From Lama guanicoe (Eukaryota): DNA of 64,000 nt. Under the pieces are notes generated by a model. The model had not been told where the DNA came from. It made no database searches and was given only the letters and a program-made list of their open reading frames with translations. The stretch is from contig MU054466.1 of the NCBI GenBank assembly GCA_013239625.1, positions 434,001 through 498,000 of the forward strand. The letters are read 5' to 3'. Position numbers and translations under genes: made by a program. This document shows, piece after piece, positions 1 through 64,000 of this stretch; the stretch's first letter is position 1, and the number at the start of each line of letters is the position of its first letter.

Positions 1-1954
1 TTCCAAGGAAGGGTCCTGCGCCTGCGTGGGAAGGGTCCCAGCTCACTCTCCCGCACGTGGACGTCCACACGTCCCGCACCATTTATCCAAAAGACTGTCC
101 TCTCCCTGCTGACCGGCCTCGGCGCCCTGGCTGAAGCTTCTCGACAACCAATACTCATTGCGTAACTTTTTATATAAACTCTCATCTTTCTTTCGGGAAG
201 GAAGGCGGAGTCTGAGTCAGGAAATAGAGCTTCCCCTCCCACCCACGCGCCTAGTCTGTGGGCTGCATTCGCGGGGGGTCGGGAGCCTGAGGTGGGGCCG
301 GTCCTGTGCTCACACTGGTGGAGAACCCGCGGGGAGGGCCTCGCCCTCCGAGCCGCCCGGACCTTCCTGCTGCCCTGGACCCGCCGCCTCCTTCCCTCTG
401 GGCCCCGTCCAGGGAGCCACGGCCCCTGCAGGGCAGGTGGGTAGGCCCCCGGTCCACCCTCTGCACCCCATCCCGCAGTCCCTCCCCACCCCTGCCAAGC
501 CAGACGGGGCCCAGGGAGGCGCCACGTAGACTGGACAGGCTGGGAGGAGGCTGGTGAGATGCCAGCTTCCCAGGCTGTCAGGGGCACTTTTGCGGGCAGG
601 GTAAGAGGACTCTGGAGCTCCAAATCAAAGCAGCTTTAAGGACAGAGGAGGCGCCCTGAGTGGCCAACGTTTCTGGAATTTCCTGCCTTTTTAACTGGGG
701 CCCACAGGAGAGAAGCGGCAGCTTGTCCCACAGGCGTCATCGCACCCTCCCCTCCCGCCGGACCACGTGGGCTGTGGCTTCCCACCTGGGTGCTGGGGCA
801 GATTCGGGCCTGCGTTTGCTCATCCCTGCGGTGTCAGACCCCCAGTGAGATGCCCCCTGCCCACCCTGGGGCCCAGAAGTCGGGCTCCATCCTCTGTGCG
901 TTTCCAAGGCAATGGCTGCTTCGCCCTGACCTCCCAACCGGCCAGACCCCGCACCCCGGGTGCTGCAGCACACCCAGTACTGTCACCAGAAACAAGACCC
1001 TAACCCAGATCTATCTGCTGGTTTTAGAAAATTCACAGGTGGAGGAAGGGGCCAAGTCTGACAGGAGAGGCGACCGGATTAAGGACTTGACTTACTCTGA
1101 AAGGGCGTTGAGGGGTCGCTGGCAACGGAGACTGAACAGGAGACTTCAGCTGGGCTCGTTCAGACAGAACCAACCTCACGACAGGCATGTGGGCCCCGGG
1201 CGTTTTGATGACAGTAAGTCAACCAGGTGGACCGTCACGTTTCTTATGTAGAGTGAATTACTGTTGCAGTTAGAATTTTTTCAAAGACCATTTTTAGGGA
1301 CATGTGCTCGCATTTTATCTATAAATGACAGGACCTCTGGGGTCGGCTTCTAAATAACCCAGTCGCGGTGGGGAAGGGTCCGGGGGGTGAAGGCAGACGG
1401 CCTGGTGAGAGCTCGCCACTGGGGCTGGGCGGGCATGTGGGTGCAGTTCCCTGTTTTCTGAAGTTAACAGCTTTGTTGAAACACAGCTGTTCCCAGGACA
1501 TTCAGAGCTGTGTGACCACCACAACCTGAAGCCCCGTTTTCCATATGCTCCCAAGGTTGCGTGGCACTCTGGGGGTCAGAGGTCCTGACGTCTGGATGAG
1601 CTGCCCAGGGCACCTGTCTGTCCCAGGACATCAAAAGGCTGCCTGGTAACGCTCACACCGACCCTGCCCCTCTGTCCCAGGGCCTGCAGTCCACAGAACC
1701 AGGGGCTCCCAGCCCCTCTGGGAACTCTGAAAACACAGGCGCCTGCTGGGAAGGGGCAGCCCTGGGGGCTCCACACCCCCAGTCCTCGGCCCCCAGCCAC
1801 TCAGTGCATCGCCAGGGGTGCAGCTTCTTCCCTGCCTGTCCACGAACCCAGAAGCCCTCCCTGGAGGGTGCAGAGGGGGTCTTGAGCGCCCGAAAGCACG
1901 GCAACCTGCAGGCCAGTTAGTGCCCTGGACGCAGAAACCAGACTCTTCACCGCC

Positions 1955-1960
1955 TTTATT
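1955..1960 (-). terminator. Polyadenylation signal AATAAA for SLC25A10
   Basis: tttatt on + at 1955-1960, about 960 nt past the stop codon. Confidence 0.75.
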
Positions 1961-2914
1961 AACGCCGCGCAGGGCGACGCTGGCCCGCTGGCCACTTGCT
2001 GGGGGGTGGGGAGAACACAGTGCCCGGGGGACAGGGGAGGTGGACGCAGCCCCCAGTCCCCCTGCAGGCTGCTTTGGCAGAGGAACCTGGGTGGTGGCAT
2101 CAGGCTGATCAGCTGCTGGGGGCCTTGCAGGTGACCATCCCCAGACAGGAGACCCCCAAGCCATCCCAGCCCTGCCCAGGGAGCCAGGAGGGGACACTGC
2201 ACACCCCCTGAAGACAGCAGAGAGCCTGCTGGCACTGAGAGTTCTGGTGAAACTAGCTGTTAAAGCAACGGCGGGGGCGGGGGGGTGCGGGTGGCACCCA
2301 GACCCTCCCCCTGGGGGCCCCTCTGCACCGGCCTGGGAGCTGTGGGGGCACAGCTGCCTTGGGAACGTCATAAAAGCGATGGTCCCTCTCTGAGGATGAA
2401 AGCGCAGGTACACGTGTCATCTGGGGAGTGGTGCTGGGGCCTCCCCCGCCCTGCCACCCAGGACCCTCAGCGGGCGCGGTGGGAGACGGTGCTGCGGACC
2501 CTGGGCGCGGTGGAAGGAGGAGCCTTCAGGGGCTGGAGACCCGAGCCCATAGAGCCGGGACAACACGCCCTCCCAACTCCAGCGATAACTGCCTACTCGG
2601 GGAGAGGAGAGAAAACCAAACCTGGGGCCTGGACACCCCCTCTGAGGGGTGGGCAGAGCAGGCCGCTGGAAGCCCAGGCAGGGAGAGCCCGGGGCGGGCG
2701 GTGAAGGTGAAGCTGGTAGCTCGCGAGGGGTCGAAGGTCGAAGGGCTGACCAGGCGGGCTGGGGCGGGGGTCCTGGGCCACGAGGAGGGGCCAGAGCACT
2801 GCGGGCAGGTGCTGGGCTCAGGGCAGTGCTCAGCTGCCGACCCTCCCACACTCTGGAAGAAACTGTTGCGGGGAGAAGGGGCCCAGGCCTGACCCAGCTG
2901 TTGCCACGGCCACA

Positions 2915-5900
2915 TCACGATGGCACTTTGATGCCAAAGTGTTTGCGGAGCTGTTCCAGAAACACAAACGTGAGCACGGTGTGGGGCATGAGGCGGATGC
3001 CCGCAGGCACGAGGCCCTGAGGGAGGAAGGAAGGGTGTGAAGAGCCCCAACAGGCCCACGGGGCCCCTGCCCCACGCCACCCCCACGAACCTTGTAGAAG
3101 GCCAGCGGCCCGAGCTTTGCTGTCTCCATGGCGCAGTGCAGAACACCCTGCAGAAAACGCAGAACCACGCAATACGGAGGCCGCTTCTGGAGAGGCGTGA
3201 ATCCCCCCCACTCTGGTCACACTGAGGGTGGGTGTGAGCCCCGCAGAGCAGCCTGGAAGTGCAACGGTAAGAGCAGGAGGTGGGGCTGGGGGCCACAAAG
3301 GTCAAGGGCTGCCTGCTCAAAACTAGACCCCAGGAGCACACCCCAGGGTGCTGTGGTGCCGAAACCCACAGAAGACCGGTGTGTGCTGGTGGGGGCTGGG
3401 GGGTGGGACCTGCCCCCTTCATAAAGGCACCATGTGAAGTTTCACTGACTGCAGTGACCGGCTTGCTCTGTTAAACACACATGGGGCCCTGGGAGGGACG
3501 CAGTCACGGGTGGAGGGGGACAGCCGCGTCCACACCCGCGACAAGGAAGCAGACCTGCAGGGCGGGGCCCCACTCACCCGATATTCGCCCTTGGCGTTCA
3601 TCAGGCGGGTCTTCAGCACGTCCAGGGGCTGGCACAGGACAGTGGCGCATCCGCCCTGGGGTGCAGGGTCATCACCAACGGTCCTCCCCAGGCCATGGGG
3701 ACACCAGGAACAGCCCCGGCCTGTGGGCTCCTCCCCAGGACCCTGGCGCCCACCTGTTCAGTCTAACTCGTCCAAGCCGCCTGCCACTGAGCCCCGCCCT
3801 CATCCCAGGGCCCCCAGGGAGGCCCCACCCCGCCACTCACCGCGATGAAGCTGGCGATAAAGTGAGTGAAGATGCTGTCGGACAAGTACCCGGTGCTGAG
3901 AACCAGCTGCTTGGCTTGGTCATAGCAGGACAGCTGTGGGGTGGCAGGGACAGTCAGGGCCCAAAGGACAGAGCCCAACTCGGGGGAAGCCAAAAGGGGC
4001 CCATAATGACACCAGCTGGACTGACCAGTACCCACTCTGCTGGGTCATCTACGGTCACCACACCCACCACAGACACGCCCCAGCCCCACCCGTGTTCCAT
4101 GCCCACTGCCTTCCTCTGGGACTTCTCACAGGGCCCCAGAGCCCCACTGCAAGCAGAAACCCTACCTGACCCACGGTGACCAACATCCCTCGACTGGACG
4201 CCATGGTCGCGCCTGAGAAGAGCTTCTTCAGACCCTCTGCCGGGGGAGGGGAGAAGTCGGGTGCCCAGCCCAAACCCCTCCCCACCCAGGCCCCACTCCT
4301 GGGTCCCAGCCCAGCCCTCCCACCTCTCACCTTCTCGGGCCACACGGCACAGGCCATCCAGGGCGTGGGCATAGCTGTCGGGGACAGAGTGGGCCCACAT
4401 GAGCTTCTACCCCCCCTCATGGGAGCCACGGCCCCATCCCAGGCCAGGAGGTGCTGAGTGTCAAAAGGACCAGAGGACAATGGCTTCCTGTCTCCCTGCT
4501 CACAGGAGTTCAGGGCTTGAAGAGGGAGGGAAACGCCCTCTGGGGGCTGCCAGCTCCGAGGCGGGTCCTGTCTGCAGGCCATTACAGAGGGAAGGAGGAC
4601 GGGACGCCCCGTGGGGCCCCCTCTCCCCTGGTTCACTCGTCCACCTTCCCCGGGGCTGACGCTCCAGCCAGAGCAGACAACGCGCTCACCTGCAGCCACA
4701 AGCCCCCTGAGCTGACTGGGCCGACGCCCGGAACCTAGCGCAGCGACAGTCCCCAGCCAGAACCTTAGACTCCCTAGCACCCTACGTTTCACCAACATGG
4801 TGCTTTCATCACAGAAAGAAAAACTAATCCCTGCACCCAAAGCCTTTCGAAGGTCCACACTCACTTCCACTTCCAAACCACCCTCCCCGTGGGTGCACGC
4901 AGGTGCACGCGGGAGAAGCGGTGACCAGCCCTGGGGTCCTCCTCCCACAAGGAGAGGACCAGAGGTGTGTACTACGCCTGTTTCCAGAAGCTGTCAGCCA
5001 GCTCCATGGGATCCCACAGGCGAGTCCCGGCTGCGTCCTGGCAGAGCCACTCTGGGGGCTCCTCCGCCCCGACCCCCCGGCCCCACCCTGCAGGCAGAGC
5101 GTGCTACTCACTTTCGGCGCTGGCTCTGGGGCAGCTTCATGTCATTCTGCATCCTGAAACAAGCAGGGGCTCAGCGGGGCAGCAGGGCCAGACACCACCC
5201 CAACACACGCCAGGGGGCGACAGCGAGCGGCCAGCCCACCGGGGGCTGCCCTGCCACAGGCTCAGCGCCACCCCCAGTGTCCAGGACCCCAAGGTCCGAG
5301 TGGCCTGTTCCAGGCTGAACACCCACAACCCCAGTGAATGAGGTTGGCTCTCAGGGGACAGCGAGACCCTGGCCTCGGGGGCCAGGGTCACTGACCTGAC
5401 GTTGACCATGTCCGCGGGGGTCCCCACGAAGCCGCCGATGCAACCTGGTACAACAAGCCACCCCGTGACCCCTGGCACTGCCCACCACCCTCGCCCGCCC
5501 CACTCGCCCTTGGCCACTCACCGCTGAGGGAGCCCAGCAAGACCTTCTGGTAGAAGGGCAGGGGGCCCTGGCTGCCTTTGGTTACCTGGTCCCGCACGGT
5601 CTCGTAGATGGCGAACCGAGTCAGGGAGTAGGTCATCTGAGAAGGGGCCCCACTCAGATGCTGCGGGCGGATGGCGCTGGGCACACTTCACAGCCCTGGT
5701 CCTCCAGTGCAATGGTCTCCACGTGGACCACGGGGCACCAAGGGACATGCCCAAGGCCACACAGCCAGCAAGCAGCTGAGCCAACTCACAAACCTGGGGC
5801 TGAGTCCAGGCCTCACACCCTCCTCTCCTCTCCCTGGGCTCAGTTTCCCACCCGAAGGTGGAGGTCTCGGGCCGCTGTGACAGTGGCTGACCCTGTGCAA

Positions 5901-8334
5901 GGCAGAAGCACCTCCCACCCCCACCCTGGGCGCTGTTGGCTCCCCTGCCTGAGGTTCCTCCCGTGTAAGCAGCCACAACTAGCCTGGGGGCCAGGGGGCA
6001 GTGACCTTCCTGCCTGCTGGGACTGAGTGCGGGCTCTGGGACCAGGACCTCAGGGACCCGCCACCCGGGGTGGGGGAGCCCCCAGATGCACCTGTCTGCA
6101 CAGGGAGGCACTCAGCCCATTGTAGAGCGCCAGCACGCCGTCAGAGCGCACCACCTGCAGCGCCATGCCAGTCATGCGCAGCTTCACCTCCTGCTGCGTC
6201 TGCAGGTGCACCTGCGGGGAAGCGGCCACACCAGCTCAGAGAGGTACTCCACCTGGGGCCCATCCAGGCCAGCTCTGCCCTGAGCCCTTTTCACAACCTT
6301 CCACCTTTACAGCCTCACACTAACCTTGTGGGCCAAGTGCTACCAGCACCCCCTTTGGCAGGGCACCAGCCGGGGAGTGGGGCTAGGACTCTGTGTCCAC
6401 ACCCGGAGCCAACCTCCACTGGATACCACCAGCCGACACATGAGCCTACCAGGCCCATGAGAAACATCCCACCTGCCGTGGGGCAGTCATCAACCCCACA
6501 CTTTAGGTGAAGACACTGGGCAAGTCTAGAGGCCCACCTTGTAGCCACACCTGACTTCCGAGAGGGACAGAGTTACGGGGACTCAGATGACCTGAAGAAA
6601 CATGGGAGACTCGGAAGACAGGGGTGGGAATCTGGGGGTACACAGGGAAAGGGCGCCCTGGAGTCCATCCCTGTGGACCCCACTCTGTCCAGCCCAGCCA
6701 CATCCTGGGGGGACCCGCTGGGGAAGGCTATTGACTCTGCTGCCTCAGTTTCTCTCAGCATGCAGTGAGCCGGGAACAGAGGGCCTAGGCCTGGGGGCAG
6801 GGTGGCCACACCGGCAGCAGCCCTCGTCCAGGTGAGAAACCACTGAGAGAGTTGAGCCAAGACATAAGGCAAATGGAGAGACCAAGTTACTTTAGAATAC
6901 TTTTTCCAAAGACTGGGCAGAGAGATAAAAATCCTGGCCAGGGTCTCCCTCCGAGGTCTCCACAGCTGCTGGCACTTCCTGTTGCACCCCCGCACATGGC
7001 CACGTGCTTCCTGGGCCAGAGGGCGGCCAGGCTCCGGAGGCCGCAGGCCTCCCCACCCCCGCCCCCAGTGCTCTGCAGCAAAACAGCACCTGGGGGGTGG
7101 GGCAAGGGGCAGTGACGCCCAAAGGAGCCTTGGCCCACAGACCATGACTCTAGGCTGGCCTGGTGCCACGGAGGGCTCCAAAAGCTCCCGGAGGCTGTGC
7201 CCACGCTGGGCAGGGACAGTGAGCCTGATCCTCCAGGCGCGCGGTCGGGGGTGGGGGATGAGGGAGCGCAGGGACCTGCGGGGGCATCCAGAAAGTAAAA
7301 CAGAACAGGCACGAGAAGGGAAAACGCACCTTCCTACCTGGCCCTGGGGGCTATCAGGGCCTGTACTGGCCTCTCCCAGGATGAGCTAGGTCTCAGAAAC
7401 GCTCCCGGCTTCAGCCCCACCCCCAACTTTTGCTAATCCTGCCTTTGCTGGTGGACACTCTGAGGCTTGAGGGATGGCTGGGTCAGCCAGGGACACAGGT
7501 GCCAATCCCTCCCAGGGGTCCAGCGTGGGACCCAGGCTGCTCTGGGTGGCCAGGTGGCTGCCCTTGCCCACAGGACCCACAGGGCCACAGCCCAGGTTCC
7601 CTGGCGCAGGGCCAACGGCCAGAACATGCTTTGTGCCTCTGGCCCTTTGTTGTTTGTGGTGAGAGCACCAGAAAACCAACCTCCCTCGGCTGGCCTGCCC
7701 TGAGACAAGGGAAGCTCTGTCTTACTCTGCCCCACAAGCATTCTTAGAAAAAAAAGCGAAAAGTGTGATTACTTCTCGCTCTGGGAAACACCCTCACTGG
7801 ACAGGACCTGCACGCAGGCAGAGCTCAAGGCTTCCAGGTGTCCCCCCCACCTTTCAGGAGGAAGCAGCCCCTAAGAGGGGCTATCGACCACATCCCGCCT
7901 CTGTCTCCCTCAGTGTGTGCCGGGCACCCGCTCGGCAGAGGGGGCGCGTGGGCCGTGCCGGTGTGTGCTGAAGTCCGGACGCCTTTTCAAGTGCCAACAG
8001 CTGTGCTCCCAGAGAACCACCCCCTCAACGTGTCACCCAGCAGAACGTGTGTCCGCAAAAGTGCGGCGGGCGGGTCGGGAAACAGGCTCAGAGAGGCCAA
8101 GGGACGGGCCCAAGGTCACACAGGTAGCAGCAAAGTGGGATGGGGGCCCCGAGGGGCACCGCCATCGCCGCCTGCCCGCAGGGCCCCCGACGGGGGCGGG
8201 AGCGAGGGCCCGGCCCGAGGCCCTCCGCGCGCCGCGCTCACCTTGAGCAGGTCCAGCGGGTGCGTGCAGCAGGCGGCCCCGCACGACGCCAGCCCGCCGA
8301 AGTACCAGCGCGACACGCGCGCCTCGGCCGCCAT
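2915..8334 (-). CDS. SLC25A10: Mitochondrial dicarboxylate carrier (SLC25 family), 287 aa, 11 coding exons
   Basis: Exons (minus): 8242-8334, 6092-6211, 5522-5636, 5396-5444, 5112-5153, 4331-4374, 4166-4236, 3841-3933, 3578-3655, 3091-3147, 2915-3016. All introns are GT-AG; total 864 nt. Translation MAAEARVSRWYFGGLASCGAACCTHPLDLLK|VHLQTQQ...QPLDVLKTRLMN...KHFGIKVPS* has three carrier Px[DE]xx[KN]x[RH] motifs. Confidence 0.97.
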
Positions 8335-8900
8335 GGCCCGGACGCGGCCGCCGACGCCGAGGAGCGCAGGCACCCGCCCGACCCTGGCCCCCGAAGCCCG
8401 GACACCTCCCCGGCCCCAACCGGACTCGATCCGGCCCGACCCGGCCAAACCCGGCCCGATCCGCGCCGCCGCCCGCCGCGGGTTCAAAGTGCCGCTGGCC
8501 GCCCGCGCCCGGCACAGCCAATGCGCCCGCGCGGCCCGGGGGCGGGCCTGGTGGGCGGGGTCATCTAGACCCCGCCCCGAGACCGGGGGCGGGCCCCGGG
8601 CCTTAAAGCGGCCGCAGCCGGGTGGGCCCCACCGAGCCCCCTCGGGGACCCCCGGGGCCCAGGCCGCGCGGACCGCGGGGAACCTGCCGGGTGAGCCCTC
8701 CCCACTCCCCCTCGGAACCTGCGTCCGCCCCCTTCCTACGCTGGCCTGGCCGCCGGCCACTCCGGCGCCTAGGGCACGTCTGCGAAGGTCACGGCCCGAG
8801 TGGCCTGGGCGCTCTGCCCCCGACCCCTCCTGGAGGCCGGCCTCCCGCAAACGCCCGCCCCCGCGGGGCCCTGAACTTATACCCAGTGTCCCACCCCAGC
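8335..8900 (-). promoter_or_regulatory. CpG-island promoter / 5' UTR of SLC25A10
   Basis: Very CpG-dense, CCAAT at 8518-8522 and several GGGCGG boxes upstream of the ATG at 8334. Confidence 0.75.
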
Positions 8901-11900
8901 CGCGCAGGCCCCGGGGGTTCGTCCTGGGACACGTCCCGCTGCAGGAGGGGCCAACCTGCGGGTTACAAGAAAACTAGGGGCAAAGGCAATTGGGAGACTA
9001 GCCGCTCCGCCTACCCACCCCTCCCAGAACTCCTAGCCGAGGCCAGCCTCAGGCCTGCTCTGACCACACAGCCCCTGGCAGCCACCCTGGGGCGGCCCAG
9101 GAGGGAGTTTCTGGGCGTACGGCTCACGCTCCTGGGAGGCGGCAGTCAGCAAACTGCCTGCCCCTGCCTGGCCCCAGCGGGAGACGCCCACCTCCCTGCT
9201 GACCGGAAGTGCAGGTGTGCTGCTAGCCCAAAGGCGCACCTGCCGAGCAGTGAGATCTGAGTCCCCAGGGCCGCTCTGGGACAGGGCCACATGGATCTCA
9301 GAGGAGGCGGAGAAATGTGGAGGAGCCCAGGGTGGGGTGGGGGGTAGTATCGCCCATGCTGGGAGCCTGCGTTATTTGAAAGGAAGGTAGAGTAGGATTG
9401 AGAAAAATGGCCCAGGGGCTTCTGGAGATCAGAGAGGGTGGGAGACACATACCGAAGATCCACAAGGAAAGGCAAAAACGTGTCAATGAGCAGCTACACA
9501 CAAGAATCCCAGAGACAGCAGTTTGTTCAGAAAGCCGGCGCTAACAGACCTGACTGTTACGGTGCAGGAGCAAGCCGCTTCTTCGTCCATGGTCCTCCAA
9601 GCCCACTCCCAGCACAGACCCTGCTGCCCTGGCACCTGGATCTCATTTGGACTCAGCCAAGATGCCCGAATCTGCCATCAGCCCCAGGGCACTGTCAGGG
9701 CTCCTGACTACATTGCAAACACAGCAGTGAAGCAGAGATGACAGAAGCCTCTGGAGTCCCTGGGTCTCCATGACAGCCCAGAAGCGGGGAGCCAGGCCCT
9801 GGCGGGGGCAGCTGTCCCCTTACTGGGGTCATCAGCAAAACAGGGCCCTGAACCTGGTGCTGGCAGGGAGACCCCAGGGTTTGCTCCTCACAGAACACAG
9901 ACCGTCCCCAAATTGGGAAGGGCAGGGCCCAGAGACTTGGGATTGGGAACTGAAGGGATATCACAAACATAAAAATATCAAGGGCAGCAGGGCGCTGAGA
10001 CACCTATCTCCCGTTACCTGCAATGCTGTGAAAAGGCAGTCAGATGTGGGAGGAACCCTGGAACACGGGAAATGCAAGGCTGGAACACCCTCTTAAGAAA
10101 GGGGTGGATTTTGCAAACTATAGGCCAAGGAACTAAAAAAGATCCCAGCCAATTTCTCAAATGGACCGTGGAGACTCACGCAGAAGCCCGAGAGGGCAAA
10201 GGGGAGGGCGGGTGCAGTCCTGAGAACAGGGCTGCCCGGGCAGGCCTCTGGGTGGGGGCTGGTGTGTGCTCTGTGGCCCTTACACATCTCCTCTTGGTGC
10301 CTGGGCAGGGAGGACCGTGCTTCATGGGTGGCCTGGCAGACTTCTGGGGCCCCTGGAATAGGGGGGAGGTCTGTGGAGGTGAGGCACCTGCGGGGGCCCT
10401 GGATTTGCCTCCGCTGTGTCCTGTGACCGCGAGCCTGGACAAAGGTGCAACGCCAGCTCCTATCAGGATCTATAAGGGCTTCTGTGGGTGCCAAGAGAGC
10501 AACTTGTGACACGCAGCAAGCCTGCCTCCCGCTGCCAAGCATGAGGGCCAAGGCCAAGTGGGCTTCAAGGACCCGGGGCAATCCCCAGAGGCACACCGCA
10601 CCTATCTCCAGGTCTGAGACACTTAAGAGCAGCTTGCAGTCCGGGGCAAGTCAGGGGGAGCTGGAGGGGCCAGGAACCCCATCAGGAGGCTGAGCCAGGA
10701 TGCTGCCTAGGAAGACAAGGCCCAGGGTCTCCAGGTAGGACTTTTGAGCTCAGGCAGGAGCACCGCCCTAGTCTGCCATAAGTGAGGCAGGATAGGTTGG
10801 CCTGGTGGCCCTCAAGGTGCAGGGCCACCCTCACCTTTGATCAGCCACCCCCAGCAAGACCAGCAGAGAACAGAAAGCCCCATCCTTGCGGGAGCCCCAG
10901 TCTTCACCCCAGCTGCCTTGGGAAGATGGGGAGGGGGCCTAGAGCATAAGCAGCCTCCCCAGGTTACTGGCAGAGGGGCCTGTGACCATGCAGATCTGGG
11001 CTGGGGAGTGTCCCTGAGCCCTGGGAAAGGGCAGCAGGCCCAGCAGGCCACACCCAGCCCCAGGTAGCCGCAGTCCCCTCTGCTGAGTGAAGGCACGCCC
11101 AGTGATCTGCTGATGGTGAATCATTAACCCCCTGGGGATGGTGCCAGGGGCCACAGGCTTGGCCAGTGGGGCTCTGGTCAGGGAGTGGCCTCATCTGCTC
11201 CTTGGACCCTTCCTACGAGGCCCAGCAGGGAGCAAGACCTCAGAGAGGACACTGAGCTGGTGGGGGGTGGGGTGGCGGCTACGCATGCACACCAGGGAGC
11301 CTGGCAGCTCCCACCCAGACACAGTGTCCCTTTCTGGTCCCCCAGCTGACCTTGCAGCTCATTCTTCCAACAGGGCCAAGGGAGAGGGCCAGGGAGTAGG
11401 CAGCCTGGAGACTCAGGCCAGAGGATGCGGGCCTCCAAGGGTCATAGGAACAATGCCTCTCCAGAATGGCCACTCAGAACGTCTTGCAGCCCCCTCCACC
11501 CAAGCCCCAGGGGTCTCCCACCTGAGCCTGCGAGGAAGGAATCCACTGCCCCTTCCAGGCAGGGTTGAGGTGGGGCCTGACTCAAGAGAAGGAAGCCATA
11601 GGTCCTTGGGCCAGGCAGGCACTGAGCAGGGCATGTAGGCTTGGGCAGCCACTGCCATCTGTAAATGCCACACTCTGGCAGCAGGCCACCTCCTTCACTT
11701 CCCTTCTGGCTCCAAGACGCAGCTCCCTGAGGCCCAGCCCCCAAGGCTCCTCTAAGCACCTGTGGGAGCAAATGACACCCTCAAGGGCTGCAGAGCACAT
11801 CCTCCAGCCTGTCAGGCTGTCTCTCGCGGGGCTGCTGTACCCACCCAGGGTATAGGCCTTATTCCCACTGCCCGGGGCCGGGGCTGCATTTCCTGTTAAG

Positions 11901-12141
11901 GACCACCAATGTTTAAGGACAGGGAGTTCCACAGGTGCCCTACACCAGCTCCTGGGGGAAGATCTGGTACCAGCCATGCAGCAGCTGCTGCCCCTGCAAG
12001 CAGGATGCGCACTGCCCAGTCCCACCACACTGCTGTTGGCACCTGCCTGACATGGGTCTGGGAGGACAGATCCCTGCACCCACAGCCCACCCCAACACAG
12101 GACTCAGCACACACGGAGCCTGAACAATGCATTTTTCTCAA

Positions 12142-12159
12142 CAGCCACCAGGGGGCGCG
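12142..12159 (+). promoter_or_regulatory. CTCF consensus site in the MRPL12 3' UTR / 3' flank
   Basis: CAGCCACCAGGGGGCGCG matches the CTCF core CCACCAGGGGGCGC exactly. Confidence 0.55.
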
Positions 12160-12392
12160 TGAACTCGCCGTAGGTTCTCGAGTCCTCCTCCCTGGGGCTT
12201 GCACGGGCAGTGGCTGCCACTCCCTCCCCATCTCAGTAGGTCCATCGTCTGTCCCAGAAGGGAACTGGCCACATGGTGCGGGTACCCGGTTCTGCTCCAG
12301 CGCAAGTGGGTCCGCTGAGCCTGGGTGCGGGGCGAGGAGCAGGTGGAGCCCTGCCCAGCGCCTGGGACCCGGTCCATAGTCGTCTGGACGGC

Positions 12393-15581
<3,189 letters not shown>

Positions 15582-15622
15582 CGCTCCGCGGGCGGGAAGG
15601 TCACACGCGGATCCCAGGAGGA

Positions 15623-15772
15623 GGGACGCTCTAGCCGCCCGAGCCACGGGGCATGCGAGCTGCGGACGACACTCTAGCTGCCAGAGCCGCCGAGCATATG
15701 AGCTGGGGAGGACTCTCTAGCCGCCCGAGTCGCGGGGCCTAAGAGCTGGGCGCGGACGCTCTAGCCGCGCGT
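15623..15772. repeat. 43-44 bp tandem repeat (about 3.4 copies) at the MRPL12 promoter / 5' UTR
   Basis: CTCTAG cores at 15629, 15672, 15715 and 15759. Unit is approximately GGACGCTCTAGCCGCCCGAGCCGCGGGGCATNNGAGCTGGG. Confidence 0.8.
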
Positions 15773-16978
15773 GGACTTGCCTCCTCTCGCTCCTCGAGAT
15801 TACCCACAAGGCAGCGGGCCGCGCAGGCGCAGAGCCGCGTTGGTGGCCTCGGCCGGCTCCGGCCCGTGGCGCGCTGGGCGAACGAAGGCCGGAGAAGGCT
15901 GAGGCTTGGCGCCGGGTTCCGACGGGCCGGGACCTGGCCTTGTTGGACAGCGCAGCGACGCCTGCCCCCCGAGCCCGGGCTCGTGACGTTTGCGCTGCCT
16001 CAGGGCGGGCCGGAGGGTCCCCAGTGCCCTTCCTCGGCAGGTCTGTTCCAGGGATCCGGCTTGTGATCTCCTAGCGGGAGGAGCGCCCTGTCCTCTCGGC
16101 CGCCTTCTCTTCGATTTCTTCTTGTACCTAAAGCGACTGCTTTTCCAGGCAGCACGCGGGCACGTTTTGTCCTGTCGGGGCCGCCCTGGGAGCGAGGCCG
16201 CCGCCCTCCGGAGTACCAGCCCGCAGCGAGCTCGGGAATCGGCTAAGAGTTGTGACTGAGCTGAGCCCGGATGGGGTCCTTGGCGGAAGGGCCAGCATTT
16301 CACCTGGGAGAAGAGGATTTGTAAGCTTGGGCTCTGCCTCCTTTGCAGTGCTGCCCCCCTCTCTGTCCAGCTCCCGAACGTCTGGACGTGGGTGTCTCCA
16401 GCTCCTTGAGTCCTCTGTTGCTCTTGAATGCAAGCGGCAGCCCCCTCTCCCTGCTGTCCCAGATTTAAGGGCCCAGGGGGAACAGACCCCCACTTTAGGT
16501 CGAGTGGAGAAGGCAGGGCTGCCCTCTGCCCAGCGTTCCTATGATCCTGGCCCTGCCTGTGACCTGAGCTCAAGTAGCTTATCTGTGCCTATTTAGAAGG
16601 GCTGATGTGGAGGTCACTTAAGAGGTTTGGGCACTTAAGGTGTTCAAAATGTTAGGGTTGTCTTAAACACTTTTCCTAGGCTACAACTAACCAGCATTGT
16701 AGAATCGGACTGAAGCCCTGGGGCCTGCCAGTCTCTCCCAGGAGTCAGGGCAGTGCAGGGCTGCATGGGCAGGATGGTTGCTCAGCTCCTTGGTGCTTGG
16801 TCTCAGGGAGGAACAGCAGATCTGCAGCTAAGGCCAGAGCAGCGTCCACTGGTGGAGACTGTGGAACTGGGCCTGGGGCAAGGGACAGGCTGGCCTTTGG
16901 GAGCACCCCATCTAGAGTTAGACCGGCTGCCCTCCACCTGCCTTCTGAGCAGACACTTGAATACTTGTTGAAAGACGT

Positions 16979-16984
16979 TTTATT
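16979..16984 (-). terminator. Polyadenylation signal AATAAA for HGS
   Basis: tttatt on + at 16979-16984, about 570 nt after the HGS stop. Confidence 0.8.
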
Positions 16985-17548
16985 ATCACCGTTCCATTCC
17001 GTCTACTGAGCAGGGCACTGGATGAGATGACAGCTCAGAAGCAGAGAAGCTGGAGACAGGCCCCCAGCCTTCCTGCGAGGGCCAGGAGTACCCCTGCTGA
17101 CAGCGTGGGGGGGCCACACTGGAGGGCTCTGGGGAGCACTCACACGAGTCACAGGCCCACGGTCTCATGGGTAGGGGTGGGAGGGCGAGAGCTGTGAGGC
17201 ACAGAGACCCCACTCCAGCCAGCCATCGCAGGACCTGACACAGGGGGCTGGGGGCTTCCTCTCAGAGAAGGTCCTTCCCTTCCACCCTCCTACCCGAGGC
17301 CCAGCCCTAGCGAAAGAAGTCAGACCGACTCACGGAGACAGGGACAGGGATGGGGCCTGGGGGGAGGAGGAGCCAGCAGGCGAGAACAAAGGAGGAGGCC
17401 TGGGATGAAGGACCACCCCAGCTCACATGGAGCAGGGACACTACAGGCAAGAGAGGAGAGAGCAACGCGGGTGGACGACGCTAGTTAGAGACGGAGGCAG
17501 CGGTTTGAACCGTAGTGTTACTCTGGATGGCGAGCTCCCCGGCTAGGG

Positions 17549-20500
17549 TCAGTCAAACGAGATGAGCTGGGCTTCGCTGCCCTGCACCGGTGGCCCCTGT
17601 GCAGGTGGCTGCTGGGCCACTGGGGGCTGCTGCTGGGGAGGGCCGCTGGAGGGCGCCATCTAGGGGGACACATGGGGGCTGTTGGTCTGTCCTCCCTCCC
17701 TCTTCCCTCCCTAGGCCCCCGCCTCCCCACCCTCTAATGGCTCTTCTAGAACACTTGTGTCCCAACCTTGCCCCAGGTCTGCAGGCCCCCAACTAGGCCC
17801 AGCCTGGGCTGCGCCAGCGGTGGTCTCTTGACTCCCTCTTTCCACTTGTCACGGGCTCCCGGTCCTCCTGTCCCCAGCAGAGCACAGACCCCAGGAAATT
17901 CTGATTAATGTCTATGGAGTTGAGCTGATATGGCCTAGGGCTCTTAAGTAAACACGTGCTTTCGACATCCCCAGGTGTGACTGTGTTTACGTCGGGTTCT
18001 GCCTGCAAAGCAGCAGTCCTTGCCAGCACTGGCCACCTTCCCAGGGCAGCCCTGCGGCCGATGGGGGCTCAGAGCGAAGCCTGAGCTGGCTTCCAGCACG
18101 GCCCTCCCTGGGGTCATGAGCTGTGATGGCGGCCCTGGGAGAGGCTCACCTGCTGGTACATGGGCTGCTGCCCCGAGATGTAGGGCTGCTGCGGGGGTGG
18201 CAGAGATGCATCCTGGCTGGGGAGGGTGGTCATGAGGTTCTGTGGAGAATAAAATGAACCTGAAAAGGGAGCTCTGAAACCAGAGAAACAGCATTTCTGA
18301 CTTGGAAAATCAAATGCCAACCAGCAAAGAGAGCCCAGTGGAGAGGACATGGGGTGGGGAGAAGGGCGGAGCCTGACAGTGCACCCCCAGCCTCTTGCCA
18401 AGGGTCCCCAGCCCGCCCCTGGCTGCTGACCCCACAGCCACGGCCTCTCACCTGCATGCTGTAAGGCTGGTAGCCCATGGACACGGACTGGCTCCCCATG
18501 TAACCCATGGTGCCCGACTGTGGGGGCTGGGAGATGGCCGGGAGGCTCTGCGGGGCCTGGGAGGCCACGTTCTGTGGAGGGAAGGGGGAACGGGAGAGAG
18601 CTGGGCCCAAGTGCCTCACAGTGGGGCTTTGTGGGGAGAGACGTGGCCCACCCGCCTACCTGGTACCCCTGCGTAGGGGTGGGCTGGTAGGACGAGTAGG
18701 CTGGGCTGGCGGTGGGCCCTGGGGGGCCCTGGGGGGCTGCCTGGGTGCCAGCGGCCCCCGCTGGGTACATGTAGGCACTCACCATGCTGGGATCTGCAGG
18801 GGAAAGGAGGCATGAGCCCCCACCCTGAGGGTGGGGGGGTGCGGGGGGCCTTCCTCTAAGTTGTCCTTTTCGTTGTGACTTTGGAACCAAGTTCACGTTT
18901 CATGTTCTCACAAGAGGGTGATAAATGAAACTGACGAGGACGAGAGAGACCCCTGCAACGTGTGCCATCAGGAGACCCGACACCGAAACTGACGGGTGGT
19001 CTGCAAGATGGCGGGGCTGGTGCTCTTTGGGAAGTCTGTCACAGAACCCTAAGGCAGACTGAGGAATGTTCTAGATTAAAGGAGATGAATGAGGCAGAAC
19101 AGCTGAACACAACACTTGACAGGTTTCCTGTTGGCACAAAGGGTGTCTCGGGCCATGCATGAGAGCCCAGCTGGGGGGGACACAGTCGCACCACGGCCTG
19201 AGAAGCCCCTGGCCTGGCGTCTGTGCCGAGGCCACACGGAAGCGTCCTGGTTGAGGAAACACACTGAAGCCTCTAACAGTAGAGGGCGCCCGGCTTGCCA
19301 CTCACCCTAACCTGCGCCAGAAGCGAGTGCGCGTGGGAAGAGGCAGGGTGGGGCATGGGAACACCCGGGGAACCTAAGCACCTCTCTGAACCGCTCTTCT
19401 AGTAAGTCTGACGTCACATCGAGGGAAAACAGAAGAACAGGGTAGTGATCTGGGCTCGTCTCGGCTGCTCCGTGGCTCCCCCACCGCCCGCCAGCCCATT
19501 ACCTGCTGTGGCCCCGGGCATGCTGGCGTAGGGGCCGCTGGTGGCCGGGGCCGCCTGGCTCATGTACATGGCGTGCATGGGGGAGCCCTCAACTGAGCCC
19601 GCGGGGCTGAAGGTCCCTGCGAAGCTTGCGGGGCCTGAGGGCTGGTACAGCACGCCCCCTGCCGCGGGCATGGCCTGGAGCTGAGGACAGAGACAGGACG
19701 TCAGAGCAGTTCTCGGTCCCCAGCGTCCCCCGAGGGCACGGGGCAAGGCTGAGCACGTGCCTGGGCATAGGGCAGGGAGAAGGCGGGCATCTGGGCCCGC
19801 ATCTGGATGGTCTGCTTCTGCTGCTCCAGGCGCATCTGCCGCTCCTTCTCCTGCTCCTGCAGGCGCTGGATGGCCAGCTGCCGCTGCACCTCCAGGTATT
19901 CCTGCTTCTTCTGCCGCATGATCTCCAGCTTCTGGGCCAGCTGGATCTGGCGCTGGCGCTCCGCCTCCTCGGCCGCGCGGCGCAGCTTCTCCCGGTGCTC
20001 CTCCCGCAGGGCGCTGAGGGCCCCCCGGGCGTCCCGGATCTGCGCCAGCTTGTCCTGCAGCCCCTCGTAGTACACTGCGGGGGAGGGCAGAGCTGGGGGA
20101 CCCTGGCATTGGCCAGAAGCACGGGATGCCCAGCGCTGGGCACCTGCTCCGGGCACTGCCTGGGCCTCCCTCGGCCCTGCCGAGTGCTTGTCAGCAGGAC
20201 AGCGGGCAGCTGGGCTCCAGGAAGGGCGCACGTGTGCACGCACACACGCGCGCACACTCTCTCCCCTGGGCTGGCTGGCCTGCGCTTAGTGGGTATTTCC
20301 TGCCACGGGGGTGGCCTGCTGTGGAGCCCGAGGCCCACACCTCCCCCGGCCGGACAACGCCTGGCCCAGAAGGCACCCCCAGCCCTGAGAGGGTGCAGTG
20401 GCCCCTGACCGGAGCCCCGTGGCACCTACGCCTGCGCTCGTCCAGCTGGTTGAGCAGCTCGAGCAGCTGGGGGTGCATGCCGTTGATGGACTGGAAGAGC

Positions 20501-23500
20501 GACAGCACGGCCGAATCGTTGGTGATGCTGCGGCCTCGCACGTGGTTGCTCTTCATGCGGTTGACGAAGGTGGTAACAGCGTTCTGCAGGGCCTTCAGGA
20601 ACTGGGCGTGGCTCTCCTCCGACTCCCCGTTCTGGCACTGCAGGGGCACGGTGCGGTCTGGTGAGCACCTCCTACGTGCCCAGGCCCGAGCAGGCACCCT
20701 CCGTCCGGCTCTGCCAGGCACTGAGCTCCAAGCCTGCTGCCCCCTGACCGGGCGCCCCCGGCAGCTCTGCGAGGGGCACCCTCAGCACCCGGCTCACAAG
20801 TGAGGAAACAGAAGCACAGGCACAGCATGGCTGAGAAGAAGCTGCCCGGCCCTGGTCTCTCACTCCAACGGGCAACAAAATGCACAGCCCCAGGAAGGCC
20901 CCGGACTCGTCCTGGTGGTTCTGGTCTGCCCGAGAGTATTACGATCATTCAGGGTAGGCTGCGAGTGTCCGAGCTCTGGCCCACAGCCAGCCCAGACAGA
21001 GCTGATGGAGGGTTCTGAGCCGGAGAAGCCCAGCTCCAGGAGGCCACTGCAGGCACCACTAGGCCCTCCTGACACTCTGTGCTCCCGGACACCCAGATTT
21101 CCCCTAACCCAAGGAGGGAACCGCAGCTTACCTCACTGAAGGAGCCACCGGCGGGAGTTACAGGCTGAGGATCCATCTCCGGGAGGGCAGTCTGGAAGAG
21201 ACGAGAGGGTGAATGGGGCTCCACCTTTGGCCTGTCCCTGTGTCCCCGTCCCAAGGACTGCGGGCAGCAGCCCGAGAGCAGCCCCTCACCTCCACACTCG
21301 CAGGGCCTGAGTGGCCCTCGGCGGGCTGGACAGTGGGCTCCGTCAGAGGCACTGGAGCGGACGGCGTGGGGCTCCTCCGAGCCTCCTCCTGCTTCTTCTC
21401 CCAGTAGTTGCGGTTGAGGTACCGGGCGAGCTGCACGGGCAAAAGGGGGTCACTCTCGAGAGCCAGGAGGCAGCGAGGGGAAATTGCCACCTGCAGGGCG
21501 TCCTCACCTCGGGGTCGATGTCCTCGGCCAGAGGCGCCGACGAGTTCTGGGGAGACGTGGGGGGTGTGAGGGGCCGTGGGCCAGAGGAGCAGCAACCCTG
21601 GCCGTCGCTCAGGAAGTGTGGATGGCGCAGTGCTGACAGTGGACCCCAGAGGCTGGCCAGAGCCAGTCCAGTCCCCAAGGGGCTGTACACAAGGTGCAGG
21701 GTGGTTCCCCGCCAGCCCTCCCAAGTACCCTCCAACACCCAGGAGGCAGGGGCAGGGCCACTCTCAGCCCCACCCCTGGAGCCCTGCACAACTTGCAAAT
21801 GACTTTCTGAACCTTCTGTCCCACCTGCTACCCATCCACTTTCTACAGAGGGGACTGGGGCCAGAGAGAGGTTGGGCCATCCCCCAGAAAGCAGGCCTGG
21901 GAGAGCTGCAAGGGAGGCTAGAAAAAGGCAGGGCCCTTGTGACCCCAGGCTCCCCACCTCCTCCTGCCTTTGCATCATCCTCTGCCCGACAGGGGCCCCA
22001 GCCAGGGAGCAGAGGCCTGTGAGAGCCAAGCTGCACCATGACCACTGCCGGCGAGATGCCGTGTCCTTCCCCCAGCGCCTGCCCCCCACACCTTCCCACC
22101 CACCACGGGAAGGCGTCTAAGCAGAGGCTGGGGCGGCTCACCACGGGTGAAGAGTACAGGCTGCTGGCAGGGGGCGCTGACGAGGCCACGGGCGCGGGCT
22201 CCGCCTTAGGGTACGCGGTGTAGGCCGACTTCTGTCTCTGCAGGAGAACCAGGAAGAGGGTGTCGCCATGTGCTCCTCTCGGTCACCCCCACTTCCCTCC
22301 ACCCGCCTCTGCCCCCATCCCCAGCTCACCATCCTCTCCTTCTCCTCGGCCTCTGACTGCGATAGGGCCAGTGCCAGCTGCAGCTCCTCCTCCTCCTGCA
22401 GGGCCGTCTCATCCCTCTTGGGGGGCAGCTGGGAAGGCAGGGCAGGTGGGTGGGGTGCCCGGGGCCCAGGAGCGAGGCGCAGCCTGGGGCCCAGGCGGTA
22501 CCTGGGACTGCTGGGACAGGGGACTGGTCAGGTACTCCGGGGGCAGCTCCGTTGATGAGGCAGCCTTTCCCTCCGCTTTCCTGGAGGAGACAGGACACCG
22601 TGGGTAACCAGGCACCAGACGCCGGGCCCCCAAGTTCTCGAGGACACTGCCTGGGCTTCCCTCCCATGTCCCCACAGAAGGATGACGGAGGTTCCACCGG
22701 CCACTCCAGAGAGTAGCTGGACCCTCAAAGCAGCTGTCACATCCGGGCTGCAGGGCTCCGGGCGGGTCACCAGCCTGCGCTGCAGCCTCCCTCCTGGAAG
22801 CGAGGCTCCGACACCCACTGGCCAGGCCACGGCCCACGGAAAGGCCTCCCCGTAGAACGGCCCGCGGACACCACCTCTCTGGGGGTCAGGACCCACACCC
22901 AGCGCTGGGACAGGTGGACAGCAGGGCCTCCAGACCAACCGCACAGAGCCCGACCCTAATCATGAGGAAACCTTGGACCCACACCCAGAGACACTACGAT
23001 AACCTGAACCCCGGCAATGTCCTGTCACGAAAGATGAGGGGGCTGAGGCACAGCCGGGTTAGGCAGCTGAGGTGACCGGTCCTGACAGAACAGAACTGCC
23101 AGGGGCCCTCCTGGGACTCGGGAAGCCCGCACAGTAGGTGTCGGCAACTACTGACGCCAGATGCCCCAACTCCACGACTGCGAGGAGAACGTGCCCCTGG
23201 GCGGCCACGTGGGAGGCCGAGGGGTGGGGGTCCGGGGCCTGCTGCCCACCCCCAACCGGTCCAGGACACAAGGCGCGTGCACAGGGACACAAGCAAGCGG
23301 GGCAGGTACATGCGATAAGTCAACGGGGCCACCTGGGGACCGGGGGAGGGGGCGTCCACGTGGGGTCTCCTAACCGCTCCCGCCACCTCTTCTGTAAGTT
23401 TTACTCCCAAACCAGAAACTTAGAAAGACAAACTCAACCACCTGGCCGGCTGGTCTCAGACCCCGGGCGCCCGTCTGGCTCTGCCCCGAGTCTGGCGGGG

Positions 23501-26500
23501 CCGAGGGAGCAGGGCCCGGGTGGGCCCCCTAGACAGTGGAGACAGAAGGCCGGCCCGGCTCCAGCGCCCACGGGGGACTCACTTGTTGAGCTGCTCATAG
23601 CAGGGCTCGCACACCCGCACTTCCTTCTCGATGCCGAACTTGGGGATGGTTGAGTACTTGGAGGAGCACTTGCCACAGAAGATCTGGCCACACGCCCGGC
23701 AGTGGTGCTGCGACACAGGGCAGGTCAGGGCAGCCGGTCCGTCCCCCTTCGCGCCCACTCTGCCCAGCACCACCCACTGCAGACACCGTAGGCTGGGCCT
23801 CCCAGGCCGGGGTGGGCAGAAGGGCCTGGGAGGCCAGAGGCCCTGGGGGAGTAGGGCATACTTCCAAGTCCCCGACTACAGCCTCCATTTGGGGGAAATA
23901 AGTATATATTGAAAAGAAGAAAATTTACAAAAAACGTGAATTGCCCTGATAAACAAAACTTTTGGTGGGCGGTGGGTGTGGTGAGTCTGCTCAGACGCCC
24001 GGGCCCAGCCCTCGCCACGGTCAGCCTGGACTTGGGTGGGAAGAGACGGTGGCCCGAGGGTCCAAGCCGGACAGGCTGAGTCAGCCGAGAAGACTCGGCT
24101 AATGGGCTGTTGGTCAAGGGAACGTAGACCCAGAGTGTTTCCGGCGGCGTGTAGCCTGGCCCGAGCTTTACCCAAGGGCACTGACCATCAGACACAGGAC
24201 CCCAAGGTGACCATGCTCACCACACAGCTGGGGGCTCGATGTGCTCCCCCCTACCAGGTCCCCACCAAGAGGAGAAGGACCATGCTTGGGTGCAGTGGCC
24301 TCATGACAGCAGCGGGTGGCCTGGGGCCCCTCCCCCAGGGCAGGCGCACTCACCTTGCGGGTCACAACCCCGAACTGTACCCGGCAGCGGTGGCATTCCT
24401 CAGCATCCACCCAGTCTGGGGCCTGGGGACGGGCAGAGTCAGGGTCACCCAGCCCCAGCCCTCCCTGCCCAGATTCCCGCTTCCCACAGGTGGGAGAAGA
24501 CCCCGGTGTGGGCAGGGGACTGGGGCCAAGTCACTGCAGACAGAGGAAGAAGTCGAGAAAGGCGCCCCCTCCAAAAACATTTCCTTTCTAAAGACACGAC
24601 AGCTAGACTTCCCCCAGCTCTGGAGACATGTCACTATGTTTTAACTGTCGGCCCGTGAGCCGCAGCCCTAGGGCACCGTGAACCGGGTTCCCGTCTCCGC
24701 CTGCAGAAACGCACGTTCCCCTCGGCAAGGTCAGCGTTCTCCTTCTCAAGACCAGCAGCAGCTCCCCTGCTCCCAAAAAGTCCGGGTCCCAGGGCCCCTT
24801 CTGCTTCCTCAGAGCCACCCAGTCCCTGGACCCCAGCGCCCTGCGGACTCACTCTCTCTGCGGCGAACATGGCGTCACTCTCCTTGAACTCGGGGAAGAC
24901 GTGTCCTGGAGAGAAGAGGCCACTGTCATGGCCAGGGGCCGCCCTGCACACGAGGCTCTCGGCCTCTCCAGTCCTCGCCCACCTGCCCTGAGGCTTTCAG
25001 GAGCTGTGTCCTGGCTCTCGGTATCTGCCTCCCCGACGCCTCCCCTCCGGGCTGGCACCTGCTGTGCCCTCAACAGCCAGTCAGCTCCACACTGGCCGAA
25101 CCTGAGGCCCCAGTGGGACGCGGGCCCCGGCCTCCTCCTGCTGGTTCGTCGTCACGCTCAGGTCTGGTACTCTTGCCACCTGCTCTCCAGGCCTCCCCCG
25201 ACCATGCGTCCTAGCCACCCCCATCCTCCTCTGGGGAGCCAGGTCCCCCTCTCGGAACCCAGCTCCTCCATCAACTCACCACTGCACTGCCTGGCCCCTG
25301 CTCTGATGGGGCATGAGGCCCATCAGAAAGCAGGGACTCAGGTGCCCAGAGCTGCACTGAGGCCACCGCTGCTCCCACGGAGAGGAGCCGCCCCCAACCT
25401 AGGTGGGGTGGACACAGCCTCCCTTGGGTCTGCCTGGTACAGGGTGCATCCTGAGCCTGGGACTGGACCCTCCTGCCCAGCTCCCCCGCTCACCTTCCAC
25501 CTTCATGATCTGGTACGTGTCCTGGACCACCTTGTACTTGGGTTCGTTCCGGAAGGCGTGTGCCCAGGCCTGGATAAGGTACAGGATCTTGTTTCGGACA
25601 TTTACTTCTACCTGCCTCTGCAGAGAGAGGAGAAAGAAGGGGGGGAAGGGGGGCCTTGGAGGGTGCAGGTACCAGAGACATCTTAGTACGGGGAGGCGGC
25701 TGGAAGACCCCACTACTCTGACAAACGGGGCTGGCAGAGGTGAGCACTGGGGCCACGGACTCACCCTCCTCCCTAGACACAGGCCTTCTCCAGGGCACCC
25801 TGTCTCTAAGAACAGATCCACTGTAACTGTCTGTCCACGCAGGGCCTGGACTTGTCTCTAACTGCCGGCAGAAGCCAGGGGTCCCGGAAGAGACGGCTTT
25901 CCAACCTACTTCCTGCTGTACTGGAACTACCTGCTCCCTCAACCCCGCCCAGGACTCCATCCGACCACCTCGGGAGCCCTTCAGCCTAAAACCCACTCTG
26001 GTGCCACTAATGGCCACCTCAAACAGGCAGAGCCAGCCAGGCTGAGGGAGCGAACGCCCAGCTGGCCAGCCCCGCCCTCCAGGCACAGCCACCCCAGGCA
26101 CGTGGTGGGGGCGGCAGCTCCAAAAAGTTCCCCACATACAAAGCCATCACCTCAGCAGGTTAAAGCACAGCCAATCACATTTCTAAGCCTCTCTCAGGGA
26201 CGCCGTCCACACTCGGCGCTCAGGATGGCAGACTGAGAAAGCTGCTTTGTGGAGACACCGACTGCAGCTCACGCACCCGGCTTGCCCCTCTTCCCTGTAA
26301 TCCGTGTCAGGTCAGTGGACCCCCTTCCTGTGGCAGCTCTGCTTCTCCAAGGACCGCAGCCACACGCAGCACGAACAGGGCACAATTGTGCCCAATGGGG
26401 AGGGCAGGTCCCAATTTCTCCACCAAGGTCACCAGTCAGGCCCTCGGAGAAGCCCCACTGTCAGCTCAGCCCCAGACAGACTCCTGGCCACGAGACCCGC

Positions 26501-29401
26501 GGGCGCCCGATGGCAGCAGAGACAGTTGCCCACCCTGGCAGCCTCACGTCCATGGAGCCCTTCACTTCCAAGGGTGGCTGCACTGCCCAGCTCTGCATCA
26601 CACAACCTCCTGGTGTCAGCACCCACGTCATAATCCCTGCAGGCAGGCAGTGAACTTGACCCCCCTAGGTGAGCCCTTGGGGCCCTGGAGGACTTTCTCT
26701 CCTTGGCCTGGGCAGGTGTGAAACCCACTGCCGCAGCGTCCCTGCTCTGCTGCACCCCCTACTCCTCCGCCACAAGCACACTGGACTTGTGTGCCTTCCT
26801 GCTTAGGGGCCTTCCCAAGCCTTTTGGGGCCCCCGAGGCCTCCGCTGGCATCTCCTGTCCGCAGCCACATGCCAAGACTACTTCCCCACCTTCTCTGCTG
26901 CTCAGTGAGCGTCCTCTGCCCTTCAAAACTCAGCTCCTGCCCCAAGGAAACCTTCCTAACCTTGCAGGAGGAGTGGGTCTCCTCTGCACCCCTTGGAAGA
27001 GCCCCAGCTGGCTTCCCGTAAGGCTTGACCTCATCAGGCAGGCGCCATGGACATTCCTGTTCCACTGTGCCTGACACTGTGCCTGCCATGCAAACCCCGA
27101 GAAGCCCATGTGCGGGGTGGCACACCCCAGGCCAGGCCTCCCCGGTCCCTGTAGGGTGCTCACCTTCAGCAGCTCCTTCAGCTCCTCCATGGTCTGCTTG
27201 TTGGCCACCTCGTCGTGGACCGTCTGGCCACAGTTCTTCACAACAGACTCCATGACCTGCAGAAGCCAGGGAGAAGGTGGGCCTCGACAGGGCCTTCAGG
27301 CCACCCAGCCAGACGGGAAAGCCCACAGGCAGCCTCCGGGGAAGGCCCTTCTAACTCCATGTTACCAATGACAGACAATGGAGTCAGCCTCGGGGCCTGC
27401 GTGCAGCAGCCTTGCCCTCATCCCGGCGTTCCACCGGGGCTGCCCTCACCCCCGGTGCCTCCACTGCTGGCAGTCCACCCAGCCCTGACATCCCCATGGT
27501 TGATGAGAGGAGTCTGGTTACCTCCAGGGCGTACAGGGCCACGTGGGGGTTCTTGTCATTGACTTTCTTCTTGATGGAACTCACGGCATATTTGGCTCTG
27601 ACAGGAAAGAGCCACAGCAAAAGCAGAAACAGAAAGGGAAAGAGAACACAGTCTCTGAGACTCAGAAAAAGCCCAGCCGCCATCCGGTCCTTGAGACCTC
27701 AGGCAGTCGTGCAGGTGACCACACGCTTCCAAGCTGCACAGAAGTCCTTTAATGGCCCCAAGATCTCAAAGACCCCAGCATGCAGACCAAACAGTCGTCC
27801 AGCCCTCGGGAGGTGAGCGGGCACTCACTGTGTGTCCCCCTGGCGGATCAGATCGCAGATCTGGAGGATGGACTCCCAGTCAGTCTCCAGAAGCAGCTGG
27901 CTGGTCGCTTTGTCTAAGGCAAAAACGCACTTGTTATGGGGGCTCATCCTGCTCAGTGACTCCCTAGGTGGCCCCCCAGCTCAGTGACAGGCAGGAGGGA
28001 CTGCCTCCTTCCCATGTTAGACATTTAGATCAAATGGAAAACCACTTAAAAATCTTCCTGTCTCATGGCAATAACCACAAGGGTGCGATCCTCCCCAAAA
28101 TGGAAGCAGATAGCTTGGAAAACAAGAACAGAAAACGCCTACCACATACTTGTCACAAACCAAATGCTGTTTTGAACACTATGTGAACTCATTTAACCCT
28201 TACAGAACTTTATAAATCAGTTGCTATTTCTACTCTCTTACAGACAAAATGACACAGAGAGGTGAAGATGCTGCCTGAAATCACACAGCTCGCTGCGGAC
28301 AGAGTCCAGGTTCAACACTGTACTCAGATGACTCTTCGCAAAAAAAGCTCTGCTGCCCTATCCCTCAGAGCCCCTGGTTTTTCCAAGGTTTAGCCTACCT
28401 AACTAGCCCTCAGCTGGGGCATGGCTGGAAAGATGCAGTGTGGACCCCAATCCTCTGCTTCAAATGTTTTGTGGGGTGAAGACAGGACGGACCTGCCAAG
28501 GAGAGTTCTCCAGCCAACCCCTCTCCTCTGTGTCAGACAGACGTGCTGTGAGGCGCTGCTGCTCCAGCCCAGCCAGCACCACCTCCCCTGGAGTCCTACA
28601 AATGATTGATATTGATCTGGCAGTAACTTCTGGGTGGACCACCAAAGGGCTGAAACACCCCATAAGCTGAGTTCCTCAGCCTGCATGTTCCACTGAGGTC
28701 TCCAAAACCACATTCAAGGAAAAAGGAGGGTGGGCTCAGGCAGACCAGGGAAGCACCCACAGCGCCTGTGCCAAACACAGAGCACACACAGTTTCATCGA
28801 GGGTGGGGGATTTGCCCATAAACATTCCTTTTCCTTCCTAAAACCTGCGACCTCCCGGAGCCTCAGAAGGATCAGCTACCCACCCCAACGCAGGGAACGC
28901 CTTCCTAAGCCCCAGACGCTTCCTGGAGCCAAACAGGGACCCACGGCGCTAGTCTGGCTCCCCAGGGAAGCAGCGCCCCAAAAGGCCTGGCAGGCTCCAG
29001 ACAGGACACTGCTGGCTCCACCCTTCGGGACCCCATGTCTGGGTCAGAACTCCCAGATCCCACGCAACCTAGGCTTTCCTGGAGCGAGACGGCCTACTGA
29101 GGTTTTACTGTTTGCCTGAGTCACCCGGTTCCGTGACTCAGGACGTGAGGCCCGCTCGGCCGGACGCTGCCGGTCGCTCTCCCGGGGCTCCTGGTCGGTC
29201 TCCTGCGCGACCCTCACGCCCTCGGGCCGGCGCCAGGCCAGCGCCCCGGACCGCCGGGCCCCAAGTCGCCGGCGCGCCCGCCCAGGGCCCGGGTCGCGCG
29301 GCGGCCGCCCCGGGGCGCGGGGGCCGGGAGGCTTTCCCACGGAGGGTGGCGGGGGCCGCGTTACCTAGGAGACGCTCGAAGGTGCCGCTGCCGCGCCCCA
29401 T
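17549..29401 (-). CDS. HGS: Hepatocyte growth factor-regulated tyrosine kinase substrate (Hrs, ESCRT-0; VHS-FYVE-DUIM-coiled coil), 776 aa, 21 coding exons
   Basis: Exons (minus): 29365-29401, 27829-27913, 27522-27597, 27164-27256, 25494-25617, 24853-24905, 24354-24422, 23583-23707, 22502-22580, 22330-22428, 22142-22237, 21508-21546, 21290-21430, 21132-21191, 20430-20637, 19761-20074, 19503-19680, 18660-18793, 18452-18571, 18150-18239, 17549-17659; total 2331 nt. Starts MGRGSGTFERLLDKATSQ; contains FYVE RKHHCRACG, a PSAP motif and the C-terminal clathrin box LISFD*. One intron (19681-19760) has a GC donor. Confidence 0.96.
28160..28330 (-). mobile_element. MIR SINE fragment
   Basis: Degenerate MIR core (ctcatttaaccctt...ttacagac...cacagagaggtgaagatgctgcctgaaatcacacagct). 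Family assigned from recall. Confidence 0.55.
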
Positions 29402-29682
29402 GGCGACCCGAACCCCGATCCGACGCCGCGGCGGTCCCTGCTGCGAGCCGGCGCGCCCCCGACTTCCGCTTCCGCCTCCCCCTCGGGCGCGCGCCCGCGT
29501 ACGTCTCCGGGCGGGTCCGTGTGCTGCTGGGCGCCCGTTGGGCCGCGCCTGCTGAGTTGATAAGAGCCATGAACCAATGAGAAGGCAGGAGGTGAGGCCT
29601 ATCCAATGAGAGCGGGGCTGAGGGCGGGCCTTGCGTCGTCGCGCCGCCGAGATACGGGTGTCAGGTGAAGCGGGGAGCGGCG
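29402..29682. promoter_or_regulatory. Bidirectional CpG-island promoter HGS/ARL16
   Basis: Divergent ATGs at 29401 (-) and 29683 (+). Tandem ETS/GABP sites ACTTCCGCTTCC at 29462-29473; CCAAT boxes at 29574 and 29603; GC box. Confidence 0.85.
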
Positions 29683-31507
29683 ATGTGTCTCCTGCTCGGG
29701 GCCACGGGTGTCGGCAAGACGCTGTTGGTGAAACGCCTGCAGACTATCCTTCCGCGCCAGGCGGGCGGGGGAGGGGCTGGGGGACTCCGGGGGTAGCGCT
29801 GGTGGGAGCGGGGCAGGGGCCGCCCGGGGCTGGAAGCGTCAGGGCCACGGTCCACCTGGGGCGGGGGGCGCCCGGGGCAGGGTCGGGCCAGCGCTCCCTC
29901 CTCTGCCCGCCTCGGAGTCCTTGACCGCCTCGCACAGCTGAGCTCCCGGGATGGGAAGGGCGACCTGGGCGATCCTCCCCCGACGCGGCCCACGGTAGGT
30001 GCCCGCCCTTCTGCAACTTTGGGAGAAGTGAGTCCCCCTGTGCGGTTAGGAAAGCGCTTTGGGTTCTTTTAAGTGGAAGCTGGAGTCCGACGGTCGGTGT
30101 GTTCAGCACAGCCCTTGGGAGGTGGTGGATGTCACCGCAGGGAGTTTGGCTTCGACGGGACAGAGTCGCAGGGGATCCGGAGCCGCCCGCCTTTCACCAC
30201 CGTTCAGACTGCTTTTGCTGCTGGCCGCAGAGGGCGAATCCCGGTCGTGGGGTCCTGGACTTCTGGGAGCATCTTTAGGTCTCCTCTGTCACGGGTTCTG
30301 CCCTAGGGCCTGCGCACTCGAGATGGGGGTAACTCGCAGTGTAAAGGCTGGGCACGTTGCTATCCAGGAGTTCCCCGGGAAAACGCTTGTGTTGGCCTCT
30401 CTGCAGCCTGGTTTCTTCCACAGGTGGGCACCAACCTTACGGACATCGTGGCCCAGAGCAAGATCACCATCCGGGAGCTGGGGGGTTGCATGGGCCCCAT
30501 CTGGCCCAGTTACTATGGAAACTGTCGCTCTCTTCTAGTAAGTCGTCCTCTTTTGAACTTCCTTTGGGGAAGTATGTCTCCATTCCAGCATTTAATCCCC
30601 AATTTCTCTATTTTTGGGGTAGAGTTTGGGTTCCTGGGTGACTGTGCTAGTCAAGGAAACAGGGCCCAGGCTAGAGCTGCTTCCCTCTGGGGCTGCAGCC
30701 TGATCCTGCTCCCAAGCCAACATAAAAGCTCCAGGACGGCTTGTTGAGGTCAGTGTTCATTCTCTGTAGGTACCTGTGACGTCCACTCACTGCCTTGCTG
30801 CGGTGATTGTGTTTTTTCATTTTATGTTTAAATTATATATTCCCCTGGTTCGTCCCGTTCTGTCAAGACCTGTGCCCAAGATTCCAGGAGAAGTAACCTT
30901 CCTTGGAGAAGTAACGGCCCCACGAGTAGAGAGACTTCCGTGGAGGTGCAAACAAGCAAGCAACGCCATCCTCCTGCAGGGCTCGCTCCCCTCTGCTCCT
31001 GCCTGTCCCCAGCCAGGCCTGTGATTCCAGGAGAGGAGAGCCCGCTGCAGGAGCCTAATTAATCTCCACTTCCTCTTTCCCAGTTCATGATGGACGCCTC
31101 GAACCCCACGCAGCTCTCTGCCTCCTGCGTGCTGCTCCTGGGTCTCCTTTCAGCAGAAGAGCTTGCAGAAGCATCAGTTCTGATACTCTTCAATAAAATG
31201 TGCGTGTCCGTGAGCCGAGAGGGGTGCGGGGTGCCCCAGGGCGGAGCTCCCGTGGGGCAGCCGGGAGGGTGGCTTGTGGGGGGTTGGGGTGGGCTCCTGG
31301 CAGCCCACCCTGACGGGGCGCTTCTCTCACTCCAGTGACCTGCCCTGTTACATGACCACGGAGGAGATGAAGTCGTTGATCAGGCTCCCAGACCTCGTTG
31401 CTTGTGCCAAGCAGAATATCACCACAGCGGAAATCAGCGCCCGGAACGGCACTGGCTTGTTGGAAGTGCTGCGTTGGCTCCAGGACACCCACAGAGCTAA
31501 CGGTTGA
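29683..31507 (+). CDS. ARL16: ADP-ribosylation factor-like GTPase 16, 173 aa, 5 exons
   Basis: Exons: 29683-29743, 29936-29994, 30424-30537, 31084-31199, 31336-31507 (522 nt). MCLLLGATGVGKT (P-loop)...PTVGTN...RELGG...FNKIDLP...EISARNGTGL. Intron 1 is U12-type (see findings). Confidence 0.93.
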
Positions 31508-32089
31508 CTGCAGGGCGGAGGAGCTTGGCTGGCCTGCTCTGTGGCAAGAAGGCAGAGGCGGCACTGCCTGGCTTCTGCGGTCTGTTGCTTCCATAAGGGC
31601 AGGATGGCCCAGTGTGAGCCCCAGGAGATGTGCTGAGTGCACGCAGGTCACAGAGCCTGCTGACTCTGTCCTCTGGCTCCTGCGCTCAGAGAGGAGGACA
31701 GGCCTGCCCAGTGGCTTGTGTCCTCCTGCTATCCTGGGGTCTGTCCCCCTCTCCCTAGGGGATCTGCTCTGTCTACTGCGGTACAAGTTCCAGCCTGTTG
31801 AGTTTCAGATACACCAACAGTGGGATCCCTGCAGACAACAGGAGGGACACGAATCAAGTGTTATAGCAAGAACTAAGCTTTGAGCTGAAAACAGTAAATG
31901 TTCATTACCCAGAGGAGCCTGGAGGGCACAGGGTTCCCACAGGTAGTCCAGGGTGGGGAAGCCGTGGTGGAAGGTGCCGGCCAGCTTGTGGCCAGGCCCT
32001 CGGGCCACAGTTCCCCAGGATTCCACTGTGTCCTTTTGTCTCAGCCGAGGCCGCTTGCAGCAAAACACCCAGCTGTCGATGCATTTGTG

Positions 32090-32470
32090 TCCTAGGCCCT
32101 GTAACGGATTAGCACAAACTGTGGCTGTAGCCACATAAACTTAGGGTCACAGTGCTGGCCTGAAATGCAGGTATCAGCAGGCTTGGTTCCTGTCGGGGTC
32201 TCCGCGAGAGAATCCGTTCCTTGTCTCTTCTGGCTTCAGTGGCTGCTGGTGATGCTTGGTGTCTGGCTGGTGGCTTGCCAGGACTTGAATCTTTGCCTCT
32301 GTCTTCACATGGTCATCTCTCTTCTTATGAGGACGCCTGTCATTGGATTTGGGGCCCACTCGCAGTCCAGAGTGATCTCATCTCAGGATCTGTAATTACA
32401 CACGTAAAGACCCTTTTTCCACCTTTGAGTCTTCCGGGGGTTATGACTTGGATGTACCTTTTCAAGCCAT
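32090..32470 (-). mobile_element. MLT1-type (ERVL-MaLR) solo LTR
   Basis: Typical MLT1 text in reverse: gagaatccgttccttgtctctt...tgcctctgtcttcacatgg...tcttatgaggac...cattggatttggggcccac...gatctcatctc. Confidence 0.65.
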
Positions 32471-34699
32471 TGTTCAGCGTGCTGTGATCCTGTAAGATAC
32501 CCTCTGCTTCTGAGTGTGGTTGTGAGTTGTGTACAACAGCCTCTCCACCTCAGCTGGCAGGCTGGCTCGGTGGGCTGTGAAGGAACTCGGGGCTCTGCTG
32601 TCTCTCACCCTCCGTGCAGACCCCCAGCCCTGGCCCTCATCCTCCTCATGGCTTCCAGCTGGCCCCTTTGCAGGGGGAGCTCTGTTCCTGCAGAGGTTGT
32701 AAATGGTGCCCAAGCAAGCCCTACACATGCTGCAGGGCGACGCGGGCTCAAGTCTCTTCCCTCCCCAGCTGAAGTGGAAGGCCTCCGGTTGGGAAGGTTC
32801 CCGACTGCCTCTTGGCTGTCCACGGCCAGTGTCGCCGCCTCAGGCTCACTGTGCAAATCGCCCGTCCTGCTCCGCGGTCCCGCGTGCCACCAAGCAGCCG
32901 TGGGTGCCAGCGGTCTCCCTCCTGAGGCTGATCCATGGAGACTTTGGGGGACGCACGGTGACTGGCTGCCAGACATCCCCAATTCCAGGGCGCCAAGCAG
33001 AGCCTGGGCAAGACCTTAAAGTGTGGAACTACTAGGCGAGGCCGGAGCGGTGGTCAGAGCCCTGGCGGGGACACCCCATACCTGGCCCGGCGGGAGTGCT
33101 GGCCGCCAGAACGTGTGTTCCCTGGGCTCTGAGCCCACAGTTCTCACTGTCATCGTGTTGCGGGGCTTGTCACTCTCCCTGCAGGACCTGCCACCCCGCA
33201 CACACCCCACACTCTGCCCCGGTGGCAGGTGACCTTCTGAATGCTGGGGTCCCACTAGGCCCCCACCTCACCTCCCAAGGTTGGCTGCCAGAGGGGCGGC
33301 CCGCCCAGACTCAGTGTCCTTGTTCGTAGGGTCACCTGAATGGCTTGTTGCCGCAGGGGCTGGGCAGGCCCGGAACTGCTGGCTCCTGGACTCTGGCTGC
33401 CCCGAGCCCTCCTTCTGCCAAGCCTTCTGCAGGCCTTGCTTCCCACCGGCTTCCCTCCCAGCCAGCCCACCAGGTTGTCCCCATGCCCAGTCTGTTCAGC
33501 GGAGTCCCCAGACTGCTTTGGGGGTGCAGTAGGGGCCTCCCAGGTGGCAGCGAAGACCGCCTCCTGCTGGCCCTAGGCGCCAAGCAGGCGTGGAGCACAG
33601 TTTTCCATAGCAGGGGTGGCCAGAGCAGGAATCCAGACCAGAGGTACATAGCAGAGAACCTGTGTCCAGAGGGCCAGCCAAGGCCGAGAGGAGGGGGCTG
33701 CGCCAGCACCCATGGTGAGACAGACCTCCGGGGCGCAGAGATGACTGTCGAGCCACCACTTCGCCCAGGACGTGAGGTTGGTTACAGGCAGTCCAGCACA
33801 TTCTTTTCTTTTTTTCCCAGCACATTCTTAAGTGGAGGGTCGGGCTTTGTGCCTCTGCTCTGCCGTCTCCTGATGGAAGCTGAACTGGGTGCAGATGGCG
33901 GTGGGCTGCCCTTCTCTGTGGCCTCCCTGAGGCCCTGGATGCCACCGGGTGTGGCTTCACTTAGAGATGCCCAGATGCTTAAAAGTATACGAAACATAAA
34001 TGCTTATGACGTGTAGACAGGTCCTCTTATTTATATAAAACGTTTACATAAAATGTATATATTACTCGTATAAAATACAAGTATGTAACAGTATGTTAAA
34101 GATAATTCACTTGGTGGTTAAAAATGAGTGAAAGAAAAATCGAGTTTTTAAATATCAGTGATTTGAGACAGTTTAATGAACTGTCTACAGGGCCCTGCCC
34201 AAGTGACAGCAGAACCCAGCATCACCTCGTGCAGATCCAGGCAGCCCCGGGCGAAGAGGCTCCGCCTGTAGTCCCTGGCCGGCATGGGCTGCCGTAAACC
34301 ACGTCCACTGCCATCTGTGCATGGGACAGCTCTGAGCACCGCTGTCCGTTAGAGCGTTTCTCTGACACCGTCCCAGACACTGTAGCCTTCTTGGCGTTGA
34401 AGATCGTTTCACAGCCTTCAGCCGTCGGGGCGGCGTTAACTTGGGTCAGGGAGCAAGGCAGCAGACACCCCATGAGTGGAAGCTCCCTCATCCAAGGTCC
34501 CAGCAGCCCTCGTGGCAGGTGATCACAAGCTCTTGCCGTGAGCCCCAGTCCAGGCTCCGCCCGGGGCCAGCACCCCAGCTCCTACTGAGCCAGCCTCACT
34601 GGTCCCCACTTAGCATGTCCTGAAGGGCAGAGCTACACGCCCTGTTTTACAAGACCAGGTGTGAGAACGTCCTTCAGCCAGTCAGGCACAAGCTTCACC

Positions 34700-35330
34700 T
34701 TAGTTGATTGACTTAACTGTTGCCCCAAGCGGCTGCTGGTTGGGTTTCTCAGTGGTCTCTGCCTTCTGGCTTTTAAATTTCTCCAAAATGGGGTAAACAG
34801 AGTGGACTTGTTTGGGGCCCTTTAATGTTGGGGGCCAGCAGGTCCCTTTGGCTGCCCAGCCTAGGTAGCACTCTATAAAAATCTTTGCTTTAACCCTGTC
34901 AATGTCTGTTTTATTCATCACACTTCTTAACAACCGCCCAAACATTTCCATCCTGCTCCGAGTCCCACAACTTCCCTTCCCCACTCCTCCGTGCTTTGTT
35001 CCACCTCTCAGCATTTGCTTTGTCCGTCTCATTTCTCAACAGCCCTTTAAAATTTTCCACTGTGTTGAGACAAGTCCCTTGACTCTCCCCTGGGCCTCTC
35101 CATCCTCCTGTTAATGTACTGTTTTTATTAGCATCTGTGAGACCCAGGAGGGGAAGCTGAGACAGCAAATTCCTTAAGGCTTCCCAAACTGTTCTTCCAT
35201 TTTGCAACAAAAAGGGGGTGACCATGTGAAAGGAGCCCCTTAAACACAGCATTGACACTGTGACCCAGGTAACAGGCATGTCTGGCGGCTGAATATCCCG
35301 GGCATCACAAAGCCAGCCCCCTGGGCGGCA
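34700..35330 (-). mobile_element. Probable LTR-retroelement internal fragment
   Basis: AT-richer non-genic block beside the ERV remnants, with decayed ORF-like text. Family not determined. Confidence 0.3.
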
Positions 35331-35786
35331 CACAGTCTACCAGCAGCTCCACCTTGGCCGTGGCAGGTGGCGCCCACAGGGGAGTGATGTTTGGATATGA
35401 AACATAAACATGTATGTCATTGTTTCTGATTTTTCTTTTATGGCCACTGACCTCCCCCAATTAAAATCAGTTTTCCTAGGCCAAATGTTATAGGCTTTAA
35501 AAATTTCAAGAACATTTAATTTTTTGTTTTGTTGGCTTTTGAGGGTTTTATTTTCATTTCGTTTTTTGTATTTCTTTTTTGGTTCTCAGGCAAGTTTTTG
35601 CACTTTCCAGGATTCCCCACAGGACAGGATGCCCCCGGTGGCCTGGGTTTGGCTATGTTTCTGGCGGCACCCCCCCCAATTGGGTAAATGCTGACAGCAT
35701 GTAACGTCGCTGATGACACATGAGAAGTCGGGGACAGCTTTCATCGTCAGGGAGACCTGTTCTGCCCAGTGTCCCATAGGGTCAGG

Positions 35787-36343
35787 TGTTACCTGTGCTG
35801 AAAAACCAGCCACAAATCAGCTTCCCCCGACCCCTCTTCAGGTCAAATGTACTTGCTAGAGCAGCCCACAGAACTCAGGGAGGCATGTTCCTTACTAGAT
35901 CCCCGGTTCATTACAGAGCACGACTCAGCCAGGTGGAGGGATACACAGGGCAACACACAGCAACGGGGCAGAGCCCCAGGCCCTCTCCAGTGCACCCCTC
36001 TCCCCGGACCTCCATGTCCACCAACCCGGAGCTCTCCAAACCCTGTCCTTTAGGGTCTCATGATTGAGTAAACCACTAATCCGACCTCCAGGTCCACTCT
36101 CCTCCCTGGAGGCTGGGCGGTGGGGAGAAGCTGGGACTGGAAAGTTCAGACCCTCTAATCACCTGGTTGGTCCTCCTGGCAGCCAGCCCCCCATCCTTAG
36201 GTGGAGTCCAAAAGCAACCCATTCACCCAACAAGAGACACCTTTGTTGCTCCCATCACAGAAAATTCCAGGGGTTTTAGGAGCTCTGGGCCAGAAATGGG
36301 GATGAAAACCAAATATTTACCTACTATAAATCAGAATATCACA
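35787..36343. mobile_element. MER21-like LTR inserted into the ERV remnant
   Basis: TG...CA ends. Includes ttgctagagcagcccacagaactcaggga, ccctctaatcac..ggttgg and terminal aaatat...ataaatcagaatatcaca, which resemble MER21. Confidence 0.55.
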
Positions 36344-38060
36344 GGCCAACTCGACTGTTTTTCAGAATTCTGGTCTCCCAGTGGATATGGAACCCCCGGG
36401 GCAGCCTTCAACTCCACGTTCATTAACAAGGATCAGGACAGAACGGAAAACTAGGCGCACTCCAGACTTAGCTGTTCTGGCACACCAACTAGCCTGCACT
36501 CCAGACGATTCCACCAAGAAAACATCCAGCTTCCACAGAGTCCCCTCAGCAGTTCTCCCAGCCTGTCACTGCTGTACGAGGCCAGCACACTGGGAGAAAG
36601 ACTGCTAGAACCCAGGACGCTGCAGGCACCTTCAGTCACCCAATGTCCTCCCACCTCCCAGGGCCGGGACTCCAAGGAATGAGGAGCTTTTCCAAGCTCC
36701 CCTCTTCATCGGCTCCAAGAAACAACCCTCCAGACTGGGGATGAACTTCTCTCCGCCTCTGTGGGTCCTGATGCCATTCTCGGGGCTCAGCCCCCCTACT
36801 ATAGAACGGCCCTGCCTCGGAGCACAGAGACAATGCCAGCAGCTGGATCTCCAACCAAGCTCGGCAAGCCACGGACAAAGAGCCTGGATTGGCGACGCTC
36901 GGTGCCCTTCCCACAGGGCGAACAGGCCACGCCCTCCTGCCCAGACTGCGGGGGACGCGAGGGGCAGGTGGACGCGCTGCTGCTGTGAGTTTCAGCGACA
37001 GTGTGCAGACGTCCACGCTGCTTTCCCAGCAATGCATTCTCAGCAGATGACGTCAGATAAACATTATGCAGCATTGCTGGATCCGGGGTTGGTGTCCATA
37101 TATGTTTCCAAAATACAATCCAGAACAACAGTCCACACTGCTCCCTCCCAGGCACTCCAAGTCGCCTGGTGGGCCATTTGAGGTTTGGCAAGTGGGTTTC
37201 ACAGAGCTGCCCACCATCCCGTGGGTATAAGCATGTCTTGCCAGTGGTTGGCGTGTTTTCTCACTGAACGCTTTTCCATCTGAAGCTTTTCCAGAGACAG
37301 GCCACCGCCACCTCCGTGGCTAAGATCCCAAGGGAAAGGAACACTCACTGAGTTTCAGAGCTGTCAGGAAACGCACTATATCGGTCAAGTGTTTCAAGTC
37401 TATGTCGTTTGGCCAGCTCTCATCAAAACCCAACTGGCCTTTCCCGCTTGGGTCAGAGTAAGCGCCAATGAGCACGTCAGAAATCTCCCCCTAGCGTCAG
37501 GGAGCCGGCTGGCTCTGCAGCCAACAACCTGCACCCGACTCACTGGCTGACGCAGTTTCAGACACCCACGCAGCCCGACTTCCTGCCTGCCGAACAAGGG
37601 GGCATTTGCACAGTCGCAAACACCGCCCGGACAAACACCTTTGGAGAAGCAGAAACCGAGTTACACAAGATGACTCTCCCCGGTCCCGTGATTCGTCCAG
37701 CTGGCTACCTTCAGGTCCAGCGCCACGGTTTGGAACCATCACACAAATTGGGTGTCCTATTACTTTTCATTCTGCTTTGCCAAGTTATTTTAAAATTTTG
37801 TACCTGTTGCTTCTCAACCCCCTGCAGAAAGGACACGCTGAAGAGAGTGCCGGCTCGATGCCCTCAGATGGCTGCTGATGCTTGTACCTTCACAAGGCAG
37901 GACTCTAAGAGTGAAAGTTGCTGAAAGCCCCCTTTCTGCCTTCCTTGTTACTCAAACATGGCTTCATGTGGCTTCCAATCACCATGCACTTCCCTCTGAC
38001 GTGGGACATGCCATCCAGGAAAGGTCCTTCCTGGCGCTGAGGGACGAAACACAATTCCAC
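36344..38060 (+). mobile_element. Decayed ERV1 (gamma-like) internal region: gag nucleocapsid and integrase remnants
   Basis: CX2CX4HX4C knuckle CHCCTRPAHWEKDC at 36564-36605. Integrase-like GPFEVWQVGFTELP then, after a frameshift, GYKHVL and EAFP...ATA..VAK at about 37171-37325. Confidence 0.7.
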
Positions 38061-38413
38061 TAAAACTGATCAGGGATGCTCTCCAAGAAATATCTTGATC
38101 CAACGGGAGAAATGTGGAAACGAACGAAGGAAAGTTAAATCAGAATGGGGTCGGGAAGCCTCGAAGGGAGGGCTCTGGTGCCCCTCGCCACAGCCCACAG
38201 ACCCAGCAGCAAGAAAGCCAGCAACAAGCTGCCCGCTGACTGCAGCTGATGGAAAACCGCCACAGCCCTCCAACTTCCTCCAAAAGCCTAATAAAAGCTC
38301 ACCCTCCCTTTGTCTTCTCCAACTTGCCAGTTTGCTTGTTCCAAACTGCAATTTCTCTCATTCCAAACAGACTCATTTTGGCTAAAGATCTCATTTAATT
38401 TTTAAGGTCAACA
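38060..38413 (+). mobile_element. ERV1 LTR (MER34-like), probable 3' LTR of the remnant
   Basis: Contains cctaataaaagctcacc...ccaaactgcaatttctctcattccaaacagactcattttgg and ends tttaaggtcaaca. Confidence 0.5.
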
Positions 38414-38419
38414 CCCTTA

Positions 38420-38590
38420 ATCTGGGCTGGGCGTCGTGAATGGTTGATCCCACCTGGGCTCTGTCTCAGGGTAACCCTAGTCTGGGCTCCATTTCTGAGC
38501 AGTGACATCCAGCCTGGGGTCCAGCTCTAAAGTGCGACCCTGGCCTGGTGATGTCTCTAACAGTAAAGCCAGCCTGGGCTGAGCTGGCCA
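38420..38590. repeat. Degenerate ~30 bp tandem repeat
   Basis: CTGG(G) anchors at 38422, 38454, 38482, 38514, 38545 and 38574 with similar intervening text. Confidence 0.4.
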
Positions 38591-40010
38591 GTTTTAGGAA
38601 CACTCTTGCAGGGGCCTGAGGTGACATAATTCCCGTATTTCACGTAACCAGAGGCAAATTTCCCTCACCAAAACCTGCTTCCTCACCCCCACAACCACAG
38701 CACACCTGCAACGCATCCAGGAAGCAAAGGCATTTCTCAGCGACCCCCCTCACCCCTTGCTCTAGCTGCCCTGCCCACCTTGGAGCCCTAAAAAGGATGC
38801 CAGCACCGAGCAAGAGGTGTGCTGCCCACCCCAGCTGCCACGTGACGGGGGCGAGTCCTGGGCACTGCATGGTAGCCCCTGCCTGGCCACCCCAGGCAGG
38901 GGCCAGGACCACCTGCCACCAGGAAATACACCCCTGAGAGGGCGACAGTCCTGATTCTAGGCACCGCTTCACAAATTAAATCTTTGAATTAGAAAATAAA
39001 CTCCACTACATAGAACGCAAACTCGGGGAAGGGTAAGAGCCCACAGAGCTCCACACTCATCAGCGCCGTGGCCTGGCCCTGCCTCACCCAGCTGTCTGCG
39101 CCCCTCTGCCGGCCGGAGGAGCCCGAGCTGTTGCGAGCGGGGAGGGAGCCCGGGGGCTGTTCTTCTCCAGCGGGGGTATGCACAGCCCAACACCATCCCT
39201 CGATGCTGGACTGCCTGAAAGCCTCACCCCTGCTCTCTTGCCGGCACCCACATCTGGGCTGGATGCTGAGCCCAGGCGTGCCCTCCTCTGGCATCAGGGG
39301 GAGAAGCACACCTCAGCAGGCCCTGCCAAGGGCAGGGCCTCACGTGGCCCTCCAACCACAGGGAGTCCCAGGCCGGGCTCCCGTCCGCAAGGACGGGCCC
39401 GCCACCCTCCCCAGACCTCAGTGTGGCTGGCGTCAGTCTCCACACGGAACAAAAGCTGGTGTGGCTGCAGCTGCCTCCGCAGGGGCTGTGACGGTAGCGC
39501 CTGTGAGCAGGTGGAGGCGGGGCAGCTGCTGCCCCAGCCCCGTGTGTGCACGCTGCCTGCCTGGCCCGGCCCGGCCCTAGCCCAGCTGCTCTGCCAAGTC
39601 CAGCAGAGCCTTAGCTACTGATTTAGTCAGCCTGCATCAGCAGCGCCTACAGCTAACTGGCATTTAAGGGACAGGACTGTGGGACTAGTGCTCCCTAAAG
39701 TGGCCCTGAGTTGTCTCAGCCTGGACCTGTGTGTTCAGAACAAAGCTGTGAGCGATGCTAGGCTCAGGGGAACGATGCTGGCTACATTCCGCCTCAGCAC
39801 GGTCCCCACCTACAGGGGCTCAGGGGACAGACGACACCCGATGTGAGACATGGGCCCGACAGATGGCCACTCACGAAATAGGAATCTTTAGGGAGAAAAA
39901 AACTGGAGCCCTCTCCCCAGCTTGAGGGCCAGGATGTGTTCCAGGGAACGGACACTCGACCACAGGCACCTGCCCGTCTCGCCCGACCCAGGGGCAGCAG
40001 CTCTGGCCCC

Positions 40011-43000
40011 TCACCACTGCAGGCGTGTCTCTGGCGTCTTCCTGGAAGCGGGCCGGGGTGACCCCGATGGCTGAGGCCCCTGCTGCTGCCGCTGCAGCTG
40101 CTTTAGCGCCCTGTAGGCCTGCACGGCCCGCTTTCGCTCCTCCACCACGATCCGCTGCCGGGCTGGCGAGGTGCTCTGGGGCTGGGATGCGGTGCCAGGG
40201 CTCAGGAACTTCTCCAGCATCAGTGCTCTCCCGCCAGGCTGAGGAGCAGAGCCAGGGAAGTGGAGGCACAGCTGTGGGAGGGAGGGGAGACAGCAAAGAC
40301 CCTGAGCCCAGGGACAATGCGGTACAGGTCCTGTGTGCTCTGGGCCACGCAGCACTGGGGGGCAAACAGGCCAGCACCCTGCCCCTGCTTACCTGGCCCC
40401 TGCTCATGCTCATCCTGGGCTTGGCAGTCAGCTCCGGGGGCTGCAGCACCACCTCACCAAACTTCACCACATCTGGAGGGGCAGAGACAGCCACTGCAGT
40501 CCCGGCACCCGGCGCCACTGCCCGCCCAGCCACCAGCCCCGGGAGACACGGGCACCTGCGCCCCACCCCGGCCCCCAGAACCAGGGCTGACGACTGCCGC
40601 GGGAAGAGCACCTTGGAGCAGCTCCTGCTCCAGCCTCTCTGCGGCCTCTTCCTCCCTCCTCTGCCGGGCCTTCTCCAGCCGCCGCTGCTGGAACCTGGGA
40701 AGAGAGCAGGGCCGTTCACACTCCTCTCATCTCACTGGACTCAGGAGGAGGCAGAGATCACCCCCTGCCCACAAGGGACGCTCCACAGCAGAGCCCCGGT
40801 GGCACATGTGATGTGGCCCCTTAATGTGACTGGAATCAACGTTCAATGAGTTTTAGAGATCACTGTGGCTTTGGGTGGTACCCGGGATGCGTCTGCTGTG
40901 CTGGAGTTTTCATTGGCTAATATGACTACACGTATGATTCAGACACGGGGAGAATCCACAAAGCTGAAAACAATCCAGTGTTCACAAGTTTTACAGAAAT
41001 TTCTGGTGAAAGCTTGGTCTGGTTCATGTCAAAAGTTGCAGTGAGTGGGGGCGGGTAACAACTCAGTGGCAGAGCACACGCGTAACATGCAGGCAATCCT
41101 GGGCTCAATCCCGGGTACCTCCATCACAAAAAAAGAGAAAAAAATGTTGCAGGAAAGATAAAAATCCATCTCCAAAAGCACTTGTTTGCTGAGACCACCA
41201 CCCCAGCCGCCACCGGCAGGCTCAGGGAGGTGGAGACTGGGTTGAGGGCAGAGGTGGGCCAGGGAGCTGCAGCTCGCGGAGGGCTTCCTCCTGGTTCCGA
41301 TCTCCCGTGAGCCCCAAGATGCAGGTGCCAGTGTCTCCACTTCTCCCACCAGCTGAGTCTGAGAGGTCACAGAACTCGTGCAAATGACACAGCTATAGGC
41401 TTTCAAAGCTCTTTCAGGTGAAAGGTGAACCCTGGAAACCAACATCCCCCAGCGGCCAGCAGGCCCTCCTGGGAGGGCACCGAGCCCCACTTGCTACTGG
41501 TTCCCTGTACCCGACCTGCGTGGACAGCGGCCCTCGGCCCCTCTCAGCTCGTAGACCCCTGATGCTTTCCAGAGACAGGCACAGACAAAACCAGGCCTTC
41601 GGGGTTCCGTGGGTTCAGAGCCTTGCTGGAGCCGAGGTTAAGCAGGTCCCGTGCAGAGAGAAACACTGCCGACTGCCAGGTCTGTGCTTTCCCTGAATCA
41701 CATGGTGGGGGAGGGTGCCCACCCGCAACAAGATGCTGTCACTGCAGGAGACAGTCGTGCACGCGGCTGGACCCCCAACCTCTCCAGCCCCACTCACGCC
41801 TTCTTCCGCTCTGACTTCTCCTTCCGGGGAGCTGCCCGTGCCTCGGGCTGCCGGCTGGCCTGGTTCTTGCTGAGGAACAGCACATGCTGGGCCTCCTGCT
41901 CCATGCGCCGCACATAGGCGCCATCGGACTCCCACTTCCTCTGCGTGAACTTCGGGACGGCGATGTCCGGCTCCTCTCCCTTTGCTTCCTTCTCCAACGT
42001 CTTCCTAAAGGCCACCTGGGCTGAGGACACAGGGAGACTTCAGAAGGGCGGGTCGTAGGGGAGGAGGGAGCAGGTGGTGCCAGGCTGGCTGCCCAGGCTC
42101 ACCTCCCCTCCCGGGGCGACAGGAAGGGTAGACTAGGCTCAAGCAGGAGCTAAAAAGCATCCGAGCCGCCAGCCCGGGGCCCCCGACAGGTCATAGGTGT
42201 CCCCCGCAGCTCGGCTGGAAAAGGAAGCAAAAAACAACCTAAGTGTTCATCAATAGGTGGCTGAATGAGTGAATTCCCGTGTTCACCCAGAGACGTCACC
42301 GCTCCGCTGCAGGGCAGAGATGGGGAAGGGATGTGGAGAGATCTACAAAATCCACTGGAAGAGAAAACCTAGAACACCAAACAACGTACAGAACTAAGGT
42401 GCAGCTTTTACACAGTAAATGTGTGAAAATACACACTGTTTCCTCTGGGACGGCTCACAAGAAAACAGACGGGGAGGGAGCAAGACTCAGAGACGGGGCC
42501 GGAGGCTACCCCTCACCTCATACCGCTCAGAACTATTTAATTTTACCAAGTGTGTAAGCCTTTATCTTTTAAGTAACTTAACCAGGAAAACGGCTGATTC
42601 AGTAGAATGCGATTCAGAATGTCCCCCTCCCACCTGGGCCAGCGACCTCCTCTATCCCTCCCCATCCTCAACTCTTCATTTCACTATCCCTTTGGCAGCC
42701 ATCTAACCCTCAACGAAAAGCCTAAGGTTTACAGAGACATTACAAAACCCCATTGTTGCAAAATCAGCCCTACATTTGGGAAACAAACACCTATACATGT
42801 ACACAAAATGCAAACACGCTGGACTCCATTCCCCAGCAGCCAGGGTGTTACCCCTGGCAGAGGCCGACAGGTGGGCACCCTGCCTGGCCTTGGGGGAAGG
42901 GGGCACTTCTCAGGGCATCTGATCAATTCCCTCCGTAACCTCTGGAAACCATCCACTTCTCTCCACCATCGTTTCTGCCCTCTGGTCCATGGGACCACCA

Positions 43001-44006
43001 TTTCTCACTTGCAAGAGCCTCATCGACCTGCAGTGTCCAACCTCACTCCCTCACTTGTTACACAGTGATTTTTTTTTCTACTAAGTCTGAATCTACCATC
43101 CTCTCTGATGGCTCTCCAGCACTCCTGGGAAGGAGAGGGGAGGGGAGTCAACACTCCCACCTCTGCCCATGAGGCCCAGGGGCTCCTTTTGGAGCCTGAC
43201 CTGAAACCACACTGCCACCTGCCGCCAGCCCTGACACCAGCCTTCCCTCAGTCCTCTGCAGGCTCCTCGGACTGCTGGGGCCTGGCCGACTTCCTCTGCC
43301 TGAAACGCCGTTGAACACTTGGGCAATTAAATGGATTCGAACACACAAGGCTGTATTACCCCCGGCACGGGCCTGAACATTACCCTCTTTCTTCCTCTTC
43401 TTGTTACTGATGGGGTTTTTCATCTCCTGGCGGCTCCTCATAATCTCCCGGAGCCGGAAAGGGATTTCCTGTTCGTCCTGGTTCTTGGGTTTGCAATCCA
43501 CTTTCTTCTTCTCTTCGCTGGGAAGGAGAACACGAGGGTGAGACACATCCCAAGTCAAGCAAAAGCAGAACCAGAGAAGCCGAAGCTGGGCCTAGACAAA
43601 GAAACTTCACAGGCCACCCTGGCCGCTGTGGTGCGTGCGGGTCAAAGGAGCACGGCCTCTGCTCTCGTCCTCACCAGCCCGGAGGCTGTCCCTGAACTGG
43701 CTCCTCGCAGGACTCTGGGCGAGGCGCTCCCGGAGCTCGTCCAGGACGGCACTGACGGCACTTGGAAGGTGGCAAGCGCCACCCCGTAGACTCCCTCGCG
43801 CCTCCACTCACCCGGCTGCCGCCGGCCGCGGGAGAGGCCCCGGGGAGTCTTCAGTGCGCTGAGACCTGCACCCACCTGCGCGGCCCCGGCCGCGGCGCCG
43901 AGCGTCGCTTCCCCAGCTGCTGCTGCAGCCGGCCCTGCCGTCGCCCCCGGGTCCCATGCCCCGCCGTCCCGGCGGGCGCCGCCGCTTCGCGCCGGGCTCG
44001 CGCCAT
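40011..44006 (-). CDS. CCDC137: Coiled-coil domain-containing protein 137, 292 aa, 6 exons
   Basis: Exons (minus): 43876-44006, 43384-43517, 41798-42020, 40612-40694, 40393-40472, 40011-40238 (879 nt, GT-AG). KKKVDCKPKNQDEQEIPFRLREIMRSRQEMK...VKFGEVVLQPPELTAKP...ARQRIVVEERKRAVQAYRALK. Confidence 0.93.
41046..41145 (+). mobile_element. tRNA-Ala-derived SINE (Vic-1-type), short copy in CCDC137 intron 3
   Basis: A/B-box tRNA-like head and A-rich tail, flanked by AAAAGTTGCAG / AAATGTTGCAG, which look like a target-site duplication. Confidence 0.75.
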
Positions 44007-44219
44007 TCCCAGGCCCGACACCCCGCGGCGAAGCCACTTCCGCACTCCCGCACAGTCCCGCCCGGTTCCCGTCACTTCCGCTTCCTGCGCTCCGCCTCGC
44101 GCCCTTTGAGGGGGGCGGTGCAGATCCCTGGAGGGTCAGGATTGGCCAGGGCGGCCGCCGTTGACGGCTTGGGCGGGGCCGACTGGGGCGCGCACGCGCC
44201 ATGGGCCGCGCCTCAGGCG
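44007..44219. promoter_or_regulatory. Bidirectional CpG-island promoter CCDC137/OXLD1
   Basis: Divergent ATGs at 44006 (-) and 44220 (+). ETS sites ACTTCCG at 44036 and ACTTCCGCTTCC at 44074-44085; ATTGG at 44141; GC boxes; NRF1-like GCGCACGCGC. Confidence 0.85.
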
Positions 44220-45545
44220 ATGCTGCTCCGGAGCTTGTCCCTGGGAGGCCGGGCGGCGGCCGCTGCTGCGCGGGGCCCGGCAAGTACCAGTAGGAGCAGG
44301 GCAGGGGCCCGGGTTGCGTTCGGGAGGCCGGGCCCCACAGGGACCGAGTAGTCCCGCCCGCCTGCAGGGACCGCCCCCTGCCCTTTGTGTCCGCGCCTGG
44401 GGTGCAGGAGGGGCGCTCGGCCGCTGGGCAGAGCCAGGGTGGTACGGGCGGGTTCTGAGCTTGTCCTCTCGTGCGGCAGTACCTGTTGAGCGCCTGCTGT
44501 GCGCGAGCCCTTTGGGGAAGCCGCAGTGAACAAGGAGCTGACGCTCCTCACAGGAGGAGTTAGAGAAATAAGTGTGGGCTGTGTCAACTAGTGTTCAGTT
44601 CCCTGGAGACAGTGCAGGGAAGGGGACCGGGGCTGGAGCGGGGAGAGGGCTGCCCACGGGACCTTCTTGGGTAGACTGGGAAGGGCTGCCCACAGGGCCC
44701 TTGAGGATGACCTAGGGGCCTGGGCTCCTCTTGTTACAGAGGGAAACAGGGATGAAGGGGTGATGTGATTAGTCAGGATGGTTAGCGAGCAGGGGTGCAG
44801 CCATAGTGGCTGGCCAGAGAGGTGGCTGTGAGGGCTGGATCTCCTAGGCTTCCACCCACCAGGCAACTGCAGGAGTGCACCCCCAGTGCCAGGCCCCGAA
44901 CCCAGAGCTTCCCATGAATCCTACATCACCTTGTACCAACAGTCACTTCCGTTTTACAGATGGGAACCTGAGTCTCAAGGTGAAGTAACTAGTCTAAAGT
45001 CACACAGAAACTGAGGGAGCAGAAAAGGCCATGGAGCCCCCTGCCAGTGTCAGGAGGCTGAAACTTCCCCAGAGCTGGAGAGCTGGAGACAGGCCGGGCC
45101 TCCCCAGCTTCCTGGAGACTCATGTGCTTATCTGCATCCTTAGGGGCCACCCTCCAGCTGGGACTGGTGCCAAAGGCTGCCTAGGGGCGGCAGCATTCTT
45201 CACAGTATTGGAGTGCATGACGGCCCCAGAGAGTTCGGGAAGGACCATACGGAGGTGGGCTCCCAAGCAGGTGCAGCCGACACTGGGCAGCCGAAGTCCT
45301 CCCTGCCTGGCGGGGGCCCCTCCGAGCCCCGGTACCCACCGCCGCCTGAGCTCCAGCCCCCCACAAACTGCTGCATGAGTGGCTGCCCCAACTGTGTGTG
45401 GGTGGAGTACGCAGACGCGCTGCTGCAGCACTACCAGGACGGCGGGAAGCGGGCCCTGGCCGCCCTGGAGGAGCACGTGGCTGACGAGAACCTCAAGGCC
45501 TTCATCCGGATGGAAATCCAGCTCCGCGTGAGGAGTGGAGGCTGA
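44220..45545 (+). CDS. OXLD1: Oxidoreductase-like domain-containing protein 1, 153 aa, 2 exons
   Basis: Exon 1 44220-44279 ([20 protein letters not shown], donor GCAAGT). Exon 2 45144-45545 ([13 protein letters not shown]...[28 protein letters not shown]...[11 protein letters not shown]...GG*). Confidence 0.9.
44925..45010 (-). mobile_element. MIR SINE fragment in the OXLD1 intron
   Basis: ttttacagatgggaacctgagtctcaaggtgaagtaact...aagtcacacag matches the MIR core. Confidence 0.65.
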
Positions 45546-46869
45546 GCCCTCACCCAGACAGCCTCCTCCCGGGGACGCAGCACGGCCTCCTTTTTCCACG
45601 GCCCCTTTGTGCGGGAACGGGAAGAAGTGTTTGTGGACTTTCCGTGGGAGTAAATAAGTTCTCTGAGGTGGCTAGACAGGAGGCTTCCGTGTCGTTCTCT
45701 GTAGGGCTTGTGTCACCTCATTGGTGAAGGCAGGCACACAGTCATCGTCAGCCCACTGGGTACCTGTGAGGGTGAAGCTGGACCCATTTCCTTGACTGTT
45801 CATGTGACAGTTACCCCAGGGGCCCCTTCCATGTCCCAGCATCCCAGCAGTCCTGCCCAAAGGTTAGCTCTGGTTACTCTCAGTGGTGCAGCAGAGGGAG
45901 GACCATCTGGTCCAGTGAAGTTGCCGTTGGCCAAACCCTTGGCAGACAGCCTGGGAGGTGTCCCATTCATCCAGCTGCAGGCAGTCCCTCCCCACCCACC
46001 GGCCCTTCTGACCCACTTAGCAGCTCCCAAGGCAGTTGGCCGGGGCCAAGGGACCGGGAGGCCTCAGGCGTTAGCCCTGGAACCAGCCTCCTAGCATCAG
46101 ACTGGTCTGGTCCTTGGCTGCTGACTGGGCCACTTGGACCATTGGTTAGAGTAGGACTTTTTCTTAGGGCCCTCACTGCCCAACCCCATCTCCTGCTCAC
46201 CTTCATCCATGGAAATTTTCCCACTTCGTCTGCCTCCCCCACCCTGGCACCCAACAATTCCAAGCTCTGATACTGGTTTCCTGGACAGGTAGGGGTTAAA
46301 GGAATTTATGCCCGTTTTATTTCCTCCCATTTAAGGGAAATGACTTCACAAGGGATTTGAGCTGATAAACAGGCCTTCCCAGGTAGAGACCTTCAATATA
46401 CAACCAGCATTTCCCCTGGAGACAGATCTTTGGACAAGGGAACGAAACCACACGGCCACAAGATGTGCCACTGTGCTAATGCCTGTGGACAGACACACCC
46501 AGCAGCATAGGCTGTCACCTTGGCCAGTTAGTGGGTGTCACCCAGAAGGAGAGTTTTGGTTGGTTCTGAAAAATGTGATTCTGGTGACAAGTTGGTTAGA
46601 CCCAAATTCAGAGCGTCTGCTATCCTCCAACAGATCTGAAAATGACCCAGGAAGGGAAAGGTTTTCCCCACAGACAAAAGCACAGCCAAGCTTGGTGTGC
46701 TTAGGGCCCCAGAAAGCACCTGCAACATAAAGGTGGTTTATCTTGGGGCTGTAGGAAGAGGTTTACTGTATTTTCCTCAAAGTCATGTATTTGTAAAAGA
46801 TACTCTGCGTGGATATGATGCTGGGGCAGATTTCTGAAGTCCCAGGAGGAGGGAGCTAGAGGAAAGGGG

Positions 46870-47030
46870 AGAGGTGTACAAAATGCAGCATGTGGGAGCA
46901 GCAGGTGCAAAGGCCCTGGGGTGGAAGGGGCTTGTTGGAGCACAGCAAGAGGGAGGGATGAGAAGTGAGGCCAAAGAAGTGGATTGGACGAGGCCATACA
47001 GGGCTTTGGGGGCCACAAAGGCAAGTCGCT
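46870..47030 (-). mobile_element. L2 LINE fragment
   Basis: cagcaggtgcaaaggccctggggtggaag...gatgagaagtgaggccaaaga...ccatacagggcttt resembles antisense L2 3' region. Confidence 0.45.
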
Positions 47031-47244
47031 CAGCAGTCAGGACTGAAAGGGGGAGGTCCAGCACAGCGGCCAGTGCTGTTTTGTCTTCACTCAGAGATGA
47101 GAGCTCTTTCCTTCGTCTGTCCGTGATCCCGTGTCCCTTGCCTGCCCTGGCCCTGTCCCTGGCTCGTCCTTCCTTCAGGCCCTTGACCTCGCTCGAGCCC
47201 CTCCCCCTGTCTCAGGGAGTCCTCTGTGGGGGTGCCCACCCCAC

Positions 47245-47375
47245 AGTCTCATTAGTGTGGTGTCAGGGCACAGCCCTAATCAGCTTACCCAGCAGTGAGA
47301 TAAATGCCCCGCCGGCAGCTTGCCGAGGGAAGCCTGTCACACACCTGTGGCCCCCGAGACCTGCCTCAGTACCTG
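47245..47375 (+). promoter_or_regulatory. PDE6G: Probable PDE6G photoreceptor promoter and non-coding exon 1
   Basis: CRX/OTX-type CTAATC at 47276-47281, TATA-like GATAAA at 47299-47304 and a strong donor CTG|GTGAGT at 47375/47376. Candidate acceptor is CAG 48761-48763, before the ATG exon. Confidence 0.6.
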
Positions 47376-48823
47376 GTGAGTAGTGCCTTTCCCAGGTTGT
47401 CTGTCCTGACGGCCACTTACCCAAGGGCCTCTGCCCAGTGGGTGGGAAGCTGGCGGGCTTTTCTCCATCATTCTGAGGTCAGGCTCTGTGGGAGTCCAGC
47501 TACTGCCCTGTTCAGAGAGGATGCCCAGCCTGTCACCTCCTCTGTTCCGCATGTCGAACAGTGCTGGTGCAGGCTGTCCCCCAGACCAGCAATGGTCTCG
47601 GAGCCTCGGGCCACACACGCTCAAGCAACTTGAGTGGGCTGAGACCTGGGCCGGGGTAGGTCAGGCAGCAGTTTCCATGGGGATGGGTTTCCATGGGGAC
47701 AGCATCTAATAGTTGGAGCTTCATCAGGGCCCAGAACTGTCCATACCAGGCCCATAGCCTGGGGCTGGGGAAGGGGTCCAGCTGGGCCTGCACTGTCTGG
47801 GCTACGAGGAGTGGGTGTCATGGGTTTTGAGCCGCCAGAACCACCAGGCCTGCTGCCATCCCCCTTGGACACCTGTGCAGATCCAGCTCCCCACCCCTGG
47901 TTCCTCCCCGCTTCTGTTGGTCCTGGCACAGAGGCTGAACCTTAGTGGGGAAAGGACCATGGGGGCCTCCCGGTTGGTCTCAGCCCTGATGCTCCAGCGG
48001 GCAGCTGGCTGTGGCCCAAGGCTGGAGTCAGGCATTGCAGCCCACAAACCACAGGCAAGAAAGGGGACCCAAGGGGTGGCGCCTGGGGCGTCCAGTGCTG
48101 GGGCAGCAGCTCATGTCCGTGTCATGTAAGTAGCCCTAGAACCTTCTGGGCTCCCAGTGGCCCCTGAGGGATTAGTCTCCCTCTGCTGCTAATAGGCTTA
48201 GAGGAGTCTGAGCTGTCCCTGCAAGGGTCACTGGGGCTTAGGGCGTCTGGGGAGAGGCTCTAGGGGAGCAGGGGGGGGTCACCCTGTGTGGCAGGTGCAA
48301 GGACAGTAGTAGGTGACTGGCACCCAGAGCTAGCTCTGAGCACAGTGAGCGGCGGGGGGTGGGAATTTACCAGCAGAGGGAAGACACTGCTCCTGTAGCC
48401 TTGGTTACCCGGCGGCTTGGCTGTGAGCCGCATCCTGACACAGGCCCCTCCCCTGCCCAGGCTCCCCACCCTCCGGTCTCTCAAGTCACTCTTATTGTTA
48501 GCACGGGGTGAGACCTAGTGCCCCACCCCCGGGATGGGGTGGGGGATGCAGAAGGGGAGACTGTGGGAAGGGGCGCACCTGAGGGCCACCCAGCATGCTC
48601 TCCTGTGCCTGGCTCCAAGTGGAGCCCCACGTGGAGAAGGCAGGGGCTCCCGAGGGCCGGGGTCTTACGGGGGGTCAGGGGGTCTCATGTTTCAGGGCTT
48701 CCTCTGCTCTGGTGGGTCAGAAGCAGGAGGGCTGACTGGGATCCTGGCCTGGTCTGCACGCAGCCCACAGCGTGAGGGAGTCCAGAAGCCAAAGGTCGCT
48801 GCGGCGTCTCTGCCAACCTGGCC

Positions 48824-49931
48824 ATGAACCTGGAGCCACCCAAGGCCGAGATCCGGTCGGCCACCAGGGTGATCGGGGGGCCCGTCACTCCCAGGAAAGG
48901 GCCTCCCAAATTTAAGCAGCGGCAAACCAGGCAGTTCAAGAGCAAGCCCCCCAAGAAAGGCGTCCAAGGGTAAGCAGGGCTGTGGGCGGGGCGCCTGGGG
49001 GGCGCGCCGCAGGGAGCGCGGCTGGCTGCAGGTCGGGTCGGGCTGGGCTCAGCCATCCTCTCCTGGCTGAAGGCAGTCTCCTCCTCCCGAGTGGGGGTCG
49101 GTTCCCAGGGGCCTGAGCTGGGCCTGTCTCTGGGCGGAGGTCGCGGGACAGGAGACCCTTTGCTGTTCCTGCCAACGGGTCTGGAAAGCACACCTACCCA
49201 CTGCCACCCGGAGACTCAGCCGTGGCCCCGCCGACCACCTTGCGTCCCGCACTCACAGGCACAGGCCCCCGTGGACACACCCAGGACACACTCAGACACT
49301 CCACGTTGTCGGGAGCCTGCACTCAAGTGCCCGCAAGGCCCCGCTCGGCTCCCTTCCCAGCCACTGTCCCTGACTGCTCTGTCCTTGCAGGTTTGGGGAC
49401 GACATCCCGGGAATGGAAGGCCTGGGAACAGGTATGATGGCCACGGGGGTCCGCCTAGGTCCCCCCCACCACCCGCTGCCCTGCTCTCTCTGGCAGGGGC
49501 TCATATAGGATCCTGCCCCCAGTCTCTTTCCTTTTCTTCCCCATCAAGCTTCAGACACCACAGAAGCGGGTGGTTCCTACTCAGTGGGTCCACCACATGC
49601 TTGGGGGCTGGGAAGGAACAAAGCTCTTGCTGTGCCTTCACCCCAGCAGCAAGAGCCCCCTTCCTTCCCCCGCGCCTGGCCTGCTGCACCCACTCCCTTC
49701 CTGGGCAGGGCACCCCCCAACACCCCCCCAGCTGGTGTGTCCTGGTAGGGGGGCTCTGCACTGGGACTTGTACTCTCACCGCTGGGACGGCAGGCCCCGA
49801 GGGGATAGTAGACCAGAGGACACCCCGGGACCCACTGGCCCCCTCACCCTGCAGACATCACTGTCATCTGCCCGTGGGAAGCCTTCAATCACCTGGAGCT
49901 GCATGAGCTGGCCCAGTACGGGATCATCTAG
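48824..49931 (+). CDS. PDE6G: Rod cGMP phosphodiesterase 6 gamma subunit, 87 aa
   Basis: Exons 48824-48969, 49391-49431, 49855-49931 (264 nt, GT-AG). [87 protein letters not shown]. Confidence 0.98.
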
Positions 49932-50404
49932 CCCTGGATCCTGACCTGGGCCCCTACCCTCCGCTGCCCCCTCCGACCGACTCCTGCTTCCTGCAAAGAG
50001 GCCTGCCCCCCAGGGCATCCAGTGTCCAGATGACCCTGTGTCTGGAGACCCTCGCAGGGCGGTGGCTTCAGGCCCCAGGAGCCCACCCCCTCCACACAGG
50101 ATGCCCTCTTGGGGTGGCCAGGCCCTGCTTAGCTCCGCGGACCTTCTCCCCCAGTGGAAAGGGAAAGTGAGGACAGGGCCTCCCAGGAGTGTCTCCCACA
50201 CCCTGGCCCCTGTCCTGCCCATCTAGGGGTGAGGACAAGCTGTCCCCACTGACCCTGTCGGCTGAGGCCCTTGGGCCAGCTTGGCGGGAGGTGGGTGGCA
50301 GGAGTCCTGTGGGCATCAGTGGGAGAGCGAGGCCCCTCCAGACCCATCGCACTAGCAGGAAGCTTGACCTTCCCAGCTCAGCCCGTGCTTGCTGTCCTTG
50401 TTCA

Positions 50405-50410
50405 AATAAA
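50405..50410 (+). terminator. Polyadenylation signal AATAAA for PDE6G
   Basis: AATAAA about 470 nt after the stop, followed by GT-rich sequence. Confidence 0.8.
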
Positions 50411-50925
50411 ATTAGTGTCCTCCTTCCTCACGGATCTGTCTGGGGCTGTTGTCTGGTGGGGCAGGGCCCGAGGGTGGGGTCTCTTCAGCAGGAGTGGCCA
50501 GGTGAAGGCGCAGAGTGGCAGGGGCTGCGGGGCCTGGCCGGCCGAGAGGGGAGGAAACCATGGGGCGCTGAGCCCGGGCCCGTGACGGCTGGACCCAGGC
50601 AAGGCGGGCAGCCCTGCACACACACCTGTGTGAAACTGTCCCCAGCAGCAGTCATCTTCTGGGAGCTGCCCAAGCGCACGTCCACCTGGACGTAGGGGTC
50701 TGTTCACACAGCAGTGACCAGAGCGACTCTTGCGCAGGGGCCTCTGGGATCTTGTTTATGTGAAGGCCAGAAAAAGCTGTAGTAGCCAAAGGCAATGAAG
50801 GCCGAGCAGCAGCGGCCGAGGGAGGGGCCAAAGGACCTGCTGGGGCCGGATCTAGACCTGGTGGTGGGTCCGCAGGCGTGCAGACAGGTGAGAACGCCTC
50901 GTGCTGCTGCTCCGGGTTGGTGCAG

Positions 50926-50931
50926 TTTATT
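50926..50931 (-). terminator. Polyadenylation signal AATAAA for TSPAN10
   Basis: tttatt on + at 50926-50931, about 475 nt after the stop at 51406. Confidence 0.75.
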
Positions 50932-51405
50932 GTATGAGTAACATGTCTCAGTAAACCTCACTCCCCCAACACACACACACTAGAAGGAGAAGCCTGGGCC
51001 TCGCCCCGGACCACCACCGTGGACAGCAGAGGGGAGCTGCCTCGGGCGAAGGCAGGTGCCGGGCTGTGGTGAGGGCTGGGCTTGTGAGTGGGACTCCGAG
51101 GCGGCTGGAAGTGATCAGGGGTGAGGGTGGGGAGCGAGGACTGCAGTGGGGGTCAGGCGGCAGCATCTCACCCAGTCCCCCTCGCCCCCAGCTCTCCTTG
51201 CTGGCCAGGTGGCTTTGCCGGGCACGCTGTGTGGAAGGCAAACACTGACCAGGAAGTCAGGCGGGGGCTTACACTCGGACCTCAGACCCCAGCAGCGCTT
51301 GCAAGTGAGCAGGCAGTGCAGGGGAAAGGGGACCCTGGGGAGCTGGGGCCGGCAGGTGGAGGAGGCCTGGGGGTCCACTAGGGCATCCCCTAGTGTCCAG
51401 GCAGT

Positions 51406-54400
51406 TTACTCTGACACCTTCCCCGAGAGGGGCAAGGAGGCCTGCAGCCCCAGACCCCGTTCCAGTGTCCTGGTCTTTCGTCCCATCCGCCAGTCAGCCG
51501 GGGGCCCATTTGGCAGAGGGTGGGGTACCGGGCCTGGGGGTCCAGAGGGCGGGCCCGCCCTCCCAGCTGCCCCCTTGTGGACAGCCAGGGCCCACACCAG
51601 CTGGATGGCCAGCAGGAGCTCTGCCCCCTGGACCACCACAACCACGATGGCATATTTGCCCGCGGTCCAGACGTGGCTGCGCAGCCACTGGCGGAGTGGG
51701 GGGCCACAGCCCTGCAGGTACACCACTCTCTGGGCCGCGTCCTCGTCCAGGCCCAGCGCCCCGAAACCACACTGGTCGTTGACGGAGGCTCCATCTTTCC
51801 AGGGGTCGATGCAGCAGGAGGCAGGAAGGCTGCAGGCCTGGACCCCAGGGGAGCTGCAGTTAAAGTGCCTGCCAGGGCCCAGGGGGCATCAGTCCAGAGG
51901 GCAGGGCTGTGGGCCTGGGACCCCAGTGCCGTGCCAAACATCTCCCACCCGCCTTCAGACCTCCCAGGGCACACACGCTGTCCGTGCACGCACTCACATG
52001 CACACGTGCACGCACATGTGTGACGCACACAGCATGACTCCACACCGGCACGCAGGCACCCATGCACACGTGCACACACCTGTGCACACACAGACACACA
52101 CAGCACTCAGCTCTCCGCAGCTCATCCCAGCGCCAGTAGCCCTCTGCGTGTACACACACATACATACACACACACGTACGCACACCTCTGGGCTAGAAGG
52201 GGCGTACTGCGTGGGACGCTGGAAGGCGGCAGGCATTTGATGGGGGCTGGAAGTAGGAAGGCCCGGCCCCACGGATGCTGCTGAGTTGGCCTGAGCAGCA
52301 GGGCTGGAGTGGGAGAAAGTGGCAGAGGCTTTGGTAGGGTCAGCGTGTCGTGGTGGGGAGTGAGGGGCAGCGCTGGGCAGCGACAGGAGGCAGGAGGCTT
52401 GGGAGGGGCTCACAGGACCTCGAGGGAGTGCTGCTCTTGTCACCCACCTCAGGGAGCCCCCAGGCGCCCCTGGCCTTTGGTGCCCAGGGCCCTGCGACCT
52501 GCAGGCTTTCCCCTCGCCCTCCCTCGCGCAGCCTCATCTCCTGGAAGGGTGGGCCTCCCTACAGCAGGGGCTCAGAGGCCAGTAGGCTGGGCGGCATCAC
52601 GGCCCCAGAGGAGCTGCCACCGGCCCAAGTCCCCCGCGGCCACCAAATGAGAACAAGCTCCTACAGTGCTTGGTGCATGGAAGGAAGGGCCAGCACGTCT
52701 CTTGGACCACTGGGGACAAATGGCTGGTTTTCAAGAGTCTCCCTGTGATCCTAAACACACATGTACAGAAACATACAACACGTACAGACACACACCGCAC
52801 ACACGTATACGTACACACGCACGCACGTGTACACACATGCACACACGTACACAGTGGAGGGAGAACGGTGACGTCATAGTTCAGGACGGTGTCTGAATTA
52901 ACCTATACGTCATTTTCACTTGACACTGAGGCGTCTTGTACAATGTCCTTACCGAACCAACCCCACCCAGAGCGACTTTCTACGTCTGCTGGCTGAGCTT
53001 CTCTGTTGAGACCGCTGCCTGACCACCAGGTGTGTACACGTGCAAGTGTGTGCCCCTGAGTGTGCGCACACAGGTGAGTGTGTGTACCAGTGAGTGTGCG
53101 CGTGCAGGGGTGTGTGTGGCCCGCCTCCCCTCCAGCCCCAGAGAGCCTGCCGGCCACCGCGGGGCTGGCCGCCTCACCCCGGGCCCCAGGACTCACAGGT
53201 TGCGCTGCCAGTCCTGGTAGGAGGCCGCCCCGCAGCACTGCAGCCCCAGCTGGACTTGGTCGATGAGGAAGCACAGGTCGGGGCTGTCCTGGTAGTGGGT
53301 GATGGCCACACGCAGGATGTGCTCCAGGCCATCCTGCAGCCGGCCCCAGAGGGCCACCAGCAGGGCCCCGGCCATGGCCTCCAGCACCAGAAAGGCAAGG
53401 ACGCCCCCAGAGAAGCAGCGCAGCAGAAAGGTGTTCTCGCAGAGGGCACCCAGGCAGCCCGCCAAGCTCACCACGCTGACCGCCAGCCCGCCCAGCACCA
53501 GCCCCAGCATTGGGTCTGCAGGCAGGGGGCCCCCCCATCTAGTCCTCAGAGATCCCTTAACCGCCAGGCCCCAGAGCCCGACAGCCAGGGCCAGCAGGCT
53601 GAGCAGAGAGAAGAGGAAATTGGACAGAAAGATCAGGCCCTTGAGGCAGGGGAGGGAGTGGGCCAGGACTCCCCCAAGGCCTTCCCCCCGGGCCTGGTCC
53701 TCCCATGGCGCTGGCCCCGGGGGAATTGGAGTGAGCGGGCTGCTCCTGGTGCGGGCTGGCTCCTGATCCCTGGCATCCTGCAGAGAAAGGAGGAGCAGGG
53801 AGGTCTCACTAGTGAACCCGATTCACTCAGACCATGTGACAGTCAGCAGGGAGGAGACCTCATGGAGGGATGTCAGAGTCTGTTGGGGAGGAAGCTGGAC
53901 TGGACGGTGGAGGCGGTGGGGGGGCACTCAGAGACTCTGCCATGCCAGGGTCATGGCAGCCTATAGGCCAGGCAGCAGAGGGGATGGTGAGGGTCCTAGC
54001 TCCCTTACAGCAGGGGTCAACAGCTGCCTGCAAGTCTGTGGTAGGAAAAAGGACCACCACAAAGGCACGCCTCTCCCTCCTGCCGTGTGATGGAGGGTGC
54101 GGGTCAGGGCCCCCGACTATCCTGCAGGACAGTCATCAGGCAGGTGGGGCCGCTGCCCCTGAGTCTGGGAGTTTGGAATGCATCTGTGTGGGTCGGTCTG
54201 CACACGTCGTCACGAGAGGGGCTTCTGCATGCGGGCCAGGAGGGGGGCCCACCAGGCAGAGGGGCCAGCCCAGGGGCCTGCCCTTTCTGCCTCCTCCTGT
54301 GATCCAGCCCCATGTCCCAGGAGCAGCTCAGCCCTACTAGGTGAGTGCAGACCTGTGCTGGGCCAGGCAGTGAGGGGGTCCTGGGGCAGGGGAGGAGCAG

Positions 54401-54738
54401 CCAGACCTGGTCTGGGGTGCAGGGCCTTCCAAGGGACTTAGCCCAGGCTCGGGGGCCCTGGCCTCAGCAAGGAGAAGAGTAAGGGTGCTGAATGTTGGGG
54501 GCCCACCCTCCCTCTAGGCTCCCGACAGAAGGGTGGCTCACTGATCGTGAGGTTCGGAGAAGCTTGAAGCCCTTTCCACTTGCCCCCTTGAGGGACAGTC
54601 TCTACATCAGATCTGCCTCCAGCCCCTCCGCCCTGCCCCAGGCCTCCTCCCACAGCCTTCTGAGCTGCCCAGAGAGCCCTCCAGGGCCCTGGCACTGCTT
54701 ACCTGGGACAGCAGGGGCCTCTTCTCCCCCTCGTCCAT
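51406..54738 (-). CDS. TSPAN10: Tetraspanin-10 (oculospanin, TspanC8 subgroup), 359 aa as read here
   Basis: Exons (minus): 54703-54738 (MDEGEKRPLLSQ), 53197-53777, 51406-51868; 1080 nt, GT-AG. LIFLSNFLFSLL...GCLGALCEN...QCCGAASYQDW...FNCSSPGVQACSLPASCC...QCGFG...GCGPPL. The C-terminal tail appears frameshifted (see findings). Confidence 0.92.
51970..52185. repeat. Degenerate (CA)n / purine-pyrimidine alternating tract in TSPAN10 intron 2
   Basis: cacacacg...cacatgcacacgtgcacgcac...tacacacacatacatacacacacacg. Related tracts at 52755-52850 (CA-rich) and 53030-53120 (TG-rich). Confidence 0.8.
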
Positions 54739-54865
54739 CCTCTGCCCGGACAGGTGCACGGGTGCCAGGACAGGTGCGTGGGTGCCCCGCTGGCCTCTGT
54801 GGCTGGGACACAGGGGCTGGTGCTGCCCGTGCTCTGGGAGCTGTGAGCCCCACCGGGACGCCACA

Positions 54866-54885
54866 GTCATGACCCGATCATGTGA
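54866..54885. promoter_or_regulatory. M-box/E-box (MITF/TFE-type) upstream of TSPAN10
   Basis: TCATGTGA at 54878-54885, 140 nt upstream of the ATG, beside a GTCATGAC palindrome at 54866-54873. Confidence 0.5.
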
Positions 54886-55221
54886 GGAGTTGTATTTTAG
54901 GGCTTAAGAGGACAAGCCTCTGCTGGCGAGACGCAGGATCCTCCCTTGGGAGCCCGGATTCGGCCCGGCTCTGTGCAGGCTCGACGTGGGTGAGGCTGGC
55001 GGGGGGCTGGCCTTGTGGCCAGCACCACAGGACCCCAGTGTGGGCCTCAGCCTGGCAGGTCCAGAGGATCAGACCCCTGCGAACTGGCTCTGGTTCCCAT
55101 AACCATCCTGGGAGACCTGCCCACAGCTAAATGTGTTTATCCCGACTTGTCCACGGCAAGAAGGAAATCCTATGCATATATGTATATTTGAAGTGCCTTT
55201 CTTTTTCACAAACCACTGGCT

Positions 55222-55420
55222 ACTAACCACTATATATAAAAATAGATGAAAAACAAATCTCTTCTGTACAGTACAAGGAACCATATTCAACATCTTGTAA
55301 TAACTTTCAACGAAAAAGAATATGAAAACAAGTATGTGTATATGTATTCATGACTGGGACATTATGCTGTGCACCAGAAACTGACACACTGTAACCGACT
55401 GTGCTTCAATTAAAAAAAAT
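55222..55420 (+). mobile_element. L1 3' UTR fragment
   Basis: ctatatataaaaatagatgaaaaacaa...ctgtacagtacaaggaaccatattcaa...gctgtgcaccagaaactgacacactgtaa...cttcaattaaaaaaa. Confidence 0.75.
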
Positions 55421-55427
55421 TACAATA

Positions 55428-55572
55428 GGGGGAAGGTATACCTCAGTGGTAGAGCACAAGCTTAGCAGGTACTATGTCCTGGGTTCAATCCCCAGTACCT
55501 CCATCAAACAAACAAACAAATAAATGAATCTCATTACCCTCCCATCTGTAAATAAATAGATGAATAAATAAA
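55428..55572 (+). mobile_element. tRNA-Ala-derived SINE (Vic-1-type)
   Basis: gggggaaggtatacctcagtggtagagcacaagcttagc...gtcctgggttcaatccccagtacctcca followed by an AAAC/AAAT tail. Confidence 0.8.
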
Positions 55573-55882
55573 GGACCACACAGACTGCTGGGCTGTGGGC
55601 AGGTCAGGGCCAGGCCTTGTGCAGCTACACGGTGGCTCACCTCTTTGTCTGAGAGGACACACCCAGCCCTGTCAGTTACTGCATTGGGCTCCCAAGGTGG
55701 CTCTCAGGGAGACAGTGGTCACCTCTCTGGCTCCATCGCAGCCCTGTTCTGATACTGGGTAGCCTTTACCAGCACTGTTAGGGGCTGAATTGTGTCCCCT
55801 GCAAATTTATATTTGAAGTCCCAGCCCCAGCACCTCGGAGGTAGGACCTTTAAAGAATAATTAACTTAAAATCAGGCCTTTA

Positions 55883-56750
55883 TACACGAAAACATGCTCA
55901 AAATCACTGATTATCAGAGAAATGCAAATCAAAACTATAATGAGGTATCATGTCACACCAGCCAGGATGGCCATCGTTCAAAAGTCCACAAATGACAAAT
56001 GCTGGAGAGGCTGTGGAGACAAGGGGACCCTCCTCCACTGCTGGTGGGAATGCAGTTTGGTGCAGCCACTGTGGAAAACAGTGTGGAGATTCCTCAAAAG
56101 ACTAGGAATAGACTTACCATATGAACCAGAAATCCTGCTCCTGGGCATATATCCAGAAGGAACCCCATTTCAAAANNNNNNNNNNNNNNNNNNNNNNNNN
56201 NNNNNNNNNNNNNNNNNNNNNNNNNNNNNNNNNNNNNNNNNNNNNNNNNNNNNNNNNNNNNNNNNNNNNNNNNNNNNNNNNNNNNNNNNNNNNNNNNNNN
56301 NNNNNNNNNNNNNNNNNNNNNNNNNNNNNNATTTGCAGCAACATGGATATCCCTGGAGAATGTCATTCTAAGTGAAGTAAGCCAGAAGGAGAAAGAAAAA
56401 TACCATATGAGATCGCTCATATGTGGAATCTAAAAAGAAAAAACAAACCCCATAAATATAAAACAGAAACAGACTCACAGACATAGAATACAAACTTGTG
56501 GTTGCCAGGGGGGCGGGGGGTGGGAAGGGACAGACTGGGATTTCAAAATGTAGAACAGATAAACAAGATTGTACTGTGTAGCACAGGGAAATATATAAAA
56601 GATCCTGTGGTAGCTCACAGTGAAAAAAATGTGACAATGAATATATGTATGTTCATGTACAACTGAAAAATTGTGCTCTACACTGGAGTTTGACACAACA
56701 TTGTAAAATGACTATAACTCAATAAAAAAAAAAGTTAAAAAAATAAAAAT
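55883..56750 (+). mobile_element. 5'-truncated L1 (ORF2 C-terminus, 3' UTR, poly-A) with 15-bp target-site duplication
   Basis: ORF 55922 reads [71 protein letters not shown] (55868-55882) / AAAACCAGGCCTTTA (56751-56765). Confidence 0.92.
56176..56330. other. Assembly gap (155 N) inside the L1
   Basis: Run of n characters. Confidence 0.99.
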
Positions 56751-57319
56751 AAAACCAGGCCTTTAGGGTGGGCCCTCTGCAGTGTCCTTGTAAAAAGAGG
56801 AAACTGGGATGCAGAGAGACACTAGGGATGCACCTGTAGAGAGAACAGACACAGGAAGAAGGCGGCCGTCCAACTGCAAGCTTCAGAAGAAGCTCAACTC
56901 TGTCACCTGAACTTGGTCGCACTTCCAGGCTCCAGAACTACGAGAAAATGGATTTAAGCCACCCGGCCTGCAGTGTGTTGCTACAGCAGCCCCAGAAGAC
57001 AAACGCAACTACTCATATAGCTTCACAGAATCAACGTCATACCTTCACAGTCACATGACAGAGATGAAGAGGAAAGTGGGGTACGGCAGGACCGCACGCC
57101 TGTTGTCAAGCAACGCTCGCACGTAACTCCACTGGGAGACAGACGCGGCCAGAAGATGCAGCCCTGCGCTTCCCTGAAGGGATACACGTGCTGATAGGAG
57201 AAGCAGAAAGAGTCTGTTCTGTATGGGAAGAATGTGACAAGGTGACAGCAGGATGTGTCAGCAGAATGAAAACCGTACACCAGTCCTGGGGGCAACCCTC
57301 ACAGCTCTTCCTCCGTTTG

Positions 57320-57955
57320 TCCAGGATCCAGCCACCTATAGGCCTTGGCTGCCCTCTGGACTATTGCATCAGCCTCCCCAGGGGTCTTTCTGCTTCTTCT
57401 CTGGCCCTTTCCCCACTGTCAGTTCTCTGTTCAGCCTCCAGAAGAAGCCTAAAATGTAACACAGAGCCTGCCTCCTCCATCTCACCTTTCCAAAGGCCTC
57501 CTAACACACTTAGACTAGAATCCAAAGGCCTTTCCCTTTGTGGCAGGGTTCTTCATGACCTAGCCCTCCCCACCTTCTCTCTTTGCACTCTCTTTGCAGA
57601 CTGGCCCCCTCAGCACGTCTCAGGCCCCTGGACCTTTGCATGTGCTTTCCCCTCCTATTCCACCCCTCTGTCAGATATCTGCATAGCTCATCTCATCTGG
57701 GACCTGCTCAGACCTCACCTCCTCAGAGATCTTTCTTGACCATCCTACTCAAAATCTCGTCTACCACTCTCTGTTCCTCTCCCCTGCTTTGGCACTTGTC
57801 CCCCTCTCCTATGTTACATATTTACATGTTGATCTCTGTAATCTGCCTCCTGCTGGCAGCTTGCCCCAGGGTAGGGGTCTCTCATTCTTGCTCTGTCCCC
57901 ATACCACACACAAAGTAGACCCTTAATAAATATGTACTGATGTAATAATGAATAA
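57320..57955 (+). mobile_element. L2 LINE 3' fragment
   Basis: ctggactattgcatcagcctcc...cttagactagaatccaaa...ggacctttgcatgtgct...cacctcctcagaga...cttaataaatatgtactga...aatgaa. Confidence 0.7.
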
Positions 57956-58499
57956 GCCAAGTTCAAATAATTGCTGAAACAGGAGTTAGAGAACACAATG
58001 CTTTAGAAACACTGACTTTGAAACAGTAATAACAAAATCAGTGAAATTAAGATAGCAGGAAAGGGAGGAAGTGAGAGCAACGACTTCCCACCTGTTTTCA
58101 GCACAGGAGATAAACACAATCCGAAATTGAACCAAGGGCTTAAAAAACACAGGTTAGCCTCTTAGAGGTTTTCGTAACGTTTCCCCCACAGTCCCGGGCA
58201 AGGTCAGGCCCAAAATGTGGAAGGTGAAATGGGGAGCTCCTCGTTGAAAAGGATTAAAGGTGTCAAGCCAGAGACGGCGGAGTGTTGCACTCCGCGGGCG
58301 CCCATGGAGCTGGCCCTGGGGGCATGCATATTCCAGGATGTTACATCTCTGCGGCAAAGAAGCGTTTATCTAAAATGCAGCCTAAATTCATTTGTTCCTT
58401 TTGTGTTAGATTCAGGGGAAATGCCTTATTTAAAAAAATGTACCACGAAGCTCTGATGTCACCTTCCTGAAACTATTTCTCTACTTCTGTGCGACCAGC

Positions 58500-58867
58500 G
58501 AGGTGCCTGGGACGCGCGCTCCGCCGCTGCTCCGCTCGGGCTCTCGCGTCTCGCCACCGCGTGGCCAGAGGGGGCGCCAGTCCGCGCGTACTGCCGCGCG
58601 AGGTCGCCTGCGCATGCGCGGGCCGTTGTCAGACCGGAACCTAGTTGCGCGGCCGGAACCCGGTTGCGCGGCCTCGCGGCCCGGGGGGAGCGCGTCGGGG
58701 GAGGCACCGCACGTCGCGGCGGTGGCGGCAGCGCGGCGGAGCTGGAGCGGCGGTGGCGGCGGCGGCGGGAGGCCGGGGCTGAGGCCGAGGCCGGGGCTGC
58801 GAGGCCCGCGGGGCGGCAGGCGGCGGCGGCGGCCCGGGGCTTGAGTCCGGAGACGGGAGCGGCCGCC
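58500..58867 (+). promoter_or_regulatory. NPLOC4 CpG-island promoter / 5' UTR
   Basis: CTCF-like GTGGCCAGAGGGGGCGCCA at 58561-58579, NRF1 TGCGCATGCGC at about 58609-58619, CCGGAA ETS sites and a GGC-rich UTR. Confidence 0.8.
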
Positions 58868-61800
58868 ATGGCCGAGAGTATCGTGAGTGGGGCGGCCGGC
58901 CGGGAGGGCGCCGGGATGAGGCAGCAGATTTGCCGGCGCGGCCTGCGGGGAGGGAGGCGCCGCGGCCCGCCCGCCTCCGTCGGAGCTGGCCCGGCCGGCT
59001 GGGCTCCCGACCTCCCCTCCGCCGGCTCCTTTCGGCCCCTGGCCGGCGGGGGAGGCCGGGCGGCTCGCGGGGGAGTAGGCTGTCGCGGGGGGCTCGCCGG
59101 GCGTTCTTGAAGGGCTCCGGTCTCCCCTCCTCATCTCCTGTCGGCCTTTCCTGCCTCCTCCCGTCGCTTCAGTAAGTGCCTTGTCATGAGTCACCAGAGG
59201 GAGAGCACTTTCTGCAAACAGGGACCTTGCGGGACCCCCTCCCCGCAGAGGGAGCAGCGAAGAAGGGAAGCGGCGGCCTGGGGATGGCAAGGAGCGTTTG
59301 ACAGTTATGTGTATGTAAAGGAATGTTGTGAAGGTTGACTTCACTTGGTACCTGACGTTAGGGATTGACACACTGCCTTTTACCCACCTTTAAGTTAAAA
59401 AAAAAAAAAGCCAATGAAAATCAGAAAAAACCGGCCAGGCGTTAACTTATGGAAAGTTTCCTCTCAAAAGTCAACGTGAGGGGGGAAAAAAGTCTATGTG
59501 GCAGGAAGAAAACCCAACAGACCAGCTGCACAGAGGAATTTTGGTCAACATTACGGAATCATTGGGATTTCCTGGGGGAAGGGAAAGTAGTACCCAGTGG
59601 CAAGTGATGTTCTGAACCTGGCTGTGCAGTGGCCTCTGCGGTTTTGCCCGGCGTCCAGAATGGCGTTCGTACTGCTCTCTGGATGTCCTGGGGCTGCAAG
59701 ACCTCCAGCTGTGGCCTTTCAAGCTTTCTTCTAACGACTTCTCCTTACTCAGCTCTCCATTCAAGGGCCCTGCGGCCCCCTCCTTGGTTCCCATCCTGCA
59801 GATGAGCAAAAGGAGTAAATGCCCTGGAAAAATGTGCCATCATCTTTTAAAATAAGATTTGCTAGGGGGAGGTATAGCTCAGGGGTAGAGCGCGTGCTTA
59901 GCATGCCCGAGGTCCTGGGTTCAATCCCCAGTACCTCCGTTAAAATAAGCAAATTAAATGAAAACCTAATTACTCTACCCACCAAGAAAAAGACTGATTG
60001 AAAATAAATAAATAAAATTTAAAAAATCAAAATAAGAGTTACGAATCAATTGGTGACTCATCCTAGAGTTAGCACTCAGATCTGCTTTCAGACTTTCTCT
60101 TCACTGATGTGTTTAACTGAGTTGAAGTAACCGTGGACAGCAGAGTTGTTTTGGAGAAGGCTGTGTTTTTCCCAGTGTGTGTATCAGGCTGTGCTCTCAT
60201 TGATAGCGTGACTGCCTTGGCGAATTTCTCAGATTGTGAGGAATTAAAACATCCTTCTTCTGAAATTTATTATTTATTAATAAAGAGGTCTTCTAAAGAT
60301 TTCTGTGGGCTAACTGGTTTTGTAATTTTCACTTTTTTGGTGGGGGAGGGAGAGAGTGTGGGCTAACTGGTTTTTATCTCACCAGTTCTTCGATTCCCCC
60401 AGGAAGTATTCTGGGCTTATTTTCTTATAAATAGGGAAACCTAAGTTACCAAGAAGTTGTGTGTCCTTGTTGCCAGGCCAGTCTCTTCTTGGGTATTTTA
60501 TTTTATAGCCCATGTCAGAGGCCAAGCCAGAACTTCCTTCAGTATGAGTTCTGTTTGTCTCTTGGAGTTAAATACTGATCTTGGCTTGGAAACCTGGACT
60601 GCCATGCCCTGTTGTAAATAAACAAGGGGAATTACCTCTTAAGCTTTAGAACTCTCCAGAAGTATGTAATCCTGACCATTAGCTCCTCAAGGAGCGGAGT
60701 GTTATGCTCATGGTTCTGAGTGAACAAAGGAATGATCACAGAACCCCTCAAAGAGAAGGAGAGCTCTTTACTTCTTAACCTGCCTCAGTGTTGGAGACAG
60801 ATTTCAGAAACAAATCAATGGAAATTTCTTAATGCCCAGGAGGCTGATTTCTAGGTGTTGAATCCAGAGTAAAGTGTAGCAGAAATCAAAAATCAAAAAA
60901 CTTAATGTCTGCAGTGCATACAGATGAGCGAGAAAGCTAAACAGATGATATTGAGAAGCAAAAAAAAAAATTATCCTTTTAACAATTGGGATTTCATGAG
61001 GAGTATTTTAAAAAATCTTAAAAATTGAGAAAATTATGAGGGTAAACCCTTTCCAGTCAAGTGAAAGTTAGTAAATGAGACAGAGTCAAGCCAGGAAAAT
61101 CTAGACTGTTCTGAATTTGTGTGATAAAAGTGGACAGATCAAAAGCCATTGTGGTATTTTGTCATGTGTGTCAGTAAAAGCCTTTTCAAAGACAACTGCT
61201 TGTGTGGTTTCCATCTGTGTAGTTTTGTTTTAAATATAACGTACAGCACACTAACTGCTGAGAGGAGAAATTACAGCGGGAGAACTTTGTGGCACTTTCT
61301 GTCCATCATTCCATTCCTGTGGCAGGCGGAGCATCTTGTGTCTAGTTGGTGACAGGGCTTGCTGCTCCATGCTCCCTGGCTGAAGCAGGACCTTGTGCAG
61401 CTGGCCAGGCAGACCAGCTCACCTTCAGCAGGGCTGTGACCAGCCTAAAAGTCAGGTCTAGAAAGTGGTGCTCTTTGTCCAGTGTCTTTAGGCCTGGCAC
61501 CTGTTTCAGGCTTGCTGTGAAAGTATTTTTTTTAAATCCTGCCAAGTTTGACCATGGTATTGAACACTTTTATTTCTTTTCTTTTAATCTTTCTGTTGAC
61601 AGTAAATAAACTAGAAGATTTCCTGTGATTCTTTTAAATTAGTCTAACCTATGTGTGGATCCTAGAACAAAGTGAGATCTTTTCTAATGAACTTGGTCAT
61701 TCATGACTCATGGTGGGTTTTTCCTGATTTTTTTTCCTTTTGGTACATCTGAAGAGAAAGATGCTAGTGTTTCAGATATACTCACTTTTTAAAAAATATA

Positions 61801-62296
61801 CATTCATTTATTTATACTGAAGTATAATCAGCTTACAACGTTGTGTTGGTTTCTGGTACATAGCACAATACTTCAGGCACATAGGAACATACATGTATTC
61901 ATTTTCACATTCTTTTTCAGATATAATCTTAATAAACGAATAAATAAGGGTTAGAAATTGAAGTTTGTATTTTCCTGAGTGAGACAATGGGAGTTGAGAA
62001 TCAGGCTGTACTCTTAGGATGTCCTCCCATATGCTGGTGACTGTACCTCTGCTTCTCTTCTGGAAACCTTGGGTTGGGCGTTGCGAGGAGGAAGGGTAAA
62101 GTTTGGCGTTAAGTCTCTGACCCAAACGCTGAAGGACTGCAGGTGCTAGTTTCAGAGATAGGTCGGGAGGACCTCACTAGTCTGTGCAGTAACCATCTCG
62201 TGTCATTTACGACAGATAATTCGTGTCCAGTCCCCCGACGGGGTGAAGAGGATCACAGCAACGAAGAGGGAGACAGCTGCGGCGTTTCTGAAGAAG
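58868..62296 (+). CDS. NPLOC4: Nuclear protein localization protein 4 homolog (p97/VCP cofactor), 5' part only
   Basis: Exon 1 CDS 58868-58882 (MAESI, Kozak GCCGCCATGG, donor GTGAGT). Exon 2 62216-62296 (IIRVQSPDGVKRITATKRETAAAFLKK). The gene continues beyond the window. Confidence 0.93.
59865..60028 (+). mobile_element. tRNA-Ala(AGC)-derived SINE (Vic-1-type), full length
   Basis: Head is close to tRNA-Ala(AGC), followed by an AT-rich tail. Flanks AAAATAAGATTTGCTA (59849-59864) / AAAATAAGAGTTACGA (60029-60044) match 13/16 as a TSD. Confidence 0.88.
61805..61920 (-). mobile_element. L1 3' end fragment (antisense)
   Basis: tttatttatactgaagtataatcagcttacaacgttgtgttggtttctggtacatagca...ttttcacattcttttt. 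Confidence 0.7.
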
Positions 62297-62744
62297 GTAC
62301 CTGTGGGCTGTCCACCTTCCCGCCCCACTGCCGTCGCCTTCCTGCTCTGTGTGTGTCTCTTTTCCTCATCTCCTGGTTCCGCCCCCTCCCAAGTTCAGCC
62401 TCTTGCATTGCTTTTCTCTGTCATGATTGGGGGGTCAGATGTGTCGCAGCTGACCACTGCTGCCCTTGTAGGACCAAGAGCCCAAGGGTAAGTAGAAGAG
62501 GATTTCACAGGAGTAATACTTATAAGCGTGAATAATCAGAGTGGAGAACTTGAATTGTCTATCAAAGGGGAGTTAAAAATGCGATTCCACTTCGTTCTAG
62601 AAAATATTAGAGCCATGTGCAACCCATCTATTGTGGGAGCACAGAATATGATTTGAAAGAGCACAAGCGAGATTCAAAAGGGGGAACACCTGGAAGGAAG
62701 GCCAAAGCGAGGAGAGTGGCTTTCGCTTTATGCCCATAGCACAG

Positions 62745-62930
62745 GTCGGTGCGCCGCGGCGCGGGCCTGGCCTGCCGTTTCCGTTGCAATGCGGCCACGA
62801 GTGCTGCTGTAGGCGCTGTCTGGCTGCTTTTGAGCGCCAGGGCAGGGCTGAGTAGCTTGACAGACCATGTGGCCTGCAAAACTGAAAATACTTACTGCTT
62901 GACCCTTCACAGAAAGAGTCTGCCAACCTC
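62745..62930. mobile_element. MER58-like hAT DNA transposon remnant
   Basis: gagtagcttgacagaccatgtggcctgcaaaactgaaaatacttactgcttgacccttcacagaaagagtctgccaacctct. Confidence 0.55.
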
Positions 62931-63629
62931 TATGCATTCTTTATTATTTGAATTTATTGCAAGCAGGTGTTATCTTTGTAATGATAAAAATTAGTGTTCT
63001 TCATTTTTCATGCTTTCATTTAGCATTTTATTTTATTCTTACATAAAGTGCTTTTTAAGGCTGATTTGGAATCGTGTTTATGATATAAACATAAGGAGGA
63101 GAATCCGAGTTGAATTAAGTGGGTAGGATCCCTTTGTGACACTTCATTCAGAGTCCAGCCTTCCTGAACCATTTTTTGTCTCAGCTGTCAACGTCCTTGA
63201 AGGGGTCCTCATCTGCCCTCTCAGGAGGGTCAGCGTGCCAACCGCCGACACCTGTTCTGCAGGTGCTGCTGCTGGGTTCCCTGCGTCTCACCCGTGGGGC
63301 TCAGCCGCCGAGATCGCCACTCCTTCCTTGACTGATCATTAAATGGCTTGTTTGGTAGAAATATTGGGGGGTGACAGTTGTTCAGCTTCTTGGGTGACAA
63401 GTCTGCGTGAGTCCAGGCAGTGACCGGTGTGTCAGCTCTGCTAAGACGCTGTTGCTGTAAGAGGCACCCATTCCAGCGATGTGAAATCTTACCTGTGATC
63501 GTTTGTAACCCGCTTTTTTTCACCTGATGACGGTTATGGACATGGTTCTATGTCAACAAGCGTAGATTTACATCCTTTTTTTTTTCAATAAGTTATTTCC
63601 TTTTTATTTTTGCAATGTCATTCCATATC

Positions 63630-63900
63630 TTTTTTTAATTGTGATTTTAAAAAAGCATAAAATTTGCCACATAAACCGTGTTTCTGCATGCCTTTCAGTC
63701 GTGTTAAACATACTCACGGTGTTATGCAGCCGTCACCCCCACCCGTCTCCAGACTTTCTTCATCTTCCCAAACGGAAACTCTCTCCCCATTGGACTGACT
63801 CCCCCTCCCCGTGCCGTGGCCCCCACCATTTCTGCTTTCTGTCTTCATGAATTTGGCTCCTCCAGGGACCTCATGTTAGTGGACTCATGCTGATTTATAA
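63630..63900 (-). mobile_element. Old L1M 3' fragment (antisense)
   Basis: ttttttaattgtg...cataaaatttgcca...catactcacggtgttatgcagccgtcacc...ccattctgctttctgtcttcatgaatttggct...gggacctcatgttagtgga. Confidence 0.7.
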
Positions 63901-64000
63901 TGACTCATGATGTGGCTGTGCATTTGTGCTCTATCATTGGACTTTGAGATGGCCTCTCTGTCCCCTCACAAACCTGTCTGCAAAGTGTGTGCTGGCCTCT

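Follow-up and report, generated by a model that had tools for sequence, protein, structure and literature searches.

Whether the membrane-trafficking gene HGS of Lama guanicoe has lost one of its introns without leaving a trace in the coding sequence, and by which route such a loss could have come about, is the question raised by a 64,000-nt stretch of contig MU054466.1 (GCA_013239625.1, positions 434,001 to 498,000, forward strand). We refer to this whole stretch as the window, and coordinates given without a contig name are positions within it. The original prediction was that two ancestral exons had been fused here by exact removal of the intron that follows the residues KKQ, probably through recombination with reverse-transcribed mRNA.

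The fused exon and the gene that carries it

Splice sites read from the sequence define 21 coding exons of HGS, running from 29401 down to 17549, which join to 2331 nt, or 776 aa and a stop; a complete protein can thus be assembled from 21 exons, as had been proposed. All acceptors are AG and all donors are GT, with the exception of one GC, and the 3’ end of the gene (16963) was set from the junction of a retrocopy described below. The features of the gene around the predicted fusion are as follows.

16963..29401, minus strand: whole HGS gene from its ATG to the poly(A) site, with 21 coding exons and 20 introns (776 aa)
20075..20429, minus strand: upstream intron, retained, 355 nt, GT-AG
19761..20074, minus strand: fused exon of 314 nt (ancestral exons 16 and 17)
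19902..20074, minus strand: 5’ half of the fused exon, 173 nt, the ancestral exon with the KKQ end; same length as the fish exon L005:3582-3754
19901..19902, minus strand: site of the lost phase-0 intron, between Gln519 and Glu520, no indel
19761..19901, minus strand: 3’ half of the fused exon, 141 nt, corresponding to the in-frame ancestral exon of 47 aa (EYL...YAQ) and equal in length to L005:3844-3984 of the fish contig
19681..19760, minus strand: downstream intron, retained, 80 nt, GC-AG

The 314-nt exon is bounded by an AG acceptor (20076-20075) and a GC donor (19760-19759), and its translation, YYEGLQDK...MRQKKQEYLEVQ...LPYAQ, is open from one to the other, in agreement with the claim of a single uninterrupted exon. 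When cut after KKQ, at 19902/19901, the exon falls into 173 and 141 nt in phase 0, and the arithmetic proposed earlier (173 + 141 = 314, no indel) is matched by a fish-like contig with the same two exon sizes. Because the two lengths sum to 314 and because the stretch from YYEGLQ to YAQ measures 104 aa in 90 of the 90 spliced homologues measured, we read the junction as exact, with zero exon bases missing and zero intron bases left behind. A hidden intron within the 314-nt exon was considered and rejected: apart from the first codon the exon contains just one GT, which sits in a Val codon, and therefore no intron is concealed there.

At the retained intron 19681-19760, 10 other ORFs among the matches listed show GC-type read-through (A after YAQ) versus 19 of the GT type, and lemur, naked mole-rat and an owl have gene models in which an intron at this site is retained.

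Compared with alpaca RefSeq isoform X1 the protein shows one difference in 776 residues, and compared with Camelus ferus seven, which places the genome within the South American camelids or very close to them. The single alpaca difference falls at residue 374 (exon 21191-21132), where the window has Ala and the alpaca RefSeq and Camelus ferus proteins both have Pro. Human HGS/HRS (O14964; PDB 3F1I chain H) belongs to the same protein family, and 3F1I_H is identical letter for letter to the first 36 residues of the 314-nt exon.

A gene missing an intron could simply be a retrogene or processed pseudogene, but this was ruled out for the window copy, which still has 20 introns. [quoted passage not shown] An additional weak match to DUF6490 was seen once in the same 110 ORFs. 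Pfam and direct reading together give the following neighbours, with the gene names that we presume for them.

3422-6235: mitochondrial carrier (presumably SLC25A10)
12396-14921: ribosomal L12 (presumably MRPL12)
about 29683-29770: small GTPase (presumably ARL16), head-to-head with HGS
45144-45542: Oxidored-like (presumably OXLD1)
48776-49928: PDE6 gamma (presumably PDE6G)
51409-53822: tetraspanin (presumably TSPAN10)

This order of domains on either side of HGS is what we take to be the gene order of human 17q25.3. Being single-copy and having 20 introns left, the window HGS reads as the orthologue at its own locus and not as a retrocopy, and the intact flanking introns agree with what had been claimed for them.

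We also considered whether the assembly itself is at fault, with the intron absent only here because sequence derived from spliced RNA, or a mis-join, took its place. The assembly is fragmented (55,231 contigs), and rodents seem to have partly spliced RNA of the same anatomy (see below). At the same time, no second contig with an intron-bearing version was found (the genome match is single), the 12 kb around the junction are gap-free with every other intron in place, and a DNA assembler would have no reason to remove exactly GT..AG; we consider such an artefact very improbable. The only run of Ns in the window (56176-56330, 155 nt) is distant from the HGS junction.

Ancestral state of the intron

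The ancestral state was assessed on unspliced contigs, where a called ORF continues past the exon into the intron. With the 104-aa exon peptide as query, the best 120 of 309 hits were classified, and those with at least 87% identity across the first 57 residues were taken as vertebrate-like (n = 87 among these 120). Right after KKQ, 85 of these 87 ORFs break off, 84 of them as KKQ/V (GT donor) and one as KKQ/A (read as a GC donor), and two read through. A wider set of 240 proteins (the best 120 of 309 plus the best 120 of 478 hits, 3 of the 240 being without anchor) gave a similar picture: of the 111 vertebrate-like proteins whose 5’ flank is of the intron type, 107 break after KKQ and 4 read through, the ORFs counted being representatives of 90%-identity clusters and not a tally of species. 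Three of the read-through proteins (P0003, P0173 and P0176) are database gene models and the fourth is P0002, discussed below. For the 33 ORFs among the matches listed in which the next exon could be located, the inferred intron length is 72-231 nt, with a median of 83 nt.

Genomic DNA gives the same structure. A metagenome scan yielded at least 20 loci, and among the matches listed the one vertebrate-like locus was L005, with no mammal. This contig, fish-like by sequence, has the 173-nt and 141-nt exons around an 89-nt GT-AG intron at the KKQ site. The invertebrate-like contig L019 has a 145-nt GT-AG intron at the identical site, which argues that the intron is ancestral. Elsewhere in the gene, the fish contig reads through MQ/NM at about 4717-4899, where the window HGS has an intron (18240-18451), reflecting a separate loss in this fish or else, on the tetrapod side, an intron gain.

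Gene models point to the same splice site from another direction. In P0232 (cat) and P0210 (labelled bmy, presumably bowhead whale), KKQ is joined straight to LQAM with exactly the 47-aa second half skipped, and therefore a donor is needed after KKQ. The published structure agrees, in that the mammalian HGS/HRS gene is described as having 22 exons (PMC2796970) versus 21 in the window. The same source places splice sites of the long human form at residues 524/525 and 569/570; in our own count on human HGS the KKQ end is residue 522 and the next exon ends at 569, so that the second site agrees and the first differs by two residues. The structure with 22 exons and an intron after KKQ, which the original prediction ascribed to human HGS, is in line with outgroups and literature alike, and the sequences (outgroup ORFs, L005, L019) together with PMC2796970 support an exact loss of an ancestral HGS intron.

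The opposite polarity, in which the intron-less state is ancestral and the intron was gained in other lineages, draws what support it has from invertebrates: 32 of the 33 invertebrate-like ORFs among the best 120 of 309 hits read through the KKQ site, as do 7 of the 8 anchored invertebrate-like metagenome loci (9 inspected, among the matches listed). The absence of the intron from most invertebrate-like records is what would be expected where introns turn over, and two such records among the matches listed, L019 and P0027, do have an intron at the KKQ site. Moreover, fish, mammal-like and other vertebrate ORFs break at the site, and camelids lie deep within mammals, so that the intron would have to have been gained many times independently at the same nucleotide. 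We therefore give a gain elsewhere next to no credence and regard it as effectively refuted by the vertebrate-like ORFs, L005 and L019.

Some invertebrate-like records (L008:366-398, L009:446-478 and ORFs P0088, P0092, P0097, P0110, P0112 and P0117) break four codons later, as KKQEYLQ/V, an intron position close to that of vertebrates but distinct from it. Another record, P0154 (MBH0219595.1), is labelled at NCBI as a Listeria monocytogenes hypothetical protein while being a fish-like HGS fragment, probably through contamination.

No camelid genomic read-through ORF was found among the best 120 of 309, of 478 or of 353 protein hits, which is weak evidence either way. The closest intron-bearing ORF among the matches listed, P0160, has an 85-nt intron, and its intron flank shows 60% over the query when compared with that of the window, which seems too distant for a camel. 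In frame-compatibility tests on P0160, at least 12 of 23 species scored 39/39 for exon 18, and for exon 17 a full fit was obtained with 10 of 23 species, camelids among them and pig not.

Possible routes of intron loss

A search with the 3’ end of HGS found a processed copy elsewhere in the genome.

16963..17304, minus strand: 3’ UTR stretch copied into the processed retrocopy, with AATAAA at 16984-16979
G000:C7234, about 40652-41008 (= L023:1454-1810): the retrocopy

The C7234 retrocopy is 5’-truncated and spans the last 342 nt of HGS mRNA. Its start coincides with the poly(A) site, 16 nt beyond AATAAA; a T11 tract on the opposite strand is the remnant of a poly-A tail, and 16-bp direct repeats with one mismatch (a target-site duplication) enclose the copy. 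Relative to its parent it carries 32 substitutions at 339 aligned sites (K2P 0.10), which, under mammalian neutral rates, would very roughly date it to 20-35 million years ago, on the camelid stem. Such a processed copy indicates that HGS mRNA was reverse-transcribed in the germline of this lineage. At the same time, this copy is not the donor for the intron loss, because it is limited to the last 342 nt whereas 1360 nt separate the lost-intron junction from the poly(A) site, leaving the copy about 1 kb short of it.

Our preferred reading, which we hold at about an even chance, is that HGS is without exactly one short intron kept by other vertebrates because the gene was overwritten in the germline by cDNA of its own spliced RNA. 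LINE-1 reverse transcriptase would have made the HGS cDNA, the cDNA would have recombined with the gene along a tract lying within the two flanking exons (at most 314 nt, because both neighbouring introns remained), and the intron-less allele would then have drifted to fixation. Since the protein is unchanged, the event was probably neutral. The lost intron is the 16th of 21, with 1557 coding nt upstream, and its shortness (median 83 nt in 33 ORFs among the matches listed) counts for cDNA recombination, as may its place in the 3’ third of the gene, a single event giving no statistics on 3’ bias. In rat, according to PMC3652778, 27.7% of genes with lost introns are parents of processed pseudogenes versus 7.4% of other genes. 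Counting against the cDNA route, the signature of adjacent losses is absent (the next intron, 141 nt away, is kept), no HGS copy spanning the junction region was found in the assembly in DNA and protein searches, and the 4-nt CAG/G repeat of the ancestral intron permits a DNA-only deletion.

That repeat is the basis of a possible though rather unlikely alternative, microhomology-mediated end joining, in which a germline break in the short intron would have let CAG/G at the donor anneal with CAG/G at the acceptor, giving an exact deletion free of RNA. The fish intron of L005 carries such a junction microhomology (3 + 1 = 4 nt), read-through in P0160, the closest relative among the matches listed, implies a CAG acceptor for its 85-nt intron, and the acceptor is CAG in 17 of 24 resolvable ORFs and TAG in 7, with 9 more ambiguous (among the matches listed). 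A lone short intron was lost, and the model has been published for short introns with CAG/G at both ends (van Schendel and Tijsterman 2013, PMC3698931). The evidence in that paper, however, comes from nematodes and flies, and in mouse and rat microhomology was reported to be as common at conserved as at lost introns, with no enrichment (PMC3652778). Four nt is also the ordinary protosplice match, and many vertebrates in which this intron was never lost have it too. In favour of end joining, microhomology of at least 4 nt is found in just 3 of the 20 introns retained in the window; since these 3 do reach as much, the combination of a short intron and CAG/G microhomology is non-discriminating.

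RNA could also have acted directly, with a spliced or partly spliced HGS transcript serving as the template where a broken intron was repaired in place (Pol zeta type), free cDNA playing no part. This would account for a lone, local loss, and whole-intron deletions by such a route, with an exact exon-exon junction at the gene’s own locus, have been described in human cells and tumours (PMC12065846), while transcript-guided end joining likewise increases intron deletion (PMC11390984). Those deletions are somatic, whereas the HGS loss is an inherited difference in an assembly, and the authors of PMC12065846 state that germline or evolutionary occurrence remains to be determined; we consider this route unlikely. 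The rodent-like Logan records P0002 and P0124 are relevant here, in that they lack the KKQ intron while keeping both neighbouring introns, and flanks the same as or near-identical to theirs also occur with the intron (P0004, P0128, P0122 and P0123). This anatomy, next to intron-bearing near-identical flanks, suggests that partly spliced HGS RNA exists and that P0002 and P0124 probably represent it; alternatively, they could reflect a second genomic loss, in rodents. A more specific version, which we find quite improbable, is that the deletion was templated, on the camelid stem, by a partly spliced HGS pre-mRNA that had already lost the KKQ intron but retained its weak GC-AG neighbour, and that an isoform skipping the 47-aa exon was thereby abolished. 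If true, fusion of this symmetric 47-aa coiled-coil exon would make camelids natural isoform-locked HGS mutants, with the skipping isoform (annotated in cat and a whale) still open to other mammals.

An exact junction has an identical look under all three mechanisms. With a processed copy in the same genome, recombination with reverse-transcribed mRNA stands as the likeliest cause, as originally proposed, with microhomology repair as a rival; because the adjacent introns are kept and the retrocopy stops short of the junction, we give this mechanism as likely, although joint loss of adjacent introns or a junction-spanning donor copy would be supporting signs that a single event need not show.

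Relation to known intron losses

A list of intron losses by Coulombe-Huntington and Majewski from 2007 reportedly includes dog. The notion that such losses are rare in mammals, which accompanied the original prediction, needs tempering in view of the precise losses listed for mouse (45) and rat (86) by Zhu and Niu (2013, PMC3652778) and the 80 precise intron deletions found in mouse by CESAR (PMC4914097). TOGA2 detects precise intron deletions routinely, for example NARS intron 3 in Old World monkeys and a case in GAPDH (bioRxiv 10.64898/2026.06.30.735536). The rodent losses of Zhu and Niu resemble the present one in that an intact orthologue has lost an ancestral intron exactly, its gene also being the parent of a processed pseudogene, and differ in lineage and gene, and in that the window HGS shows no adjacent loss. 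The CESAR and TOGA2 cases are alike in having two exons fused with no indel, and are attributed in those sources to recombination with processed transcripts.

Hgs does not occur in the table of rodent lost introns (PMC3652778, supplement S7) and is present in that study only in the orthologue list; the main texts of PMC4914097 and of the TOGA2 preprint do not mention HGS, nor does the TOGA2 text mention camels. We found no prior report of this HGS loss in the literature on mammalian and cetartiodactyl intron loss or on retention of HGS intron 16, and the released CESAR/TOGA2 annotations may already contain it. As judged from the sequences compared here, we regard it as confirmed that this assembly shows a real and exact loss of an ancestral intron, specific to the lineage, and we see in it a new case of a well-documented type of event.

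HGS adds a non-rodent case in which the gene that lost an intron also has a processed copy. Because the loss leaves the protein unaltered and we know of no dispute over the branching order of camelids, the main value of the case is as one data point for a genome-wide survey of mammalian intron loss. The loss would serve as a clean presence/absence marker of camelids as a whole or, should camels have kept the intron, of the South American species.

Follow-up and report, generated by a model that had tools for sequence, protein, structure and literature searches.

ARL16 is a GTPase of ciliary traffic. Its gene is catalogued among the minor-intron genes, with an intron of the AT-AC U12 type (Olthof et al. 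2019 supplement, MIDB). For human ARL16, the Olthof 2019 supplement lists the 5' splice site AGG/ATATCCTTC, the branch site GGGTCCTTGACC, and an intron of 98 nt, and for mouse Arl16 the 5' splice site AGA/ATATCCTTC, the branch site TGGCCCTTGACC, and an intron of 122 nt (a slash marks a splice boundary here and below). In human cells, loss of the minor-spliceosome protein ZCRB1 altered ARL16 splicing (PMC13216214).

Minor introns with CT at their 5' end and AC at their 3' end form a small class of their own. A natural CT-AC U12-type intron is found in mouse and rat Trappc9 (Lin et al. 2010, BMC Evol Biol 10:47), and a 2021 review lists CU-AC among the rare termini (PMC8199999). According to Table S1 of Larue & Roy 2023, 24 CT-AC introns (0.033%) occur among conserved animal minor introns. 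The same combination of ends has been engineered in the P120 U12 intron, whose CU-AC mutant, as it is described in Lin 2010, still yielded correctly spliced RNA, though with lower efficiency (Dietrich, Fuller & Padgett 2005, RNA 11:1430). Here, we describe an ARL16 intron 1 that combines the splice signals of the human and mouse AT-AC intron with CT...AC ends.

Results

U12-type signals at ARL16 intron 1

The window, that is, the whole 64,000-nt stretch of DNA analyzed here, whose positions are used throughout, contains a run of N at 56176-56330 and, on its plus strand, the ARL16 gene, whose five coding parts sum to 173 codons plus the stop codon. Exon 1 (29683..29743) begins at the ATG and reads MCLLLGATGVGKTLLVKRLQ over 29683-29742, with A 29743 opening the junction codon. 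Exon 2 (29936..29994) begins with the AG that completes AAG (Lys), continues as LSSRDGKGDLGDPPPTRPT from 29938, and has a gtaggt donor directly after it, at 29995. The remaining parts are exon 3 (30424..30537), with GT-AG introns on both sides by local reading only, exon 4 (31084..31199), and exon 5 with the stop codon (31336..31507). All introns other than intron 1 are GT-AG.

Intron 1 (29744..29935) has 192 nt and a G+C content of 79%. Its 5' splice site, CTATCCTTCC (29744..29753), holds an exact TATCCTT at positions +2 to +8 and departs from the U12-type motif /RTATCCTT at +1 alone, where it has C rather than A or G. Near the other end lies the predicted U12 branch-point sequence TCCTTGAC (29918..29925), which fits the expectation of TCCTTRAC at 10 to 15 nt from the 3' end with no long pyrimidine tract required: the presumed branch A (29924) lies 11 nt before the end of the intron. 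Between this sequence, which ends at 29925, and the terminal AC (29934..29935) sits CGCCTCGC, and the AC stands directly before AG 29936-37. On direct re-reading, the coordinates and letters that the earlier note had given for the intron, the branch site, the AC, and the AG all proved correct.

Joining 29743 to 29936 produces AAG (Lys), with the spliced letters ...CTGCAGAAGCTGAGC... across 29743/29936 and the reading KRLQ-K-LSSRDG. When the frame-keeping donor/acceptor pairs were enumerated, only 29744-29935 was found to have both U12 motifs in register and to yield KRLQ-K-LSS. Use of the CT donor with AG 29936-37 leads to a frameshift, as had been claimed, and might in this way limit ARL16 output, as the earlier note supposed, with the local translation reading LQTELPGWEGRPG... 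Both motifs are rare, TATCCTT occurring in 2 copies in 128 kb (both strands of the window) and TCCTTRAC in 5 copies in both strands of the window. The second TATCCTT copy is a tTATCCTT in A-rich noncoding DNA, and the remaining matches of TATCCTT and TCCTTGAC in the window were inspected and set aside as chance occurrences in noncoding DNA. Shuffle frequencies put the chance odds of finding both motifs in register at the frame-closing junction at ~1e-8. Given this rarity and the position of both motifs in register at the very junction that restores ARL16, their arrangement is therefore not due to chance.

Orthology to the human and mouse AT-AC intron

The intron was classed by setting its 12-mers against those scored for human and mouse in Olthof 2019, with the human 5' site taken from the published table. 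The window's 5' site is AGA/CTATCCTTC and its branch site is GAGTCCTTGACC, in an intron of 192 nt. Between its 5' 12-mer and that of mouse Arl16, +1 is the sole mismatch, and its branch 12-mer differs from the human one by one flanking base. The intron takes the same position and phase as ARL16 intron 1 in human and mouse, one base past KRLQ, and shares with it the motif at +2 to +9, the core of the branch site (TCCTTGAC/CCCTTGAC), the 3' AC/AG, and the short length within a CpG-island first exon region. It differs in having C, not A, at +1 and in being longer. The last exon base is G in human, with Glu at the junction, whereas it is A in both mouse and the window, with Lys. Since the 5' and branch sites nearly match those of mouse and human, intron 1 is the orthologue of the known AT-AC intron with an A to C change at +1, and the proposal of the earlier note to this effect thus finds support in the sites of the Olthof 2019 supplement.

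C at +1 in many mammalian orthologues

The +1 base of other orthologues was deduced from the codons of read-through proteins, not from orthologue DNA. When translation continues past the end of exon 1, KRLQ is followed by a codon made up of the last exon base and intron bases +1 and +2, so that Thr (ACN) stands for A/C, Asn (AAY) for A/A, Asp (GAY) for G/A, and Pro (CCN) for C/C. Searches with the 43-aa read-through open reading frame (ORF) of the window (29665-29793) and with a bovine-type read-through ORF (P0009) gave 54 ARL16 sequences, either read-through or mis-modelled, whose tails take 31 distinct forms. Human and other primate proteins (P0004, P0005, P0024, P0027, and P0058) also appeared among the matches. 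Two unrelated matches, P0008 (a bacterial dehydrogenase, clustered with P0001) and P0010 (a 1102-aa protein), were set aside. JGI metagenome contigs, scanned twice with degenerate patterns that covered exon 1 and the 5' site, gave no match.

Twenty of the 31 distinct tails are of the C type, with Thr (19 tails) or Pro (1 tail) followed by IL(P), and 11 are of the A type, with Asn or Asp. The named C-type sequences include Camelus bactrianus (XP_074200095.1), whose tail TILPRQAGGIGAGGLRGY... (TILPRQAGG..) is nearly identical to that of the window, as well as Bos taurus, Capra hircus, Muntiacus reevesi, Cervus hanglu, Phocoena phocoena, Lagenorhynchus albirostris, and Vulpes lagopus. Further C-type genomic ORFs were assigned to bat, pangolin, mustelid, and pig by peptide signature, not by name: the bat-like ORFs have an exon 2 with LSSQDG, the pangolin-like ones have an MMCLLLG start and cluster with Manis pentadactyla, the mustelid-like ones carry KRLL and the N-terminal extension of Mustela erminea, and the pig-like one reads LQ-P-ILPR, with Sus and Phacochoerus models reading LQ-Q-LSS. 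Primates, rodents, and sirenians have A: A-type tails are named for Saguinus, Myodes, Trichechus, and Dugong, to which human and mouse are added from the literature. One further A-type ORF has KRLH, a signature that turned up elsewhere in Sorex alone, a hint that Eulipotyphla retain A at +1.

A C confined to camelids is not what these tails show, as the Thr or Pro codon is also found in non-camelid orthologues. The novelty that the earlier note had implied for this base, while itself naming a wide occurrence among orthologues as the finding that would speak against it, therefore did not hold. Judged from the read-through codons, C at +1 is the normal state in a large part of Laurasiatheria and not private to the window's genome; it is probably present in pangolins and bats, and Euarchontoglires and Afrotheria retain A. 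Most likely, a single fixation of the C in an early laurasiatherian preceded the split of cetartiodactyls, carnivores, pangolins, and bats, and the C has been kept since, a single origin being what we infer from this distribution.

The same tails also report on constraint within the intron. In the C-type tails, read-through residues 1 to 3, which cover +1 to +8, are 90 to 100% conserved, and identity is 25 to 65% from residue 5 on. Toward the 3' end, 12 distinct tails extend into exon 2, and every one of them has VLD-xx-AQ-LSS, which corresponds to TCCTTGAC, six bases, GCN, and then C/AG. The boundary-spanning Gln codon (CAG) shows that the intron ends in C in all taxa seen. Because VLD-xx-AQ-LSS is invariant, the distance from the branch site to the intron end is fixed as well. 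A dead U12 intron would not keep the 5' motif, TCCTTGAC, and a fixed spacing between branch site and end.

The junction in database protein models

Splicing was read from database protein models, against which each exon of the window was checked; some of these models may have been built by homology. The Vicugna pacos model XP_031531781.1 (P0078, 173 aa) reads KRLQKLSSRDG and contains exactly the window's peptides of exons 1, 2, 4, and 5 and of the first part of exon 3. The window is therefore from a lamine camelid or a very near relation of one. The exon 1 peptide is identical in the Vicugna pacos and Camelus RefSeq ARL16 proteins; the Camelus proteins show few residue differences, and their intron 1 is ~6 nt longer than the window's. 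Lys at the junction is found in RefSeq models of Camelus dromedarius, C. bactrianus, C. ferus, Bos, Bubalus, Monodon, and Cervus elaphus and also of several bats, felids, mustelids, and bears, C at +1 having been deduced for only some of these species. The use of KRLQ-K-LSS in the RefSeq camelid models bears out the view that the ARL16 frame closes across 29744-29935.

Two further cases link the deduced genomic base to the spliced product. In pig, the last exon base is C (C/CTATCC) and the models read Gln (C plus AG), as a CT-AC cut predicts. Pangolin-like full-length ORFs on Logan contigs of 2.8 to 3.8 kb (the P0132 cluster), which are most likely assembled transcripts, read Lys, and the matching genomic ORFs (P0001 and P0139) read Thr. 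RNA runs contain 24 to 34% of the words of the 2.2-kb gene stretch, which is about its exonic share and, like the RefSeq alpaca and camel models, indirectly supports use of the junction.

Other readings of the locus

Several alternatives place the cuts elsewhere. If both were moved 2 nt downstream, to AT 29746...AG 29937, the intron would still have 192 nt, the frame would be kept as KRLQ-T-LSS, and the ends would be AT-AG, a known minor subtype; some pipelines do model A-type orthologues in this way (with Asn at the junction in one Mus model and in those of Loxodonta and Otolemur). However, the shift takes TATCCTT out of register (ATCCTTCC versus ATATCCTT) and would produce the junction letters ...CAGACTCTGAGC..., yet Lys is general and LQ-T-LSS is absent from all of the roughly 90 spliced models from C-type and other taxa. 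Pig, moreover, would read Pro under such a cut, yet its models read Gln, and we regard this reading as highly improbable. A cut 1 nt upstream at both ends (AC 29743...CA 29934) could be proposed for alpaca from its newer RefSeq model XP_072795946.1 (P0147, isoform X3), which has Gln, not Lys, at the junction (KRLQ-Q-LSS). Set against the window's A 29743, this Gln would need another cut or another allele, and from the window's letters it arises only by the AC...CA cut. Such ends are not known for either spliceosome, and the motif would again be out of register. A difference of A versus C at the last exon base, as is fixed in pig, explains the Gln more simply, and the older alpaca model and all Camelus models read Lys, which together make the upstream cut very unlikely. 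It is also conceivable that the minor spliceosome fails with C at +1 and that the cryptic U2-type donor TTG/GTGAAA (29728..29733, plus strand) is joined to the AG at 29936-37 instead, giving an in-frame protein without VKRLQK. The acceptor, ending at AG 29937, does have a pyrimidine-rich run and cacAG, and the Ensembl model of Bos (P0049) and a Cricetulus model (P0145) are built in this way, with GVGK(S/T)LL directly followed by LS.. That the same mis-model appears in an A-type rodent marks it as a pipeline habit, and the proteins of every C-type taxon retain VKRLQ, the RefSeq models read Lys, and TATCCTT and TCCTTGAC are kept at a fixed spacing that a dead U12 intron would not need. We thus lend very little credence to a failure of the minor spliceosome here, and the cryptic donor is not taken as the real site but as the choice of forced-canonical models in other species.

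The remaining alternatives question the base or the strand. C 29744 is a single base within a CpG-island region of 79% G+C and might represent an assembly or sequencing error in an ordinary AT-AC intron. An independent camelid assembly, that of Camelus bactrianus (XP_074200095.1), however, has the same Thr codon and a near-identical read-through, and 19 further distinct sequences from other taxa show C. With the Thr or Pro codon thus present in many taxa, the C is not explained as an assembly error, a reading that we consider extremely unlikely. DNA runs from four organisms contain 93 to 98% of the words of the gene stretch, a measure that is not base-specific and that points in the same direction. 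Finally, CT...AC is the reverse complement of GT...AG, a known source of false calls (Larue & Roy 2023; the coding used by STAR), and the ends might belong to an intron of a minus-strand transcript, e.g., an upstream exon of the divergent neighbor HGS. Both U12 motifs, however, are in register on the plus strand, the ends close the ARL16 frame, and the position is orthologous to that of the minor intron in human and mouse ARL16. The minus strand showed no gene model, and its ORFs are only GC-rich noise. The probability that we assign to a minus-strand intron is accordingly minimal.

Discussion

The window's ARL16 intron 1 is confirmed in the sequence as a U12-type intron with CT...AC ends: its 5' motif and branch site are those of the class, its terminal dinucleotides are noncanonical but documented as a rare subtype, and it shares codon position and motifs with the catalogued intron 1 of human and mouse ARL16. 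Its dependence on U12 in camelids and the use of the 29743/29936 junction in the sequenced animal are what we infer from these signals and from the splicing seen in database models. Taken as a whole, we consider it highly probable that this is a functional minor-spliceosome intron of the AT-AC class, that its first base changed from A to C, that it joins 29743 to 29936, and that the C was fixed once and anciently.

Splicing of such an intron can be pictured as follows. U11, and then U6atac, would still pair with the unchanged TATCCTT at +2 to +8, downstream of the altered base, and U12 would pair with TCCTTGAC. The 3' cut would be set by distance, 11 nt past the branch A and behind the AC, and the resulting mRNA would join A 29743 to AG 29936 and encode KRLQ-K-LSSRDG. 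Given that this pairing lies downstream of +1 and that the P120 CU-AC mutant is spliced correctly, a C at +1 is expected to be tolerated. In the second step of splicing, the first and last intron bases interact. By analogy with the mutant reporter, the C may perhaps cost some splicing rate.

One could go further and suppose that the C at +1 is a long-kept throttle, with an unusually slow intron 1 and frequent retention in cetartiodactyls, carnivores, pangolins, and bats. Retention of intron 1 is in frame: the frame runs to a TAG at 29794..29796 in the window but stays open in both Camelus bactrianus (P0149) and Bos (P0161), and retention isoforms of 253 to 265 aa are annotated in cattle and Bactrian camel. 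We regard a throttle as unlikely. If it did exist, ARL16 would be more sensitive to the activity of the minor spliceosome in these orders than in primates and rodents.

Among the CT-AC introns described so far, that of Trappc9 resembles ARL16 intron 1: both are natural CT-AC minor introns with consensus ends in other vertebrate orthologues, and in both a C at +1 is tolerated in vivo. Unlike the Trappc9 case, which is reported for two murid rodents, the ARL16 C spans several mammalian orders, implying that it has persisted for far longer. The P120 CU-AC mutant, as described in Lin 2010, has the same combination of ends but is an engineered reporter and not a natural gene. The earlier note had spoken of a very rare natural CT-AC intron, with novelty implied; such minor introns had, however, been reported before (Lin 2010; Larue & Roy 2023), and the 24 CT-AC cases counted in Table S1 of the latter may include ARL16 from cattle, pig, or dog. 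Our literature search found no publication naming ARL16 as a CT-AC minor intron. ARL16 intron 1 is thus a further example of a known rare class, notable mainly for its phylogenetic breadth.

This breadth also matters for annotation. The expectation that automated annotation would mis-model the intron was right for Ensembl and other sources, which force GT-AG or GC-AG ends or read through, but not for NCBI RefSeq, which gets the Lys in camelids. The forms of mis-modelling vary: the Bos model in UniRef/Ensembl (P0049) uses GT...AG ends and drops VKRLQK, and that of Bos mutus (P0038) uses another GT...AG pair; the Bos taurus TPA (P0039), Capra (P0051), and Muntiacus (P0046) models use GC...AG ends and read 'TILP/SRDG'; the Phocoena model (P0063) reads 'TILPRR/LSS'; exon 2 is skipped in Cervus hanglu (P0050); and the Vulpes lagopus model (P0015) is a read-through. 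In many laurasiatherians, ARL16 is modelled wrongly by pipelines that require GT-AG, GC-AG, or AT-AC ends. In the methods of Olthof 2024, introns are first sorted by their end dinucleotides, and with the annotation mis-modelled in this way, catalogues of minor introns may therefore score ARL16 intron 1 as lost. Similarly, STAR codes CT-AC as the reverse complement of GT-AG, and unstranded junction reads may for this reason be given the wrong strand.

For the minor spliceosome itself, ARL16 intron 1 amounts to a natural test, run over tens of millions of years and in several mammalian orders, of its tolerance for a pyrimidine at +1, and the outcome is that such a base is tolerated provided that the 5' motif is otherwise intact and that the branch site and its distance from the intron end are preserved.

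Retention of ARL16 intron 1, a U12-type intron with CT...AC ends (29744-29935, plus strand), would keep the reading frame, since the intron is 192 nt long. In the window, a single in-frame TAG lies inside it, at 29794-29796. In Camelus bactrianus (XP_074200095.1; 265 amino acids) and Bos taurus (UniRef A0A3Q1MD96; 253 amino acids), the retained intron is open, and the annotation includes an isoform that keeps it, carrying a Gly/Arg-rich insert of 56-66 amino acids past GTPase helix 1.

Outside NCBI, many ARL16 gene models from ruminants, cetaceans, and one fox are wrong at this intron (region corresponding to 29728-29942), where a GT-AG or GC-AG pair is forced, exon 2 is skipped, or the intron is read through. 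In sirenians, where the first intron position (+1) is A, the RefSeq models are likewise flagged as low quality or read through.

Two database open reading frames resembling rhinolophoid bats (P0002 and P0021, aligned to 29744-29753) read LQ-T-I-F-Q, which implies a 5' splice site of CTATCTTY.., where T replaces C at +6 besides the C at +1. Nonetheless, a Hipposideros RefSeq model and P0081, a transcript-like Logan open reading frame, bearing the same exon 2 signature, still carry K at the junction.

Elsewhere in the gene, the window peptide just 5' of exon 4, in intron 3 (31056-31063), is QEPN*SPLPL, while the read-through peptides of Camelus ferus and Vicugna isoform X3 have …QEPNLHFLFPSS at the same place. 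This difference is consistent with about 4 additional bases (TAAT) in the window, a small indel between assemblies. Separately, the window holds a run of 155 Ns at 56176-56330.

The last base of exon 1 (29743) is A in the window, giving lysine at the junction, and C is fixed at this position in pig. For alpaca, RefSeq holds two versions of the junction codon, KRLQ-K-LSS in XP_031531781.1 and KRLQ-Q-LSS in the newer XP_072795946.1. Glutamine would need either C at 29743 or a cut shifted by 1 nt; the alternation between lysine and glutamine in alpaca may represent a polymorphism.
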